Of a stretch of DNA of 64,000 nt, positions 1-64,000 are shown piece by piece. How positions within the stretch are numbered: the stretch's first letter is position 1; each line of letters starts with the position of its first letter. The position numbers and the translations under genes are program-made. Under the pieces are notes generated by a model. That model made no database searches. It was not told the DNA's origin and saw nothing but the letters and a program-made list of their open reading frames with translations. This stretch comes from Rebecca billardiae RCC1528 (lineage: Eukaryota; Protista; Haptophyta), in NCBI GenBank assembly GCA_965240325.2, contig OZ251253.1, positions 310,001 through 374,000 of the forward strand. The letters run 5' to 3'.

Positions 1-365
1 TTGAACCGTCTTCCTATTGGAACGGGCTTCGTCCATTTGAAGCGGGTACATTGAATACGGAAAAAGGCAAAGCCCCCCCAGGGGGGGCTTTGCTTTTCGG
101 GAGCGTGTGGCAGGATCCCGGGAACGCCCTTGTTGACGGATCGTCCGAGTCGGATGCCGCCGCCCGCGGCGGCCTGTGCGGCGCGGCGGCGAGAGCCTCA
201 CATGAATGCCGATGAGAACAAGTGAGAGTGGTAGATGCGCGGCCCCAGCCCGCTCGGTTTCGGGGCTCTCGGGCTCGGGCCGCTGCGAGGATGCCGGTGA
301 CGTGACCGTCGCGGCGATTGGCGGCGACGCCCGGGTTGGCTGTGGGCCGGCTACGACTCGTTCGG

Positions 366-899
366 CTACAGGTAGACACGCTGCATACCGTGCACGGACT
401 GGCGGCAGACGGGGCACTGCACTCCAGCCGACCGTCCCCGCAGGCGCAGCGCGCACGCCGCGCACAGGCACGCGTGCCCGCACGGCCGGAGCGCAACCGT
501 GACCTGCGACTCCATGCAGACTTTGCAAGCAACCGCATCGGTCTGCGCGGCCGAGCTCGGGATGGCCTCGAGCTCGGCGTCGGTGAGCGAGGCGCCCTCG
601 GGCTGTCCGCTAGGCTGGGCCGTGCCGAGGTCGCGGTGCAGCCGCGCGCGCTGCTCCTCGGGCAGCTGCTCGTAGTGCTCGAGCACCGTCCGGCCGGTGT
701 TGTCACGGAACGTGCCGCCCGCAGCGCCGGCGACGAGACCGGCGACGAGGCCGACGGGCCCGCCAAGCGTGAGGCCGAGGATGGCGCCTCCCGCGGCTCC
801 GGCGAACGCCCACTGGCCGGGCGGTCCGAAGCCCTCGGCGAACGGGGATTCCACTGCCGGGGCGCCTGCTTGTGGACGTGGCGCGGAGGACGACGCCAT
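366..899 (-). CDS. RING-finger (C3HC4-type) E3 ligase-like protein with glycine-zipper hydrophobic segment
   Basis: C-terminal CKVC...LRPCGHACLCAAC...CPVCR RING pattern; GAAGGAILGLTLGGPVGLVAGLVAG glycine zipper. Confidence 0.85.
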   Translation of the reverse strand: MASSSAPRPQAGAPAVESPFAEGFGPPGQWAFAGAAGGAILGLTLGGPVGLVAGLVAGAAGGTFRDNTGRTVLEHYEQLPEEQRARLHRDLGTAQPSGQPEGASLTDAELEAIPSSAAQTDAVACKVCMESQVTVALRPCGHACLCAACALRLRGRSAGVQCPVCRQSVHGMQRVYL

Positions 900-1095
900 G
901 ACGCCCGGGAACGAGGGGCGAGGACTCAGGTTTCAGGACCGCCGATCTACAGATCGGAAGCGGGATGAACCGGCGCGGCCGCTTCGCCTGTTACGCCCGG
1001 CTGCGCAACCGAGCAGCGCAGGGTGGCCGCCGGAGCCGCACACACGTGCGCAGCGCCAGGCCCCACGGTGCCCGGCGCGGCGCCCGAGCAGCGCG

Positions 1096-2564
1096 ATGTC
1101 GGCACGGCGACTGGAGCGCAAGGTGGGCGCGGGCTCGACCAACCGCCCCTCCCTCGGCGGCCGCTGCGGCACCAGCTCCAGCACCGACTCGGAGTCGGTC
1201 AAGCCGCGCGTGTACAAGTCGTCGTGGAAGCACGCGCCGCCGATTAACAAGGTGATGGTGGCGGTGGACAACAACGAGCGCGTGGACATGTCGGCGGGTC
1301 TGAACGAGAAGATGACCGCCGCGCTCGAGCAGGCCGACGTCACCACCGCGCGCCACGCCAAGTTCGCCATCGGCATCCTGCGCGACCGCTTCGCGCTGCG
1401 CAAGCAATTCACAGAAACCTTCCGCCGGATCGACACGGACAAGTCGAACCGCGTGAACAAGCCCGAGCTGAAGAAGTTCCTCGACGCGCTCAGCTGCCCG
1501 CTCGACGAGAAGGCGATGGACCTCGTCATGCTCCAGATCGACCCGAACGGCGACGGCTCCGTCGAGCTGCACGAGCTCACGGACAATCTGCTCCGGCTGG
1601 GCGCGTGGGGCGTGCACGACCCGTTCATGTCGAACGCGCTGCGCAACGACATGTCGGACGTGAAGCTCGCGACGGCGGACAGGCACACGCAGCTCGTCGA
1701 GGACTACACCGCCAAGTCCGCCCTCCGCCGCGCCGTGCCGCCGCGCGCGCTCGAGAAGGCTCTGACACAGACCTCCCTCGCCCGGACCGCGGACCAGCTT
1801 CCGGACTTGGAGGCGGCGGCGGCGGCGGCGGGCGGGAGCAAGGCGACGGAGGCGGCGAAGAACCTGTTCCTCCGGCCGCACGACCCGCTCGAGGGCACCC
1901 TCGACGCGCACGAGTTCACCGCCACCGTGCGCTCCATCTCGACGCTCAACTCGCGGCGCGCGGCGCGCATCGGCCCGGGGCCGGACGGCCGTGTCGAGAT
2001 CGGACGCTTCTGCGAGCAGCTCGGCGAGAAGGTGCGAAGGGCGCGCGCGGCGGAGGGAAGGGCGGCGCGGGCGCGGGTGCGAATGGCGCGCGCGGCGGAG
2101 GGAAGGGCGGCGCGGGCCCGAGCTGATGTGTGTGGCTGGGAAGGGCGCGTGCTCCGACGCGCGGGGCGGCGCGGCGCGGCGCTGCGCGGCGCGGGGCGGG
2201 GTGCGAGATTCTGAGAAGAATTCTGAGAGAATTCTGAGGGAGGGCGCGTGTGCGCCCGCTGCCCGCAGCGCTCTCGGCCCCGTCCTCACCACCGACCCCC
2301 CCTGCTGCTGCGCGCGGCCGCGCGGCCGCTCGCGCCGCCCCTCGCCGCGCACAGCCGCCGCCCGAGCTGGGCTGGGGCCTCTGCCTGCCCGCGGGTGACA
2401 GGCGAGCCGTCTCCGTGCCCAGACTGCCGGGGCACCTGTCGCGATATATTGCAGACGACGACTTGCGCGAGCGCGTCGAGGCGCACAATGCGCTGAGCGA
2501 CGCGCGCGTGCAGCAGAGGTTCACGCTCACCAAGCCGAAGGAGGCGCCGATCCTGATCCCGTGA
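1096..2564 (+). CDS. EF-hand calcium-binding protein, intron-containing
   Basis: EF loops DTDKSNRVNKPE and DPNGDGSVELHE; likely ATG at 1096; probable donor AAG|GTGCGA at 2032; last exon ends ...KEAPILIP* at 2564; internal exon structure uncertain. Confidence 0.7.
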
Positions 2565-3034
2565 GCGAGGCGGCGTGCGCTGCGCACGCGCGCGCGGTGC
2601 ACAGCCTGAGCCCGGGACGCACATGATTGTAAGCGCAGCCCTCGCTGAGCGGACCTGCTGCCTGCGGAGGGCCGCGTGCGGTGCCGGATAGTGTGCGCGC
2701 CCCCTTCCGTGCAGCCAGCAGCATGCCACAATGGTGAGGAGACGGACTGGGGCCTACGGACAGGCTACGAGCCAGGATGATTGGCTGGGCATTTGCGGGC
2801 CGTGCCGACGCGGGCGCGGCCGCGGCAGGCTGCCAGGCTGATGCAGGGCAGGCGGCACGCGCGCCGCGCTCCGCGCAGCTGCCGTGGTTCGGCCGGTTCG
2901 GGCCTTCGCGACCGTCTTCGCCTTCAGGAGTTCATCGGGGCTCCGCGGCGACGGATGCACGCTACGGAGTAGTACCGCGTACCGGTCTGCTTACTGTAAC
3001 TGCTACTACGACTACGGATGATGCGCGCTGCCGT

Positions 3035-3162
3035 ATTATTAATTTTTATAGTATATTCTATATATTATATAATTATATAATATATATATATATATATAAT
3101 TATATATATATACCGTCAGTCGTCGTCACGGAACGATATGACGACGATATATTTTAATATAT
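3035..3162. repeat. (AT)n-rich island between convergent genes (also 6592-6693, 12081-12133, 15116-15191, 29048-29105, 55865-55930)
   Basis: Near-pure A/T runs in an otherwise very GC-rich background. Confidence 0.85.
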
Positions 3163-3641
3163 ACGGACGATCGATCGATGACTGATACTGCCGTACGGTT
3201 CGGGCCACACTGCCATATGTGGTCAGGCCGCTGCACTGGCCGGGGAGACCCGCGTCAGCGACATGCAGCGGCGCGCCCTACTCGGCGGCCGAGGGCCGCG
3301 GCCCGCCGCGGACGATCGGCCTCGATCGGCAGCAGCGGCGACGGGAGTACTGCCGATCATCAGCATCACTGACACCACTGCACGGTACTCGATGGCCCTC
3401 GAAGATCGGCATCGGCCAGCTCATAGTGCCAGCAGCCCGAACTGCCGGACAGCGCCGCCAGCCCGACTCCGAGACCGCCGAGTCGCCGAGCCAGATCTGC
3501 GCTCCTCGACTGTAGTTAGCCCCCGCGCCATGCCCATGCCCGTCGATGCGGCGTCGCGCGCCGCTCACGATCTGGCCTCATCCGCCGTGCCGCCGCATGC
3601 GCGCGCCTCGTGTGCCCCACGCGCCCCTTGCGCCTCCTGCC

Positions 3642-4736
3642 TCATGCGTCCGATGGCGCAGCGGCTCGCAGGAAGTCGCACGCGATGTCGAAGCTCCACA
3701 GCCCGACGGCGCCGCCCACGCCCATCCGAAGGCTCTTCGCCGTGAACCCCTTCCACAGCGCCAGGACGCCTTCAGTGCGAACGATGGCGGCGATGCGGTG
3801 CACGACGCCCGTCGGCGGGGCCTCCGCCGGCCGGATCGCGGCGGCGGTCACGGCGGCGGCGGCTGTCGCGCCGGCCTCCGCGCCGGCCGTGCCCGTGGTG
3901 GTGGTGACGACGCCGGCCATGCCCGTGGCGGTGGTGGTGACGGCGCCGGCCATGCCCGTGGCGGTGGGGACGGCCGCGGGCGCGCTCGCCTCAGCCGCCA
4001 GCGTCGTGGTGCCAACGTCCGCCTGCATGCGCGACTTGATCACGTCGAAGGGCGTGTTGAAGCACGTGGCGAACACGCCCGCTGCGAAGCCCGACGTGAG
4101 CGTCTGCACGCGCCCGCCGCCCTCGCCGCGCACGCGAGATAGCATCACGAAAGACGAGAAATAAAAGGCGTTCCACACGCAATTGCGCATGACCGTCGCG
4201 CTCAGGCCGGTGGCGAGCGACGCGGCGCCCTCCTCGCGCAGCATGGTGGACACGCAGTGCCCCGCGTTGCGGTACCGGCCCATGTGCGCGCGCGCCTGCA
4301 TCCGCACCTTCACCACCTGGAACGGTGTCACCACGATCGCTTCCGGTATGCCGGACGAGGCGCCGGCGACGAACGAGGTGAGCGCGTCGTCGCGGCCGGT
4401 GGCGGAGGCGAGGAGCTGGCGCGCTTTGGAGTACGAGGCGTAGACGACCGAGCTCTTTGGTATGCCGCACAGCAGCTCCGGGAGCAGGCCGCGGTACAGC
4501 GCGAGCACGCCGCCCTCCTGCACGACCGATCTGAGCGTCGAGATCAAGCCGGCGCCCGGCGTCGGGTTGAGCTGCAGGCGCGTCTTCAGCATGTCGAGCG
4601 GCTGCACGACGACCATCTCGGAGGCGCCGGCGAACGCGCCCGCGAGCGCAAAGTCCGCGCCGCCCAGCTCGCGGCCCTTGCCGCACATCGCCACGGCCTC
4701 GGACCCATCGTCCGCCCCGTCGCCGTCGGACGCCAT
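3642..4736 (-). CDS. Mitochondrial carrier (SLC25), 2-oxodicarboxylate carrier-like
   Basis: Three carrier signature motifs PLDMLKTRLQ, PFQVVKVRMQ, PFDVIKSRMQ; MRNCVWNAFYF resembles ODC/SLC25A21; likely ATG at 4736. Confidence 0.88.
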   Translation of the reverse strand: MASDGDGADDGSEAVAMCGKGRELGGADFALAGAFAGASEMVVVQPLDMLKTRLQLNPTPGAGLISTLRSVVQEGGVLALYRGLLPELLCGIPKSSVVYASYSKARQLLASATGRDDALTSFVAGASSGIPEAIVVTPFQVVKVRMQARAHMGRYRNAGHCVSTMLREEGAASLATGLSATVMRNCVWNAFYFSSFVMLSRVRGEGGGRVQTLTSGFAAGVFATCFNTPFDVIKSRMQADVGTTTLAAEASAPAAVPTATGMAGAVTTTATGMAGVVTTTTGTAGAEAGATAAAAVTAAAIRPAEAPPTGVVHRIAAIVRTEGVLALWKGFTAKSLRMGVGGAVGLWSFDIACDFLRAAAPSDA

Positions 4737-4884
4737 GACGAGCGACCCCGGCGCGGCTAACGCCCCGCCCCGCCCGTCGCCGGCCGCCGCGCCGCCGGGA
4801 ACGAGCCGGAAAACCGGATCTCCGCAGGAAGAATGAAAGCAAAAGGGAGGACGGGCGTGATCAAGAACCCGCGTGGCCGCGACG

Positions 4885-6291
4885 ATGGTTACGCCAGCGC
4901 GGGAAGAGGTGGCGCCCGTGGACGGGCTCACGGCGCTGCACGGCGCGTGCGCGGCCGGCGACGATACGCGGGTGGCCTCGCTGCTCACGGCGGGCGCCCC
5001 CGTCGACGAGACCGACGTCGACGGCATCACGCCGCTCCACTTCGCCGCCGCGCGCGGCTACGACGCGTGCGTGAGGCTTCTGCTCGCGCGCCGCGCCGAC
5101 GTGAACCGCGAGGCGTGGAAAGGGTACACGGCGCTCAACCTCGCGGCGCGCGCGGGGCGCGCGTCGTCCGTGCGGATCCTCCTCCTCCACGGCGCGCGCA
5201 TCGACCAGCTCCCCGCCGGCGGCATCGGCGGCACCGCGCTGATCGAGGCGTGCGGCCACGGACACGAGACGGTCGTTGGCCTTCTGCTCGACCATCGCGC
5301 GGACGTGCACGTGGAGGACCGCGCGGGCTCGAACGCGCTGGACTGGGCCGCCGGGCTGGGCTACGCGCAGATCGCCCGCCGGCTGCTCGACGCGGGCGCC
5401 GACCTCTCGCCGCGCGGCGCGCGCGCGGAGCCCCTCTATCGCGCGTGCCTATTTAACCACTTGGAAGTTACCCGCTTATTGGTCGCGCACGGCGCGACGC
5501 GACCGGGCGAGGGGCAGCTGAGCATCTCGCTGCCGCGGAACGAGGCGACGGACTGGCTGCGCGAGACGCGGCTGTGGTGCACGCCGCTCCACCACCTCGA
5601 GCTCCTCTCCGAGCCGAGGGTGCGCGCGCTGCTCCGGGCTGGCGCCGACGTGCACGCGCGCGCGCCGCCGCCGCCGCCGCGCCGTGGCGGCGGCGAGCGC
5701 GAGCGCGAGCGCGAGCGCCCGCAGACGGCGTCGGCGGGTGCGGCGCGGCGCGGCGGCGCGACGCCGGACGCGGAGGCGCCGACACCGCTCTCCATCGCGC
5801 GCGAGGTCGTCTCTCGCACCCCGACGCACGCCGCGGCGCGCGCCGTCCTCGCCGCGGCCGCTCCTTGGTCCCCGGGCACACACCAGCTGTTCCCTGCCGC
5901 GGCGCGCGCTCGCGCGGTGCAGCTGCTCGTGGTGGGGCACGAGCTGGCGGCGGAGCTGGAGGAGCGGCTGGAGGAGGAGGGCGAGGACGGCGCGGCGCAG
6001 GCGGCGATGGCGCTGCTCGACGTCTGGCGCGCGCACGTGCTCCCTCACGCCGTCCTCCGAGCAGATTTCCTCCCGACCCCCCTCCCGCCCCCGTCCGCCG
6101 CGCCGACGGCGCCGGCGGCCGCAGCAGCCCCGCACGACGACGGCCCGTCCGCCGCGCTGGTGCGCGCGGGGCCCGAGGTGGAGGCCGGTGCCGCCCGCGA
6201 TACCGACGCGGGCATGCTGCAGGCGGCCCGCTCGGACGGCGTGCGCCCCAGGACGCAGCCCGGCGCACTGCCGCGCCGCCGCAGCGCGTGA
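4885..6291 (+). CDS. Ankyrin-repeat protein
   Basis: Repeated GxTPLH/TAL...A...G...V..LL..GADV ankyrin units; C-terminal PWSPGTHQLFP motif. Confidence 0.88.
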   Translation: MVTPAREEVAPVDGLTALHGACAAGDDTRVASLLTAGAPVDETDVDGITPLHFAAARGYDACVRLLLARRADVNREAWKGYTALNLAARAGRASSVRILLLHGARIDQLPAGGIGGTALIEACGHGHETVVGLLLDHRADVHVEDRAGSNALDWAAGLGYAQIARRLLDAGADLSPRGARAEPLYRACLFNHLEVTRLLVAHGATRPGEGQLSISLPRNEATDWLRETRLWCTPLHHLELLSEPRVRALLRAGADVHARAPPPPPRRGGGERERERERPQTASAGAARRGGATPDAEAPTPLSIAREVVSRTPTHAAARAVLAAAAPWSPGTHQLFPAAARARAVQLLVVGHELAAELEERLEEEGEDGAAQAAMALLDVWRAHVLPHAVLRADFLPTPLPPPSAAPTAPAAAAAPHDDGPSAALVRAGPEVEAGAARDTDAGMLQAARSDGVRPRTQPGALPRRRSA

Positions 6292-7086
6292 CGGCGTGCG
6301 CGTCGCCGGCGTCGCGAGCGCCGCAGTACTGCCGCGCAGGTGCCGCGTGGCAGTGATTGAGTGAAATGAGCCGCGCGGCGCCTGGCGGCCTGCGCCTCCT
6401 CGCGCTCAGGTCGTCGTCACTCGTGCGCGATTGGCTGCGACTTCAAGGTATCATCAGGCGCAGGCTCTCGGAGGCTGCGCCGGCGCGGCAGCGCAGTCGG
6501 AGCCGCGCGGCCGCCGCCTGTGGCTGTGTGACCGATCTGCCGCCGGCAGCGGGCGCGTGTACCGGGTAGCCTGCCGCCGTGTACAGTTACTTTATAATGT
6601 GCATATAGTAATCAGTATATATATAGTTTATTCGTCGTCGTCAGACTCGTCGTCAGTCATTATATGAATAATATATATATATATATATATATATGATGAT
6701 GACGGCGCGTCGCCCGAACGGTCCGCGGACGACCCGCATCATGAGGAATAGGATTATAAGGCTGCGTGATTCGACAGCGCGCCACCGGCTGAGGGTGCAC
6801 CACCACCAGGCGGCCTTCTCGCGGACATGCCTGGCACCGCTGATCGCGGCCCGCGGCACTGCGCTCCCCGGCCCGCGGTAGGCGCGGCTGGACAGCGCTG
6901 TAGCCGCAGCGTGCCGAGGGCCAACACCAATCATCGGAGGCCCACGTCATCGGAGGCCCACGAGTCAAGCTGGGTGCGCCGCCGGCCGGCGCGCACGCGC
7001 GCGCCGTGCCTGCCCCAAGCTCGTCGCTCGGGAGAGCGCGCCGCGCCGCGCGCACGCCAGCGTGCGCGCCGGGTCCGCGATGCACC

Positions 7087-7743
7087 TCACCGCCCGCGCG
7101 CGCGCTCCTCGCGCTCGCGCCGCCGCTTCGCCGCGCGCGAGCGCGTGAGCATCAGGTCGACGATGTACAGGCCACCCGACACGAGCGCGACCGCCGCGCA
7201 CGCGACGAGGAAGGTGCGCTCGTGCGAGTCGGCGACGTGCGGCTCGGGCGGGACCTGCGAGCGGCCGGAGCGTGCGAAGCCCGACTGCGCGAAGCGGACG
7301 AGCTTCTCCACCGAGAAGGACGGCTGCTGGAAGTAGTACATGACGCCGTGTCTGAAGAACAGGACCGACGGCACGTGCTGCAGCCCAAAACGCTTCGCGA
7401 GCCACGGGGACTCGTCGACGTCGACCATCGCGACGTTGACGGCGATCGTGCCCTTCTCCTCGGCGTCCTCAAGCAGCGCGGTCGCCACCTTTGGCATCGA
7501 GCGCTTCAGCCGCTTGCACTCGTAGTCGACCGCGTTGCAGAAGGAAACAAGCCACGGGCCGGTCGTCGCGCCGGTCGCCGCCTGCGTGAGGCGCTCGAAG
7601 TTGCTCTCGTCGAGGTAGTGCACCTTGGCCTCGGGCACGTCGAGCATGTCGTCGTACACCGCCGGCTCGGCGCCGCCGCGTCCGACCGACGCCATGAGCA
7701 GCGCGAGCGCGGCGCACGCGCGCATGCCTCCTCGCTTCGGCAT
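7087..7743 (-). CDS. Membrane-anchored thioredoxin-domain (TMX/PDI-like) protein with non-canonical active site
   Basis: Signal peptide; LDESNFERLTQAATGATTGPWLVSF...CKRL...AMVDVDESPWLAKRFGLQHVPSVLFF thioredoxin fold; C-terminal TM helix and basic tail. Confidence 0.8.
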   Translation of the reverse strand: MPKRGGMRACAALALLMASVGRGGAEPAVYDDMLDVPEAKVHYLDESNFERLTQAATGATTGPWLVSFCNAVDYECKRLKRSMPKVATALLEDAEEKGTIAVNVAMVDVDESPWLAKRFGLQHVPSVLFFRHGVMYYFQQPSFSVEKLVRFAQSGFARSGRSQVPPEPHVADSHERTFLVACAAVALVSGGLYIVDLMLTRSRAAKRRREREERARGR

Positions 7744-7874
7744 GATGGCGGCCGAGTGCGCACTCGCGACCGCCAAAAAAAACGCCGGACCGCGTGGCCG
7801 CTTTCAATCCGGGGCGACCGGGACGAAACCCGGCTGGGCAATTGAAAGCTACGCGCGCCAAATCGCCGCGGGCG

Positions 7875-10800
7875 ATGGCCGCGGGCCCGCAAGGCGCGCC
7901 GGCGCGGCTCGTCCGGCTGGGCGCGGAGCGCTCGGCGCGGATCCCGCTCTCGCACGCCACCCCCGTGCGCGAGCTCGAGGACGCGCTGCGCCATGCCTTC
8001 GGCCTCGCCGCCGATCTCGAGATCGTCGGCCTCTCGGACGGAAGCACCTCATTGGTCGGTTTGGAATCGGCGCACGCGCACCCGCAACACGCGTGGCTGA
8101 TCGTGCGCGGGCGCGAGGGCGGAGCCGCGGGGAGCGGGGCGAGCTCACCGCGCGCGCACCAGCCCGCGCGCACGCCGAGCAGCCCGGGCGGCGCGGGCGC
8201 CGTCGTCTCGAGCTGGCTCTCCCAACTGACGCAGCACGGGCCGCTTGCGGCCGGCGCCGCCGCGCGGCGCTACGGCACTCTCGTGGAGGACGAGGAGGCT
8301 CCGTCGCCGGCGAGGCGCGGGGCGAGCGTATCGCCCACGCGGGCGGCGCGTCGTGCCGCCGCGTCGCCCTCGGCGCCGTCCAGCCCGCTCTCGACCGCCG
8401 GCTGGCCGCCGCGCCGGTGGCCGGCGCAGCCGGCGGCACGCTCGCAGCCCCGCACGCCGCCGCCGCGGCTGCCGCAGCCGCCGCCGCAGCAGCCGTGGCC
8501 GCCGCGCTCGCCCGTGCGGCTCGAGCTCGAGGTGCAGGTGATGGCGGCGGAGCGCGAGCTCGGCGCGAGGTCGCTGCTCACGCCCACGAGCCCCGCGCTG
8601 GGCGACGGCGCGGGCGACGGCTCGGCAGCGATCGAACGCCGGCCGGCGGGTGGCAGCCATGCGCTGGGCGGCGGCAGTCGCAAGGACAGCGCCGATCTTG
8701 AGGCGGGCGGCTGCTCGATGGCGGCGGCGGCGGGCGGCGGCGGCGTGCACGCCGGCGCGCCCTCGTCCCCGCCGCGCGCGGACGCGCCCTCGCCCCGCAG
8801 GGAGCCGCGGCGCTGGCGGCGCTGGTCGACGCCCGGCAACCGGCGCGCGCCGAGCGCTGGCGCTTCCGAGGTGTCAACTCCCGCCTCCTCCTCCTGCGCG
8901 CGCCGCGCGGCGGCGGAGGCGCTCGACGCGCCCCGCGCCTCGACGGCGCCGAGCCTGGCCGCGCTCATCTCCCTGCCCAGCGCCGCGGCGGGCGAGCTCG
9001 CGATCTCGCGGCGCGGCACGGAGATTGCGATCTCGCGGCGCGGCACGGAGATTGCAATCTCGGCGCTCGAGCTGGCGGGCTGCCCCGCTCCGGACGGCGC
9101 CGCCGCCGCCGCGCGCTCGGCCGGTCGAAGCCGGTGGGCGGGCGAAGCTGCGGCGCCGGGGGCGGACGCGGCGGACGGCGGGTTCGAGCGCAGCTTCCTC
9201 TCGGCGCGCTCGCGCTCGTCGTGGGGCGGCGGCGGCGTGGGCGGCGGCGGCGTGGGCGGCGGCGGCGGCTCGGGCGGCGGCGGCGGCGGCGGCGGCGGCG
9301 ACGCGGTGGCTTCTTCCAAGGAGTTTCCGCAGTGGCCGGCGGCGGGTGCGCGGCTGCAGCTCGGGCCGCTGCAGTGGCGGGTGCTCGTGCTGTGCTGCGC
9401 CGCCGCGGTCGCGCACGCCACCGCGACCTTCGCCTCCTCCTTCGTCGCCCTCTCCGCCACCCAGCCCGCCGAGGGCGTGATGGCGGCGCGCGGCCAACCC
9501 TGGGACATCGAGAAACGTTCCGCGGGACTTCTCGCCGGCGAATGCCTTGGGCTGCTGCTCGGCGGCGCGCTGGCGGATGGCGCGCTCGGTCGGCGCGCGG
9601 TCGGCGTGTGGGCGGCGTGGGCGATCGCCGTGCTCGGCGTCGCGACCGCCGTCTCGCCCCGCCGCCCCGCCGCGATCCTTCTCGCCGTGCGAACGCTCGC
9701 CGCCGCCGCCTGCGGCGGCCTCGGCACCTTGTTTGTGCTTTTGGCCGAGGCCCTTCCGCCGCCGCGGCGCGGGCGCGTGATGGGCTGGGTGGCGGTGGTC
9801 TCCGCGCTCACCGCGCTCGGCACGGGCGCGGCGGTGCCGCCGACGGTACTCGCGCTCGGCTGGCGCTCCGCCGCGCTCGGCGCCGCGCTCCCTGCGCTCG
9901 TCCTGCTCATCGGCGCGCCGCTTCTCCCGGAGTCCCTTCCGTGGCTGGCGGCGCGCGGCGACGCGGCCGCGGTGCGCGTGTGCGTCGCGCACGCGGCCGC
10001 GGAGAATGCGGTGCTGTGCGTGCTGCACCAGCGGCAGCTCGCGGCGGCGGCGGCGGCGGCGGTGCGCTCGTCCGCGCAGCGCAGCACGGCCGCCGCTTCG
10101 GAGCTCCTGCCGCTCACCGGTGCGGCGGATGCGGCGGACGCCGCCGAGGCCGGGGAGTGCCGCGAGGAGAACGCACGCGGCGGCGCCCGCGGCTGGGCGG
10201 CGCCCGCGGCCGGTGGCGGCGCCGACGCCGCCGCCGCCGACGCGTGCGCTGGCCTGAAGAGCGCCGGCCCGAGCGCGCCGCGCGCGGGTGCCGCCGCCGC
10301 GCCGCATTACGACTCTCTCGCCGCCGGCGGGATCGGCGCCGGCAGCTGCGCCGGCAGCTTCGTCGTGGCCGCGACGGCGGCGAGGTCTGCGGAGGCGACG
10401 GCGGCCGCGACGGCGGGGGCGCAGCGCGCGCTCGCGAGCGTTGGAAGGATGCGTGAGGCGCGGAGGCGCTCGCGCGCGCAGGCGAGGGCGGGCGCGCGCG
10501 GCGCGGGCGGCGAGGACGACAATGCCCGCGACAGCGGGCGCCCGGGCAGTAGCTGCTCGACCGGCGTCGGCCACGTCTCGTCCGAGTATCTGCCGCCCCA
10601 GAGCACGCGCGTCGCGCCGCGCGGCTCGGCCGCCGCGCGCTCTGGCGCGCGCGACGCCGCCGCCCGGCCGCCTTCCGCTGGCGGCGGGCTGCTGGGGGGT
10701 CGCGCCGCAGCAGCGCTCATGGACGGCGCGGCGCTCGGCGGCGCCGCCCTGCTGCCAGACAGCGCGGCCGCTCGCTGGGGCGGCGCCGAGCCAGCATGCG

Positions 10801-11735
10801 GCGGCGCTGTCTGTCAGCAGGGCGGCGCCGGGGCCGCATGCTACTTCGGTGCCTCGGAGTCTTACGGTGTGGCTTCTTCCGGTGTGGCCCCTCCGGACTC
10901 TGAGGAGGGCGCGGGCGGCGCGGAGCGCACAGACGGCGCCGCAGACCCCTCGCTGTCCCACTACGCCGCGGCCGCGGCCTCCGAGGCGGTGGCGGAGGCG
11001 GCGGTGGCGGCGGCCGCGGCCGCGGCCGCCGCGGCGCGAGACGCTCGCTTTCTTCCGCTGCTGCCGCGCGCCGCGCTCCTGCTTGCCCTGTGGGCCCTGA
11101 GCGTGGGCGCCGGTCGGTACGCCTCGCTGTGCGCCGCGCCGTTCGCGTTCGCGTCCGGCGTCACGGCCGAGTCCGGGCTCTTCGACTACGGCGTGGCGAA
11201 CGTGAGCGCGGCTCTCGCCCTGGACGCCGCGGGCGCGCTCTGCGCCGCGACGGCGCTTGACGCGCTCGGCCGCCGCGCGACGCAGGCGTGCCTCTTCGCG
11301 CTCTCCGCGGCGGCACACGCGGTGGTCGGTCTCTGCGCGGCGCTCCCCGCGCGGCCGGCGTGGGCGCTCGCGCTGGTCTATGCGCTCGCGCGCGCCTCGC
11401 ACGCCGGTGGCTCGGCCGCGGCGTGGTGCGCTTGCTTCGAGCTCTGGCCCACTCGCGTGCGCGCGACCGCGGTGGCGGCGGCGGCGTGCGCGGCGCGCGC
11501 CGGCGCGCTCGGCGCTCTGGCGTGGGCGGCGCACATGCGCGACACAAACGCCGAGTGGGCACACGCGCTCGCCGCCGCCGCGGCCGCGGCGGTCGGCGCC
11601 GCCGTCGCCCTCGCGCTCCCCGAGACGGCCGGCACTGACCTTGCCCACGCCGCCGACGCCGCGGAGGAGCGGCAGGCGCGCGCGGCCGCGTGGCGCCGCG
11701 TGTCACGCCTCGCTCGGCTCTACTGCCGCTGGTGA
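7875..11735 (+). CDS. Major facilitator superfamily transporter (SV2/sugar-porter-like) with long low-complexity N-terminus and central loop
   Basis: GGALADGALGRR and LDALGRR motif-A loops, AEALPPPRRGR, LLPESLPWL, FELWPTRVRATA, LPETAG motifs. Confidence 0.8.
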   Translation: MAAGPQGAPARLVRLGAERSARIPLSHATPVRELEDALRHAFGLAADLEIVGLSDGSTSLVGLESAHAHPQHAWLIVRGREGGAAGSGASSPRAHQPARTPSSPGGAGAVVSSWLSQLTQHGPLAAGAAARRYGTLVEDEEAPSPARRGASVSPTRAARRAAASPSAPSSPLSTAGWPPRRWPAQPAARSQPRTPPPRLPQPPPQQPWPPRSPVRLELEVQVMAAERELGARSLLTPTSPALGDGAGDGSAAIERRPAGGSHALGGGSRKDSADLEAGGCSMAAAAGGGGVHAGAPSSPPRADAPSPRREPRRWRRWSTPGNRRAPSAGASEVSTPASSSCARRAAAEALDAPRASTAPSLAALISLPSAAAGELAISRRGTEIAISRRGTEIAISALELAGCPAPDGAAAAARSAGRSRWAGEAAAPGADAADGGFERSFLSARSRSSWGGGGVGGGGVGGGGGSGGGGGGGGGDAVASSKEFPQWPAAGARLQLGPLQWRVLVLCCAAAVAHATATFASSFVALSATQPAEGVMAARGQPWDIEKRSAGLLAGECLGLLLGGALADGALGRRAVGVWAAWAIAVLGVATAVSPRRPAAILLAVRTLAAAACGGLGTLFVLLAEALPPPRRGRVMGWVAVVSALTALGTGAAVPPTVLALGWRSAALGAALPALVLLIGAPLLPESLPWLAARGDAAAVRVCVAHAAAENAVLCVLHQRQLAAAAAAAVRSSAQRSTAAASELLPLTGAADAADAAEAGECREENARGGARGWAAPAAGGGADAAAADACAGLKSAGPSAPRAGAAAAPHYDSLAAGGIGAGSCAGSFVVAATAARSAEATAAATAGAQRALASVGRMREARRRSRAQARAGARGAGGEDDNARDSGRPGSSCSTGVGHVSSEYLPPQSTRVAPRGSAAARSGARDAAARPPSAGGGLLGGRAAAALMDGAALGGAALLPDSAAARWGGAEPACGGAVCQQGGAGAACYFGASESYGVASSGVAPPDSEEGAGGAERTDGAADPSLSHYAAAAASEAVAEAAVAAAAAAAAAARDARFLPLLPRAALLLALWALSVGAGRYASLCAAPFAFASGVTAESGLFDYGVANVSAALALDAAGALCAATALDALGRRATQACLFALSAAAHAVVGLCAALPARPAWALALVYALARASHAGGSAAAWCACFELWPTRVRATAVAAAACAARAGALGALAWAAHMRDTNAEWAHALAAAAAAAVGAAVALALPETAGTDLAHAADAAEERQARAAAWRRVSRLARLYCRW

Positions 11736-12558
11736 CGAGCTTCGGCGCCGCGGGTGGCCGCCGACTGACTGGCGGCGGCGGCGTCAGCCGCGCGCGACGG
11801 CACTGCAGACGACAGCGCGACATTATCGATATTATTGATGATGTGATGATCATGATATCGCCGGATTGTGACCGCCCGGAAGCCTTGAGCCTGCTCGGAG
11901 TCGAAGAGTGCTGGCTGAGTGGCTCCGCCGGCGCTGGGCCTCGGGCTCGGGCTGTTGCCCCCGCAGCCCGCCCGGCCGCACGCCCGCACTCCGCCGCAGG
12001 CGCCCGCGGCGGGCGGCGGGCCGCAGGCGGCAGGCGCCCGCGCGCGCGGCGGCGCTCTAACAGTAACTCGTCATCCGCCTAATATATATATATAATATAT
12101 ATATATTATTATAGTATATATAAGTAATTTATAAGTCAGGCGCCGCCCGCGCGCCAGCCGTGAGCCGACGACGGACCGCTTACTTAAACTACTACTACTA
12201 TAAGGCGCCCGCCGGACCGAGTCTGGCGGGGCAAGTCGCCGCCGGGCCGGGCCGCCGGCCGGACCCGAGTCGCGGGCCGTAACGATTCGCGGCGGCGATG
12301 ATCGATGATGACAATCGATTTACATCTGCTGCGCATCGGATGATGACTGCGCTGCTGCAGTGGATGGCATCATTGATGCTGCGGATGCTGATCGAGCCGC
12401 GCCGGAACTACGACACGGTACGTCGGTACGCGGGACCTCGTCAGCGGGCAGGCTAACAGCGGCGACCGTATGGCGTCCCGCGGCCCGGAACTAACACGGA
12501 CACCGGCGGCACAGCACTCCTCGGAAATGCAAGCGCACTCCACGTCTGCAGGCGCTCG

Positions 12559-13230
12559 TCATTCGCGCCTCCTGGCCGGGTCGTTCTGCAGCATGTACAT
12601 GGCAAGCCAGTCGACCGGGTTGTCTGGCCTGCGCGCCAGTGCGCCAGAGCGGTGCGATGGGCACGGCGGGTGCCCGGCGCGAGGGAGCGCGCGGTGGCAG
12701 GGTGACGTGCGGAAGCAGCGCGCGCGCCCGGGCGAATGCATGGCGCAGGCACCGCCCCCTACGGCCTCGCTCGCGACACGCCGCGCACCTGGCCTTCGCC
12801 AGCGCCATCAGCGCCTCGATCAGAACGGGGACGACCGTTGCGTCCAGGTACGATTTGATCGGCAGCGTCTGCGTCGAGAGGATGCTGTGCATGGCGGCGG
12901 CGGCGTTCTCGGCCTTGGCGCCCTGCGTGTGGTGGCCACCGCGCCGCGCGCGCGCACGCGAGGGCGGATGGGCCACCGCCGGCGCACAGCGTGGCGGTGT
13001 GCGCCGTGCTCGGCTGCGCGCACCTCATGCGGGTCGTCCCAGCCGGCGCCGTCCTCCGGCGGCTCGCGGTACTCCGGTGGTGCCCCGGCGGCGGCAGCTG
13101 GCGCTGCATCGAATCCTTCTGTCGGCGGCACGCGGCGCGCGGGTGCGCGCAGAGTGCCCGCACGAGTCAGTCCAGAGCACAAGCAAGGGTGTGGTGTGGG
13201 ATGTGCTGGCGTAACCGCACCGGCTGCCAT
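12559..13230 (-). CDS. DPY30: DPY-30 motif protein (COMPASS/Set1 subunit-like), 4 exons
   Basis: Splicing 13230-13221, 13118-13024, 12922-12789, 12628-12559 (all GT-AG, frame-consistent) gives QTLPIKSYLDATVVPVLIEALMALAKARPDNPVDWLAMYMLQNDP. Confidence 0.85.
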
Positions 13231-13361
13231 CGCTCGTTCGAACATGCTCTTTTTTCTTCATTGTCGAGCAGATGATTTGTAGCGTCGTCAAATAAACCAC
13301 CTGCTAGCGCGACCAATTACTCTGCTCGGCGCCTCGGCCAAGGGACTCCCTTGCCTCGGCC

Positions 13362-15062
13362 ATGCGCCTCGAGCACGTCTACCGCAAGAGCCTGATTCCC
13401 GCGGATGGCGAGGACGATGGCGCCGCCTTCAAGCGCTGGCAGAGCGAAGAGGAGCGGCGTGCCAGAGCCGAGCCTGCGCCGGAGCCCTACGATGCGCACG
13501 TCCCGGCCGACGCGCAACACGCGATCAACGTGCCATTGTTGAGGTGCATGCTCGCGATGACCGAGGTCTTCTTCTGCGGCGACAAGGCCTGGGGGCTCCC
13601 CAACATGCCGGACCAAGGCTTTCACGGCCGAATTCCACCGCTCTTCTTCGCCGCCATGCTCGGCTCGGTGGAGATGGCACGCGCCGTGCTCCGCCGCGGT
13701 GCGAGCCTCGATGCCCAAGCGCCCGCGTACCTGCTCGAAGAATCGTCGTATGAGATGGAGGGCACCGCCCTGTACGTAGCCTGTGAGAGTCTGCGGCGCA
13801 TCGACATGAGCGAGGCTCCGTCGGGCGGCCCAGCCGAGAGCGTTGACCGCTTGGCCACCGCCCGCTTCCTGCTGAGCGTTGGCGCCGATCCGAACGAGGC
13901 GGCGCCCTCGTCCGGGCTGACGCCGCTGCACTCGGCGTGCGAGGCCGGCTGCATGGAGCTCGCCGAGGCGCTCCTCGCCCACGGCGCTCGCCCCACGCCC
14001 CTCGACCGCTCGGGCCGCTCGCCCGCGTCGCTCCTCGCCACCAGTGCGCTGCAGGCGCTCTTCAAGCGCAAGCTCAGGGCGGCCGCCACCGGCGCGCGCG
14101 AGCCCGCGCGCTGTCCGTGCGGGTCTGGCCGACCGCTCGAGCGGTGCCACGGCGCGCCAGATGGCGTGCCCATGCACCCGGACACGCTCTGCCCGTGCGA
14201 GCACAACGTGCGTTTGCTGAAGCCAGACAGTGGGCAAGCGCCGAGCCCTGGGCAGATCTTGCCACGGCTGAGGACGTATGGCAACTGCTGCCAGAAGCGG
14301 CGCACCTTCTTCCGTGAGACGCTCTCGCGCGCCTTCGGCCCGCCGCAGGTGGTCCCCCCCGTGGGCCACTCCCAATTCGTCCCAAGGAATGGCGAGAGCA
14401 TGGAAGAACAGATTCGTGCCTTCAACCAGTCATTGGGGATGACAGGCGACATGCTGAACAGATCGAGAGCGGCCATCCTGCGCCCTCTCATGCAGCCCGT
14501 CGTGGCGATGGGGGGCATGGATCCGTGCTTTGCCGCCATCTGCGCCTCAGGCGAGTGCGACTTCATGTACATGCAGCCCTGGCTCTCCAAGGGCCTGAGC
14601 CAAAACGAGCAGTCCGTCCGCATGCATGAGTGGAACGCCCTCGTCGACAGCTTCATCTCGCGCAACCACGAGTCGTGCGCGGGTCGGTCGCCAACGGAGG
14701 TGGCGCGCGAGTGTAAGGTTGACAGCCACGGCTGCCGCCTCCTCCACCAGTGCGCGCACTCCGGGTGTGGCCGGTGGGAGGAGACGAAAGGCGAGTTCCA
14801 GCGCTGCAGCGGCTGCCGCGGGGCTGCCTACTGCTCGCGTGAGTGCCAGAAGGCGGCATGGCAGCGCGGGCACCGCGCGGCGTGCAAGGACCAGGCGCTG
14901 TGCACGGGTGGCGTGCGCCACGAGCTGTGGCTCAAGTCCTCGCTCGCAGTCAACCAGATTGTCGTGGACGACCTCATGTCAGCAACAGCCACCGGCCCGC
15001 CGCCGGAGATAGCTGCGGCCTTAGCAGCGGCTGCAGCATCAGCAGGCGGCCTTCAGTTCTGA
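13362..15062 (+). CDS. Ankyrin + SEC-C zinc motif + MYND zinc-finger protein
   Basis: Ankyrin SGLTPLHSACEAG; SEC-C CPCGSGRPLERCHG and a second interrupted CPC...YGNCC; MYND CAHSGC...RCSGCRGAAYCSRECQKAAWQRGHRAAC. Confidence 0.85.
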   Translation: MRLEHVYRKSLIPADGEDDGAAFKRWQSEEERRARAEPAPEPYDAHVPADAQHAINVPLLRCMLAMTEVFFCGDKAWGLPNMPDQGFHGRIPPLFFAAMLGSVEMARAVLRRGASLDAQAPAYLLEESSYEMEGTALYVACESLRRIDMSEAPSGGPAESVDRLATARFLLSVGADPNEAAPSSGLTPLHSACEAGCMELAEALLAHGARPTPLDRSGRSPASLLATSALQALFKRKLRAAATGAREPARCPCGSGRPLERCHGAPDGVPMHPDTLCPCEHNVRLLKPDSGQAPSPGQILPRLRTYGNCCQKRRTFFRETLSRAFGPPQVVPPVGHSQFVPRNGESMEEQIRAFNQSLGMTGDMLNRSRAAILRPLMQPVVAMGGMDPCFAAICASGECDFMYMQPWLSKGLSQNEQSVRMHEWNALVDSFISRNHESCAGRSPTEVARECKVDSHGCRLLHQCAHSGCGRWEETKGEFQRCSGCRGAAYCSRECQKAAWQRGHRAACKDQALCTGGVRHELWLKSSLAVNQIVVDDLMSATATGPPPEIAAALAAAAASAGGLQF

Positions 15063-15190
15063 TGATCGACAGCACCGCCTGGTCCTGTGACCGCGCGCTG
15101 AGTGAGTCCTGACATGAAATATTATATATATATTATAATATATAAATATATATATTTATATTTATTATATCATATATATATATATATATT

Positions 15191-15770
15191 AACGACGTGG
15201 TATGCAACGGGCAGGCGTCAGAGTCAGCAAGCTGTAGCAGCAGATCGAGCAGCAGAGACAAACACCAGGATCAGCGCTCCTCGCCGTCGTCCCCCCCCCC
15301 TCGTAGTCGCCCATCACTCTGACATCGCCGAGCGGAAGCTCGACGCACCGTCTGGCGTCGACGCGCGCGCGCCACCGCGGTGGTCGCGGTGCCACGCGTC
15401 GTCAGCCGTCGTCTCGAAGTAGTCGTCGTATGCAGCGCCCCCGCGGGCGCGTGCCCCCGGGCGCACGTGCGCCATGCGCGCGCGGGCGATGAGCATCTTG
15501 GCCTGGCCACGCAGGCAGCGCATGCCCAGCTCGCGCCGCATGGTGCCGAGCAGCGCGCGCTCGGCGGCGGGGCGCGAGGGCGCGCTGAGGCGCGCGCGCC
15601 ACGTGTCCCGCCCCATCTTGGCGATCTTCTTGAGGGTGAGGTCCACCTCCGCGCTCCACTCGCCAAACGCCCCCACGACAATCGGGACGATCGCGGGGAA
15701 GGTGTCGAGCCGCGCCTCGTATGGGCCCACCTGGCCCTCAAGCGTGCCGTAGACTACCTCGCGGTCGAGG
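15191..15770 (-). mobile_element. 5'-truncated non-LTR retrotransposon fragment (C-terminus of a restriction-like-endonuclease clade ORF, CRE-like) plus 3' UTR
   Basis: ORF 15314-15730 IVPIVVGAFGEWSAEVDLTLKKIA...RRELGMRCLRGQAKML resembles the F.P...E.FG.W...A..L..I...R+S..LQRGNA tail of RLE LINEs; both ends abut AT-rich tracts. Confidence 0.6.
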
Positions 15771-16117
15771 TATATATTATATTAATGATGATCTCTGCGT
15801 CAACCGAGTACGACTAGACGACACTATCTATACGACGATATGACGCGCGCGATATGTCGATCGTCATCATCGACATATCCGGGGACGATGATCGACGTAC
15901 GATCGTCATCCAGGGTGCACTAGCTACTGTGATCGGATGAAATTATTCCGGCGCCATCATTGGCGGCGTCCCGCCGGACGGCGGGTCCGACATGATGAGG
16001 AGACCGACGCCGACGACTGTTCCGCGCGACGGTGGCTCGATGAAGCGATGCGGCGCATGCGTGCCGCGTCGGATCGCACCACGCCCGACCCGGCCGCCGG
16101 GCGGTGTGCGGCTGTGC

Positions 16118-19428
<3,311 letters not shown>

Positions 19429-20285
19429 AAGTCGGGAGCGTGGGGGGGATGATGCGGATGCGGTCGCGATTTTTTGCAGTCCGTCGCGTCGGCTCGGGAC
19501 CACTTTCCCGCCGTCGAACCGATGTCAAACTTCGCAGGTCGTGTTCAACTCCCTTGTCGGTATTCCGTACCCCGATGCCCGGCGGAAAAAGACGATTTTG
19601 TTGATGGCCTACGGTTCGTCAATAGCTTGAAGCCGGGCATCTTGTAGGTAGCGTCTGTAGCTGTCGGTAGGTTCCCCCGGTCTGCGACCGCGTTGACCCA
19701 CTGAAGCGGAATCAACGATACATATAATGATCGGCGGAGGGTTCACAACAGATTCGAGGCGAACGTTTAAGCAGCCTATTTTACCGCCGCAAAAGCAATC
19801 AAGCGATGTGTTTGCGCTCGCTTGGTCGCGCACCGTCATGGAAGTATGATTCATTTTTTACTCATGGATCAATCTACGCCTTCTTTCCACCCTTTGAACG
19901 AGTAAGATGCCAGATTAATACGATCGGCCAGTTACAACCCGATCGTGAACTTTTCTCCACCAAAGATACCTGCTGCAATAATCATCACAAACGCCCGCAA
20001 GCAGCGGAAAATTGGTCAAGCGATTTATTTCTCCTCAACCTCGCATAAATTCAGACCTACCCACTCACCGCATGCGCGCCACTCGGCCCCGCCGTTAAAT
20101 TGGTTAAAAAAGAAAGAATGATGATAGCAGTTATTACCCCCATACAACCGGACCCATTCCAGTATGATGCCGAATCCGGCCGCGCGGGGCCGCCGACGAG
20201 GCTGTGCTTGCAAGAGTCCGGCTGCGCGGGGCCCGCCGACGAGTGCGTGCGTGCGGGGCCGGCTTCGCTTGCCAGTCAGTGCGTG

Positions 20286-21987
20286 CACTCGAGACAGGTT
20301 GCACAGGAAACTGTCCTTGGTGTTACATTTCTGAGAGACGGCGCCTCTGAAGGATGGCGCCCGCCCACTCGCCGCTCGTGGGTGGCGCGCGCCTCGCGTG
20401 TCGATGCAGCCCCGCATCATGACTAGCTGAATGCGCGTGTCGTCAGGACTTGTCCGCGTGCGCTACATCCCTTGAGCTAGCACAGCCGGGACCCCCTCGC
20501 CGTCGGCAGTGACTGTCATCATCCCATCACACGTCGCGTGAGACGGCAAACAGCCACGGCAGCATCACCCTCTCGTCCAGGATCATCAGGCAGCTGGAGA
20601 CAGTCCTCCCTTCGACGCGTCTCGGAGCGAGCGCACACGCCCAGCTCTATCTGCGTCACACCGCCCGCGCCATCCGTCTCGAGCCCAACGCCCGTCACCA
20701 CGCGCAGTATGGCAAACCGTCATGATCGGACCGAGCTCGTCGCCCGAGTGCAGCCTTCGCCCGCAATGCCGCGCGCGAGCATTCGAGTTCGACAATAAGT
20801 CGTCAGCGACTTGTGGGCCGGCGGGGAGATCCACGCGTGGCATAGATACCATGTAGGTCGTCAGCTCCTGCTCGGTGTACGCACGCGCTCTGCATCTGAA
20901 CACTTGATAGAAGCTCTCGATCATCACCATCGAGCGGTCTACGTGAGCCTGTGCGACCGTCTGCGCAACACCTCGCGCCTCACCCTTGATGCTGAGCTCA
21001 CGCGAGACAAAGAAGGCTATGTAGGGCTCAATGACATTCATACAGTGAGAGCGTCCTTGCCGCAGCGAGCGACAGCTTCCTTCGCCCGCTTCTTAGCACT
21101 CGCCCTGCTGTTCTTGGGCGTGAGTGAGGCGTGGTGCCTCGTCAGCCTGCTGAGCGGTTCTTGTCGATGCGTGTCACAGCGCGGAAGCAGGTGTGCGTTC
21201 GCGAGGCGTCGTGCGTGGATGCCGTTCTTCATGCTGACGACATAGATAGACTGCGTAGCGGCCGTCTCCTCATCCAAGAGCCTCGAGCATGCCACGACTC
21301 TGACACTTCAGCGCTCCGGCCGGCGCGCATGCACCATCAAGTGCAACCGAGCGGTTGAGAGGTAGCCGCCGCCAGCTTTTCGAACCTCACCAACACGCGC
21401 TGGATGAACATTGCAAAGTTGTCGCATACTATGAGTGTCGCGTGTCTCTTCCCGCGACTGTTGCTGCGCGACGTGATGTGCAAGACCAGTCGCGCGCGCG
21501 CTCCATCCAATACACGCACGGCTGATGAATGGACGTGGCCGAGCGCAAGCACGCACGCGCGAGTCGTAGGCTGCGAACGTCGTGTGCAGCCAGACTGCGA
21601 CGTGCACGGCACGTATCCACCTTGCATTGCTACGTCTCTTCACACCGGGCCTGGGACTCTTCCAGGCTGAGACGGCCTGCTCTGCTGCCCTCTGTGACTC
21701 AGATGCCGCGCGAACGTGCCGCGCGGCTGCGCGATGTCGCGATTGGAGCTCAAGGGTGGTTGACTTTCGGTACATGCTACTCAAGCAGGAAGAGGCCGAT
21801 CGAGGCGCGGAGTGGCGCGCTGCACCCGCAACAGCGGGCATCGTGCAGCGCGCGAGAGCGCGCGCCGCTTCCGGGCGCACGGCGACGGCGCCATGTACCG
21901 AAAGACGGGTGGACAGGTCGCGTCCACTGGGAATGTAACATCTGTCAGTCGCGGGCGGTCATTTTTCCGTGCAACCTGTCTCGAGTG
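20286..21987. mobile_element. Decayed terminal-inverted-repeat element with fragmented internal ORFs
   Basis: CACTCGAGACAGGTTGCAC (20286-20304) is the exact reverse complement of 21969-21987; weaker inverted matches continue inward; no TSD found. Confidence 0.5.
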
Positions 21988-22710
21988 ACAGGCGGTGCGA
22001 CTAACCATCCCGCGCTGGCGCGCGCACGCGTCATCGCTACCGGGACGGAGTGCCATCCCGGGGGCTTCCGCTCGGTGAGCACTGAGCAGCTCCCGGAGGT
22101 CGGTGAGCAACGCTGCTCACCGATGCCGGTGAGGAGTGCACGAGCATCCCCGAGCCCACGGCATGCAATAAGTAGAAAGCGAATCGAGGCCGAGCTAAGA
22201 CTAAGTGATGCCAGGCCGAGCTGTAAAGTGTAAGTGGGCCAACCGGTCGGCAGCGGGCAGTTAGGCCGTAGTCGGGCCGGAGCCCGGCGGATACGACGTC
22301 GCAGATGCTGATGAGGCCCTGCCGCCGAATAGCGATTCTGCTGAGACTCCGCGCCCGCTCCGATTATCGTCCATCGTCCGCCTGCCGGCCTGGGACACTA
22401 CTAGTACTACCGTATAACGGCGAGTTACTAGTTAGACGACTAGTACTTAGTAGCCAGCCCGACTCACTGGCGCGCAGTAGTTGGCAACTACTAATATTAT
22501 TCATACTCAGATTTGTCGTTTCAAACGACGGCAGACGAGCGGGCCCGTCCGCCGCCACGTGCAATCCGCCAGATTCTCTCGCTACCCGCTCCGCCTACGC
22601 GCTGCCGGCGCGGAATTGTGCGCCGCCAAACTCGCCGTCTGCGCCGTCCACGGGCCCATCATCGACTCGCGCGCCGCGTTGCGCTGCAGCACGGCCGCCG
22701 GCACCGCGCC

Positions 22711-22963
22711 CAGGCCCCAGCTGCGGAGTCAGCTCCTCCCCGCCCCCCGCGGGCAGCCATGCGGGGCGCCACGGGTGCTCGCCGCCCAAGACGCTCGGGA
22801 GGTGCGACCTCGGCAGCGCGACAGCGGCGCAGAGCGCGTCCAGGCCCCAGCTGCGGAGTCAGCTCCTCCCCGCGGGCAGCCATGCGGGGCGCCACGGGTG
22901 CTCGCCGCCCAAGAAGCTCGGCAGGTGCGACCTCGGCAGCGCGACGGCGGCGCAGAGCGCGTC
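22711..22963. repeat. Tandem duplication (130 bp + 123 bp) of the 3' end of the CRAL-TRIO gene
   Basis: 22711-22840 and 22841-22963 are near-identical apart from a 7-bp indel and a few substitutions. Confidence 0.9.
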
Positions 22964-24079
22964 GGGGGAGTGCGCGAGCGTGATCTTCGACATGAGCCGC
23001 TCGGAGAGCAGCGAGCGGCCCATCCGGTGCAGCACGTCGGCGAACGGCGGCGGGTGCACCACCACCACCGTCTCGATCAGCTGCGGGTAGAGCACATCGG
23101 TCAGCCTCGACAGACGCCCCTGCACGGGCCCGAGCCGGCGGTGCGCGAGCGCAAACGGCAGCGAGAGCCCGGCGAGGTCCTCGACGACGACGAGGCGGAC
23201 GAGGCGGCCGGACTCGCGCGTGAGCCGGTCGGTCAGCTGGAACGCGAGCTCGCGGTTCGACACGCCCGCCTCGATGTGCCACCGGTCGGGCTTAGCGACC
23301 AGTGCCTCGGTGTTGGCTGCGCACGGGACAGCCACCTGCACCGGCTGGCCCTCGGCCGTGCGCCAGGGGAGGAGGCCGAGCGGCGAGATCTCGCGCGCCT
23401 CGGCCTGCACCGCGTCGAGCCGCGTGAACAGCTCCGCGTGCCCCGCGCGCCAATCCAGCCCCGCGCGGATCGCCTCCGCCGCCGCCGCCGCCGAGCGCTC
23501 GTGCGTCAACACGTACCGAAGGACGAACAGGTCGTCGTGCTCCTTGCCCAAGCGTCCCTCGAGCGCCGGGGAGGCGCGCACCGCGTCGATGCGCGCGCGG
23601 TGCTGCCGGAGCAGGTCCGAGATGCGCGGGAGCCGCTCCATGTCCGTCGGGAGCGAGCGCGGCGGCGGCGGCACGGGCAGGAGCGGGCCGCCAAGGGCGA
23701 GTGCGGGGCGCTGCGAAGAGGTCGCGGCCGCCGCCGACGCGCCGAGGCCCGCGGCGGTGGCGGCGGCGGCGGCGGGGCCAAGGACGTGGCGCCACAGCGA
23801 GGGGGCATGAACGCCCGCGCCACCACGCACGCCACTCGCCCCACCGCACACGCCGCGCGGGTCGGCGAGCGCGTGCTCAGCCGACGGCGCGACGCGCGCC
23901 GGCCGTGCGCCGTTGCCGCGCATGAAGCGGATCATAGCGGGGTCGCACGGCTTGGCGGCGCCGACGCCGTGCGCCCCGAAGCCGTGCGTCATGAGGCGCC
24001 ACGCCACGCCCGGCGCGCCCAGCGCGAGCCGCAGCGCGGGAACATCAAGCGCGCCGTCGAGGAGCGCTGCGGCGTCCAT
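22859..24079 (-). CDS. CRAL-TRIO / Sec14-like lipid-binding protein
   Basis: HDDLFVLRYVL...AAAEAIRAGLDWR, VVVEDLAGLS, LYPQLIETVVVVHPP, LLSERLMSKI, LPSFLGG; start uncertain (24079 or 24193). Confidence 0.8.
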   Translation of the reverse strand: MDAAALLDGALDVPALRLALGAPGVAWRLMTHGFGAHGVGAAKPCDPAMIRFMRGNGARPARVAPSAEHALADPRGVCGGASGVRGGAGVHAPSLWRHVLGPAAAAATAAGLGASAAAATSSQRPALALGGPLLPVPPPPRSLPTDMERLPRISDLLRQHRARIDAVRASPALEGRLGKEHDDLFVLRYVLTHERSAAAAAEAIRAGLDWRAGHAELFTRLDAVQAEAREISPLGLLPWRTAEGQPVQVAVPCAANTEALVAKPDRWHIEAGVSNRELAFQLTDRLTRESGRLVRLVVVEDLAGLSLPFALAHRRLGPVQGRLSRLTDVLYPQLIETVVVVHPPPFADVLHRMGRSLLSERLMSKITLAHSPDALCAAVALPRSHLPSFLGGEHPWRPAWLPAGRS

Positions 24080-24549
24080 TATCGCAGCGCTCCCCGGCAG
24101 ACCGGACTCAGGTGGGGGCACAAGTCGTCCGGTGAGGAACCGGTTTGGCACCGTGCTTCCCAGCCCGCGGATGCGCATGGCGGTCGTGCTCATCGTGTCT
24201 GCGCGCGCGGCGCCGCCCTCGACGGGTGATGCGCCGCACTCGCTCGCGCGCAAGCATGGCCTCCCATGCGACGCCTTTTCCGACTCGGCCGTCAACCTCA
24301 ACGCGACGATTGCCGCCTGATGACGGCGGCGGTGCCGCCGTACGCGCGCTATGTACGCGCCACCGCAGGTAACTTTAAAAGTTTAAAAAAATAAACGGTC
24401 CGAGTCAGGACGTATTTGAATATCTTACTGCTTCTTAAGCTCTTAGCTGGATAAGCAGGTGCGCAGGAATGGGAAGTGGGCCGACTGTGACGTACTGCCA
24501 CGGCTACTCGATCTCGCTGCCGGCCGGGGGGACGATATATGAGCCCGCG

Positions 24550-27433
24550 TCAGACCAGCGGGAAACTGGGCGCCTGCCGCTGCCAGTTGGACGCCGCCTC
24601 GTACGCAGCCCGCCTGGCGAAGTCCGCGTACGGGTCGTGCTCGCGCCGATCGAGCAGCCAAGCCATATCGCGCTCGAGCGCCGCGCGCACCGCACTGTAC
24701 ATCTCCGCGGCCGCGGCCGCGTCCGTCGGGTCCAGATCGGCTGTGTCGAACGGCCGGCCGAAGCAGAAGTAGTACCGCGGCGGCGGGAGCACCGGGCGCG
24801 CGAGCGGCGTGACGAAGAGCTCCCCGGGCCGGCCGACGGGCACGCTCGCCGCCTGCTCGCGCACGCGCTCGCCGAGGCCGGCCGGCAGCGAGGCCATCTC
24901 GTCAGAGTCGAGCACGAGCTCGAGTCCGTCCTCCGCGCCGACGGCGGCGACCGGCACGACGATCGCGTTCATCTTGGCGGCGAGCCGCATAAAGTCGGAC
25001 GAGCCGTCCTCCGCCGGCGGCCAGAAGAGGCGGTACCGCTCGCCCTTGCGCTTGAACGCCTCACGGACGCCTGGCAGCGCGCGGGCGGGTGGCAGCGTAC
25101 GGGCGGGGTGGCAGCGCGCGGGCGGGCGGGCAGCGCGCGGGCAGCAGCGCGCAGGCAGCAGCGCGCGGGCAGGCAGGAGCAAGGTCGCGTGCGGGCGGCG
25201 GCCAGCAGCGCGCGGCGCGCGGGAGGGAGGGCAGGTGGTGCGTGAGCAGGGCTGGTCGCAGCGGGCTGGCGCACGCGCCTGGACGGCGCGCGTCGGCGCC
25301 GCGGCAGGCCGCACACTACTGCCAGCTGCGCCGTAGTGCACAACAGACGCCTGGCGCGCATCAACTCTCGCGCCGCGCGAGTTCTGCGAATATTATATTA
25401 TGTGTTCTCCGCGTCGCGCGCGCGCAGCACGCACCCCCGGGGTAGAGCAGGACGGTGGCGTTGGACTGCAGCAGGCGGTACAGGTTGCGCGCCGAGACAG
25501 GCACCGCGCCGAAGCGCTGGAAGTCGATGGCGCCGCCTTGCGGCCCGGCCGCGCCCGTCGCGCCGGCCGCGCCCGCGCCGGCAGCGCCCGCGCCGCCGGC
25601 CGCGCCCGCGCCGGTTGCAGACGGACCCTGCCGCCTCCGACGCTCCCGACTGGGCGGCACGCCGTTCAGCGCGTCCTCGCCCAGCCGGCTGTTGGCCGCG
25701 CGCAGCGCCAGCTCGCCCTGCGCCGGCGCCGACCACGACGCGCCCTCCGCGCGCGCCGCGTCCGACCCCGAGCCCGGGGCGCCGGGCGCGCCGGCTGGCT
25801 CGGCCGCCGCGCCGTCGGCCGCGCCGTCGGCCGTGGCGGCGCTTCCGCTGAGGAAAATCGATGGATGCGCCAACCCGCGCGCGAGGATGCCTCGGCGCTC
25901 GAGCAGCTCGGCGACGAGGAGCGTGAGGTCGGTGAAGCCGAAGAGCTGGTGGTTCCCCACGAGCAGCACCGGCCGGCCCACCGCCGCCGAGTCCGGGACG
26001 CCGCCGAGTCCGGGCAGCCGCACGCCGCGCGCGCTCGTCGAGTAGAATTTGGGCGACGAGAGACGACGGATGGGCTGCAGGGCGTCGGACGCGGCGCGCA
26101 TCTGCTCGGGCGTGGGCGGCGTGAAGTCGGAGACGTAGTCGCGCACGCGCGGCCGCGGCGGCAGCTCGGGCGCGCCCGCCGGCCGAGCCGCGCGCGCCGG
26201 CACCAAGCCCTCGCGCTGTAGCAGGCCCACGAGATCGCAATCTCGCTCGAGCAGCGGCGCGTGGCCGGCGTCCGGTAGCTCGCGCACTCGCGCGCCGAGC
26301 AGCCGGCGCTTGATCACCGCGGCGCCGTCGGCGCTGGGCAGCACGCCGTCCGCGGTCGAGGCGAGCACGAGCGTGGGCAGCCGGATCGCCGACCAGTCCC
26401 GCCTGTTCACGTCGCGCGCGAGCGTGGCGAGTTGCTCCAAACGAAACGCGAGCGTCTGCTGCGGCAGCGCGGCTTCGAGCTGCGCGACCGTTGGCAGGAG
26501 CGCGAGGAGGCGCTGGGCGAGCACGGGCGCGGAGGCCCAGCGCGGCGGCGAGGGCGCGGCGGAGGGCGGCGGCGCGCCCGGCACCGCCGGCGCGGGCGCG
26601 GGCGGGCGCACGCCCAGCGCCTTGCGCGCCGCGGCGACGAGCGCGTCGCTCGCGTCCGCGAGCGGGCCCGGCAGCCCCGGACTACCCGGACTGCCCGGAC
26701 TCGGCGCGTCGTCCGGACCGGCGGTCCAGTCGAGCAGGCGCGCCGGGTTGGAGAGCACCGGCCCGAGCAGCACGGGCAGCGCGCTGTACAGCGGCGCGGG
26801 CGCGCTCTCGAGCAGCCCCTTCAGCCGCGGCCACGGCGTCGCGCCGAGCGAGGTCGCTGGGTTCACGAGGACGAGGCCGTAAACGCCCGGGGGCGCCTTG
26901 CCCGCGCCGCCGGCGGCGGCGGCGGCGCGCTGCGCGACGTCGAGCGCGAGCACGCCGCCGAAGGACTCGCCCACGAGCAGCACGCGCCGACCCGCCGCGG
27001 CGAGCGCGTCGAGCTCGGCGCCCACGGCCTCGTGCAGGCGCGTGGCGGGCGTGCGGTCGTTCACTGGCACGCGCAGCGCGCGCACGTCGAAGAAGGGCGC
27101 GAGGCGCTCGAGCTGCGCGGAGATGGTGTACCCGGTGAGCTCGATGCCAGGGAGGTAGAGCAGCACGGGCTTCTGCGCCGACTCGGCCGCCATGTCCGCG
27201 GCCGCGCGCGGCGGCGTCGGCGAGAAGAAGGACGGCGGGCCGTCCTGCACGACAAACGACGCGAGATCTCGCGGCGGGAGATCGCGAGCGGCGGCGGCGT
27301 CGTCGGACGCGCGGAGGGCTGCGCGCGCTCGGGTGCTCGCGCGGCGAGGCACGGTGCGGTGCCACGCGAGCGCGTGCGCGCCGCCGAGCGCCAGGATCGC
27401 GAGCGCGGCCGTGCGGCGCAGCGTCATGCCCAT
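24550..27433 (-). CDS. Phytyl ester synthase-like esterase/lipase/thioesterase acyltransferase (alpha/beta hydrolase + DAGAT-type domain), probably plastid-targeted, one intron
   Basis: LLYLPGIELTG, GESFGG, LVLVNPATS, AGHAPLLE, LLVGNHQLFG; intron 25434-25071 joins LLYPG-GVREAFKRKGERYRLFWP; N-terminal signal + transit-like peptide. Confidence 0.88.
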
Positions 27434-28144
27434 CGCAAGCGGGCGATGCACGCGCTGTCGAAAGCGCCAGAAGGTCCGCGCCCAGACGAAAGCCCGAAAG
27501 CGAAAGCTCGGAATGTGCATGCTGGCCGTCTACCCTTGGCTCGCGAGTATGGCCGCGCCACTCAGCTACTGCCCAAGTCTGCGCCAGAGCGCACGCGACC
27601 AGGCTGGTGGCAATGCGGTGGAGGTGAGCACAGCCACGTGACGGCAGCAATAGGGATTGCGGTGGTGACATTACATTTTCACGACCGGGCCGATTGCCGG
27701 CCCGGTCGGCAGCTGCCGCGCACGCCCGGAGCGTACGCGGTGAGTCGCAAGCCGGGGGTTTGAACGTTTGACGATGCACAGCGGCCGGAGCAAGGGACCC
27801 CTTGGGCAGCAGCGGAGCTCAAAATCGTGACTCCACTGCTACCTTACGACAGCTGGGCCGTCGGTGCTTTGGCGTTGGCGGCTTGCTTGGTGTGACGTGG
27901 GGAGCCCACGACGACGCCATCGCTCGACCTTCCGGTGACAGTTGTGCCGTGTGCTCGAGCGGCCTTGCTCGACGTCGAAACGAGCCAGGCCGCTACCAAA
28001 CGAAAGTTCGAAGAACTCGCGGGCTTTGGGTGATTTCGCTCGCGCTGTTCGCGGTTGAGCACGCAATATTCACTGAGCGGTCTTGTACTCACATTGCACG
28101 CTGGTCGTTGTTGTCGTGCGGCACGGTCGCCGCGTCGTCGGCAC

Positions 28145-28702
28145 ATGTGGGCCGCTCGGCTGCGCACGCTCGCTCCGCGCGTACTGGCGGCCTCGGGCGC
28201 GGGCGCGCTTGCGGGCGCGCTGGCCGTGGGCTCGCTCCCCGCACGCTGCGACGACCCGCACCCCATCGCGACGCAAGTGGACCTCCATACGCTGCCGACA
28301 ACAACGTTTGCGCCCACCTCGCAGGGGCCCGTCACCGTCATGCAGCAGGCGGTGGCGGACGAGGTGGTCGCGGACGCCGTGGACGCGGCGACCCGCGCGC
28401 TCGAGCGCTTTGACGTGGGCACACACGGCGACGCCGTCGCGCGCTGCGTCACGGACGTCCTCAACTCGAGCCACGGCAATGTCTGGCAGTGCATCGTGGT
28501 GATGCGCGGGAGCGCCGACACGCGCGTCGGCTGCTCGATCGCGTCGGTCTCGAACGGGTTTGTGGCCTTCGACATCGGCGCGACGGCGTTCATCTGCTTC
28601 AAGACGCCGTGGTACGTGCGCGTGCGCCAGCGGGACTCGGTCAAGCCGAGTAAGGACGCGAACCGCGTCGTGGCAAAAGGCACGGCCAGGCCCGCCACCT
28701 AG
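28145..28702 (+). CDS. Dynein light chain LC8-like domain protein with N-terminal targeting-like extension
   Basis: DAVDAATRALERFD...VARCVTDVLNSSHGNVWQCIV...FVAFDIGATAFICFKT parallels LC8 AIDCATQALEKY...[21 protein letters not shown]...FIYFYLGQVAILLFKS. Confidence 0.65.
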   Translation: MWAARLRTLAPRVLAASGAGALAGALAVGSLPARCDDPHPIATQVDLHTLPTTTFAPTSQGPVTVMQQAVADEVVADAVDAATRALERFDVGTHGDAVARCVTDVLNSSHGNVWQCIVVMRGSADTRVGCSIASVSNGFVAFDIGATAFICFKTPWYVRVRQRDSVKPSKDANRVVAKGTARPAT

Positions 28703-29284
28703 TCACAACCTGGTGGCGGCGCGCCGTGGCGGCAGTCGAGGCTGCGCTCTTGCGGGCACCGCGTGGGCTCGCGCAGGTCACTTACGGTGCGGAGCGCGGC
28801 TCGGCCAGTGGTGCGCCGGGACCGCTGCGCCAGGACCGCTCTGTCGCCTGCTGGCCGTGCTGCCATCGGATCGACGGCCCTGCCGAGCGGGCGAGTGCTG
28901 ACTGGTCCTGACAGCTCCTGTAATAACGGCGACTGGACGATGCACCCTGCTTAGAACTAGAGTCAGTACCGTCGGACTTCGTGCGAAGGGGGATGATCAT
29001 AATGGATCCGCCGCGCGCCGGGGGATCGTCTGACTCCCGGCGGACTCTTTAAGTTTAATGCTTACTAATCAACTAATAATGAGGGTATTATTATTCGATT
29101 ATATCATCGCGTGACTAGTCTGATGAAGCCGCCGCCGGTCCCGTGCGCGCCGACTCGGCCGAGCCGGAGCGCGCTGCGCGCAGGCGCGGGGCGCCCGCCG
29201 GGCACCGCCAACGCGTAGTGCTCGGTCCCTGACGATCTGATGCGTCCCGATGTCCGCGGGGTTGGCGACGCATCGTCACCGAGA

Positions 29285-30775
29285 TCAGTCCAGCGCCCAC
29301 CGCTCCTTTCCGTAGCCGACGAACTTGGCGTCGACAAACTTGAAGCCCGCGCCCTGGAACTCGAAGCCGCACGCGTCGGCGGCCGCCTCCAGCACCGCCA
29401 CCTCCTCTGGCGCCAGCCGCCAGCCGAGCGCGCCCAGGTTGGCGTCAATATGCTCGGGGCGTGAGGCGCCGACGATGGGCACGGCGCCCTTGCACCGCAC
29501 CCAGTTGAGCGCGACCTGCGCCGGCGTCTTCCCGCGCGCCGCCGCCACGGCGCGCAGCGCCTCCACCACCGGCGTCGCGCCGCCCGGCGGAATGCCGCGG
29601 CGCTCGTCGCCGGTGAAGTACACTCGCAGGCCAGGGTCGGCCGGCGGCGCTTGCGCGTCCCACGCGCCGGCCAGGAGGCCCATCGCGAGCGGGTAGTAGG
29701 CGAGCGGCGTGACGCCCAGCTCGGCGCACGCGTCCACCGTCGCCTGCGCGCCCTGCCGCCGGTACAGCAGCGAGTAGCAGATCTGGTTCGACGCGAGATT
29801 GACATCTCGGCGCGCGAGATGCGCGTGCGCGCGCCGCAGCAGCGTCGGGCCGTAATTCGACACGCCGACGTTGCGCGCGAGCCCGAGCCGCACGCACTCG
29901 GCGAGGCCGTCCCAGTAGAGCTCGTCCTTCGCGCGCGCGCGGCCGAACCGCCTGAACGGCTGGATCACGTCGGGCCTGCGCCGCCAACGGCCGCGCGCAC
30001 CGGGGGCGGGCGGCAGCGGTCAGGGCGGTGGCTGGTTGGAGCGGCGCGCGGCGCGGCGCGCGGCGGCGGCGCGGCCGTGCAGGGAGCGCCGCGCGCCGCG
30101 CGCGCCGGAGACCAGCTCGCACGCGCGGGCCCGGCCGCCGAGGCACAGCGGCACACACGCCACTTGTGCCAGCCCGCGCCGCGCGCACATGTGTATCTGG
30201 TACAGGTCGAGCGCGTCCACGCCGAGCCGGCGCGCAGACGCGGCGCACGCGTCGACGACCGAGCACGCGTCCGCGCGCCACGGGACGGGCGTGAACTTGG
30301 TGGCGAGGACGGGGCGCGGCGCGTGGCGGTGCGCGGCCGAGGCCTCGGCGTACTGCGCGGCGAACGAGCCGAGCAGCTCCTCGCCCGAGCCGCCGAACGA
30401 GCCGCCCTCCCCGCTCGCGCGCGCGCGGCCGCGCACGCCGACCGCGCGGAGCGCACTGCCGACCAGTGACTGTGTGGACGCGCCGTAGCGCTCGGCGGAG
30501 TCGAGGAAGACGAGGCCGCCGTCCATCGCGGCGTCAAAGGTGCGCTTCAGCCGGGCCGTGTCCTGCGCCGAGCCCGGGCTCCACTTGATCGTGCCCAGCC
30601 CGAGGCTCGGCACGTCGAGCGAGCCGATGCGCGCGCGGTCGGCGGCTGCGGCCGCCGCGCCGCGAGCAGGGCTGCCGGCCGGGACCGAGCGGGGCGCGCG
30701 TGGCAGGGTCGACGCGCGTGCTGCGATGGCGGATGCAAGCAACGCGCCCGCCCACGCGCGCAGCGCACGCGGCAT
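29285..30775 (-). CDS. Aldo-keto reductase (pyridoxal reductase-like), probably plastid-targeted, one intron
   Basis: LGLGTIKW, FLDSAERYG, LATKF, intron 30188-29976 joins DLYQIHM-PDVIQP, NVGVSNYGP, SNQICYSLL, AYYPLAMGLL, KTPAQVALNW. Confidence 0.9.
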
Positions 30776-31064
30776 GGCGGCCGCCGGGCTCAGCCAGGCC
30801 GGTGGACGGCGGGCGGGCAGCTCCCGGCTGGGCGGACGCAGTATGACGATGCGCAGGCGCAGGCATCGCAGCAAGAGAGCACTCTGCACTGCGCGAAGCG
30901 AGCAGCAGCGAAGGCGCTCGAAATCGAGCGAAGCTCGCGTGCGGCGCGGAGGCACCCTGGTCCGGCTCGGAGTGTTTGGGCGTAGTTTGGCGGACTTATT
31001 GTCGTCTGCTTTGGACTGACGACAGTAGATGTACACGGACACAGTCGTTCTGGTCGTCTTGATT

Positions 31065-31140
31065 ACGACAGTGCTGACTCATTCTATGATTTAACGACAC
31101 AGGTAGGACGGCGCAGGTCTCCTGATTCGTCGTCGGCAGT
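31065..31140 (-). repeat. Dispersed repeat family, short terminal copy
   Basis: Reverse complement GACGAATCAGGAGACCTGCGCC...CCTGTGTCGTTAAATCATAGAATGAGTC matches 58683-58738. Confidence 0.8.
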
Positions 31141-31318
31141 GCCCGATCGTCGACACGAAGTCGGCGCTGGTGGCAGAGCATAGCCTGAACCGCGATCGAA
31201 TGGCTTGAGCGCGGCCTTGAGCTGCTGGAGCGCGATCCACCTGCGCTGCGCGGCTCGCATGGACCTGCTGTGCCCCGAGCGAGGGCGAGGGTGCAGGTCC
31301 GGATGTCAGACGGCCGTC

Positions 31319-32104
31319 TCAGCCGCTGGGCCCTGGCGGGTGATCCGGCGGTGATGTAGTCGTCCCCGTGTGCCCTGCGCGGCCGCGTGCGCGCTTGCCG
31401 CTCTGCTCAGCTGGCTTGCTGGCGGCGGCTGGCGCTGCTGCGGCGTGCAGGGTACGCTTTGCCCCCGACTGCTGCGCATCCTCGTCGTCCGAGTCGTCGT
31501 CCATGGACGAGTCTCGGTCCGCGTGGGGGACAGCAGCTGGAGCAGGCGCAGGTGCTGCGGGCAGAGAGGCCGCCAGCCGCGCCGCCTTGCGCTCCTGGCG
31601 TTTCTCGACGGCGCGCCGCGACGAGGTGCGGCGGCTCGATGGAGATCGAATCCGCCTGCCTTGCGCGTCACGCCGAGGCCCGCGCTTCCCGCGCCGAGGC
31701 TTCTTCTTCCGCTTCTGAGAGTGCTGCTGCTCGCCGTTTGCAGCCTGCACTCCAGTACCCGAGCCCTGCGCGGCGAGCGCGCGCGCCGGCGGAGCCGACT
31801 TGCGCGCTCGGCGCGGGGCGGGATGCAGGGGAGCTTTAGAAGGCGCGCCACCACCTCCCTCGCGCCGCTGGCTGCCACCAGCGGGGGTTCCCTGTGGAGA
31901 AGCATCAGGCCCTTGTGCATCAGGCGGACGCACAGACACCGTCAGACGGACACTCCCATCTGGCAGGAGGGAGATGTGCACCGCGCGCGGGAGGCCGTCG
32001 GCGGCGGTGAGCCTTGCTGCGTCACGCCAAAGGCGGACGTAGAGGCGCACCCAACGATCCGACAGCCCCTCGGGCAGCAGCGCAGTCACGTCGAGGTCGT
32101 CCAT
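31319..32104 (-). CDS. Hypothetical basic protein, possibly transposon-derived
   Basis: Open frame with short ordered N-terminus (WVRLYVRLWRDAARL...HISLLPDGSVRLTV), KRKKKPRRGKR basic patch and acidic patch; no family recognised. Confidence 0.35.
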   Translation of the reverse strand: MDDLDVTALLPEGLSDRWVRLYVRLWRDAARLTAADGLPRAVHISLLPDGSVRLTVSVRPPDAQGPDASPQGTPAGGSQRREGGGGAPSKAPLHPAPRRARKSAPPARALAAQGSGTGVQAANGEQQHSQKRKKKPRRGKRGPRRDAQGRRIRSPSSRRTSSRRAVEKRQERKAARLAASLPAAPAPAPAAVPHADRDSSMDDDSDDEDAQQSGAKRTLHAAAAPAAASKPAEQSGKRARGRAGHTGTTTSPPDHPPGPSG

Positions 32105-32692
32105 GCGAGCGTCGCCATGTACACGTGTGACTGACCGCAGTTCTTGTTGATGCTGTGGCATTATTGCGATATACAGTTTATTACTAAGTGTCAGCTCTAA
32201 TCATCATCGCATCGGGCGTCTTAAGTAGCGTGATGATGGGGATGTGCTCGGACCCACTGCCGCCCGTAACGGGCAGTGGCGGCCACGAGTAGCACACGCG
32301 TCAGTCGGGAGCCCGGGACTTCCCGAGCAGGGCCGCGCGCGGCCGCCGCGGCCAAGGGCTCCCAGCGGTCTCCGACTCCGTGCAACTTGACTCGCCCGCT
32401 GCCCGCTCCGTCTGGACCCGGCCGACAACTCTCGGGGGCCAGCGGATCTCAGCTCAGAACTCCGCCTCGGCCAGCCCGTGGCAGTGCCAATTGCCTCAGC
32501 GGGCCGCTAACGGCAGTGCCTCAGCCGGCCAACGGGCGTGGCCCCGGCCCCGGCCCGGCCCGGGGGCTCCGGATCGACGTCGCCCCCGATGGCGCGGAGC
32601 GGATGTGCGCGCGCGCGTCACGCCCTCGGCCTCAGGCGCCCTCCGTGCGTGCCGCTTGCCGGCTTGGCGCGCGTCCGCCTGCGCGGCGCCGC

Positions 32693-35646
32693 CTACCCCC
32701 AGAGCACGCTCTGCGTCTTGGCCATCTCGCTCTTGACCCGCGCCACGTACTCCGCCTCCGCGCGCTCGATCGCCTGGCGCTCCAACACCTTTGAGTTCGC
32801 CTCGAGCTGCTTCGAAAAGTGCTTGTGCTGCATCTGCGTCTTGAGGTAGGCGGAGTGCTCGAGCTGCCGCTTCTGCTCGTTCTCGCGCTTGATCTGCTCG
32901 AGCTTGTTCACGCGCTCCACCTGGCGGGGCGGGAAGGTAGGGTTGGGGGGTAGGGTTGGGGGGTAGGGTTGGGGGGTAGGGTTGGGGGCGGCAGGCGTGT
33001 GAGTGAGGCCACGCCGCACGTGCGCGCGCGCGTGGCGGCGCCCGCCCGCGCGCTGCGCGCTCACACGTGCGCGCGCGCGGGCGCCAGAGCGCGAGGGAGC
33101 GCGCGCTCCCGGGGCGGCGGCGCGCGTGCGCGCACCTCCCGTTGGATCACGTCCAGCTCCGCGAGGTGGTGCGCGCGCGCGGCCGCGCGGTCCCGCTGCC
33201 TGTCCTCGATTTGCTTCTGCCGCCCTTCCAGCGTCACCTGCAGCAGCTGCTCGCGCGCCGCCTGCTCGCGGCCCCACTCCGCGACGCGCTTGTCCCACGC
33301 CTTGCCTGGCGGCGGGTGAGGGTGAGGGTGAGGGTGAGGGAAGCACGGCGCGCACACACAGAGACAGAGAGAGCACGGCGCACACACACAACGGGGGTTA
33401 GGGTTAGGGTGAGGGTGAGGGTGAGAGGGTTAGGGTGAGGGTGAGGGTGAGAGAAGCACGGCGTGCACACAGCCGCGGGGCCGCTGCATGCGCGCGGCCC
33501 GCCCGCCCGGCCGGGCGGGCAGCTGGGTGCCGCCCAGCCGCGCGCCCGCTCGCCCGGCTGGGAGCCGCCCAGCCGCGCCCGTGCGCGCGCCGCGCCCAGC
33601 CCCCAGCCTTGCGCCCGCGCGCGCGCGCGCCCGGCTCGCGCTCGCACCGAGGTCGGCCTCGCGCGCCTTCTCGAGCTCCGCCTCGTCCGCTGCCTCCTTC
33701 GCCATCAGCAGCTGCAGGTGGCGCTGGTAGGCGAGCGACTCCTGCTTGAGCCGCTCGTGGTGCGCGCGCTCGAGCCGCTCGTCCTCCGCCTCCTTCGACA
33801 AGACGGAGTCCAGCCGGGCTGCGCGGCGGCGCCAGCGGGCCAGGGCGGGGACGGGCGGGGCGGGCGGGCGGCGGGCCGGAGCGGGCGCGGGCGGGCGGGC
33901 GGGGGCGGGCGGGCGGGCGGTGGGGTTGGGTGTTTGGTGTTGGGTTAGGGTACGGGCAGATGTCAGTGTCGCCGTCGGGCGAGGGCGCGGCGCCAGCATG
34001 GTCGCCACCCCGCCCGCGCCGCCCTACTGCCCCCGCGCGCCGCGCGCCGCGCGCCGCGCGCCGCGCGCCGCGCGCCGCACCCTTATCCTCCTCGAGCTCC
34101 TTGGCGTACGCGCGCGCGCGGTCCGAGCGCTTCGCGACGTTGAACGAGTCCAGCTCGAGCTTCGCCGCGTACTGCGCCTTCCGCCGCTCCACCTCCGCCA
34201 CCTCCTGCGCGTCCTTTTCCGCCTGCCACTGCTGCGCCATCAGCTCGGCGGCGCGCTCGCGCTCGGCCGCGTCCGCGTCGCGCAGGGCCTGTTTCTCCGC
34301 GGTCTGGGCGGGTGGCGGTGTGCGCGCGCGGAGGGAGGCGGGGGAGCACGCGTGAGGCGGGGCGGGGCGCGCTCGGCGCCGACGGCTGACGCCGCCGCCG
34401 CCGCCGACACGCGCTGCACGCACGCGCCCACACGGGCGTCCGCACGCGCGGCACGCGGCCGGACCAGCGGCCGGCCGCGCCCGCGCACCCGCCCGCTCGA
34501 TCGCACCGCACCGCACGCCGCCACCCACGCGCGCGCCGGTGGCAGCACGGCTGCGCCACCGCCCCCCGGACTCCGACAGCCCGTCCACCGCCCTCCGGAC
34601 TCCCACAGCCCCACCGCGCCCCCCTGTGACGCGCCGCGCGCTCGCGCCTAGGCCTGTGGCACACCCGGGCCAGTGACACCCCCTCTCTCCCTGCCTGGTG
34701 GCTGCCGCCGGTGCCCGCCCGCCCGCCCGGGGCCACGCCCGCACGCCTGGCCGCCCCGCACACGCCCCCGGGCCCCCGCCTCCCTCGCGCACTTCTCCTC
34801 CTCCCGGACGAGCTCCTCCCACGCTCCTCCCGGATTCCTCCTCCTCCCGGACTCCGCGCGCACCTGTCTGGCGAGGATGCGCATCTGCTCCTCGTCCATC
34901 GCCCTGCGCTGCGCCTCCTCCTCCGCCTCGCGCCGCTCCTTCGCCTCGGCGTCCTTGACCCACATGTCGGCGAAGACCTTCTCCTCCTGCTGCTCCAGCT
35001 CGAGTAGCGCCATCCGCTCCTCGATCTGGTACCCGCGCGCCGCGTCGCACGCCTTGGCGATGTTGGCCGAGTCGGCGTTGCGCAGCGGGTCGCACGACAG
35101 CCGCCATTGCCGGTCGAGCTGCTCCTGCACGTACGTGCGGCGCGTCTCCTCGCGCTTGTTGCGCAGCTCGCGCGCGCGCGACTCCATCCGCTCGCGCCGC
35201 GCCTCCGGGCCCTCGCCCAGCGCCTCGATCTGCCGCTCGAACGCCTCGTCCTCCGCGCGGAGCATCTCGGACAGCTTCCGGCGGCGCTCGATCAGCAGCT
35301 GCTTGTCGGCCGCGCGGATGGAGTCGAAGCGCTGCTGCACGGCGCGGCGGCGGATCACGCCGTCGGTGCGCTGCTCCCACTGCGCGTACGCGCCGCGCTT
35401 GAAGTCCTCCTTCACCGCCTCCGACATCTTGAGCCGCTCGCTCTCCTGCTTGCGCTTCTGCAGCACGATGAAATCCGAGCGGATTCCGCCATGGCCAACC
35501 TGCGCGCCGGGCGGCGGGGCGCGGGGGATGGCGGGGGCGAACGGTGGCGGTGAGGCCCGGGCGGCCTGCGGGCCGCGGCCTCGCGCCGGGCGGGCGGCCA
35601 GGCGCGCGCGGCGACGGGCGGCGAGTGCCGGCGAGCCGCCCACCAT
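32693..35646 (-). CDS. CFAP53: Cilia- and flagella-associated protein 53-like (CCDC11, TPH coiled coil), 6 exons
   Basis: Exons 35646-35644 (ATG only), 35499-34864, 34303-34081, 33818-33648, 33305-33136, 32920-32693, all GT-AG and frame-consistent; ERRRKLSEML..E, RARELRNKREETRR..VQEQLDRQWRLSCDPLR motifs. Confidence 0.8.
32936..33452 (+). repeat. Intronic telomere-like / G-rich repeats (GGGTGA, GGGTTA, GGGGGGTAGGGTT)
   Basis: 32936-32988 four GGTAGGGTTGGGG units; 33314-33340 and 33393-33452 (GGGTGA/GGGTTA)n. Confidence 0.85.
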
Positions 35647-35803
35647 CCTGGCCACAGCTTCGAACGCCCCAATAACCGAACTTTTCGTCCGGACTGCGCA
35701 CCGGCTTCCACCGGACCAAGCCGGGCGGCTGGCGAGGCCGACCTCCACGACGGGCGCGATCGCGGTCGCCGCGCTCTCCTCGCGCCCGGGGGCTCAGCAC
35801 GCC

Positions 35804-38488
35804 ATGAAGCGCACCGGAGAGAGCGACGGCCGCACGCCCGTGTACAATCTGATGCGGATGTTGACGGGCTTCATGCGATCAGCTTCGGCTCCGTCGGCGC
35901 AGCGCGAGCTCGACCTCGGCGGCTCCAGCGCCGACGCTCGCGCTGACGATGCCACCGAGTTGCCGGCGCCGAGCCCGCCCGAGGCGGATGGCGCGAACAA
36001 GAGGGCCAGGCACTCGATGGTGCTCGACTCACGTGACACCGGGCCCGATGGGTCCACTCCATCCCACGTGGATGGCGCGTTGCCCGTCGCGCAGGCTGCT
36101 GCTGCCCTGCGCTGCGACCAGGAGGAGGACGGCGATGACGATGACGCGGAGACGGTGGTCGGAGGCGGGGATGAGCGCGAGGAGCCCGCCGGCATGGGCG
36201 ATGCTTCGCCTTCTGTGTTCCTTGGCGTGCACTACGAGGCAGAGATGGGGCGGTGGCGTGCAAGCGTATGCCACAACGGCAGCCAATACTACGCGCCCGG
36301 AGGCCTGGCAACTGCCGCCGAGGCGGCGCGCGCGTATGACGCGCTCGTGCGCAAGAAGCGCCTCGTGGGCGTGAAGCGGCTCAACTTCCCTTCACCACAC
36401 GAGTACGAGCTCGAGCTGCAGGCCAGCCGCGCCGCGCAGGCCTCGAGCCACGGCTTTGTGGGGATTACCTGCAATTCCAGCCGCCAGACGGGTCCACGAC
36501 CATGGCAGGGAGTTGTCTGTCACAATGGGAAACAGCTTTATGCCGGCAGCCATGCCACGGCGGAGGAGGCCGCGCACGCGTACGATGCACTCGTGCGCAA
36601 GAAGGGCCTGGTGGGCACCAAGCGGCTCAACTTCCCCACGGCTGACGAGCACGACCTCAACGAGCGCTGCACGGTGAACCACAACAGGTGCACCATCACG
36701 GCCGTGCACAGACCAGCAGCAGCGGAGCCCGCCATCGAGCAGCCGCCGCCTTTACGCCGCCCCTCTGCACGCGTGGCTGAGCAGGGGCCCGCTGCTGCTG
36801 CCGGTGCTGCATTGCCATCTGCCTTGCACCAGCAGCTCGCCACGCCGCCCTCCATCGAGCACCCTGCGCCCGCCAGCGCTGGCCTCAGCTCGGCCGCAGG
36901 TGCACACGCAGAGGCGGCTGCTTCTGCGCCTGCGGACACGCTGGCCGGCACACCCGGCGAGAGCGGTGCTGAGCCGCCGCCGCGCCTCGCGACGCTCGAG
37001 GCCAGCGTCGAGCGCCCGTGTGAGCACGTGGGTCACACCGGGCCGCCCGCTCGCAGCGGCGAGACTCCAGATGGGGCCTCGCCCTGCGGCCACGAGGAGG
37101 AGGACGGCGATGACGATGACGCGGAGACGGTGGTCGGAGATGGGGATGAGCGCGAGCAGCCCGCCGGCATGGACGACGTGTCGCCTTCCGACTTCGTTGG
37201 CGTGTGCTACGCTGCAAAGAGGGGGCGATGGGGTGCACAAGTGGTGCACAAGGGCGTCAAACACCACGCGCCCGGACGCCTGGCGACTGCCGCCGAGGCG
37301 GCGCGTGCGTACGACGCGCTCGTGCGTGAGAAGGGCCTCGTCGGCGTGAAGCGTCTCAACTTCCCGTCCTCGCACGAGCGCGAGCTCGAGCTGCAGGCCA
37401 GCCACGCCGCACATGCCTCGAGCCACGGCTTTGTGGGAGTTTCCTGTAGCTCAGGGTCTGGCACTCCACGACCGTGGCAGGGATTTGCCCGTCACAACGG
37501 GAAGCGACTTTGCACCGGCAGATATGCCACAGCGGAGGAGGCCGCGCGCGCGTTCGACGCGCTCGTGCGTGAGCTTCACCTGGTGGGCATCAGGCGGCTC
37601 AACTTCCCCACGCCGGACGAGCGCGACCTCAACGAGCGCTGCCCGGTGCGATCCAACAGGTGCACTATCACGGCCGTGCACAGACCAGCAGCAGCGGAGC
37701 CCGCCTCCGAGCAGCCGCCGCCTTCACGCCGCCCTTCTGCACTCGCGGCTGAGCAGGGCCCGGCCGCTGCCGTCGACGCCACACAGCCAGCTGCCTTGCA
37801 CCAGCAGCAGCCCGCCATGCCGCCCTCCGCCGAGCACCCGTCGCCCTCCAGCGCTGGCGTCGGCTCGGCAGCAGCTGCGCGCGCGGAGGCGGCTGCTTCT
37901 GCGCCCGCTGACACGGCGGCCGGCACAGCCGGTGAGAGCGGTGCTGAGCCGCCGCCGCTCCTCGCGACGCTCCAGACCAGCGCCGAGCACCCTTACCCAC
38001 ATGCCGCTCACATCGTGCCGCCCGCTCACAGCGGTGAGACCCCCGAGGCTGCTGCTGCGGTGCAGATGATCGTCGAGCTGAAGATGCAGCTGCACACGCG
38101 CACGTGTTTAGTCAAGCGGCTGCAGGCCGAGCTGCGCGGCGTGCGCGCGCGGCTGCAGGCGGCCGAGCACGTGGCGGAGCACGTGGCGGACCCTGCGCGC
38201 GTGCGCGTGCTGCGGCAGGTGCTGAGGGCCGAGGTGGCGGGCGCTGGCTCCAGGTGCGCTGGAGCTCGCCCATGCCGCGCCGCCCACGCATGCGCGCGCG
38301 GTGCGACTGTTGCGCCAGCCAGCAGCCCCGCACGCCCCACCAGCTCTCTCACTTGGTACTGACCCAGTCCACACCCCACCTCCCCTGACTGCCGGCGCAG
38401 CACTGACGCCGACGGGTCGGCATCGCGTGCGCAGGCGCAGCTCGAGTACACGCGCACGCTCGAGAGCCAGCTGCTGCGTCACGGATGA
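35804..38488 (+). CDS. AP2-domain array copy 1 (four AP2 domains + C-terminal coiled coil)
   Basis: Four F.GV...W.A...ATAxEAARAYD...RLNFP domains; intron 38254-38400 gives terminal exon STDADGSASRAQAQLEYTRTLESQLLRHG*. Confidence 0.88.
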
Positions 38489-39167
38489 GGCTCACTCACT
38501 CAGTCACAGCGTTGCTATATATACGTTATGCGCAGCAGTTTACAAAGCTCATATATTAGCGCGTCGGAAACTCGTCGCAGCTTCTGAGTCAGTAGTTGAT
38601 GTCCGGCGGACTCGGACGGACTCAGGGACTGCGAAGCTGAGGGCGAGGCGCATGCGCGGGCCCCGCCCCCGGGGCCGGGGCCGCGGTGCGGCCGGATGCC
38701 GGTGAGGTGGGCCGCCTGTCACCTGCTGCCGATGCTTTCACTTTCAGGAGACTCCCCGCGGTCCCAGTGGCCACGGGGGCTGACGGGGCGAGCCGCGTGA
38801 CTGTAAGGCTGCGGCAACATCGCGGATCTGACCGCCTGCGCGCGGTGCGCAGTATTAGCATCATCACAACGAGCTGAGACAATCATCTTATTATTATTGC
38901 TGTGCATCAGATCGGCGGCATGGTCTGAACAACCGTTGCTACTTTTGACGATGAACCCAGCAAGGTTGGATACGGCGAGGCGCAAGGGTCGCAAGGCTGC
39001 CCACCCATACGCTGCCGAGGTCAAGGTGCGCCCGGTGGTGAGTGACGCCATCAATGACCGGCATTGCAGACAATGAGCGGTGCGATTTGCTCTTGATGAA
39101 TCCCGGATCGCGGTTCAGTGCTTTCCGGATCGGCGGGACGTTCGCCGCGCTCTCCTCTCAGCACGCC

Positions 39168-40911
39168 ATGCAGCGCGCCGCAGAAAGCGACAGCCGCGCG
39201 CCCCCGTCCAGTCTGATGCGGATGGCGACGGCTGGGGCTCCTTCGGCGCCGCGCGAGCTCGACCCTGGCGGCTCCAACGCTGACGGTGCCGCGGACTTGC
39301 CGGCGCCAACCGTGCCCGAGGCTGCTGGTGCGAACAAGAAGGCCAGGCACTCGATGGAACTCGAGTCGCGTGGCGGCCGGACCAAAGGGGCCAGCGCGGT
39401 GCACGCGCTGCTCGCCGCGCAAGCTGCCCAGTGGGTGGCGTCTGGCACGACCGACGCACGGCCGCGTGATGGGGCCTCGCCCTGCAACCGTCAGACGGAC
39501 GGAGATGGCGATGCCGTGGAGACGGTGCTTGGAGGCGGGGATGAGCGCGCGCAGCCCGCCGGCATGGACGAAGTGTCGCGTTCGGACTTCTTGGGCGTGT
39601 ACTATAATGCAGCTGCGGGGTGGTGGTCTGCAATAGCCACTCACAAGCGCTGCAGATACCGCGCACCTGGACGCCAGGCGACTGCCGCCGAGGCTGCGCG
39701 CGCGTACGACGCGCTCGTGCGCAAGAAGGGCCTCGTTGGCGTGAAGCGTCTCAACTTCCCGTCCCCGCACGAGTACGAGCTCGAGCTGCAGGCCAGCCGC
39801 GCTGCGCAGGCCAGCCGTGCTGCGCAGGCCTCGAGCCACGGCTTTGTGGGGATTCGCTGTGATTCCAGCAGCAAGGCCGGTCCACGAACATGGCGAGGAT
39901 TTGTCTGTCACAACGGGGAGCAACTTTTCACCGGCACATATGCCACGGCGGAGGAGGCCGCGCACGCGAACGATGCACTCGTGCGCAAGAAGGGCCTGGT
40001 GGGCACCAAGCGGCTCAACTTCCCCACTCCGGACGAGCGCGACCTCAACGAGCGCTGCGTGACACGCAAATACACGAGCGTGGCCGCGCAGAGGCCAGCA
40101 GCAGCGGAGCCCGCCATCGAGCAGCCGCCGCCTTCACGCCGCCCCTCTGCACGCGCGGTGGAGCAAGGCCCAGCCGCTGCTGTCGATGCGGTGCAGCCAG
40201 CGCCCAAGCACGCGCAGCTCGCCATGCCGCCCCCCAGCGAGCACCAGGTGCCGGCCAGTGCTGGCCTCAGCTCGGCCGCAGGTGCACACGCGGAGGCGGC
40301 TGATTCTGCGCCTGCGGACACGCTGGCCGGCACAGCCGGCGAGAGCGGTGCTGAGCCGCCGCCGCTCCTCGCGACGCTCGTGACGAGCGTCGAGCACCCT
40401 TGCCCGCACGACGCTGTCAGCTGGCCGCCTGCTCGCAGCGGCGAGACTCCCGAGGCTGCCGCTGCGGTGGAGATGATCGTCGAGCTGAAGATGCAGCTGC
40501 ATGCGCGCGAGTGTTTAGTCGAGCGGCTGCAGGCCGAGCTGCGCGGCGTGCGCGCGCGGCTGCAGGCGACCGAGCGCGTGGTGGAGCACGTGGCGGACCC
40601 TGCGCGTGTGCGCGTGCTACGCCAGGTACTGAGCGCCGAGGTGGCGGGCGCTGGCTGCAGGTGCGCTGCAGCTCGCCCCATGCCGCGCCGCCCCACGCAT
40701 GCGCGCGCCGTGCGATTGTTGCACCAGCCAGCAGCCCAGCGTATTACACCAAGCTCCTCTCTCACTCTGTACAGTGTACTGACCCAGTCCACACCCCACC
40801 TCCCCTGGCTGCCGGTGCAGCAGCACCAACGTCGACGGGCTTGCATCTCGTGCGCACGCACAGCTCGAGTACACGCGCTCGCTCGAGAGCCAACTTCTGC
40901 GTCACGGATGA
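39168..40911 (+). CDS. AP2-domain array copy 2 (two AP2 domains + coiled coil)
   Basis: Same CAGCACGCC-ATG start context, two AP2 domains, intron from 40661 to 40820/40823, terminal LRHG*. Confidence 0.85.
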
Positions 40912-41327
40912 GTCTCGGTCAAGCGGCGGCACCCAGTCGGCCGACCACGTGTCATCGGAAGAGGCGGGCGACTAAGCTGCTTCGCATCGGCCCGGATGCG
41001 CGTCCGGGAGGCTCGCCAGACGAGGAGTCGCCGCTATTGATCAGCGCGCTGTGGTCTGACGTACTGCTATTTGTAGCCGTGGCGACGTAGCCAGCAAGGT
41101 ATTGGACGGTGGGGCGCAAGGCGGTTCGCGCGAGCGAGGCCACTGCACACACGTCAGTCATTGCTGTCCCGGTCGAGATTGCTCTATGGGGGTACCGGAT
41201 TCCCGGTGTACAGTGGCACCTGTATTCATGGCTTCATGCAAATCCGGAATTCCGAGACGGGCGCCTCCGGACACATTCATGGGCGCTGGCGCGCTGCGCT
41301 CGCCTCACGCCCGAGGCTCAGCACGCC

Positions 41328-43046
41328 ATGAAGCGCGCCGGAGAGAGTGGCAGCCACCCGCCCACGTCCAGTTGGGTGCGGGCGGTTACACCCCCGGCTT
41401 CGTTGGCACCGCGCGAGCTCGACCCCGGCGGCTCCAACGCTGACGGTGCCGCGGACTTGCCGGCGCCGAGCGTGCCCGAGGCTGAAGGCGCGAACAAGAG
41501 GGCCAGGCACTCGATGGGGCTCGAGTCGCGTGGCGGCCGGACCAAAGGGGCCAGCGCAGTGCACGCGCTGCTCGCCGTGCAAGCTGCCCAGCGGGTGGCG
41601 TCTGGCTCGACCGACGCACGGCCGCGTGATGGGGCCTCGCCCTGCAACCGTCAGACGGACGGAGATGGCGATGCCGTGGAGACGGTGCTTGGAGGCGGGG
41701 ATGAGTGCGGGCAGCCCGCCGGCATGGACGATGCGTCGCGTTCGGACTTCTTGGGCGTGTACTACCATGCAGCTGCGGGGCGGTGGTCTGCAATAGCCAC
41801 TCACAAGCGCCGCAGATACTGCGCACCTGGACGCCAGGCGACTGCCGCCGAGGCGGCGCGCGCGTACGACGCGCTCGTGCGCGAGAATGGCCTCGTCGGC
41901 GTGAAGCGTCTCAACTTCCCGTCCCCGCACGAGCGCGAGCTCGAGCTGCAGGCCAGCCGCGCTGCGCAGGCCTCGAGCCACGGCTTTGTGGGGATTCGCT
42001 GTAATTCCAGCAGCCACGCGGGTGCACGGCCGTGGAAAGGACTTGTCTGTCACAACGGGAGGCAGCTTCATGCCGGCAGCCATGCCACGGCGGAGGAGGC
42101 CGCGCACGCGTACGATGCACTCGTGCGCGAGTACCTCCTGGTGGGGACCAAGCGGCTCAACTTCCCCACGCCGGACGAGCGCGACCTCAACGAGCGCTGC
42201 GTGACACGCAAATACACGAGCGTGGCCGCGCACAGACCAGCAGCAGCGGAGCCCACCATCGAGCAGCCGCCGCCTTCACGCCGCCCCTCTGCACGCGCGG
42301 CGGAGCAAGGCCCAGCCGCTGCCGCTGTTGCAGTGCAGCCAGCGCCCAAGCACGCGCAGCTTGCCACGCCGCCCTCCACCGAGCACCCTGCGCCCTCCAG
42401 CGCTGGCCTCGGCTCGGCAGCAGGTGCGCGTGAGGAGGCGGGTGCGCCGCCTGTTCTCGCGGACACGCTGGCCGTCACAGCCGGTGAGAGCGGTGTTGAG
42501 CCGCCGCCGCTCCTCGCGACGCTCGTGACGAGCGTCGAGCACCCTTGCCCACACGTCGCTCCCAACGGGCCGCCCGCTCGCAGCGGCGAGACTCCCGAGG
42601 CTGCCGCTGCGGTTGAGACGATCGTCGAGCTGAAGATGCAGCTGCATGCGCGCAAGAGTTTAGTCGAGCGGCTGCAGGCCGAGCTGCGCGGCGTGCGCGC
42701 ACGGCTGCAGGCGGCCGAGCACGTGGCGGAGCACGTGGCTGACCCTGTGCGCGTGCGCGTGCTGCGGCAGGTGCTGAGCGCCGAGGCGGCGGGCGCTGGC
42801 TCCAGGTGCGCCGCAGCTCGCCCAGGCCGCGCCGCCCCACGCATGCGCGCGCGGTGCAACTGTTGCGCCAGCCAGCAGCCCAGCACGCTGCACAGCCTCT
42901 CTCACGTGGTCCTGACCCAGTCCGCACCCCACCCGTCCCCTGACTGCCGGCGCAGCAGCACTGACGCCGACGGGCCAGCATCGCGCGCACATGCGCAGCT
43001 CGTGTACACGCGCACGCTCGAGCACCAGCTTCTGCGTCACGGATGA
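41328..43046 (+). CDS. AP2-domain array copy 3
   Basis: Two AP2 domains + MQLHARKSLVERLQAELRGVRARLQ coiled coil; homologous intron is in frame and stop-free. Confidence 0.85.
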   Translation: MKRAGESGSHPPTSSWVRAVTPPASLAPRELDPGGSNADGAADLPAPSVPEAEGANKRARHSMGLESRGGRTKGASAVHALLAVQAAQRVASGSTDARPRDGASPCNRQTDGDGDAVETVLGGGDECGQPAGMDDASRSDFLGVYYHAAAGRWSAIATHKRRRYCAPGRQATAAEAARAYDALVRENGLVGVKRLNFPSPHERELELQASRAAQASSHGFVGIRCNSSSHAGARPWKGLVCHNGRQLHAGSHATAEEAAHAYDALVREYLLVGTKRLNFPTPDERDLNERCVTRKYTSVAAHRPAAAEPTIEQPPPSRRPSARAAEQGPAAAAVAVQPAPKHAQLATPPSTEHPAPSSAGLGSAAGAREEAGAPPVLADTLAVTAGESGVEPPPLLATLVTSVEHPCPHVAPNGPPARSGETPEAAAAVETIVELKMQLHARKSLVERLQAELRGVRARLQAAEHVAEHVADPVRVRVLRQVLSAEAAGAGSRCAAARPGRAAPRMRARCNCCASQQPSTLHSLSHVVLTQSAPHPSPDCRRSSTDADGPASRAHAQLVYTRTLEHQLLRHG

Positions 43047-43492
43047 GTCTTATCGAAGCTTAGCGGAAAAGTAGCTGCTGCGCATGCCGGCCCCGCCGTG
43101 ATTCCGGGAGGCTCGTCTGGCGAGGAGTCACTGCTGCTATATAGTATATTGATCCGTGGCGTCGGGTCTGGCGTACTGTACTACTGACACTATTGGTCAC
43201 GACCGCCTTGACGATGCCGAATATAGCGATGCGCTGTACGCCAGCAAGATGGTTCAGTCGCCAGGCCGACCTCGGGGCTGGCGGCTACCTGCGTCACTGC
43301 CAACAGTGCGACACTGGTGTTGCCTCATCAAAGCCGGATACAGCGCCCGACAGCGGTTCCGGAATCCTCCATTCTGGTTTGAGTGGTTTCTGGGTCAGTG
43401 CGTCCGGATTTCCGGGCGAACCGAAACCCGCACGGCCGCTGCGGTGGGACGGTCGGCGCGTCGCGGTCGCTGCGTTCTCCTCTCAGCACGCC

Positions 43493-45205
43493 ATGAAGCG
43501 CGCCGGAGAGAGCGACAGCCGCGCGCCCGCGTCCGGTCTGATGCGGATAGTGACGTTTCCGGCTCAGTTGGCGCCGCGCGAGCTCGACCCCAGCGGCTCC
43601 AACGCTGACGGTGCCGCGGACTTGCCGGCGCCAACCGTGCCCGAGGCTGCTGGCGCGAACAAGAGGGCCAGGCACTCAACGGTGCTCGAGTCGCGTGGCG
43701 GCCGGACCAAAGGGGCCAGCGCAGTGCATGCGCTGCTCGCCGCACGAGTTGCCCAGCGGATGGCGTCTGGCTCGACCGACGCCCGGCCGCCAGATGGGGC
43801 CTCGCAGACGGACGGAGATGGCGATGCCGTGGAGACGGTGGTTGGAGGTGGGGCTGGGCGCGGGCAGCCCGCCGGCATGGGCGATGCATCGCCGTCTGCG
43901 TTCAATGGCGTGTACTACGATGTAACGAATGGGCGGTGGCGTGCACGCGTAGCTCACAAGGGCGTCCGATACGCCGCGCCCGGATTTATTGCGACTGCCG
44001 CCGAGGCGGCACACGCGTACGACGCGCTCGTGCGCGAGAACGGCCTCGTCGGCGTGAAGCGTCTCAACTTCCCGTCCTCACACGAGCGCGAGCTCGAGCT
44101 GCGGGCCAGCCGCGCTGCGCAGGCCTCGAGCCACGGCTTTGTGGGGATTCGCTGTAATTCCAGCAGCCACGCGGGTGCACGGCCGTGGAAAGGACTTGTC
44201 TGTCACAACGGGAGGCAGCTTCATGCCGGCAGCCATGCCACGGCGGAGGAGGCCGCGCACGCGTACGATGCACTCGTGCGCAAGAAGGGCCTGGTGGGCA
44301 CCAAGCGGCTCAACTTTCCCACTCCGGACGAGCGCGACCTCAACGAGTGCTGCGTGACACGCAAATACACGAGCGTGGCCGCGCAGAGGCCAGCAGCAGC
44401 GGAGCCCTTCATCGAGCAGCCGCCGCCTTCACGCCGCCCCTCTGCACGCGCGGCGGAGCAAGGCCCAGCCGCTGCTGTCGATGCGGTGCAGCCAGCGCCC
44501 AAGCACGCACAGCTCGCCATGCCGCCCCCCCGCGAGCACCAGTTGCCGGCAAGTGCCGGCCTCAGCTCGGCAGCAGGTGCGCGTGCGGAGGCGGCTGCTT
44601 CTGCGCCTGCGGACACGCTGGCCGGCACACCCGGCGAGAGCGGTGCTGAGCTGCCGCCGCTCCTCGCGACGCTCGTGGCCAGCGTCGAGCACCCTTGCCC
44701 GCACGACGCTGTCAGCTGGCCGCCTGCTCGCAGCGGCGAGACTCCCGAAGCTGCCGCTGCTGTGGAGATGATCGTCGAGCTGAAGATGCAGCTGCATGCG
44801 CGCACGTGTTTAGTCAAGCGGCTGCAGGCCGAGCTGCGCGGCGTGCACGCGCGGCTGCAGGCGGCCGAGCGCGTGGCGGAGCACGTGACGGACCCTGCGC
44901 GCGTGCGCGTGCTGCGGCAGGTGCTGAGCGCCGAGGTGGCGGGCGCTGGCTCCAGGTGCGCTGCAGCTCGCCCAGGCCGCGCCGCCCCACGCATGCGCGC
45001 GCCGTGTGACTGTTGCGCAAGCCTGCAGCCCAGCGTATTACACCAAGCTCCTCTCTCACTCTGTACAGTGTACTGACCCAGTCCACACCCCACCTCCCCT
45101 GGCTGCCGGTGCAGCAGCACCAACGTCGACGGGCCTGCATCTCGTGCGCACGCACAGCTCGAGTACACGCGCTCGCTCGAGAGCCAACTTCTGCGTCACG
45201 GATGA
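43493..45205 (+). CDS. AP2-domain array copy 4
   Basis: Two AP2 domains + coiled coil + homologous intron and terminal exon. Confidence 0.85.
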
Positions 45206-45621
45206 GTCTCGGTCAAGCGGCGGCACCCAGTCGGCCGACCACGTGTCATCGGAAGAGGCGGGCGACTAAGCTGCTTCGCATCGGCCCGGATGCGCGTCCG
45301 GGAGGCTCGCCAGACGAGGAGTCGCCGCTATTGATCAGCGCGCTGTGGTCTGACGTACTGCTATTTGTAGCCGTGGCGACGTAGCCAGCAAGGTATTGGA
45401 CGGTGGGGCGCAAGGCGGTTCGCGCGAGCGAGGCCACTGCACACACGTCAGTCATTGCTGTCCCGGTCGAGATTGCTCTATGGGGGTACCGGATTCCCGG
45501 TGTACAGTGGCACCTGTATTCATGGCTTCATGCAAATCCGGAATTCCGAGACGGGCGCCTCCGGACACATTCATGGGCGCTGGCGCGCTGCGCTCGCCTC
45601 ACGCCCGAGGCTCAGCACGCC

Positions 45622-47342
45622 ATGAAGCGCGCCGGAGAGAGTGGCAGCCACCCGCCCACGTCCAGTTGGGTGCGGGCGGTTACACCCCCGGCTTCGTTGG
45701 CACCGCGCGAGCTCGACCCCGGCGGCTCCAACGCTGACGGTGCCGCGGACTTGCCGGCGCCGAGCGTGCCCGAGGCTGAAGGCGCGAACAAGAGGGCCAG
45801 GCACTCGATGGGGCTCGAGTCGCGTGGCGGCCGGACCAAAGGGGCCAGCGCAGTGCACGCGCTGCTCGCCGTGCAAGCTGCCCAGCGGGTGGCGTCTGGC
45901 TCGACCGACGCTCGGCCGCGTGATGGGGCCTTGCCCTGCGACCGTCAGACGGACGGAGATGGCGATGCCGTGGAGACGGTGCTTGGAGGCGGGGCTGAGC
46001 GCGAGCAGCCCGCCGGCATGGACGATTCATCACCTTCTGAGTTCATGGGCGTGCACTACGATGTAAAGGCGGCGCGGTGGTATGCAAAAGTACAGCACAA
46101 GGGCGACATCTTCTACGCGCCCGGAGGCCGGGCAACTGCCGCCGAGGCGGCACACGCGTACGACGCGCTCGTGCGCGAGAACGGCCTCGTCGGCGTGAAG
46201 CGGCTCAACTTCCCGTCCTCGCACGAGCGCGAGCTCGAGCTGCAGGCCGGTCGCGCCGCACAGGCCTCGAGCCACGGCTTTGTGGGGATTTCCTGTAATT
46301 CCAGCAGCCAGGCGGGTCCACGACCATGGCAGGGACTTGTCTGTCACAAGGGGAAGCGTGTACGTACCGGCGGCTACGCCACGGCGGAGGAGGCCGCGCG
46401 CGCGTACGACGCGGTCGTGCGTGAGCATTGCCTGGTGGGCATCAAGCGGCTCAACTTCCCCACGGCGGACGAGCGCGACCTCAACGAGCGCTGCCAGGTG
46501 CGATCCAACAGGTGCACCATCACGGCCGCGCACAGACCAGCAGCAGCGGAGCCCGCCTCCGAGCAGCCGCCGCCTTCACGCCGCCCTTCTGCACGCGCGG
46601 TGGAGCAAGGCCCAACCACTGCTGCGGTTGCGGTGCAGCCAGCTCCTGCGCACGCGCAGCTCGCCACGCCGCCCTCCACCGAGCACCCGGCGCCGGCCAG
46701 CGCTGGGCTCAGCTCGGCAGCAGGTGCGCGTGCGCAGGCGGGTGCACCGCCTGTGCCCGCGGACACGCTGGCCGACACACCCGGTGAGAGCGGTGCTGAG
46801 CCGCCGCCGCTCCTCGCAACGCTTGTGACCAGCGCCGAGCACCCTTGCCCACACGACTGCCACGCCGTGCTGCCCGCTCGCAGCAGCGAGACTCCCGAGG
46901 CTGCTGCTGCTGTGGAGGCGATCGTCGAGCTGAAGATGCAGCTGCATGCGTGCACGTGTTTAGTCGAGCGGCTGCAGGCCGAGCTGCGCGGCGTGCGCGC
47001 GCGGCTGCAGGCGACCGAGCGCGTGGCGGAGCACGTGGCGGACCCTGCGCGCGTGCGCGTGCTACGCCAGGTGCTGAGCGCCGAGGTGGCGGGCGCTGGC
47101 TCCAGGTGCGCTGCAGCTCGCCTATGCCGCGCCGCCCACGCATGCGCGCGCCGTGTGACTGTTGCGCCAGCGATCAGCCCAGCACGCTCCACCAGCTCTC
47201 TCTCACTTGGTGCTGAGCCAGTCCACACCCCACCCCCCCTGACTGCCTGCGCAGCAGAACCGACGCTGACGAACCGGCATCATGTGCTCAGGAGCAGCTC
47301 GAGTACACGCGCACGCTCGAGAGCCAGCTGCTGCGCGGATGA
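45622..47342 (+). CDS. AP2-domain array copy 5
   Basis: Two AP2 domains + coiled coil; terminal exon ...LEYTRTLESQLLRG* ends at 47342. Confidence 0.85.
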
Positions 47343-47579
47343 GCCATGAGGAATCAGCGAAGCTCATCAGCAAAGAAGCTAATGGCAATGCCGTGCTTCC
47401 GGGACGAGGCTCGGGCGAGGAGTCACTGACTACACTGCGGTTGATCAGCGGAGCTGTCTGAAGTACCTGCTGCCTTCTGTAGCAGACTCTTCTGTAGCCT
47501 TGATGGCGAGGAGGCTGCCGCCAGCAAGTGAATGAGCAGTAGGTTCGGAAAGTGCCAGGTGGAGGCTGCGGTGATGTGC

Positions 47580-48159
47580 GGAGCGTTGCGCCAGCTGGAC
47601 AAACGCGAAGGACCCAAGACCCAGGATCCTTGGACTTGTGGAGGGCCCCGGCGAGACCTGCACTCGGATCGGGGCCCTCTCCCGCTGTGCCGCTTGCGGC
47701 GCACGCCTGACCGGTGCGGCGGGCGACGTGTGCGCACGCCGTGCAGCTCGCGGCGCGTGCGCGTTGGCTAGATGGCACACGTCTCCCGACGCACACGTCG
47801 AATGACCGCAGCTGGGATGCCCTTTCGCGCCGCAAGGACGCTTGCGAGTCCGGTCGCGCGGCCGAGCGGCGTGGCCGTGCCGCCTGCACGCAGTGCGCCC
47901 ATGGACTTGGCTTCGCCGCGCGCGCTGAGGCTGGCGAGCGTCACGGCCGAATTCTACGACGCGTGCGACGCGCCATCTGCCTGCTTCCTTGCCTCCGACG
48001 CACGTTTTCTGCGGGCAGCGGCGACTCGCCCGCCCATGCCTGTGCGGCGGCGAGCCGCCATCCACCGCGCTTCGCCCTAAACAGAGCGCGGAACATTTCG
48101 TTTTGAAAAGCGCAGATCTGAAAAGGCCGAGGGCGTTTGTCCAGCTGGCGCAACGCCCC
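47580..48159. mobile_element. MITE-like non-autonomous TIR element (~580 bp) in the spacer between AP2 copies 5 and 6
   Basis: Perfect 24-bp inverted repeat GCGTTGCGCCAGCTGGACAAACGC at 47583-47606 and 48133-48156; its size accounts for the longer copy 5-6 period. Confidence 0.75.
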
Positions 48160-48332
48160 TGATGCCCGTTGCTCATCTCGGTTCGGTGCTGCTGCTGTCC
48201 GGATTCGGGATTTCCGCCAATAAATAATGCGGCCACAACCGGACGCAATCCGCATGGGCGCTTGAAGCGGACTGGGGCGGTCGGCGCGATCTCGGTCGCC
48301 GCCTTTCTCCTCGCGCCCGCCCTCAGCACGCC

Positions 48333-50071
48333 ACGAAGCGCACCGGAGAGGGTGACTACCGCGCGCCTGCGTCCAGTCAGATGTTGGCTTCGACTTCGGC
48401 TCCGTCGGCGCCGCGTGAGCTTGACCCCGGCGGCTCCAACGCTGCCGATGCCGCCGACTTGCCGCCGACAACTGTGCCCGAGGCTGCTGGCGCGAACAAG
48501 AAGGCCAGGCACTCGATGGTGCTCGAGGCACGTGGTTGCTGGCACACAGGTGCCAGCGCAGTCCACGCGCTGCTCGCCGCACAAGCTTCTCAGCCGGTTG
48601 CTGATGCTGAGACGACCGACGCACGGCCGCCAGACGGGGCCTCGCCCTGCAAGCAGGAGGAGGAGGACCGCGAGGAGTCGGAGGACGAGAACGCGGAGAC
48701 GGTGGTTGGAGGCTGGGCTGGAAGCGGGCAGCTCGCCGGCATGGGCACCGTGTCGCGTTCCGATTGTTTTGGCGTGCACTATCAGGCAAGGATGGGGCGA
48801 TGGTATGCACACGTAAGTCACAAGGGTGGGCGATACTCCGCGCCCAGAGGCCTGGCGACTGCCGCTGAGGCGGCACGCGCGTACGACACGCTCGTGCGCG
48901 AGAACGGCCTCGTCGGCGTGAAGCGTCTCAACTTCCCGTCTTCGCACGAGCGCGAGCTCGAGCTGCAGGCCGGTCGCGCCGCGCAGGCCTCGAGCCACGG
49001 CTTTGTGGGGATTTCCTGTAATTCTGGCCGCCAGGCGGTTTCACGACCATGGCGAGGAGTTGTCTGTCACAAGAGAAAGCAGCTTTACACCGGCACATAT
49101 GCCACGGCGGAGGAGGCCGCGCACGCGTACGATGCGCTTGTGCGGAAGAAGCGCCTCGTGGGCACCAAGCGGCTCAACTTCCCCACGCCGGACGAGCTCG
49201 ACCTCAACGAGCGCTGCGTGACACACAAGTACACGAGCGTGGCCGCGCAGAGACCAGCGGCAGCGGAGCCCGCCATCGAGCAGCCGCCGCCTTCACGCCG
49301 CCCCTCTGCACGCGCGGCGGAGCAAGGCCCAGCCGCTGCCGCTGTTGCGGTGCAGCCAGCTCGTGCGCACGCGCAGCTCGCCACGCCGCCCTCCATTGAG
49401 CACCCTGCGCGTGCCAGCGCTGGCCTCAGCTCGGCCGCAGGTGCGCGTGCGCAGGCGGCTACACCGCCTATGCCCGCGGACACGCTGGCCGTCACTGCCG
49501 GCGAGAGCGGCGTGGGACCGCCGCCGCTCCTCGCGACGCTCGTGACGAGCGCCGAGCACCCTTGCCCATCCGACGCCCACACAGCGCCGCCAGCTTGCAC
49601 GGAGGAGACTGCCTAGCTAGGCTGCCGCTGCGGTGGAGATGATCGTCGAGCTGAAGATGCAGCTGCATGCGCGCACGAGTTTAGTCGAGCGGCTGCAGGC
49701 CGAGCTGCGCGGCGTGCGCGCGCGGCCGCAGGCGGCCGAGCGCGTGGCGGAGCACGTGGCGGACCCTGCGCGCGTGCGCGTGCTGCGGCAGGTGCTGAGT
49801 GCTGAGATGGCGGGCGCTGGCTCCAGGTGTGCTGCAGCTCGCCCCATGCCGCGCCACCACCCAGCATGCATCTGCACTACGCACCAACACCGCGCCAGCC
49901 AGTGCGCTGCACCCGTGTCGCCTCGGTTTGGCACTGACCCAGCCCACACCCCACCTCCCCTGACTGCCGGCGCAGCAGCACTGACGCTGACGGGCCAGCA
50001 TTGCGTGCGCAAGGCGCAGCTCGAGTGCGGCGCCGCGCGCTCACGAGAGCCACCTGCTCAGCGGACGATGA
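48333..50071 (+). pseudogene. AP2-domain array copy 6, disrupted or truncated
   Basis: Start ATG changed to ACG at 48333 (next in-frame ATG 48381); 4-bp CTAG-type insertion near 49613 gives a stop at 49616 and a frameshift before the coiled coil; both AP2 domains intact. Confidence 0.8.
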
Positions 50072-50897
50072 GAATCGTCGCATCAGTGAAGTGGCTGAGT
50101 GGTAGCCCACTGCCGCATGTAGTGGAGATCAGATCTGTAGGACCGCAGGGCACCCTTTTCTATAGGCTCTCTCTTCATGTGCACCATCCCGCCGTACAGT
50201 ACCGGCGCCGGTGTGACACTGCCAGGCCGTGCCTGAGCCACGACATCTGTCATCGCCAGCCTGTGTGGTGCCTCAGGCGCCGGGGATGGGGGCTTACACG
50301 CGCCCGGGGATCGACCATGGTACATACCGACCTGCCAGGCCTACACAATCGACACGTGCGTGTCCGTCACGCCCGCGCACGCACTTTAGTTGGCGGTGGG
50401 CGGCAAGCGGCCGGCCGCCATAAAGACTGGCCGCGGCAGAGAGCCTCGATGGAGGCCGTTTTGAACGCGCTCGCGCGCGGCGAGGTGAGCCGTGCAGGGT
50501 TGTTCGGCGCTGTGGGCGCCTCGAGGGCGTCAAGGTAGACCGCGCCCAAGCGGCTGTCGCCCCCTGGATCGGCCTCTCCGCGCCGTGCGAGGCCACGGCG
50601 CGCGGGCGGTACACGACCTCCTGTCTGACGGCCGAAGGTCCGAGTGGTCAGCCCCCAGTGCGTTTCTCCAGCGGCGCACGCCAGCCTGACGGGCGGCCGG
50701 CGGCCCCGCGTTTCCGCAAAAGCGCGAAAATCTTTTTTTGCGTCGATTTCACGGTAGGCGACCACTCGGACCTGGCGCAGTCAGGAACAAGCTACAGTTT
50801 ACTAAGAATAAGAGACGCACACAGCTCAGGCAGGCGAATGAGAGAGCCGCCGAAGCGGCCAGTCTTTATGCGGCCAAAGCGTGCCCATGTTCATCAC

Positions 50898-52927
50898 TAG
50901 GCTGTCCGACTCTACACTGCTGTGTAGAGGCTGCCGAAAGTCTGCTCTAGCGGGACCCCCGCGCACTGGGGTCGTTCCGGGCGCGAGCTCGGCGGGGACG
51001 TGGCGAGCGGGTCGGCGCGCGCCGTGGGCTGGGTGTGCGATTTTACCAACGTATCGGTCGACCTGACCCTCCCCGTCGCGCCGCTCTTGCCCTCGTGGCC
51101 TCTCTTCCCCCCAACACGGGTGCGCGCAGCCGCTTGAACAGCCTGGCTGCAGGTCGTTCACAGACGGCAGGCCGCGTGCAACCTGCGCGGGTGAAGAGGG
51201 GTGGCTTGTTGCGTGGTTACGCGGCTGACGCCCGTGTGTGGCCTTGCGAGCCTTTGTGTGCGAGGTTACTTGCCCACATCTGCTCTCGCGTGTCATGCGC
51301 GCGTGCAACGAACACTATGCCGTATGCGACCCGCCTTGCAGCAGCCGAGGCCACTGCCACTGGCTATCCACGTCGCGCGCGAGATCGTCGACATTCTGAC
51401 GGGCTCGCATCCAGGCGAGTGCAAGTGCGCGCGCTGCGTTACGTTCCTCCCGTCCACTGGAGGTGTGCACTGTGAAGCGGAGTCCAGCAGCCAAAACGAC
51501 ATGGGCATCTGACTCGTCATTCGTGTCAACCTGTGACGACGGGCATCGCGCCAGGCTGAGAGGCCAGTGCCCAGGATAGCTCGGGTGATGGGGCACCGCA
51601 CGTCTGATCATCGGATGGCAGATGAAGTCAGCAACGTACTAGATCAAGCGTCGGCTTGTCCACGTCGCCGGCGCGGTGTGCGCACTCTCCTGCTGCCGCT
51701 GCTGCACTACAGCGCTACTGTACTCTGACAATTCTAGGATTTAAAGACACATCAGGTATGAGGACGCAGCTCTCCTGATTCGTCTGTCGAAGTACTGATT
51801 GGAGGCGGAGGATGTGAGCGCGTTAGCCGCGGATGAGGGAGTCGTCGCCGATGCTGATCACTGAGATGCCGCGCGCTGTGACTTGCAGTCGTCGGTCGTC
51901 ACGCCGTTGCCGCCGTCGGACGGTCGGTCCCGGCTGACGAGTGACGGTCCGAGTTGATGCAGTAAGCTAGTGAGAGTAGTCTGCGTGGATGCTCACGCCA
52001 GCCGCCGGTGCGGTCGGGGATGGCGCTCAGCCTAGCCGTGGGGGAGGTAGTCGGCCTGGCCGGCGGGCGGGGTTGCTCAATATTCGTTTCTTTTAATATT
52101 TTATTCATCGCCGTGGATTTAATTTTAAACCCGGCCACGCTAACGACATGACCTTGTGGCGCGTTGCGTCGGAGAACGGGACGGCAGCCTGCCCGCTCGG
52201 AGCGTGCTTGTACGCCACAAGCATGCGGGCGACGATGCTTGATGATTCCCACTCTCGCACCGGAGCTGTGAGTCTGTGTAACACAGTGACGCGGGAGCCG
52301 AGGGTGACTCGACGGGCAACTTCAGGAATGCACCTGCCAGAAGCACTGCCTTCAATATCAAGCACGCAGATGGCAAAGACGAAGGCCACAAGCATGCGAC
52401 AGAACATGTCAACGATATGGCGTCACCGTCTTAGTGCCTGCAGTGGCCCCACGCTGGCCCAGCTGGCAGCAGGTGGACAAGCGCAAGCGCAGCGGAGATC
52501 CGATGGTGTACGTTACACGCGCGCATGACACGCGAGAGCGGATGTGGGCAAGTAATCTCGCACACAAAGGCTCGCAAGGCCACATATGAGCGTCAGCCAC
52601 GCAACCACGCAACAAGCCACCCCTCTTCACCCGCGCAGGTTGCACGCGGCCCGCCGTCTGTGAACGACCTGCAGCCAGGCTGTTCAAGCGGCTGCGCGCA
52701 CCCGTGTTGGGGGGAAGAGAGGCCGCGAGGGCAAGAGCGGCGCGACGGGGAGGGTCAGATCGACCGATACGTTGGTAAAATCGCGCACCCAGCCCGCGGC
52801 GCGCACCGACCCGCTCGCCACGTCCCCGCCGAGCTCGCGCCCAGTGCAGCCCCAGTGCGCGGGGGTCCCGCTAGAGCAGACTTTCGGCAGGCCCCCCGTA
52901 GCCAGCGGAGGGGGGCCGGACAGGCTA
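50898..52927. mobile_element. Non-autonomous Mutator-like element (MULE), ~420-bp TIRs, 9-bp TSD
   Basis: TSD GTTCATCAC at 50889-50897 and 52928-52936; termini TAGGCTGTCCG / CGGACAGGCTA; long inverted homology 50931-51318 vs 52503-52890; no transposase ORF. Confidence 0.9.
51724..52050 (-). repeat. Dispersed repeat family copy nested inside the MULE
   Basis: Reverse complement aligns by eye with 58400-58738 (GTGATCAGCATCGG..CGACGACTCCCTCA.CCGCGG..AACGCGCTC..ACATCCTCC...CAGTACTTCGACAGACGAATCAGGAGAGCTGCG). Confidence 0.8.
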
Positions 52928-52965
52928 GTTCATCACGCTTTCGGACGTCGGTGGTGCATGCAGCA

Positions 52966-55461
52966 ATGGCGGGCATCGCGGCGGAGGCGACGATCGCGGC
53001 GGCGGTGGAGCAGGCCGGCGTGGGGCACGCGGCTGCACGGCCCGGCGTGCCCGCTCCCAAGCCGGCGCACGCCGCCTCCACCGCGCGCTCCAATCGGACG
53101 ACGGCCGTCGTCAGGTTCACGGCCGTGCTCGTCGCGGCGTACGCCGACCGCTTCCTGAGCGGCGTGGCGACGCGCGCGATCGCGGCGGTGCGCACGACGC
53201 CCGGGTGCGCGAAGGTGCTCCTGCTGTGGAACAGGCCACGCGCCGAGCTCGACGCCGCGCTGCGCGACGCCGCGCCGCCGATGACGCTCGCGGCGGTCCA
53301 AGCGCAGCGCGGCGCGCCGCTGCGCGTGCTCTTTGAGAGCGTCAACTCGCTGAACAACCGGTACCGCCACCTGGGCGAGATCGAGACGGAGGCGGTGGTG
53401 ATCTTCGACGACGACGTGCGGGCGTTCATGCTGCCCGAGCTCACGCTCGGCGTGCTCCAGCCCTGGTCGAACGACCGCACGCGGCTCGTCTCGACGTGCG
53501 CGCGCACAATCGCCCGGCCGCCGGCCGGCGCGGGTGCGAACGCCACTTACAAAGACATCCAGCGGTTCACGTACCGCCGGGCGAACCTGATGCTCCCGCA
53601 CGTGATGGCCTTCGACAAGGGGCTGCTCGAGCTGTACATGAGCCCCAGGTACGCCGCCCTGCGGCACTGGGTGGACGCCGACCCCGCGCACTGCGACGAC
53701 GTCCTTCTCAACTTTGTTTACCAGTCGGAGCGGCGCCGGCCGGCGCTGTGGCCGTACGCACCCGAGCGGTTCATGACGGAGCACGACGGCCGGGGCGTGT
53801 CGGCGCAGGCGCGGCGGAAGGAGCTGCGCGCGGGCTGCGCGCGGCACATCGCGCGCCACCTCCCCGCGCCCGCGTCGGGCGCGCCGCCGCTCGCGTGGCT
53901 GCAGCCGGCCGACCGTCTGTTTGTGAACAAATGGAGCCACGACCTCCATCTGACGAATCTCGACCAGCGCGAGCGCGGCGTGCTGAGCAAGCTCAAGCAC
54001 GACCACGACGCGTCGTGGGTCACGCTCGAGCTGCCGCCCGGGCTGCCGCCGCGCGCGGTGCCCGTGCTCCCGTTCCGGCTCCCGCCGCCCGAGCCGCCCG
54101 ACCGCCCGCCGCCCGGCGCCGCCGCGCCCAACCCTCCGCTCCACGACGTCCACGACGAGCGCCTCGCGACCATCGCCGTCGTCGCGTCCGAGTTCTTCGA
54201 CGAGCGCGTCTCGCGGATGGGCGGCTTCGGGTACAGCACGCGGATGGTCGGGCGCGTGTTCACGCAGCACCCTGAGCTCGGCGTGAGCCTGGTGTACGTA
54301 ATGGCGTGCGGCGGCGCGCGCCTGGACGGCAAGCGACAGCTCACAGGCGAGACGCTCGTCCACGGCTGGCCGCTGGTTAACCTCTGCAATCACGCGGAGG
54401 GCGCCACCTCCGGGCCGGTCTCGACCGCGTGGGCACGGGCGTACCTGCTCGCGGCCAAGGTGCGGCTGTTCCTCTTCATCGACTACCGGACGAACTATAA
54501 GCCCGCGCACGACATGCTGCCGGCCGTGCCGATTGTGCTGTGGGCGCGCGACCCGCGCACGCAGGCGCAGCGCCACCGGATCCAGCGCATCACCGTGCCG
54601 GGCGGCACGAAGCGCGCCAAGGGCGCCAGCACGCCCGACGCGCGCGGGGCGCGCGCGCTGTGGGCGACGGGGCGCGTCGGCGTGGGCATGACCTACGGCC
54701 GCGCGCTGCGCGACCGCGCGCCAGAGGCATACAACCTGTCCTCCGACGCCGTCCTGCGCGAGCTGCCCAACACCATCTCGATGTGCGCGGTGCACGGCCT
54801 CGCCCTCGAGCCCAAGCCGGCGGGGATGGAGGCGCCTTCTCCGGAGGTCCTGTTTCTAGCGCGGCTCGACCCGTACAAGCGGCCGTGGCTGCTCGTCGAG
54901 CTCGCCAGGGCGTTCCCAGAGGTCACCTTCTACGCGGCGGGCAAGTCGCACTTTGTCGGGCCGCGCGCGTTCACGCCGCCGGCTGACGGCGAGGTGCCCA
55001 ACCTGAAGTTTCTCGGACACGTCGCCTCGGAGATGGAGAAGGCGGAGAGGCTCGCGCGCGCGTGGTTCGTGGTCAACCTGAGCGCGCACGAGGGCGTGGC
55101 GATCTCGTGGCTCGAGGCCTTCCACTGCCGCACGCCCGTGCTCAGCACGGTGGACCCGGGCGGGCTGGTCAGTCGCTTCGGGCGGTTTGCGGGCGAGTGG
55201 AAGGGCAACGGCCTCGCCGGGCTGCCGCGCATCAAGGCGGCGTTCTCGCAGCTGCTCACCAACCGCTCCCTGCGCGCCGAGCTCGGCGTGGCCGCGCGCA
55301 GGCACGTGCTGGAGACGCACAACACGCCGCGCTTCGTGCGCAAGCTCGTCGAGCTCGTCGAGCTCGTGTCGCCTGCCGAGCCGGCGGGCGCGGCGAGTGC
55401 GGCAGCAGCCGGGCCAGTCGCATCAGCATCAGTGCTGCTGACAGCTGATGATCGCCGATAG
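52966..55461 (+). CDS. Two-domain glycosyltransferase: GT64 (EXTL2-like) + GT4 (GT-B) fusion
   Basis: NSLNNRY...IETEAVVIFDDDVR and HCDDVLLNF (GT64); MGGFG, VLFLARLDPYKRPWLLVELARAFPEVTF, SAHEGVAISWLEA (GT4 EX7E); likely ATG 52966. Confidence 0.85.
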   Translation: MAGIAAEATIAAAVEQAGVGHAAARPGVPAPKPAHAASTARSNRTTAVVRFTAVLVAAYADRFLSGVATRAIAAVRTTPGCAKVLLLWNRPRAELDAALRDAAPPMTLAAVQAQRGAPLRVLFESVNSLNNRYRHLGEIETEAVVIFDDDVRAFMLPELTLGVLQPWSNDRTRLVSTCARTIARPPAGAGANATYKDIQRFTYRRANLMLPHVMAFDKGLLELYMSPRYAALRHWVDADPAHCDDVLLNFVYQSERRRPALWPYAPERFMTEHDGRGVSAQARRKELRAGCARHIARHLPAPASGAPPLAWLQPADRLFVNKWSHDLHLTNLDQRERGVLSKLKHDHDASWVTLELPPGLPPRAVPVLPFRLPPPEPPDRPPPGAAAPNPPLHDVHDERLATIAVVASEFFDERVSRMGGFGYSTRMVGRVFTQHPELGVSLVYVMACGGARLDGKRQLTGETLVHGWPLVNLCNHAEGATSGPVSTAWARAYLLAAKVRLFLFIDYRTNYKPAHDMLPAVPIVLWARDPRTQAQRHRIQRITVPGGTKRAKGASTPDARGARALWATGRVGVGMTYGRALRDRAPEAYNLSSDAVLRELPNTISMCAVHGLALEPKPAGMEAPSPEVLFLARLDPYKRPWLLVELARAFPEVTFYAAGKSHFVGPRAFTPPADGEVPNLKFLGHVASEMEKAERLARAWFVVNLSAHEGVAISWLEAFHCRTPVLSTVDPGGLVSRFGRFAGEWKGNGLAGLPRIKAAFSQLLTNRSLRAELGVAARRHVLETHNTPRFVRKLVELVELVSPAEPAGAASAAAAGPVASASVLLTADDRR

Positions 55462-56083
55462 CATATTATTATTAGCGGCGGCATAGCGGCGGCAGCGGGA
55501 CTCTCGCCGTAGTCGTCGTCGTCGTCACTTACTAGCAGCAGTGCTGTACGACTACGTCGGTACTCCGGTCGACGTGCGCGCGCTCAGCCTGAGCCTGTCA
55601 CTCGGGTCCGCGACTCCCGGACGGAGCGCCCTGATGACGGATCATCACCGTGACACGCGGGATGCCAGCGCCAGCGGGCCACCCGCCCACCGGGTCGGGC
55701 CGGCACCGCCACCGGGCCAGCCCCGGCTGCCCGGGCGGTACGGTCCCGGAGCCCGGTATATACTCACTCAGGTCCGTCAGCGCACTCCGTAAGTGGCTGT
55801 GAAGTGTGAGTGTCGGACAGAGCCGACGGCGGACCGGATCATCTTACGATAGAGCCACGACTCGTATATATATATATATCGATGTAGCAGCTATAGCAGC
55901 AGGATCGTCGCGCATGTGAATATATGGATTTGATGATTAATGGGCGGGCGGCCGCGCGGGCTGCTGTGCGTCGCGTCAACTGGCGGGCAGTGGCGGCGCA
56001 CCGCCGCACCGAGGCACTGAGTCGGCACGAGTGCGGCCACGTGAAATCCCTGGGGGCGGTCGGGCTGCATCATCGCGAGAGCG

Positions 56084-56758
56084 CTACATCATGCCTGCCC
56101 CCCGCTGCATGTTCTGCGCCCCCGGCGCCGGCACGCCCATCGACGCCATCGACGCCCCCGTCTTCTTGAGCTCGTAGTTGATCTGCGCGCCCATGCACCC
56201 AGAGACTGAGCACGCGACTGCGTCGGCGACGCAGTCGATGATCTCGGCGAGATCCTCGAGGTCCTCGCAGAAGCAGGCGAGGATGTCGCAGATGCAGGAG
56301 AGGAGCTGGAGGCAGTTCGAGAACGCGATGATCTGCCAGTCCATCGGGTCGGGCCGGATCTGCTTCGCGTCCATCATGTGCATCCGCGCGATGGAGAGCG
56401 AGAGGGACGGGCAGCAGCAGCCCTCGCAGCAGAGCGCGAGCCCGTTGCCCTGGCACATGTCGCCCACCGGGATGCAGCACACCTTGGGGACGTAGCCCTG
56501 CAAGCACACGTAGTCCTCAATCCCGCGGCCGAACTTCTCGAGCACCGACTTGCGAAAGTAGCACGCGGTCATGCCCAGGCACATGCCCCCCATGCTGAAG
56601 ACGCAGCAACACGGGTCCTTGCAGCACGCGTCCTTCAGGCCGACAGCGAAGTCGTTCGGGTTGTCCTGCTTGTCGAGCAGCGCGTTGTAACGCGCGCCAG
56701 TCGCGCCCCTTGCCTTCACTTCCGCCGGCGGCCGATCCGAGAAGCAGCAGAACACCAT
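56084..56758 (-). CDS. PLAC8-family cysteine-rich protein
   Basis: FAVGLKDACCKDPCCC...ACYFRKSVL...CCEGCCCPSLSLSIAR...CMGAQINYELK. Confidence 0.8.
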   Translation of the reverse strand: MVFCCFSDRPPAEVKARGATGARYNALLDKQDNPNDFAVGLKDACCKDPCCCVFSMGGMCLGMTACYFRKSVLEKFGRGIEDYVCLQGYVPKVCCIPVGDMCQGNGLALCCEGCCCPSLSLSIARMHMMDAKQIRPDPMDWQIIAFSNCLQLLSCICDILACFCEDLEDLAEIIDCVADAVACSVSGCMGAQINYELKKTGASMASMGVPAPGAQNMQRGAGMM

Positions 56759-57639
56759 GCCGCGTGTCGCGCCGTCGAGATCGTGGCACCGCAAGTATGG
56801 CGGTCTCACTTTCCGAGGAGTGACCACTGACCAAGCCAAGCCAACCTTGGCTTCCAGAGTTCCAAGAGTCCAGAGTCCAGACCGTCCTGTAGAGCTACCT
56901 GGCAAGGGCTTGTGCACATCTGGTCTCCTCCGGACTGCGCCGCCATCGTTTACAGTACTCGGCGGGCACAGCACTCGCGTGAAGCGAGTGCGATGGCGGA
57001 GAGTACCAGCCAGGGCGGAGAGGACCAGTCTTACCGCCCTTGACCAGTCAGTGTCCAGACAGGGGTACTGCAACGAGCCAACGACTCGCCTACCGGTACT
57101 CTGACTACTGGCACTTCTGACGCAGCCGGCCACGGGGCCACCTCCCGCCTGGCGCCTGGCGCACTTCGGTCTGGCGTTGCCCCGAGACGCAGGCGTGGAT
57201 GCAGCCAGCGGCCTTGATGCACCATTCCGAGTGTGCGCGACCTCCGCCGCGCCAGCGCGCGACAGCGCCCGCCGCCGCGGACTCGCACGACTCGTGCAGG
57301 CGTTAGGCTTGCGGTGTCAGGCCGGCATCCTGTCGCCTGTCGGGTTGCGTCCGAGCGCGGCCAGCTAGAAGAGCACCGTATGGAGGGTCGCGCCGCGCGC
57401 GACGAGTGAAGCTTTTGATGTGTATTTTGCGAGCACGCGGCCCTGCTACTCGCTGGCCGGTCAGGCGGCGCAGTGCACGGCGCGCGGCCTCAGTTACTTA
57501 CCATACTCGTGTAATCTCGTCACTCTCGTGCGGAATCGGCGAGAAAATTAATGTGGCGGGCGCATGGCACTTGCACGACGATAAAGGGCCGAGCCACTAT
57601 AAGTGTCAGGTTACCCAGATCGCGCGGAGTTAAAAACCC

Positions 57640-58738
57640 ATCGTTTTGGTCAAAACTGGGCGCAAACAGTCAGACCAACATCTACTCCGGCGGTGTGAAC
57701 CTGATCTTCCTCCGCCTGCGTTTCATGCCCATCGACCCCGAGCACCCCATCTTCTTCGCGCCGCTCAAGCCGAGCCGCCGCATCGCCGGCGCCGCCCGCG
57801 TCCCACACAACCTGTGGGGCGTGCCGCCCGCGCCGCCTGTGCCGCCCGCGCCGCCCGCCGCTGCGCGCCGCCCTGCTCCTCAGCCGGCCGACCAACAGGC
57901 GGCGGACCCCGCCGGCCCGGAGGCGGAGGAGCCCGAGGGGGAGGGTTCGGACGATGCCATCCCGCCACCCCAGCCACCAACCGCGGCCGCGCCGTCGGAC
58001 GGGCCCGAGGTGCAACAGGCCAGGCCGGCGCTCGGGGAGTCCAACTACCGCCTGGTCCTGCCCCCCCGGCGCCGCGGCAGCCGGCAAGCGCGCGGCGACC
58101 GAGCCGTCCACGCCGGCGGAGGAGGATGGGCCCTCCTCCGCTGGCGGGAGCGACGCCAAGCCGGCCAAGCAGGCTCGCACCGCGTCCCTCGGCGACCCCC
58201 CCCGTGACCTGGCTGCCGCCGCGCCGCAGTCGCTGGCGTAGAGCCGCGCGCGGCGCTGGCGCGCCAGACGCGCCCGGTTGGGCAGCGCAGGCACCCTCAG
58301 CGGCCAGGACGACGACTTCCTCAACGGCAAGGGCGACGACTTCCTCTGCGGCCAGGGCGACGACTTCCTCAACGGCAAGGACGACGACTTCCTCAACGGC
58401 AAGGGCGACTACTCCCTCAACTCGGCAAGGCCACTAGGCCGCGCACACCGGCCCGGGCGACCACATCCACTACCTGCACTACGGCATCAACTTGAACAGC
58501 CTCGGACGACGACGACACGGGCAACTACATGATGACCAAGGCCGACGACGACTGCAAAACAGCGGCATCCCCGGGCGCCTACTACCTCAGTGACCGTGTG
58601 ATCAGCATCGGTTACGACGACTCCCTCACCCGCGGCCAACGCGCTCCGACATCCTCCATTAACTCCATTCAGTACTTCGACAGACGAATCAGGAGAGCTG
58701 CGCCCTCGTGCCTGTGTCTTTAAATCATAGAATTAGTC
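57640..58738 (+). mobile_element. Longest copy of the dispersed repeat family: truncated ORF tail + minisatellite + conserved end
   Basis: Codon-biased ORF remnant (NIYSGGVNLIFLRLRFMPIDPEHPIFFAPLK), then a 24-bp minisatellite, then the segment shared with the 31.1, 51.7-52.0 and 59.4 kb copies; left boundary uncertain. Confidence 0.45.
58302..58430 (+). repeat. 24-bp minisatellite, ~5 units (GGCAAGGGCGACGACTTCCTCAAC)
   Basis: Directly visible head-to-tail units without spacers. Confidence 0.9.
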
Positions 58739-59248
58739 TGGTCTTTCTGCCGGCGGATCGCGTGATGGCAGAGGAGCACTGCAGCTGCGCCTTCTCCCCC
58801 GGGCGACCCGGCGCCAGCGGCGCGGCGCGCGCGCGGCTGCGACTCGGCGCTCGCGCTCGACCCGTACGACAGCCGCACCGGACTCGCTGCGCCCCTTGGC
58901 TCGCTTGCCCACCGAGCGCCCGCGCGGACCTGGCATGCGGGCCGCGGGCCGTGCCCAAGGTACCAATCATCAAATTTGTGCGACGCCGCTAGCGGCGAGG
59001 TTGGCACCGGCGACGAGTAGGATGGGTTCTTGACCTCCGCACGTCCCACGCGGAAGTCAAGAGCGCGTCGGAGCGGCCGGGGACCGCGACCTCGTCGCTG
59101 CCGCCGTCGCACAAATTCGCGCACGTCGGCCGTGGCACGTCGGGTTGTGAGTATCGTTAATGACATGATCATCATCACAAGGGTATCTGCATATGTAAAG
59201 CCCTGATCAACAGTCGAGGTGTCGAGGTGTAAGTACTGAGCGTCGATA

Positions 59249-59547
59249 CCATTAGTACAGAGAGACGCAAATGGTGAGCGCTGCTTCGACGACACTGGTC
59301 AGGGAGGACAGGGTGATGTAGAATTGGGGAATCTTCAACGAAAGGGTATTCAGACTCCATTAGTACAGAGAGACGCAAATGGTGAGCGCTGCTTCGACGA
59401 CACTGGACATCCTCCATTAACTCCATTCAGTACTTCGACAGACGAATCAGGAGAGCTGCGCCCTCGTGCCTGTGTCATAGAATTGGTCAGGGAGGACAGG
59501 GTGATGTAGAATTGGGGAATCCTCAACGAAAGGGTATTCAGACTCCA
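59249..59547 (+). repeat. Mosaic direct repeat A-B-A-C-B
   Basis: A 59249-59298 = 59357-59406; B 59296-59359 ~ 59484-59547; C 59406-59485 ~ 58648-58738 minus 8 nt. Confidence 0.88.
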
Positions 59548-59839
59548 CATTTTCAATTTGCGATACCCTCGGCGGCGGCGGGGGCCTCAAGAAAGAACTG
59601 CCCCACGCCCGCCACCTCACAGAGAGACGAGAGCTTCCGAGGCGCCATCGCCCGCCACTGCAAGCCGACGTCGGAAAGCCCACCCACGTGGTGCGGCGTG
59701 CCGCCCGTGCGCGAGACCGGCGGGACTGCGGCCCATTGTGCTCGGCGTGTGCGCCCGCTGACCGCGCCAGTGCCCCCACGTCACGCTGTGCGCCTGCCGC
59801 GGCCCGGCAGCGTGCGCGCTCGCTCTGCATCGTCCCGCG

Positions 59840-60298
59840 ATGGCGTGTGTGCAGATCGCGAACAACACGCCGTACACGTTCACGAAGGTGGACTCGCACG
59901 CGTCCCAGATGGAGGACTGGGGGCCCTTCCCCGACTCCATCGCGCCCCACGCCGACCCGCTGGCCTACTACGCACTTTTCTTCGGCCCGGATGCTGACCC
60001 AAACTATGACGTCGCCAAGTGCGGCGGCGACGTGGAGTACAGAATCGACGGCGCGGGCCTCGACAAGTCGTTCCACGTGCACGCCGGCGCGTCGTCGCCG
60101 GTCGCGACGGCCTCCTTCGGCCCGGAGAAGACCACCCAGATCGAGCTGACGCTCAGGCCGCTGCCCGGCACCGAGTGTGTGAGCTACTTCAGCGGCCCGG
60201 TCTCGCCAGCCGGCGGGGATACTGGCCTGACCTATCTGCTGCAAGTCGGAGGCACGGGCGGCGCGCTCAACCTCGCGACGGGGCCGGCGGGCCAGTGA
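59840..60298 (+). CDS. Small beta-rich protein resembling the N-terminal domain of fungal PLC-like phosphodiesterases (aegerolysin-like pattern)
   Basis: Strong codon bias; IANNTPYTFTKVDSHASQMEDWGPFPDSIAP...GGDVEYRIDG...SFHVHA; family resemblance is from memory. Confidence 0.55.
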   Translation: MACVQIANNTPYTFTKVDSHASQMEDWGPFPDSIAPHADPLAYYALFFGPDADPNYDVAKCGGDVEYRIDGAGLDKSFHVHAGASSPVATASFGPEKTTQIELTLRPLPGTECVSYFSGPVSPAGGDTGLTYLLQVGGTGGALNLATGPAGQ

Positions 60299-61060
60299 GT
60301 GGCGCACGCACTGCCACCGGCCCACGCCGCCAACACGGCACGCCCGTCGGGCTGAGCCTACGCGGCGGGCCTACGATCTAGTCCGGGGGCGGCCGATGTG
60401 TGTCCATGCGCCGAGCGCCGCGCGCCGCGGGGCTGCTGGCTGTCCAGTGGGCAGTACCGTGCACGCGCGCGGCATCGGCATCGCACTTTGCCTGAAGGCG
60501 CTGTACCCGGCATGGTGGCGCAATGCCCATCGGGACGCGGTATACGAGCCACCCGCGAGTTCAGTCGACGCCGGGCACGCCGGCGGACCCGGCGCCGGCC
60601 CGCTCGGCCCGTCGGGCGGCCGCCGCGAGCCGCGCCCGGCGCCGCCGCGCCGGCAGCTCACGGAGCCTCTGTCAGTCCGTCCAGCGTCGTCGACTGAGTA
60701 GCGAGTGTCGCCATGATACATGGCTTTCACCGCCAACTCGCACGCAACATGCAGTTGGCCGCGCAGCGGGTTGGCCATAGAGGGATCGCGTCGTGATTGC
60801 CCGCCATCACGCCGACGCGACACGGTCACGGCGGGCGACTCGAACGATGAAGACGATAGAGTCCGGGGCCACCGCCGAACAGTGGCGGACAGCACTGGCG
60901 GTACCCCTCCCTGTCCAGTCGCCAGTGGAGGGGATTACGTCATTGACGGGCTGCCGCAGCAGCTCAGGCGGCAGGCGAGGCTCGGGGACGGCCCGGTCAG
61001 CCCGTCGGGTACACGAGGTGTCGGGCGGCGCGGCGCGCGGCGCGGCGTCACCCCGTCGCC

Positions 61061-62137
61061 ATGCCCTTCGAGTTCGTGCCCCGCAACGCCTCGATCGACA
61101 TCACGGACCGCGACTCGGTGGTGATGAAGAATTGGCAAAAATGGTGGGAGGTGGAGTCGGTGGCGCGCGCGGACCTGCACGGCGTCGTGCCGATGAAGAT
61201 GCCGTTCCAGGGGGACGCGCTGCACCCGACCAACCTGACGGTGGAGACCCTCCTGCGCATCTACCCGCGCGTCGGCCGCATCATCGACCTGCAGTCGGAC
61301 GGCGCAGCGTATGAGGCGCCCGCGCACGTCGAGCGCATACGCATGACGTCCAAGTCGAAGCAGCCGCCGAGCCCGGAGGTGGTAGCGGAGTTCATCTCGC
61401 ACGTGCAGCCGTACATGCGCGCCAACCCCGGGCGCCTCGTCGGCGTGCACTGCCACTACGGCTTCAACCGGACCGGGTTTCTCGTGTGTGCGTACCTGTG
61501 CGAGTGCTGTGGCGTGGGCGCGTGCGAGGCCATTCAAATGTTCGCCGCGGCGCGGCCGCCGGGGATCAAGCACGAGCACTTCAAAGAGGAGCTGCACCGG
61601 CGGTATATGCCGCGCGGCGGGCCGCTCGCGCGCTTGCGATCCCGCCTCCTCGGCGGGTCCGCGGCGGGCGCGCGCGGCGCGGCGACCGGCGGTGGCGACG
61701 GCGGCTGCGCGGCGGCGGGCGCCGTGACTGGCGGCGGTGGCGCCGAGAGCCGGTGGGCTCGAGAGCAGTGGCGGCCGTTGGCGGTCGCGCTGGTGCTGGC
61801 CACGACGGTCGTTGGCCTCACGCTCGTCGCTGGCCCGTTCTCGAGCGCGCGCCGAGCGGCGCTCGCCGACGCTCAGGCTCGGCCGGCGGGCGCAGGGACG
61901 CATGCGCGCGGCACGGGCGGCGGCAGCGGCGCGCTTGGCGGGCCGCAGCAGGCGTGGCGTGGGGCCGCGGCGCGAGGAGGCGGCGGCGCGGCTCGGGGCG
62001 CGTCGGGGGGCGGTGGAGCAGGGGCCGACGCCGTCGGTGGTGCGCGCGGCCGCGCAGCACACCTCAGCCCCAGGCCGGGCCTGGCCGATCACTCGGGCGG
62101 CGTGGCCACTCGAAGTGGGGCGCAAGCGTTCTGCTGA
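61061..62137 (+). CDS. Dual-specificity / RNA 5'-triphosphatase-type cysteine phosphatase (DUSP11 / capping-enzyme N-domain-like) with C-terminal TM helix
   Basis: VPMKMP, GRIIDL, PPSPEVVAEF, GVHCHYGFNRTGFLVCAYL, FAAARPPGIKHEHFKEELHRRY. Confidence 0.85.
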   Translation: MPFEFVPRNASIDITDRDSVVMKNWQKWWEVESVARADLHGVVPMKMPFQGDALHPTNLTVETLLRIYPRVGRIIDLQSDGAAYEAPAHVERIRMTSKSKQPPSPEVVAEFISHVQPYMRANPGRLVGVHCHYGFNRTGFLVCAYLCECCGVGACEAIQMFAAARPPGIKHEHFKEELHRRYMPRGGPLARLRSRLLGGSAAGARGAATGGGDGGCAAAGAVTGGGGAESRWAREQWRPLAVALVLATTVVGLTLVAGPFSSARRAALADAQARPAGAGTHARGTGGGSGALGGPQQAWRGAAARGGGGAARGASGGGGAGADAVGGARGRAAHLSPRPGLADHSGGVATRSGAQAFC

Positions 62138-62412
62138 GTCCCGCGCGACGATCCGTCAAAGGGAGACGGTGCGCGCGAGGCCGTGCCGGCTTGCTTCGGA
62201 CTGCGGACGATGCGGCCCCTGCCGGGGGCCACGACCAGGTCGAACGAGTGATGAACGAGTTGAACGACTTACACTGTACGTACAGTACAGTTTACTGCAC
62301 AGTGTAATGTACGTACTAGTACACGACTGTAGATCTGAGAGGGAGAACTGAAACAGACTTGTTGCCTTGGGACCGCCGTCGTCGTCAGCCCCGCTGCACG
62401 CGCGCGCGCGCG

Positions 62413-63879
62413 ATGATGGCAGCGGCGCTCGCGACGCACCTCTGCCTCCTCTCCGCCGGCTTCGCGCGTCCGGCGGCGCTGCGCCTGCCCGTCGGCGCGC
62501 GCGTGTATGCGCCGCCGCCGACGCCCCCGCTCCGCCGCCTCGCGCCGCACGCGGCTGCGGCCGCGCGCGTCGTCGCGTCGTCGAGCGCGGCCGAGGGCGG
62601 CGGCGCCGGCGCCGACGACGCGCCGACGGTGCTGGTCGACGGGAAGCCGGTGGGCGCGGGCACGCCGGTGATCTGCGCGGACGACTTTGGCGCGTGGTGG
62701 ATGGCCACCGTCGTCTCCGTCCGCGTGCGCGAGCCCGAGACTGCCGACGTGCTTGTGCATTACGACGGCTGCGATCCGGGGTGGGACGAGTGGATAGCGC
62801 TGGGATCCGGGCGGGTGCAGCCGCGGCCGACGACGGGCGTGGCGCCGGAGCAGGAGACGTGGCGGGACGTGGGCGAGGACCTCGACGAGGTCGCCGACGC
62901 CGAGCTCCTCGCCACGCTCCGCGCCGAGCGGCAGGCCACCATCGACCAGTGGCAGTTCAACACGCTCTGCTCGGCGCACGCGGGCGCGTGGGTGGGCGAG
63001 TGCGTCCGTTACGAGGCGAGGCGTAACGGCGGCGCGGCGGGCGCGGGCGGGCTCACGCTCGAGCCGTCCGAGCCGCGGTGCGTGCGCTCCCTCGTGCTCC
63101 CGCGCTCGGACGACGGCACCGCCGCCGCGCGCTCGCTCACGCTCGCCGAGGCGGCCGTGGACGCGCGCGGGATTCCGCAGGACTCGTCCGGACGCTCCCG
63201 GACTCTCGTGCCGCAGGAGCTGCGCGCGGCGCGCGGCGCGATGGCTGTGGGCGACGCGTACACCGTCGCGTACAGCCCGGAGCCCGGCGCGCCGCCCGAC
63301 GACCAGCCGCTCGTCCTTGAGCTCGCCATCGCCCACGACCCGCTGCGCACGCCCGGCGCGGCCGACGCGCGCGCGCTCGCGAGCGAGGCCGCCGCGCGCG
63401 CCGGCGTCGAGCACCAGGCGGAGGCGTTCACCCGGCTGCGCTGCACGCTGGGCTACGCGCCGTTCGACGCCGACGCGCGGCGGCTCGAGTGGGTCGAGAT
63501 CGTGCGCGAGATGTACGCGGGCGACGAGCCCGCGGGCTCGGCGGGCGCGGCGGGCGGCGCGCCGGACGCGGTCCGCGCCGCGCTCGGCACGGTCGCGTGC
63601 GCCGCGCACGGCGGCCCCGCGGGCACGGGCCTGTACGACGGCGAGGCGCAGCTGGGCGGCGCCGAGCTGTACAGCTTGTACGCGCCCGGCGGCGTCACCG
63701 TCGTCGCGCCCGCCGCGCTGCGCCGCGGCGCGCCCGCGGCGCTCTCGGTCGACTGGGAGGCGCGTGGCATGCGGTATCAGGCCGATAGGAAGGCGGGCGG
63801 GGAGCACGACGGCTCCCTGCTCACGCTCGAGCTCACGGAGGCGGAGGGCTCGGACGCGAAGGGGCGGGAGGGCGCGTGA
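62413..63879 (+). CDS. Putative plastid-targeted protein with Tudor-knot/chromo-barrel domain and DUF3598-like beta-barrel
   Basis: Signal + Arg/Pro-rich transit-like N-terminus; WWMATVV...VLVHYDGCDPGWDEWI; HAGAWVGECVRY...LYAPGGVTVVAP...LSVDW...RYQADRK...DGSLLTLELTE. Confidence 0.6.
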   Translation: MMAAALATHLCLLSAGFARPAALRLPVGARVYAPPPTPPLRRLAPHAAAAARVVASSSAAEGGGAGADDAPTVLVDGKPVGAGTPVICADDFGAWWMATVVSVRVREPETADVLVHYDGCDPGWDEWIALGSGRVQPRPTTGVAPEQETWRDVGEDLDEVADAELLATLRAERQATIDQWQFNTLCSAHAGAWVGECVRYEARRNGGAAGAGGLTLEPSEPRCVRSLVLPRSDDGTAAARSLTLAEAAVDARGIPQDSSGRSRTLVPQELRAARGAMAVGDAYTVAYSPEPGAPPDDQPLVLELAIAHDPLRTPGAADARALASEAAARAGVEHQAEAFTRLRCTLGYAPFDADARRLEWVEIVREMYAGDEPAGSAGAAGGAPDAVRAALGTVACAAHGGPAGTGLYDGEAQLGGAELYSLYAPGGVTVVAPAALRRGAPAALSVDWEARGMRYQADRKAGGEHDGSLLTLELTEAEGSDAKGREGA

Positions 63880-64000
63880 GCGAGCGGGCAGGCTGCGCCC
63901 GCCGCGCACCGCCACGCACCGCCACCGCGGCGCGCGTCCATCAGGGCCGACGACCGACCTCGTGAGCGCGCGACGCGCGCGTGTTGCTGTCAGTCAGTCG

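Follow-up and report, generated by a model that had tools for sequence, protein, structure and literature searches.

Positive selection focused on base-reading residues is characteristic of a small number of animal zinc-finger systems (i.e., KRAB-ZNFs and PRDM9), which have informed the understanding of genome defence and recombination control. In these systems, tandem DNA-binding modules of the C2H2 fold combine a concerted scaffold with selection on few base-reading residues, the diversity is found between fingers or alleles, and a KRAB or SET effector is associated with transposon or hotspot targets. In plant AP2/ERF proteins, in which a three-stranded sheet lies on one helix, the DNA-contact residues are strongly conserved within each subfamily. 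Outside plants, AP2 is the main expanded DNA-binding family, and its paralogues vary at contact residues and, in Plasmodium, have different measured motifs (PMC2965767, PMC6631176, PMC4827209). Lineage-specific expansions in protists include the ApiAP2 proteins of Apicomplexa and, in Emiliania huxleyi, an AP2/ERF expansion with 157 members. These families are, however, old and dispersed, while the array reported here is young, tandem and conversion-homogenised, with ω well above 1 only on the predicted reading face of the domain. Our searches of the literature on protist AP2 expansions yielded no report that contact residues are under positive selection at the codon level.

Open reading frames and their translations in the window (i.e., the whole stretch of 64,000 nucleotides that was analysed) revealed six tandem genes with seven units on the + strand at 35.8-49.6 kb, in which AP2-A and AP2-B each occur exactly seven times (Table 1). 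In these gene models, paralogous genes that resemble those of transcription factors lie in a tandem array. Each gene is predicted to encode an N-terminal region, in which a KRAR/KKAR basic motif and an acidic patch are found, followed by AP2-A, a linker of ~20-26 residues, AP2-B, a tail rich in Pro and Ala and a helix of ~55 residues at the C-terminus. The units are spaced by 2.14-2.72 kb, except for 975 bp inside g12. The gene models, above all their 3' ends, are predictions; g12 starts with an ATG in the conserved context CAGCACGCC-ATG, and its 3' end as modelled is uncertain. The linker of g3 contains an in-frame 18-bp tandem duplication (39788-39830). In g7, ACG is found in place of the conserved start ATG, and the reading frame of the C-terminal helix is lost through a small indel accompanied by a stop near 49600-49616; g7 is probably a degenerate copy. 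The genome that hosts the array is ~70% G+C, nuclear and haptophyte-like.

Table 1. Predicted genes, AP2 domains and exactly repeated blocks of the array (positions in the window).
Feature	Coordinates	Strand	Remarks
Gene g12	35804..38362	+	Single frame; both unit 1 and unit 2 are complete (four AP2 domains), with one C-terminal helical segment; from ORF and translation
Gene g3 (unit 3)	39168..41090	+	From ORF, translation and start context
Gene g4 (unit 4)	41328..43046	+	From ORF, translation and start context
Gene g5 (unit 5)	43493..45076	+	From ORF, translation and start context
Gene g6 (unit 6)	45622..47349	+	From ORF, translation and start context
g7 (unit 7)	48228..49616	+	From alignment to unit 6 and three-frame translation
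AP2-A unit 1	36215..36391	+	Beta-sheet 36215-36307, helix to LNFP 36308-36391
AP2-A unit 2	37190..37366	+	Sheet 37190-37282
AP2-A unit 3	39585..39761	+	Sheet 39585-39677
AP2-A unit 4	41745..41921	+	Sheet 41745-41837; domain modelled with AlphaFold2
AP2-A unit 5	43898..44074	+	Sheet 43898-43990
AP2-A unit 6	46039..46215	+	Sheet 46039-46131
AP2-A unit 7	48762..48938	+	Sheet 48762-48854
AP2-B unit 1	36455..36637	+	
AP2-B unit 2	37430..37609	+	
AP2-B unit 3	39843..40025	+	
AP2-B unit 4	41985..42167	+	
AP2-B unit 5	44138..44320	+	
AP2-B unit 6	46279..46461	+	
AP2-B unit 7	49002..49184	+	
776-bp block	40842..41617	+	Exactly identical to 45136-45911; intergenic plus first ~290 bp of g4/g6
178-bp block	41951..42128	+	Exactly identical to 44104-44281; AP2-B of units 4 and 5

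The AlphaFold2 model of unit 4 (mean pLDDT 77; strands 10-13, 18-25 and 28-31, helix 39-52) has the beta-beta-beta-alpha order in both AP2-A and AP2-B. Its best Foldseek matches were the WRI1-DNA complex (7WQ5), the TEM1 AP2 domain (7ET5/7ET4) and the AtERF1-DNA complex (1GCC), with probabilities of 0.97-1.0. When compared to the PDB, the array's own profile matched WRI1 (E = 7e-7), ERF96, ERF1 and TEM1. The profile matched 2,094 AP2-type proteins, and the best match among 1.8 billion representative proteins scored 167 bits. With Pfam PF00847, the score of g12 (56.6 bits) exceeded the gathering cut-off of 33.3 bits and those of the other five ORFs (0-30.8 bits) were below it, g3 having no PF00847 match at E <= 0.01. 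Pfam reported AP2 alone in the six ORFs, with neither a KRAB or SET domain nor any other effector, which differs from the KRAB-ZNFs and PRDM9.

The array domains resemble those of plant AP2/ERF proteins (WRI1, 7WQ5; TEM1, 7ET4; ERF96/ERF100, 5WX9; and 1GCC) in predicted fold and in the scaffold motifs, i.e., the G-V of strand 1, the Trp opening strand 2, the A-x-A-Y-D helix and LNFP, and strand 2 of TEM1 (GRWGAQIYE) is close to that of unit 2 (GRWGAQVVH). The solved plant domains are, however, only 23-29% identical to the array domains, and AP2-A has an extra residue (Pro, column 53) past strand 3. Membership of the plant AP2 subfamily (AP2/ANT/WRI1) was considered and rejected: there are two AP2 domains per protein as in WRI1, but the linker SPHERELELQASRAAQASSHG is dissimilar and unrelated to the conserved linker of ~25-30 residues in the plant proteins, HMMER aligned the AP2 cores only, and the best protein matches were protist multi-AP2 proteins, not the plant subfamily. 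A WRI1-like arrangement of the two domains was likewise rejected (TM 0.32 and rmsd about 14 A for the two-domain superposition).

The AP2-A, AP2-B and tail trees of the units are incongruent, and units 4 and 5, despite the 178-bp identical block in their AP2-B domains, share only about 65% identity across the AP2-A sheets. The units are thus a gene-conversion mosaic. The 776-bp block, which stops about 130 bp before the AP2-A sheet begins, is a recent gene-conversion or duplication tract. A tandem layout together with concerted evolution or gene conversion, as in fast-evolving DNA-recognition arrays, was therefore found at this locus. The exact identity over 776 bp could also come from collapse or polishing, in which case the array or its mosaic structure would be an assembly artefact of a repetitive region. 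We regard this as very improbable, given that the units differ in many codon-structured ways, that five long frames stay open and that errors would not cluster at codon positions 1 and 2 of structurally defined residues.

The AP2-A sheet is the lowest-similarity coding segment among the units. The initial annotation had read strand 2 as WRASVCH, WGAQVVH, WSAIATH (twice), WRARVAH, WYAKVQH and WYAHVSH and strand 3 as QYY, KHH, RYR, RYC, RYA, IFY and RYS, and both series were reproduced exactly in translation, as were the alternating strand-2 codons (cgt/ggt/tct/tat; agc/caa/ata/cgc/aaa/cac; tgc/gtg/act/gct/cag/agt) in the codon table. The intervening TGG, GCA and CAC codons had been described as identical in all copies, silent sites included, and this holds in 7/7; the fourth intervening codon (V/A, alignment column 43) varies. 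It should be noted that silent-site identity is unremarkable by itself, as 18 of the 30 invariant degenerate AP2-A codons are also identical at silent sites. Independent of any tree, differences at codon positions 1/2/3 were 0.53/0.51/0.29 for the AP2-A contact codons, compared to 0.084/0.085/0.20 for the other AP2-A codons.

The near-invariance claimed for the AP2-A helix and LNFP part was borne out by an NG86 ω of 0.18, compared to 1.19 for the AP2-A sheet and 0.30 for the linker; ω in the disordered regions of the array proteins was 0.6-0.8. The AP2-A scaffold residues (G-V, strand-2 Trp, A-x-A-Y-D helix and L-N-F-P) are invariant in 7/7 units, and those of AP2-B are too, except that AYD has F (unit 2) or N (unit 3) in place of Tyr and that G-V reads G-I in 6/7. 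The AP2-B sheets had been said to vary in the same way as those of AP2-A. Equivalent positions do vary, with 6 of the 61 positions carrying 24% of the AP2-B nonsynonymous differences (p = 0.003), but much more weakly (2-5 residue types per site vs. 4-6 in AP2-A).

Codon site models, equivalent in form to those proposed initially, were run in our own implementation (not PAML or HyPhy) on n = 7 sequences, all of them paralogues from one genome. For AP2-A, lnL was -931.56 under M1a and -911.06 under M2a (2ΔlnL = 41.0, ω2 = 6.7, p2 = 0.185), with nine sites at P > 0.9 under M2a. The signal survived the removal of degenerate or fused copies: 2ΔlnL was 36.6 without unit 7 and 31.5 for units 3-6 only. 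Without unit 4 it was 46.1. On wrong topologies, 2ΔlnL for the whole AP2-A was 52-64. The diversifying selection proposed in the initial annotation is therefore upheld for AP2-A, where it is robust to recombinant null simulations, but not for AP2-B, in which ω > 1 was not significant in the site models with seven copies (2ΔlnL = 5.8).

Alternatively, the exposed sheet residues may be unconstrained (ω about 1) and conversion may homogenise the flanks while skipping the sheet, so that older divergence is kept there without positive selection. Consistent with this explanation are the two exactly identical blocks, the incongruent topologies, the presence of one degenerate copy and the synonymous divergence, which was raised in both sheets (dS 0.34-0.36 vs. 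0.17-0.25 in the flanks). Because of the latter, part of the contrast between sheet and flanks is due to the sheet having escaped homogenisation and not to faster change. As a full account it is nevertheless unlikely. The AP2-A sheet by itself, with its own branch lengths on four incongruent topologies, rejected M1a (2ΔlnL 42-49, ω2 about 10), and the maximum 2ΔlnL was 6.7 in 40 replicates simulated under M1a and 11.2 in 36 block-wise recombinant M1a replicates, compared to the observed 41.9. Moreover, contact codons differ at positions 1 and 2 almost twice as much as at position 3, which neutral drift is incapable of producing.

Somewhat less likely still is a mutational artefact, in which ω > 1 would be mimicked by clustered mutations of several nucleotides, by hypermutation of CpG sites in CGN codons or by patchy conversion from donors that are themselves diverged. 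Between units 3 and 4, the closest pair, three of the four amino-acid differences in the sheet are C/T changes in a CG context (TGG/CGG, TGC/CGC and CGC/TGC), and a multi-nucleotide model with double and triple rates reduced 2ΔlnL for AP2-A from 41 to 24 (2 d.f.), nearly halving the gain. The reduced value is, however, still significant, and conversion from donors would shift variation without making an excess of nonsynonymous over synonymous changes. In addition, the alternation of variable and invariant codons follows the two-residue repeat of a beta-strand, and the variable codons match the contact positions (p = 1e-5); given this placement, a mutational process would not be able to yield the pattern. 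Together, these observations support the view that the contact-equivalent positions of AP2-A have been driven apart by positive selection.

The variable codons had initially been placed on the predicted base-contacting face of the sheet. Contact sets were fixed in advance from solved AP2-DNA complexes as ten positions and as a stricter seven-residue ERF list, with residues taken from WRI1 repeat 2 (PMC9401623) and ERF96/ERF100 (PMC7593309, PMC6631176), and were mapped by HMMER alignments to 7WQ5, 7ET4, 5WX9 and 1GCC and a 45-sequence MAFFT alignment. The selected AP2-A columns (28, 33, 36, 40, 42, 44, 48, 49 and 51) correspond to R169, H174, E181, R183, G185, Y192 and Y194 of WRI1 and to R147, R152, E160, R162, R170 and W172 of ERF100, and seven of the nine selected codons are equivalent to contacts in WRI1/ERF96/ERF100 (hypergeometric p = 1.1e-5), in agreement with the initial placement. 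The variable residues of the array are found at the DNA contacts E181, R183, H174, Y192 and Y194 of WRI1 and R150, R152, E160, R162, R170 and W172 of ERF100. Among the 59 AP2-A positions, the ten-position set carries 48% of the nonsynonymous pairwise differences (permutation p about 1e-5; dN/dS 2.2) and the seven-residue set 40% (ω 1.96, p about 1e-5). In the hairpin register of the AlphaFold model, columns 49 and 51 share a face with columns 44 and 42. The model thus supports the placement of the selected AP2-A sites on the DNA-facing side of the sheet.

From this correspondence we infer that the selected property is DNA specificity. Selection could be real and yet act on another ligand of the same surface, such as RNA or a protein partner. 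Toxoplasma mitoribosome AP2-fold proteins were among the weaker Foldseek matches (ranks 7, 10 and 11), and the fold may therefore occur in RNA-containing complexes. We consider such a ligand improbable, as the selected positions are equivalent to base contacts in three independent solved AP2-DNA complexes, the top structural matches are DNA complexes (probability 1.0), the scaffold and the basic residue ahead of the conserved Trp are kept, and the proteins contain the NLS-like KRAR motif and an acidic patch.

Our preferred reading, to which we assign a probability of roughly two in three, is that of a young array with a homogenised scaffold, in which the AP2-A reading face has been repeatedly replaced by positive selection and the paralogues most likely read different DNA. 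In this reading, unequal crossing-over and gene conversion hold the copies near-identical over most of their length, and the outward-facing residues of the three-stranded AP2-A sheet are replaced again and again under positive selection, with purifying selection on the buried residues between them and on the whole AP2-A helix. The most likely consequence would be that the paralogues each recognise a DNA sequence of their own via AP2-A, and the conserved AP2-B and C-terminal helix may supply a common half-site contact and oligomerisation.

The comparison with PRDM9 and KRAB-ZNFs drawn in the initial annotation stands for the evolutionary mode in AP2-A, i.e., ω > 1 at contact residues with a purified scaffold; beyond this it is analogy, not homology, as the fold is AP2 instead of C2H2 and the diversity lies between genes. 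This signature of a known mode of evolution is well supported in the array and is found here in an unrelated DNA-binding fold of a distant eukaryotic lineage and in a young array with the rest of the gene near-constant, while the contact residues conserved within plant subfamilies are here the fastest-evolving part. By this analogy, a more tentative and rather doubtful possibility is that the array is an adaptive DNA-recognition repertoire, an AP2 counterpart of the animal KRAB zinc fingers, in which paralogues with new AP2-A faces would be continually selected for recognition of changing targets. Candidate targets may include transposons, endogenous or infecting viruses and fast-evolving satellite or regulatory DNA.

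The seven AP2-A domains share one fixed scaffold and vary largely at some nine positions of the reading face, and as a natural mutagenesis series they lend themselves to deciphering an AP2 recognition code. The array also makes testable what drives the large AP2 expansions of Emiliania and other protists, as well as arms races between transcription factors and their targets in algae. A variable sheet and constant helix are likewise found in multi-AP2 proteins of a Picozoa-labelled contig, Cymbomonas and metagenomes. A Cymbomonas multi-AP2 gene with 13 AP2 repeats had a weaker version of the selection signal, which suggests that the same evolutionary mode may be widespread in protist AP2 expansions.

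The analyses showed that the seven tandem units constitute a young, conversion-homogenised family of AP2-fold genes, in which the scaffold is under purifying selection and the DNA-facing residues of the first domain of each unit (AP2-A) are under positive selection. The units are arranged head to tail on the + strand at 35.8-49.6 kb of the window, with a spacing of 2.14-2.72 kb (975 bp within g12, which holds units 1 and 2), and form six long reading frames. Each unit consists, in order, of a KRAR/KKAR motif with an acidic patch, AP2-A, a linker of ~20 residues, the second domain (AP2-B), a Pro/Ala-rich stretch of ~150 residues and a helical segment of ~55 residues (IVELKMQLH...RVRVLRQVL), the C-terminal ends of the genes being predicted from the reading frames; an intron may follow the helical segment. 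In g12, the acidic pre-AP2 region of unit 2 stands where the C-terminal helix of unit 1 would be. The start ATG lies within the conserved context CAGCACGCC-ATG in five of the six genes. The last gene, g7, is probably a decaying copy, because it carries ACG at this position and because a 4-nt indel and a TAG near 49600-49616 leave its C-terminal helix out of frame. A link of the AP2 domains to a transposon or homing endonuclease was rejected, as a Pfam scan of the array ORFs found no transposase, integrase or nuclease domain.

Coordinates of the array genes and other features of the window
Feature	Position	Strand	Description
G-rich minisatellites	32936-33453		telomere-like units: GGTAGGGTTGGGG x4, GGGTGA x9 and a 26-bp unit, AGGGTTAGGGTGAGGG..., x2; ~2.4 kb upstream of the array
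Long GC-rich simple repeats	33.0-34.1 kb		adjoin the minisatellites
Coiled-coil-like ORF	34651-35793	-	381 codons, Glu/Arg/Lys-rich, divergent from the first array gene
Long ORF (rejected)	34673-35800	+	antisense frame of the coiled-coil-like ORF
g12	35804-38362	+	fusion of two full units with a continuous frame; four AP2 domains; internal period of 975 bp
AP2-A sheet, unit 3	39585-39677	+	closest AP2-A pair, with unit 4
Linker duplication, unit 3	39788-39830	+	in-frame, 18-bp period, 2.4 copies, QASRAA added
Shared block, unit 4	40842-41617	+	identical to the block of unit 6
AP2-A sheet, unit 4	41745-41837	+	closest AP2-A pair, with unit 3
Shared block, unit 6	45136-45911	+	identical to the block of unit 4
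g7	48228-49616	+	last array member, at the array edge
Glycosyltransferase ORF	52435-55458	+	GT64 and GT1/GT4 domains in one intronless ORF of 1,008 codons

With Pfam, only g12 scored above the AP2 threshold, and four other ORFs scored below it. The evidence from profiles and modeling for the AP2 fold is stronger than these scores. The array profile matched the solved structures of WRI1, ERF96, ERF1, and TEM1, and an exhaustive search of 1.8 billion representative proteins with it retrieved 2,094 AP2-type proteins, all distant. The double domain of unit 4 was modeled with AlphaFold2 from a 45-sequence alignment; the model had a mean pLDDT of 77 and the beta-beta-beta-alpha order in both domains, and its top Foldseek matches were WRI1-DNA (7WQ5), the TEM1 AP2 domain (7ET4/7ET5) and AtERF1-DNA (1GCC).

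Residue equivalences were taken from HMMER alignments, a MAFFT alignment of the 45 sequences and the modeled hairpin, in which strands 2 and 3 (residues 18-25 and 28-31), joined by a two-residue turn, place column 44 opposite 49 and column 42 opposite 51. A gapless HMMER alignment to WRI1, under which columns 50 and 52 would face the DNA, was rejected for one with a one-residue insertion at Pro53, given that the TEM1 alignment, the MAFFT alignment, the comparison of AP2-A with AP2-B and the hairpin register of the model all favored the latter. The DNA-contact residues reported for ERF100 (R150, R152, W154, E160, R162, R170, and W172; PMC6631176), for ERF96 (the equivalents of this list plus R16; PMC7593309) and for repeat 2 of WRI1 (R169, A172, H174, H175, E181, R183, G185, Y192, Y194, and Y208; PMC9401623) fall on columns 28, 31, 33, 34, 35, 40, 42, 44, 49, 51, and 66. 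The buried partner residues V30, Y32, W39, A41, V/A43, H45, Y50, and A52 are conserved.

The initial annotation had described alternating hypervariable codons in strands 2 and 3 of the AP2-A sheet next to a nearly constant helix, and had attributed them to diversifying selection on DNA specificity. Every string and codon that it quoted agrees with the translation and the codon table, and columns 40, 42, and 44 of strand 2 show 4, 6, and 6 residue types, respectively, in the seven copies. The TGG, GCA, and CAC codons that alternate with them are, as described, the same in every copy; their identity at silent sites is uninformative in itself, because 18 of the 30 invariant degenerate codons of AP2-A are likewise identical at silent sites. 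The near-constancy of the helix is borne out by an NG86 omega of 0.18, compared to 1.19 for the AP2-A sheet; the values for the linker, AP2-B sheet and tail are 0.30, 0.63, and 0.62, respectively.

Codon site models were fitted to the seven paralogues of this one assembly with our own codon-likelihood program (GY-type, F3x4; models M0, M1a, and M2a; every branch length optimised). For AP2-A (71 codons, seven sequences, own ML tree), M2a was preferred to M1a (likelihood-ratio statistic 2dlnL = 41.0; lnL -911.06 vs. -931.56), with omega2 = 6.7 at 18.5% of sites. The statistic was 42-49 for the 31 codons of the AP2-A sheet by themselves on four topologies (omega2 ~10 at ~45% of sites), 52-64 for the whole domain on three wrong topologies and 24 when double and triple nucleotide changes were permitted, with likelihoods profiled over a rate grid. 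It was 36.6 after removal of unit 7, 46.1 after removal of unit 4 and 31.5 with only units 3-6; for the tail it was marginal (7.5). Simulated null data stayed below the observed value: in parametric simulations from the fitted M1a of the AP2-A sheet, 2dlnL reached at most 6.7 on one tree (40 replicates) and 11.2 in replicates made of three blocks on randomly picked incongruent trees and analyzed on one tree (36 replicates), compared to 41.9 observed. The statistic was zero in about half of the non-recombinant replicates, which is what a correctly nested boundary test should give.

The columns with posterior probabilities above 0.9 were 28, 33, 36, 40, 42, 44, 48, 49, and 51. Seven of the nine belong to a ten-position contact set (hypergeometric p = 1.1e-5), placing the selected sites on the predicted contact face as the initial annotation had proposed, and the other two, 36 and 48, are both within hairpin turns. 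Tree-free tests, for which the contact positions were set beforehand from solved complexes, gave the same picture. Of the nonsynonymous differences between pairs of copies over the 59 residues of the domain, 48% fall on the ten positions (permutation p ~1e-5; dN/dS 2.2) and 40% on the seven residues of the ERF list (p ~1e-5; omega 1.96). Furthermore, the mean pairwise differences at codon positions 1, 2, and 3 are 0.53, 0.51, and 0.29 for the contact codons and 0.084, 0.085, and 0.20 for the remaining AP2-A codons, a reversal that cannot arise from relaxed constraint or from recombination. Targeted mutagenesis resembling that of DGRs was rejected on inspection of the hypervariable codons, whose changes showed no obvious adenine bias.

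The AP2-A sheets of units 3 and 4, the closest pair, are separated by one silent and four amino-acid changes, and three of the latter are C/T differences in a CG context (TGG/CGG, TGC/CGC, and CGC/TGC). The sequence thus hints that CpG mutation contributes to recent AP2-A diversification.

The initial annotation had also described the AP2-B sheets as varying like those of AP2-A. This is true of position, as AP2-B variation is enriched at the equivalent columns 116, 129, 131, and 140 (permutation p = 0.003), but not of strength, as omega at these columns is 0.77 and M2a was not significantly better than M1a for AP2-B (2dlnL 5.8 with all units and 3.5 without unit 7).

The phylogenies of the parts of the array are incongruent: AP2-A groups units 3 and 4, AP2-B units 4 and 5, and the tail units 3 and 5. 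Units 4 and 6 share 776 identical bp, comprising intergenic DNA and ~290 bp from the start of the coding sequence; this block stops ~130 bp short of the AP2-A sheet. A stretch of 178 bp over AP2-B is identical between units 4 and 5. In all pairs except 3/4, the AP2-A sheet has the lowest similarity of any coding segment (61-71% identity in 60-bp windows). The incongruent trees, exact shared blocks and divergent sheet together demonstrate ongoing homogenisation through gene conversion or unequal exchange, and the AP2-A reading face is the part that remains, or becomes, different amid it. The raised dS of the sheet (0.34) is consistent with partial escape from conversion, and weight was therefore placed on the sheet-only and tree-free tests. 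The tandem duplication in the linker of unit 3 means that replication slippage remodels the linker as well.

We propose that AP2-A would confer a different DNA specificity on each paralogue and that the conserved AP2-B, by analogy, may read a common half-site, given that the two sheets of WRI1 sit in neighboring major grooves (PMC9401623). Oligomerisation could be the role of the C-terminal helix. The selection might reflect an arms race against mobile or viral DNA, or the paralogues might be subfunctionalising as members of a regulatory family.

A search for homologous proteins found no match to the whole g4 protein and a single match, at 36% identity, to its AP2 region alone. No relative of the array was found in prokaryotic genome contigs, metagenome contigs held relatives at 25-42% identity only, and the array's own proteins and close kin were absent from the 1.8 billion representatives. 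AP2 expansions in protists are already known: AP2/ERF proteins make up 33% of the predicted transcription factors of Emiliania huxleyi (PMC4827209), and the measured motifs of ApiAP2 proteins are diverse (PMC2965767). Our full-text search of a limited literature collection found neither a codon-level case of positive selection at the contact residues of AP2 domains nor a conversion-homogenised AP2 array. In mode of evolution, the array comes closest to KRAB-ZNF clusters and PRDM9, from which it differs in fold and domain architecture.

A variable sheet with a constant helix is also found in internal AP2 repeats of a Picozoa-labelled contig, Cymbomonas and metagenomic proteins, and the pattern may be more general than this array. 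In Cymbomonas tetramitiformis, one gene (LGRX02000939.1; L012:1125-9575; protein P0002, 1,828 aa) contains 13 uninterrupted AP2 repeats, for which M2a vs. M1a gave 2dlnL = 15.2 and omega2 = 5.4, with selected sites at the equivalents of columns 44, 48, and 49 and at one position in the strand 1-2 turn. A Tudor-like module is also present in this gene, in three copies. The multi-AP2 proteins P0001 (Picozoa-labelled contig), P0005 and P0006 (both metagenomic) have 4-13 internal AP2 repeats with an almost constant helix, and at the protein level their variable residues alternate past the strand-2 Trp.

The G+C content of the window is ~70% throughout. The coiled-coil-like ORF upstream of the array had no Pfam match, and the long ORF opposite it was rejected as an upstream extension of g12, being a high-GC artefact. 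The eukaryotic genes of the window encode EF-hand, ankyrin/MYND, GT64 plus GT1 and aldo-keto reductase domains. The genome was classed as haptophyte-like from the matches to the aldo-keto reductase exon: its top named relatives are from haptophytes (Prymnesium, Haptolina, Tisochrysis, and Emiliania; ~55% identity), and one match at 99% was found in Logan run ERR14847148.

What the first reader, a model, noticed from the sequence alone, without database searches (positions are those of the whole stretch)
35804..50071. Tandem array of six AP2 + coiled-coil genes: candidate rapidly evolving DNA-recognition repertoire
Seen: six head-to-tail paralogs (starts 35804, 39168, 41328, 43493, 45622, 48333; period mostly ~2.13-2.17 kb) with 14 AP2 domains. 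Each copy has an NLS-like NKRARH/NKKARH, an AP2-A/AP2-B pair, a Pro/Ala linker and a strongly conserved ~60-aa coiled coil (IVELKMQLHARxxLVERLQAELRGVRARLQ...DPARVRVLRQVL) followed by a small spliced terminal exon. Known: AP2 is a sequence-specific DNA-binding domain. Inference: variable DNA readers fused to a constant effector/oligomerisation module, evolving by birth and death in a transposon-rich neighbourhood, is the architecture of KRAB-zinc-finger clusters. This could be a convergent AP2-based system for transposon/virus surveillance or another genetic conflict. The function is not shown by the sequence.
Basis: partly seen in the sequence, partly recalled or inferred. Interest (0 to 1): 0.9.

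Follow-up and report, generated by a model that had tools for sequence, protein, structure and literature searches.

The report
Tandem array of double-AP2 genes
A marine alga carries six neighbouring copies of a DNA-binding regulator gene. The copies keep each other nearly identical except on the DNA-touching surface of one domain, which differs from copy to copy, so they probably read different DNA sequences; nothing here shows that they police transposons.

Summary
Six head-to-tail paralogs lie on the + strand at 35804-50105, with seven AP2 pairs (14 AP2 domains), a KRAR-type basic patch, a Pro/Ala linker, a predicted 48-residue helix with heptad periodicity, and a small spliced last exon. 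Copies are 80-90% identical, far more diverged than the 0.33% separating this assembly from independent reads of the same species, so this is not an assembly artefact.

Copy 1 is an in-frame fusion of two units (four AP2 domains). Copy 6 is decaying: start ATG is now ACG, a 4-bp insertion creates a TAG before the helix, and the last exon is frameshifted.

The genes are mosaics made by gene conversion, including an 887-bp block identical bar one base. Promoter, N-terminus, linker and helix are homogenised (helix dS 0.08). The AP2 beta-sheets keep old divergence (dS 0.34). On the DNA-facing positions of AP2-A, dN/dS is about 2.6, against 0.23 on the core-facing positions.

Best reading: a lineage-specific family of dimerising double-AP2 transcription factors with diversified DNA specificity. 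The comparison with KRAB zinc-finger clusters fits the evolutionary pattern only. The neighbourhood holds ordinary genes, the constant module has no known relatives, and no targets are known. Expression could not be tested.

The scan's unchecked notes list a second six-gene double-AP2 array about 8 kb beyond this window.

The parts
35804..38488 (+). Copy 1: fused gene with two AP2 pairs (four AP2 domains), about 845 aa. Exon 1 is 35804-38253, the intron about 38254-38400, and the stop ends at 38488. The junction of the two fused units is near 37070-37100; the first unit lost its helix and the second lost its N-terminus.
39168..40911 (+). Copy 2, 527 aa. Exon 1 is 39168-40660, the intron 40661-40820, the last exon runs to 40911.
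41328..43046 (+). Copy 3, 522 aa. Exon 1 is 41328-42805, the intron 42806-42955, the last exon runs to 43046. It is a mosaic: promoter and N-terminus match copy 5, AP2-A matches copy 2, AP2-B matches copy 4.
43493..45205 (+). Copy 4, 517 aa. Exon 1 is 43493-44955, the intron 44956-45114, the last exon runs to 45205.
45622..47342 (+). Copy 5, 523 aa. Exon 1 is 45622-47105, the intron 47106-47254, the last exon runs to 47342.
48333..50105 (+). Copy 6, decaying. The ancestral start is ACG (48333-48335), with the next in-frame ATG at 48381. The AP2 pair is intact. A 4-bp insertion gives a TAG at 49614-49616 and a frameshift before the helix module (49633 onward). The last exon (from about 49976) is frameshifted.
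41745..41837 (+). AP2-A beta-sheet of copy 3, the hypervariable DNA-facing segment. The equivalents are 36215-36307, 37190-37282, 39585-39677, 43898-43990, 46039-46131 and 48762-48854.
41979..42083 (+). AP2-B beta-sheet of copy 3, moderately variable. The equivalents are 36449-36553, 37424-37525, 39837-39941, 44132-44236, 46273-46377 and 48996-49100.
42591..42785 (+). Conserved helical (leucine-zipper-like) module of copy 3. The equivalents are 38039-38233, 40446-40640, 44741-44935, 46891-47085 and about 49633-49826.
40731..41617 (+). 887-bp block identical, bar one base, to 45025-45911 (offset 4294). It covers the 3' end of copy 2/4, the intergenic promoter and the N-terminal coding part of copy 3/5, and marks a very recent conversion or duplication tract.
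45025..45911 (+). Partner of the 887-bp near-identical block.

Best explanation
The array is a lineage-specific tandem family of nuclear DNA-binding proteins, most likely transcription factors.

Architecture of each protein, in order:
- a KRAR-type basic patch, a likely nuclear localisation signal;
- an acidic stretch, a possible activation region;
- two divergent AP2/ERF domains about 84 residues apart;
- a disordered Pro/Ala linker;
- a roughly 40-residue heptad helix plus a short second helix, likely a dimerisation module.

How it evolves: the array grew by tandem duplication and unequal crossing-over. Copy 1 is an in-frame fusion of two units, and copies 2-3 and 4-5 are a duplicated two-gene unit. 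Frequent gene conversion homogenises promoters, N-termini, linkers and the helix. The DNA-facing residues of the AP2-A beta-sheet stay different between copies and have accumulated an excess of amino-acid replacements.

Likely consequence: a small repertoire of paralogs with different DNA specificities but an interchangeable dimerisation interface, able to pair with each other and so place up to four AP2 domains on DNA in different combinations. Copy 6 is being lost.

Shown here: the array, the domain folds, the mosaic structure, the substitution pattern and the lesions. Inferred: nuclear localisation, DNA binding, different specificities, dimerisation and transcriptional role.
For: Array and copy structure.

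AP2 fold: the AlphaFold model of the copy 3 pair has mean pLDDT 84.3, with a three-strand sheet plus helix twice. The best PDB matches are WRINKLED1 double-AP2 on DNA, TEM1 and AtERF1. A profile of these pairs matches WRI1 across both domains at E 4.9e-38.

Selection is heterogeneous, which argues for functional proteins. The AP2-A helix has dN/dS 0.18 and the AP2-A sheet 1.19. Minimum replacement:silent changes are 99:24 in the sheets against 19:21 in the helices (Fisher p 1.6e-4). DNA-face positions give dN/dS 2.63 against 0.23 for core-face positions. The variable columns align with AtERF1 positions R150, E160, R162, R170 and W172.

Concerted evolution: nearest-neighbour identity switches along each gene. 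An 887-bp block is identical bar one base. dS is 0.08 in the helix module against 0.34 in the sheets.

Helix module: a 48-residue helix with pLDDT up to 98. Nine of 12 a/d positions are hydrophobic; 41 of 2000 shuffles reach the observed score.

Intact genes: ORFs of about 520 codons in five copies, conserved splice sites and a uniform spliced C-terminus.

Lineage-specific amplification: in the domain tree the window's A and B domains form their own clades, nested among domains of same-species proteins. Picozoa, Cymbomonas and others amplified AP2 independently. A large AP2 expansion in the haptophyte E. huxleyi (157 genes, 33% of its transcription factors) is published (PMC4827209).
Against: - There is no expression evidence: no sequencing runs were listed, so the intron and the transcripts are inferred.
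- dN/dS outside the sheets is fairly high (about 0.5-0.6). GC3 (0.78-0.79) is lower than in neighbouring genes (0.84-0.92). Both are compatible with weak constraint or low expression.
- The canonical Arg/Trp DNA contacts of plant AP2 are mostly replaced, and Pfam scores are below cut-off in five of six copies, so DNA binding itself is not shown.
- The dN/dS estimates pool non-independent pairs, cover few codons, ignore recombination, and use a DNA-face set chosen after seeing the alignment.
- No array protein, and no fragment of one, appears in the protein collections, although other proteins of the same species do.
Confidence: 0.7

Rival explanations
1. One reading: an AP2-based counterpart of KRAB zinc-finger clusters. 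The variable AP2 readers recognise transposons or viruses, and the constant C-terminal module recruits a silencing complex, in an arms race.
For: The evolutionary pattern matches: a tandem cluster, an excess of replacements at DNA-facing residues, a constant module, and gain and loss of copies. Unchecked scan notes report AP2 fused to SET methyltransferases elsewhere in this genome and a second array nearby.
Against: No transposon domains were found in about 50 kb of flanks; there is only one TIR element. The constant module has no detectable relative or known co-repressor motif. An acidic N-terminal stretch suggests activation. The same pattern (clusters with diversified DNA contacts) also fits ordinary regulatory diversification, and plant ERF genes are commonly in tandem (PMC6752658, listed). 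No target data exist.
Confidence: 0.08
2. A young, weakly constrained or decaying duplicate family: the copies are largely redundant or non-functional, and the variable sheets reflect relaxed constraint rather than selection for new specificities.
For: Overall dN/dS is 0.5-0.9 in most regions. GC3 is lower than in the neighbours. Copy 6 carries three lesions. There is no expression evidence, and Pfam scores are sub-threshold.
Against: Five copies keep ORFs of about 520 codons; the chance of no stop at this base composition is roughly 5e-5 per copy (my own estimate from 70% GC). The copies also keep their splice sites and a common stop. The core-facing and helix residues are under clear purifying selection (dN/dS 0.18-0.23), while adjacent exposed residues exceed 1. 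Uniform relaxation would not produce that alternation.
Confidence: 0.12
3. The genes are cargo of a mobile element or an integrated virus, or the array is an assembly artefact (collapsed or expanded repeat, or haplotypes placed in tandem).
For: AP2 domains occur in mobile elements and viruses (established knowledge). A TIR element lies just downstream. One 887-bp block is near-identical between units.
Against: Base composition matches the flanks. No transposase, integrase or viral genes are present, and the IMG/VR scan found no relatives. Copies differ by 10-20%, whereas independent reads of the species differ from this assembly by 0.33%. Each copy also has its own AP2-A sequence, so these are neither haplotypes nor a collapsed repeat.
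Confidence: 0.04

Closest known systems
Plant AP2-subfamily double-AP2 factors (WRINKLED1, APETALA2, ANT); structure 7wq5
   Same: Two AP2 domains in one chain at similar spacing. The profile of these pairs aligns to WRI1 over both domains (E 4.9e-38). WRI1 is also the best structural match.
   Different: The canonical Arg/Trp contact residues and the YRG element are replaced. There is an insertion in the first loop of AP2-B. No plant-type linker motif was seen. There is a C-terminal heptad helix that plant members lack. In the domain tree, A and B group with domains of the same species rather than forming ancient R1/R2 lineages (plant sequences were not included).
Tandem ERF/DREB clusters of land plants (for example 35 of 91 ERF genes in tandem in Fragaria vesca, PMC6752658)
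   Same: AP2-family transcription factors amplified by local tandem duplication, with divergence among duplicates.
   Different: Those are single-AP2 genes with conserved DNA-contact residues and usually similar motifs. Here the proteins are double-AP2, the contact face is hypervariable, and the rest is homogenised by gene conversion.
AP2 expansion in the haptophyte Emiliania huxleyi (58 multi-AP2 plus 99 single-AP2 genes, PMC4827209)
   Same: A GC-rich marine alga with a lineage-specific AP2 expansion that includes multi-AP2 proteins. An E. huxleyi protein is among the better hits (P0007).
   Different: The best hits share only the AP2 region at 25-37% identity. The array structure, the helix module and the substitution pattern have not been described there, as far as the searched library shows.
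KRAB zinc-finger gene clusters of tetrapods
   Same: Tandem clusters, diversification at DNA-contacting residues, a constant non-DNA-binding module, and gene gain and loss.
   Different: Unrelated folds. There is no evidence of a repressor function, of transposon targets or of a transposon-rich setting. The constant module here is kept uniform largely by gene conversion.
ApiAP2 proteins of Apicomplexa
   Same: Protist AP2 proteins with divergent contact residues, often several AP2 domains, and DNA-dependent dimerisation in at least one solved case (established knowledge).
   Different: No ACDC domain or other ApiAP2-associated domain was found. ApiAP2 genes are dispersed and mostly one-to-one orthologs, not tandem arrays.

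Membership tests
AP2/ERF DNA-binding domain superfamily (PF00847) | Significant match to a sequence profile of the family | tested here: met
   Pfam AP2 reaches its cut-off only in copy 1 (56.4 bits) and is sub-threshold or absent in the others. A profile of these pairs plus 53 homologues matches WRI1 at E 4.9e-38, TEM1 at 9.5e-15 and AtERF1 at about 2e-11.
AP2/ERF DNA-binding domain superfamily (PF00847) | Fold: three-stranded antiparallel sheet packed on one helix | tested here: met
   In the AlphaFold model both domains are three strands plus a helix, with pLDDT 94-97 in the cores. Foldseek gives probability 1.00 to WRI1 and TEM1, and AtERF1 aligns with TM 0.69 and rmsd 2.7.
AP2/ERF DNA-binding domain superfamily (PF00847) | Conserved Arg/Trp base contacts on the sheet, and demonstrated DNA binding | tested here: not met
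   The AtERF1 contact positions align with variable, mostly non-Arg/Trp residues. DNA binding itself cannot be tested with these tools.
Plant AP2 subfamily (double AP2, R1-linker-R2) | Two AP2 domains joined by the conserved plant linker, orthologous to R1 and R2 | tested here: inconclusive
   Two domains are present at comparable spacing and align to WRI1 over both. However, A and B cluster with same-species domains, and no plant sequences were placed in the tree.
KRAB-zinc-finger-like surveillance cluster (functional analogy) | Tandem paralog cluster with gain and loss of copies | tested here: met
   Six copies, one fusion and one decaying copy.
KRAB-zinc-finger-like surveillance cluster (functional analogy) | Excess amino-acid replacement at DNA-contacting positions | tested here: met
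   The AP2-A DNA face has dN/dS 2.63 against 0.23 for the core face. AP2-B shows no excess. The caveats are few codons, pooled pairs and recombination.
KRAB-zinc-finger-like surveillance cluster (functional analogy) | Constant domain that recruits a silencing co-repressor | not testable with these tools
   A constant helical module exists. It has no Pfam family and no relatives in 1.8 billion proteins.
KRAB-zinc-finger-like surveillance cluster (functional analogy) | Targets are transposons or viruses; the cluster sits among transposons | tested here: not met
   The flanks hold cellular genes: mitochondrial carrier, ankyrin, MFS transporter, hydrolase, aldo-keto reductase, dynein light chain, homeodomain and glycosyltransferase. 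Only one TIR element is present. The targets themselves cannot be tested.
Coiled-coil / leucine-zipper dimerisation module | Long helix with hydrophobic a/d heptad positions | tested here: met
   A 48-residue helix with pLDDT up to 98. Nine of 12 a/d positions are hydrophobic; 41 of 2000 shuffles reach the score. Dimer formation was not tested.

The most novel reading that the evidence does not exclude
The array, together with the second one reported just beyond the window, is an adaptive DNA-recognition repertoire. Gene conversion shuffles AP2-A, AP2-B and linker cassettes among paralogs while keeping a common dimerisation helix. Selection favours new DNA-contact surfaces because the targets themselves evolve: transposons, integrated viruses or other selfish DNA of this alga. 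That would be an AP2-based, convergent counterpart of KRAB zinc-finger clusters, outside animals.
Probability: 0.08. Interest if true: 0.85.

Novelty: new variant of a known kind. Interest (0 to 1): 0.55.

Why it matters
AP2 proteins are the dominant transcription-factor family in several protist lineages, but how their DNA specificities diversify is little studied outside plants and Apicomplexa. This locus shows the process compactly. Cassette-like mosaic genes have their scaffold and dimerisation helix homogenised by conversion, while the DNA-facing residues of one domain diverge faster than silent sites.

If the paralogs bind different motifs and heterodimerise, the array would be a natural system for mapping AP2 residue-to-base recognition rules and for studying combinatorial regulation in marine algae. 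If the targets turn out to be selfish DNA, it would be a convergent analogue of animal KRAB zinc-finger clusters.

Tried and rejected
- Word-indexed protein search with the whole of copy 3 gave nothing. It was probably swamped by Ala/Pro-rich words, so I treat it as uninformative.
- The exhaustive profile search found 1141 AP2 proteins, but none matched the N-terminus, linker or helix.
- Two sequencing-run searches (copy 3 and the mitochondrial carrier gene) listed no runs. Read laying was therefore never used, and expression, splicing and copy number remain untested.
- Scans of JGI metagenomes with the protein profile and with an exact 26-nt helix pattern found no relatives. The IMG/VR scan with the protein profile found none either.
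- The organism could not be named. The nearest carrier protein outside the same-species Logan runs ERR14847148 and ERR14847151 is only about 52% identical. The Atlas look-ups were not informative. An earlier follow-up note calls it a marine alga.
- The transposon-rich neighbourhood was rejected after Pfam scans of 29 flanking ORFs.
- Haplotype or assembly artefact was rejected on divergence: 10-20% between copies against 0.33% between data sets.
- An EAR-like repression motif (DLNE after AP2-B) was considered, but it lacks the DLNxxP form and I make no claim from it.
- No formal codon site model was run, because no such program was available and recombination would bias it.


Full report
**1. 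What is there**

The window is about 70% G+C throughout and comes from a eukaryote. An earlier follow-up note in this scan calls it a marine alga.

Self-comparison shows a head-to-tail array on the + strand between about 35.8 and 50.1 kb, with pairwise nucleotide identities of 80-90%. A tblastn search with copy 3 finds exactly the six genes and no other AP2-like fragment in the 64 kb.

Protein alignments give a common architecture:
- an N-terminal region with an invariant GANK(R/K)ARHS basic patch;
- an acidic stretch (DGDGDAVETV...GGGDE);
- AP2-A;
- a short helical spacer;
- AP2-B;
- a Pro/Ala-rich linker of about 125 residues;
- a strongly conserved helical module.

Copy 1 contains two AP2 pairs in one 1229-codon open frame. 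The junction replaces the helix module of the first unit with the acidic stretch of the second, so it is an in-frame fusion by unequal crossing-over.

**2. Gene models**

Downstream of the helix module all copies share a CAG|GTGCG donor and a pyrimidine-rich tract with CTGAC motifs ending in AG. The intervening sequence is about 144-160 nt and differs among copies by lengths that are not multiples of three.

After splicing, copies 1-5 converge on one C-terminus (...QLEYTRTLESQLLRHG*...LLRG* in copy 5). Nucleotide conservation collapses immediately after that stop. This supports the 'small spliced terminal exon' without RNA data. Predicted products are about 845, 527, 522, 517 and 523 residues.

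Copy 6 is damaged in three places:
- the ancestral ATG is ACG at 48333, with an in-frame ATG 16 codons later;
- a 4-bp insertion creates a TAG at 49614-49616 and shifts the frame just before the helix module;
- the last exon is frameshifted.

**3. Are the domains AP2?**

Pfam's AP2 model passes its curated threshold only in copy 1 and is weak or absent in the others.

An exhaustive profile search of 1.84 billion representative proteins returned 1141 hits at E up to 0.001. The best-scoring stretches of the 150 listed hits all lie within profile positions 101-368, almost all on the AP2 pair. The best hits come from Picozoa, the prasinophyte Cymbomonas, Emiliania huxleyi and marine metagenomes. 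Of the 150 listed hits, 147 carry two or more AP2 domains.

A profile of the window's pairs plus 53 such homologues matches the double-AP2 plant factor WRINKLED1 across both domains at E 4.9e-38, and also TEM1, ERF096 and AtERF1.

The AlphaFold model of the copy 3 pair has mean pLDDT 84.3, with domain cores at 94-97. It shows two three-strand-plus-helix units. Its best PDB matches are WRI1 on DNA, TEM1 and AtERF1. Both domains are therefore divergent but genuine AP2 folds.

**4. The constant module**

A 26-nt stretch of the module is present exactly once per gene without mismatch. AlphaFold predicts a 48-residue helix with pLDDT up to 98, followed after Asp-Pro by a second, 17-residue helix.

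The long helix has 5.5 heptads with hydrophobic residues at nine of 12 a/d positions; 41 of 2000 shuffles reach the same score. A coiled-coil or leucine-zipper-like dimerisation role is the natural inference, but it is not shown.

No protein in the exhaustive search matched this module, the N-terminus or the linker. Scans of JGI metagenomes and IMG/VR also found nothing. The module is so far unique to this genome.

**5. How the array evolves**

Copies 2-3 and 4-5 form a duplicated two-gene unit (90.5% identity over 3.9 kb), but identity along it is strikingly uneven. It is 100% over about 0.85 kb, spanning the 3' end of copy 2/4, the intergenic region and the N-terminal coding part of copy 3/5. 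Exactly, 40731-41617 equals 45025-45911 bar one base. Identity falls to 68-83% over the AP2 sheets.

A sliding nearest-neighbour analysis shows every gene to be a mosaic. Copy 3, for example, is closest to:
- copy 5 at the promoter and N-terminus (100%);
- copy 2 at AP2-A (95-98%);
- copy 4 at AP2-B (96-100%);
- copies 2, 5 and 6 in turn along the linker;
- copies 1b, 4 and 6 in the helix module.

This is recurrent gene conversion or unequal exchange among paralogs.

Region-wise Nei-Gojobori estimates pooled over all pairs:

| Region | dN | dS | dN/dS |
|---|---|---|---|
| AP2-A sheet | 0.40 | 0.34 | 1.19 |
| AP2-A helix and tail | 0.035 | 0.20 | 0.18 |
| AP2-B sheet | - | 0.34 | 0.63 |
| Pro/Ala linker | - | - | 0.54 |
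| Helix module | - | 0.08 | - |

Two conclusions follow.

First, the constancy of the C-terminal module (and of promoters and N-termini) is largely concerted evolution. The sheets hold older divergence that conversion has not erased.

Second, within the sheets the replacements are not random. Columns alternate between invariant and hypervariable (up to six residues among seven sequences).

In the profile alignment to AtERF1, the hypervariable columns correspond to, or sit next to, the positions known from the AtERF1-GCC-box structure to contact bases: R150, R152, W154, E160, R162, R170 and W172. That residue list is from my knowledge of that structure; the letters at those positions agree with the printed alignment.

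Taking the outward-facing strand positions as one class and the inward-facing ones as another, AP2-A gives dN/dS 2.63 against 0.23. AP2-B shows no excess (0.55 against 0.76).

Minimum replacement:silent change counts are 99:24 in the sheets against 19:21 in the helices (Fisher p 1.6e-4).

Caveats: few codons, pooled non-independent pairs, recombination, and site classes defined after seeing the alignment.

**6. Context**

Pfam scans of 29 flanking ORFs find ordinary cellular genes and no transposase, reverse transcriptase or integrase. The genes found are:
- a mitochondrial carrier;
- ankyrin and ankyrin-MYND proteins;
- an EF-hand protein;
- an MFS transporter;
- a CRAL/TRIO protein;
- an alpha/beta hydrolase;
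- a dynein light chain;
- an aldo-keto reductase;
- a homeodomain protein;
- a GT64/GT1 glycosyltransferase;
- a dual-specificity phosphatase.

The only repeat besides the array is a pair of 388-bp inverted repeats at 50931-51318 and 52503-52890, just downstream. The 'transposon-rich neighbourhood' is therefore not supported in this window.

The array's G+C equals that of the flanks. Its GC3 (0.78-0.79) is lower than in neighbouring genes (0.84-0.92).

**7. Independent data**

A Logan contig from run ERR14847151 is 99.67% identical to window 3596-5715. The same runs carry more distant AP2 paralogs (P0003, P0004), whose domains group with the window's in the domain tree.

Within-species divergence of about 0.3% against 10-20% between copies rules out haplotypes placed in tandem or a collapsed repeat. 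The array's own proteins are absent from the collections, and no run could be listed. Expression and copy number therefore remain untested.

**8. Interpretation**

The best-supported reading is a lineage-specific family of dimerising double-AP2 transcription factors. Their scaffold is homogenised, and the AP2-A recognition surface is diversified, probably by selection.

Because the helix is interchangeable, paralogs could heterodimerise. The copy 1 fusion, with four AP2 domains in one chain, is at least compatible with a functional unit of four AP2 domains.

Large AP2 expansions in a GC-rich marine alga are already published for E. huxleyi (PMC4827209), and tandem ERF clusters are common in plants (for example PMC6752658). 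The kind is therefore known. Three features look new against the library searched: the fusion to a private heptad helix, the cassette-like mosaicism, and the excess of replacements on the DNA face.

The KRAB zinc-finger analogy describes the evolutionary pattern well. As a statement of function (transposon or virus surveillance) it has no evidence here, and I rate it at about 8%.

Unchecked notes of this scan report a second six-gene double-AP2 array about 8 kb beyond the window's end and further diverging AP2 duplicates elsewhere in the genome. I could not read those sequences.

Noticed in passing
window 50931-51318 and 52503-52890: A pair of 388-bp inverted repeats, 94.6% identical and about 1.2 kb apart, lies immediately downstream of the array. 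The right arm overlaps the start of the GT64/GT1 glycosyltransferase ORF (52525-55461). A scan note calls it a Mutator-like element with a 9-bp target duplication.
   Followed up: partly
window 32936-32988 and 33314-33453: Interstitial telomere-like repeats, (GGTAGGGTTGGGG)x4 and (GGGTGA/GGGTTA)n, lie about 2.4 kb upstream of the array, next to long GC-rich microsatellites (33022-33920).
   Followed up: no
window 34648-35748 (- strand): A Glu/Arg/Lys-rich, coiled-coil-like protein with no Pfam family is encoded divergently from copy 1. The ORF as listed leaves 55 bp to the copy 1 start codon.
   Followed up: no
window 3596-5715; locus L004: Logan contigs of runs ERR14847148 and ERR14847151 belong to the same species (99.67% identity). 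They hold other AP2 paralogs (P0003, P0004) but no gene call from this array.
   Followed up: partly
window 7794-11735 (+ strand): A very GC-rich stretch (about 80%) holds a 1313-codon open frame with sugar-transporter and MFS matches only in parts. It is probably a multi-exon transporter gene read through its introns.
   Followed up: no
window 18712-19524 (- strand): A homeodomain protein gene (Pfam Homeodomain, E 1.9e-17), so another transcription factor lies in the same window.
   Followed up: no
window 41655-42233 (copy 3) and equivalents: A short DLNE motif follows AP2-B (ERDLNERC), and ELEL follows AP2-A. Both sit in predicted helices. The resemblance to plant EAR repression motifs is only superficial.
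   Followed up: no

Follow-up and report, generated by a model that had tools for sequence, protein, structure and literature searches.

Mosaic structure of two arrays of AP2-like paralogs, probably shaped by interlocus gene conversion and unequal crossover

Introduction

Interlocus gene conversion has been documented for tandem paralogs (bioRxiv 10.1101/2025.10.29.685298). In the HMA4 genes of Arabidopsis halleri (bioRxiv 10.1101/2025.10.29.685298; PMC3749932), as in the locus described here, tandem paralogs share short conversion tracts and diverge in a mosaic fashion along the gene, so that the conserved parts are homogenised and the selected parts are kept distinct. Furthermore, the clusters of poly-zinc-finger genes (KRAB-ZNF type), among whose paralogs short gene conversions have been detected with GENECONV, likewise represent a lineage-specific tandem expansion of DNA-binding proteins with raised amino-acid change in the DNA-reading parts (PMC2604467). 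A third, purely conceptual parallel is provided by type I HsdS, in which two variable DNA-reading modules, set apart by conserved segments, are re-paired by recombination. The phase-variable shufflon versions of type I HsdS employ a dedicated recombinase.

AP2 proteins form a major family in plants and apicomplexans as well as in some algae. One survey of the haptophyte Emiliania huxleyi assigned 33% of the transcription factors to AP2/ERF, a big lineage-specific expansion in an alga; the survey counted family members and described neither tandem arrays of double-AP2 genes nor mosaicism (PMC4827209). A tandem AP2 pair with a short linker, the arrangement found in the present family, is known from the plant protein WRI1 (PDB 7wq5) and from Plasmodium SIP2 (6sy0), the latter bound to two half-sites according to the title of the PDB entry.

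The locus analyzed here differs from each of these systems. Unlike HMA4, it comprises two arrays in inverted orientation, with 13 copies in all, between which DNA is exchanged, and the diverging parts are the two putative DNA-reading sheets of a transcription-factor-like protein. Unlike in the poly-zinc-finger clusters, the module is an AP2 beta-sheet rather than a C2H2 finger, and each protein has only two modules, in a number that does not vary. Relative to WRI1 and SIP2, to which they are about 25–35% identical, the proteins have in addition a Pro/Ala-rich spacer and a C-terminal heptad-rich helix.

Organization of the two arrays

The window, i.e., the whole analyzed stretch of 64,000 nucleotides, belongs to a 928-kb contig of the genome of a eukaryotic alga, 72 Mb in 41 contigs with about 70% GC. 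It contains seven of the 13 neighboring AP2 paralogs (A0–A6) in tandem; the other six (B1–B6) are located just beyond it. Every copy combines two divergent AP2 domains (AP2-A and AP2-B), a Pro/Ala-rich stretch and a heptad-rich helix; conservation among the copies suggests that the reading frame continues, across an intron of roughly 220–270 nucleotides, into a short second exon of 15–18 codons. The array unit is about 2.1 kb, above the period limit of TRF, which reported no array at the locus. The features are as follows (coordinates are those of the window).

35.8–50.1 kb: A array, tandem paralogs A0–A6
About 22 kb downstream of the A array: B array, B1–B6, inverted relative to the A array
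35804..38488, + strand: in-frame fusion of A0 and A1 with four AP2 domains (Pfam AP2, 54.1 bits)
37069/37070: A0/A1 junction, where A0, cut after the Pro/Ala-rich region, is joined to a 5'-truncated A1
36215-36307 and 36449-36553, + strand: sheets of A0
37190-37282 and 37424-37525, + strand: sheets of A1
39168..40911, + strand: A2
39585-39677 and 39678-39764, + strand: AP2-A sheet and A helix of A2
39765-39836, + strand: inter-domain linker of A2, with an 18-bp in-frame duplication
39837-39941 and 39942-40028, + strand: AP2-B sheet and B helix of A2
40029-40112 and 40452-40625, + strand: short-type post-linker and helix-rich segment of A2
40626-40856, + strand: putative intron of A2, followed by a short exon 2 ending in TGA
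41328..43046, + strand: A3
41745-41837 and 41979-42083, + strand: AP2-A and AP2-B sheets of A3
42171-42254 and 42771-42991, + strand: short-type post-linker and putative intron of A3
43493..45205, + strand: A4
43898-43990 and 44132-44236, + strand: AP2-A sheet of A4 and AP2-B sheet of A4, the latter the same as that of A3
44324-44407, + strand: short-type post-linker of A4
45622..47342, + strand: A5
46039-46131 and 46273-46377, + strand: AP2-A and AP2-B sheets of A5
46465-46554, + strand: long-type post-linker of A5
48333..50068, + strand: A6
48762-48854 and 48996-49100, + strand: AP2-A and AP2-B sheets of A6

Copies 2 to 6 of an earlier note on this DNA correspond to A2–A6, and its copy 1 to A1 or to the A0/A1 fusion. 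A6 contains an in-frame TAG right before the helix-rich segment and has no intact exon 2; it is probably a truncated gene or a pseudogene.

Affinity of the family to AP2 domains

Among the sequences compared with the Pfam AP2 model (PF00847), the four-domain A0/A1 reading frame scores above the cut-off of 33.3 bits, whereas single genes score between 18.6 and 30.8 bits and A2 gives no match. In a six-frame scan of the whole genome with the same model, this locus scored 30 and 27 bits. Membership of the family in PF00847 thus appears weak but consistent. A profile built from 14 domains matched both AP2 repeats of WRI1 (7wq5; E = 4.8e-5), the sole match in the PDB, and a single-sequence search matched WRI1 at E = 1.6e-4. 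The AlphaFold2 model based on a 13-row alignment folds as beta-beta-beta-alpha twice, at low confidence (mean pLDDT 56.9); with this model, Foldseek found no match at E <= 0.001, and the weak matches included WRI1, TEM1 AP2 and SIP2.

Exons 1 and 2 were handled separately in the searches. With the whole exon-1 protein as query, a word-based search yielded no relatives, probably because low-complexity words swamped it; when limited to the AP2 region, the protein search yielded two distant matches with 36% and 29% identity. A metagenome scan with the AP2 alignment identified no close relatives, the best match being 37% identical. The closest relatives in the collections searched are at 36–37% identity. 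The family appears to be lineage-restricted; the conclusions below do not depend on a lack of relatives.

Sharing of modules and tracts among the copies

The earlier note proposed that the AP2-A, AP2-B and linker modules are shuffled combinatorially among the paralogs, and the specific pairings on which it relied are borne out at the DNA level. A2 and A3, described as having nearly the same AP2-A with a different AP2-B, are 94.6% identical in the A sheet and 80.0% in the B sheet. A3 and A4, with an identical AP2-B sheet and a different AP2-A, match at 105/105 nucleotides of the B sheet and at 63.4% of the A sheet. A3 and A5, said to have in common the N-terminus and neither domain, show identities of 97.4% (N-terminus), 71.0% (A sheet) and 81.9% (B sheet). 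The two types of post-AP2 linker are equally real: this segment is dimorphic in DNA, with a length difference of 6 nucleotides. The short CVTRKYTS-type linker is found in A2, A3, A4, A6, B1, B4, and B5, and the long NRCTIT-type or its variants in A0, A1, A5, B2, B3, and B6. The nearest neighbor switches between segments for almost all copies, and each sheet type common to at least two copies is paired with at least two different partners. The helix, linker and coil DNA is 88–94% identical among the copies.

Altogether, 37 permutation-significant shared tracts with a median length of about 310 bp were detected among the copies, 18 of these between the A and B arrays. Tract identities range from 87% to 99.5%, most being 88–97%, and the tracts include silent, intronic and intergenic sites. 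The principal tracts within the A array are the following.

40731..41732, + strand: first copy of a recent tract, covering the intron and exon 2 of A2, the whole A2–A3 spacer and the N-terminus of A3
45025..46026, + strand: second copy of the recent tract, covering the 3' end of A4, the spacer and the N-terminus of A5
41838..42128 = 43991-44281, + strand: A3–A4 conversion patch, 291 bp, 97.9%
39330..39872 = 41490-42014, + strand: A2–A3 shared tract, about 96%
39940..40678 = 44235-44973, + strand: A2–A4 shared 3' half, 95–96.5%

The two copies of the recent tract differ by seven mismatches in 1002 bp (99.3%), with the 415-bp spacer being 100% identical, and the tract stops 13 bp short of the AP2-A sheet of A3. 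Within the A3–A4 patch, a core of 213 bp (alignment columns 782-994) reaches 99.5% identity and encompasses the whole AP2-B sheet, with AP2-A outside. The A2–A3 tract takes in all of AP2-A together with the late N-terminus and the linker, and stops 36 nucleotides into the AP2-B sheet, and the A2–A4 tract (columns 948-1980) extends from the B helix to the gene end. In the B array, the B2–B4 tract (columns 782-1046, 265 bp) carries exactly one whole B sheet. Like the A3–A4 tract, it runs from the linker to the B helix or the post-linker, and the two have a common linker start (columns 775-782). Patches with lower identity on both flanks include A3–A4, B2–B4 and A5–B1 (310 bp, 97.2%). The B5–B6 tract includes the N-terminus and the whole A sheet and ends in the A helix.

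Near-identical patches in a repetitive array could, in principle, be produced during assembly or polishing from mis-assigned reads, and the most striking tracts are indeed 99–100% identical. We consider such an artefact highly improbable. Most tracts, at 88–97% identity, have accumulated their own substitutions since the exchange, which an artefact cannot make. In addition, the identical B sheet of A3 and A4 lies where polymorphism in the gene is highest (62% polymorphic columns) and read mapping is unambiguous, and the contiguity of the assembly implies reads long enough to cover several 2.1-kb units.

Statistical evidence of recombination

The PHI statistic is 0.467 compared with a permutation mean of 0.593 +/- 0.0056, and none of 2000 permutations reaches the observed value; the result is the same (0/2000) whether the whole gene, the AP2 region or either array by itself is tested. 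In 25 simulations without recombination, which kept the tree and the ordered site rates, z ranged from -2.3 to +1.7, compared with z = -24 for the real PHI. The phylogenies of individual segments, which the earlier note suggested as a check, are incongruent with 92–100% support. In the maximum likelihood trees for successive segments, A3 pairs with A5 (99), then with A2 (100) and then with A4 (92), and B4 pairs with A6 (100), B2 (96) and B6 (100). In AU tests, all cross-segment trees are rejected, with p from 0.03 down to <1e-50, and the trees of the two sheets, A and B, are mutually rejected (p ~3e-6 in either direction). Thus, recombination among these paralogs is statistically solid.

Without recombination, the shared sheets would have to be left over from the order of duplication, with selection adding convergent or parallel substitutions; relaxed or positive selection on the sheets can yield homoplasy of this kind. 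This reading is effectively refuted by the PHI results, the AU tests, which reject a single tree, and the one-tree simulations, which never come near the observed signal. Moreover, the tracts take in synonymous, intronic and intergenic sites.

Position of tract ends and comparison with type I HsdS

The earlier note went further and placed the exchange in the invariant helix and linker DNA, from which half-site readers would be re-paired into new composite specificities. The re-pairing of AP2-A with AP2-B by recombination holds, given the mutual rejection of the sheet trees and the two tracts that carry a whole B sheet, but the focus on helix and linker DNA does not: 9 of the 19 distinct tract ends in the AP2 region fall within sheet-coding DNA. 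Given that sheet-coding DNA accounts for 37% of the length of this region and 58% of its polymorphic sites, there is no enrichment of ends in the helices or linkers. Chimeric sheets arise from six of the ends, which are located deep within a sheet. For example, B3 combines an A0-like beta-1 strand with A5/B1-like beta-2 and beta-3 strands. The chimeric sheets coexist with clean AP2-B cassette swaps (A3–A4, B2–B4). Qualitatively, a Viterbi scan under a copying model, over-fragmented at 206 switches, also showed switches to be no rarer in sheets than in helices.

These observations bear on the possibility of an organized cassette system, in which exchange would be channeled through the invariant helix and linker DNA, intact half-site readers would be swapped as units, and the arrangement would be selected as a generator of specificity like the target recognition domains of type I HsdS. 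Several features fit such a system, namely the A3–A4 and B2–B4 tracts with a whole B sheet each and the same linker start, the B5–B6 tract that joins the N-terminus to a whole A sheet and ends in the A helix, conserved helix, linker and coil DNA that could seed pairing, and the different partners of each shared sheet type. Nevertheless, we regard it as unlikely. Apart from the ends within sheets, tracts are equally frequent in the N-terminus, the Pro/Ala-rich region, the intron and the spacers, and tract identities spread over 87–99.5% indicate sporadic evolutionary events. Among the 10 long ORFs (at least 330 aa) that were scanned between the arrays, no recombinase or integrase domain was identified; the neighboring genes there include those for a glycosyltransferase, a phosphatase and an OGFOD2-like protein.

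The likeness to HsdS that the earlier note drew therefore survives as a functional analogy and not in its genetic particulars, i.e., an hsdR/M/S context, ends confined to conserved spacers and a dedicated recombinase (among ORFs of at least 330 aa). The fold, the type of organism and the genetic context are unrelated, the present family being AP2-like, apparently with a spliceosomal intron, and located in a 72-Mb eukaryotic genome. Exchange in the AP2 arrays is not limited to conserved segments, the 10 long ORFs include no restriction-modification partner genes, and the events are evolutionary, with no sign of reversible, programmed switching.

Selection on sheets and helices

Pooled pairwise Nei-Gojobori counts, which are computed over recombining sequences and involve no site model, give omega values of 1.13 for the A sheet, 0.69 for the B sheet, and 0.17 and 0.37 for the helices. 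Hence, the helices are under strong constraint and the A sheet is under none on average. The 170-aa AP2 region contains 80 invariant columns. The C-terminal helix, with 94% DNA identity, has a dS of 0.08, compared with 0.26 in the adjoining intron. Selection on the sheets seems to be relaxed or positive. The AP2 domains of plants suggest, by analogy, that the sheets are the likely DNA-contacting faces; their diversity may be maintained by selection, and the re-pairing of A and B sheets would alter the composite target site.

It could also be argued that the array is decaying and non-functional, so that its mosaicism has no biological consequence. Indeed, three or four of the 13 copies appear damaged by an in-frame TAG (A6, B4), a frameshift (B1) or an exon 2 that is not intact (A6, B6), and most single copies remain under the Pfam AP2 cut-off. 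In our opinion, this is very unlikely, given that 9 or 10 copies retain an open 1.4-kb exon 1 together with a conserved exon 2, and that the low omega of the helices (0.17–0.37) and the invariant columns attest to purifying selection that preserves the fold, most of the change falling in the sheets.

Proposed mechanism and implications

Taken together, we propose, with a probability of roughly 0.8, that the mosaic results from interlocus gene conversion and unequal crossover in a diversifying transcription-factor family rather than from a dedicated module-swapping system. Under this scenario, non-allelic homologous recombination would repeatedly copy patches of about 100–1000 bp (median about 310 bp) between paralogs, both within each array and between the A and B arrays; gene conversion would account for most of the exchange, and unequal crossover or deletion for some of it. 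The patch length is close to the 260-bp distance between the two sheet-coding segments, so a patch would often take one sheet, or part of it, without the other. This would explain why the sheets of the two AP2 domains, the N-terminus with the promoter, and the two post-linker haplotypes occur in many combinations.

At this locus, the putative DNA-reading sheets diverge fast and the scaffold is fixed, and the paralogs apparently still exchange DNA. If the A sheet and the B sheet prove to determine one half-site each, the locus would offer a natural experiment on the building of new composite AP2 specificities by recombination. Mechanistically, the locus is ordinary for a set of tandem paralogs, and its value lies in a clear, well-resolved example and in the natural chimeras that it offers for testing. 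In particular, A2, A3 and A4 are natural swaps, with the same A sheet joined to different B sheets and the same B sheet joined to different A sheets.

Vertebrate KRAB zinc-finger clusters track fast-changing targets such as transposons or viruses. More speculatively, and in our estimate improbably, the two arrays could form one exchange pool that acts as a combinatorial generator of DNA-reading proteins, in which whole or partial sheets are re-paired and promoters are moved along with the N-termini; the resulting repertoire could likewise track transposons or viruses. Given that the C-terminal helix is nearly uniform, the paralogs might heterodimerize through it, and the range of readable composite sites would be multiplied accordingly.

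With respect to the relationship between the arrays, a palindromic origin was considered and rejected because the best cross-array partners (A6–B4, A0–B3, A1–B2, and A5–B1) are not in mirror order. Those similarities between A and B copies that involve a single breakpoint might have been left by the duplication of the array and not by later exchange.

Organization of the double-AP2 arrays

In this 72-Mb genome (41 contigs, GC about 70%), a BLAST search with a single unit as the query, covering the window plus a further 26 kb, identified 13 homologous units, which belong to two arrays in opposite orientation.

Homologous units identified by BLAST (window positions for A0-A6)
35767-37071, + strand, A0
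37070-38492, + strand, A1
39157-40915, + strand, A2
41292-43050, + strand, A3
43482-45209, + strand, A4
45586-47345, + strand, A5
48306-50026, + strand, A6
382-397 kb of the contig (L001-L004), 22 kb past the + array, - strand, six units, B1-B6

The best partners across the arrays are A6-B4, A0-B3, A1-B2 and A5-B1, without mirror order, so that the two arrays are not a simple palindrome. Directly downstream of the + array is an inverted repeat pair of about 320 bp (50979-51305 and 52516-52842) with about 97% identity. Elsewhere in the window, positions 17814-18529 comprise an imperfect tandem array of 716 bp that is rich in TGC/GGC and has a period of 21-30 with 62-64% matches.

Segments of the encoded proteins, in order
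N-terminal region, about 140 aa, starting with an ATG in a conserved context
AP2-A, a 31-aa variable sheet segment and a 29-aa almost invariant helix segment with LNFP at its end
Inter-domain linker, 18 aa
AP2-B, a 35-aa sheet and a 29-aa helix segment
Post-linker, two length types
Pro/Ala-rich stretch, about 115 aa
Heptad-rich helix, 58 aa

Past the heptad-rich helix, the read-through frames in the ORF listing differ in phase and length among the copies. All 12 copies extending this far keep a GT donor directly after the "...VLRQ" codons; an indel-rich stretch of 220-270 nt comes next, and in 10 of the 12 a conserved segment of 15-18 codons then has a TGA at the same end position. From this conservation, the indel-rich stretch is read as a putative spliceosomal intron, and the conserved segment would then be a short exon 2.

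The assignment of the domains of these paralogs to AP2 is weak but consistent. Single genes score 18.6-30.8 bits against Pfam AP2, under the cut-off of 33.3, with no match for A2, and the only product at the locus above the cut-off (54.1 bits) is the four-domain frame of A0 and A1. The sole solved structure that was matched is WRI1, a double-AP2 plant factor, which was hit in both repeats with a 14-single-domain profile (E = 4.8e-5) and also with a single sequence (E = 1.6e-4). An AlphaFold2 model from the 13 paralogs contains strand-strand-strand-helix twice, at low confidence (pLDDT 57); a Foldseek search with this low-confidence model gave no significant match, its weak rows including WRI1, the TEM1 AP2 and the SIP2 tandem AP2.

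The four-domain frame (window 34673-38362) arose by in-frame joining of A0 and A1 at 37069/37070, with A0 lacking the helix, intron and exon 2 and A1 lacking its first ~115 codons; deletion or unequal exchange therefore occurs too. Several other copies look damaged. A6 (window ~49612-49620) and B4 (L002 ~7100), which also share the 5' flank and N-terminus (91%), both carry an in-frame TAG just upstream of the heptad-rich helix; B1 (L001) is shifted in frame by 1 nt in this area, and intact exon 2 is missing from A6 and B6. Downstream of these defects, the helix-coding DNA nonetheless keeps 94-97% identity with the intact copies.

Recombination among the paralogs

Recombination among the 13 paralogs is firmly established. 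The nearest neighbour switches between segments for almost every copy, and the pairwise homoplasy index, in our own implementation, is 0.467, compared with a permutation mean of 0.593 +/- 0.0056 (0 of 2000 permutations reach the observed value), with the same outcome when the AP2 region or either array is analysed by itself. To control for the strong rate heterogeneity, 25 alignments were simulated under the single best tree, keeping the per-site rate estimates in their real order; z is -24 in the real data versus -2.3 to +1.7 in the simulations. The maximum-likelihood trees of seven segments contain conflicting, strongly supported clades: A3 forms a clade with A5 (99) for the N-terminus, with A2 (100) for the A sheet and with A4 (92) for the B sheet, and the partner of B4 changes along the gene from A6 (100) to B2 (96) and then B6 (100). 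In AU tests, each segment's tree is rejected on the data of the other segments in all cases, including mutual rejection between A and B sheets (p about 3e-6). Congruence of all segment trees, which according to the earlier note would refute module shuffling, is therefore clearly absent.

The shared segments from which that proposal started, where copies 2-6 correspond to A2-A6, are all present in the DNA. A2 and A3 have nearly the same A sheet (94.6% DNA identity) and different B sheets (80.0%), A3 and A4 have identical B sheets (105/105 nt) and different A sheets (63.4%), and A3 and A5 have the N-terminus in common (97.4%) and neither domain (A sheet 71.0%, B sheet 81.9%). What A3 and A5 have in common belongs to a 1002-bp tract (40731-41732 and 45025-46026, offset 4294 bp, 7 mismatches) that begins within the intron of the preceding gene, takes in a 415-bp spacer at 100% identity and ends 13 bp before the AP2-A sheet. 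The two post-linker types, which are distinct in the DNA as well, differ in length by 6 nt and do not follow the other similarities: B1, for example, carries the short type, yet its sheets are closest to those of the long-type A5.

A GENECONV-style search, in which the best-scoring run of matching polymorphic sites in each pair was retained at p <= 0.001 (1000 permutations), yielded 37 significant tracts of 100-1033 bp (median about 310 bp), 14 inside the + array, 5 inside the - array and 18 between the arrays, which thus form one exchange pool. With tract identities between 87% and 99.5%, the events differ in age, the youngest being very recent. Internal patches bounded on both sides, the signature of conversion, link A3-A4 (213 bp), B2-B4 (265 bp), A5-B1 (310 bp) and A0-A4 (112 bp).

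Tract ends and module boundaries

The earlier note further proposed that exchange occurs in the invariant helix and linker DNA, re-pairing complete half-site readers into what would be new composite specificities, and likened this to domain swapping in HsdS, the type I restriction specificity subunit. Some tracts fit: those of A3-A4 and B2-B4 start at columns 775-782 of the 13-copy alignment, in the inter-domain linker, stop in the B helix or post-linker and each carry exactly one B sheet, and the B5-B6 tract stops in the A helix. Taken as a whole, the tract ends of the AP2 region do not: of 19 distinct ones, 9 are in sheet-coding DNA, which makes up 37% of the length of this region and contains 58% of its polymorphic sites, and the 19 ends reject neither a null based on length nor one based on polymorphic sites. 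Three of the nine are at a sheet edge and six well inside (columns 610, 625, 880, 909, 927 and 934). In the clearest case, which can be seen directly in the alignment, A5, B1 and B3 are identical across 60 nt coding for strands 2-3 of the A sheet (alignment block 601-720) and differ heavily in the preceding 25 nt, where B3 matches A0. Given these sheet-internal ends and the mosaic of A5, B1, B3 and A0, chimeric sheets are no rarer than clean module swaps. Tract frequency outside the AP2 region equals that within it.

The module-boundary, HsdS-like reading is thus only partly supported. The simplest account is generic homology-driven conversion among paralogs, with a tract length that happens to resemble the 260-bp spacing of the A and B sheets, so that re-pairing of sheets follows automatically. 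A scan of 10 long ORFs (at least 330 aa) from the interval between the arrays detected no recombinase-like gene; those identified were a GT64/GT1 glycosyltransferase, a dual-specificity phosphatase and an OGFOD2-like gene. GT64 and GT1 (group 1) glycosyltransferase domains occur together in a 978-aa open frame at 52525-55461.

The A2 linker contains an 18-bp in-frame tandem duplication of six codons (window 39765-39836), near columns 775-782, the start point of two independent conversion tracts.

Selection on the segments

Divergence by segment (pooled pairwise Nei-Gojobori estimates, crude for recombining sequences; JC distance for the intron)
A sheet, omega (dN/dS) 1.13, dS about 0.36
B sheet, omega 0.69, dS about 0.36
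A helix, omega 0.17, dS 0.18
B helix, omega 0.37, dS 0.24
Heptad-rich helix (columns 1480-1653; in A3, window 42597-42770), dS 0.078
Intron adjoining the heptad-rich helix, JC distance 0.26

The contrast in omega and dS among segments indicates that the helix and the AP2 scaffold are kept uniform by constraint while the sheets stay different; homogenizing conversion probably also keeps the helix and scaffold uniform. In particular, the low dS of the heptad-rich helix compared with the intron and the sheets suggests either homogenization or constraint at the nucleotide level. The few variable residues of this helix are grouped in one heptad (T/E/K, C/S and K/E positions). By analogy with published plant AP2-DNA structures, the variable positions of the sheets are likely to be those that contact DNA.

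Related genes and systems

No close relatives were found by a word search, which gave two proteins (36% and 29% identity), or by a metagenome scan (best 37%). A large AP2/ERF expansion has been described in Emiliania huxleyi (PMC4827209), and gene conversion has been counted among AP2/ERF homeologs of Brassica napus (PMC4982375). In tandem paralogs, interlocus conversion leads to mosaic divergence (bioRxiv 10.1101/2025.10.29.685298), and in poly-zinc-finger clusters, adaptive change in the DNA-reading positions occurs together with short conversions (PMC2604467). The locus is an unusually clear new example of a known phenomenon, ordinary conversion in tandem paralogs; the literature searches turned up no account of double-AP2 proteins with their two heads re-paired. 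The main value of the locus is that it offers naturally occurring A/B swaps suited to binding assays.

Other contigs of this genome carry more distant paralogs, with 34-37% identity. Clusters of multi-AP2 open frames, 34-49% identical to the double-AP2 family, are present elsewhere in the genome (C13, 1,625-1,638 kb; C36, 839-843 kb; C14; C18).
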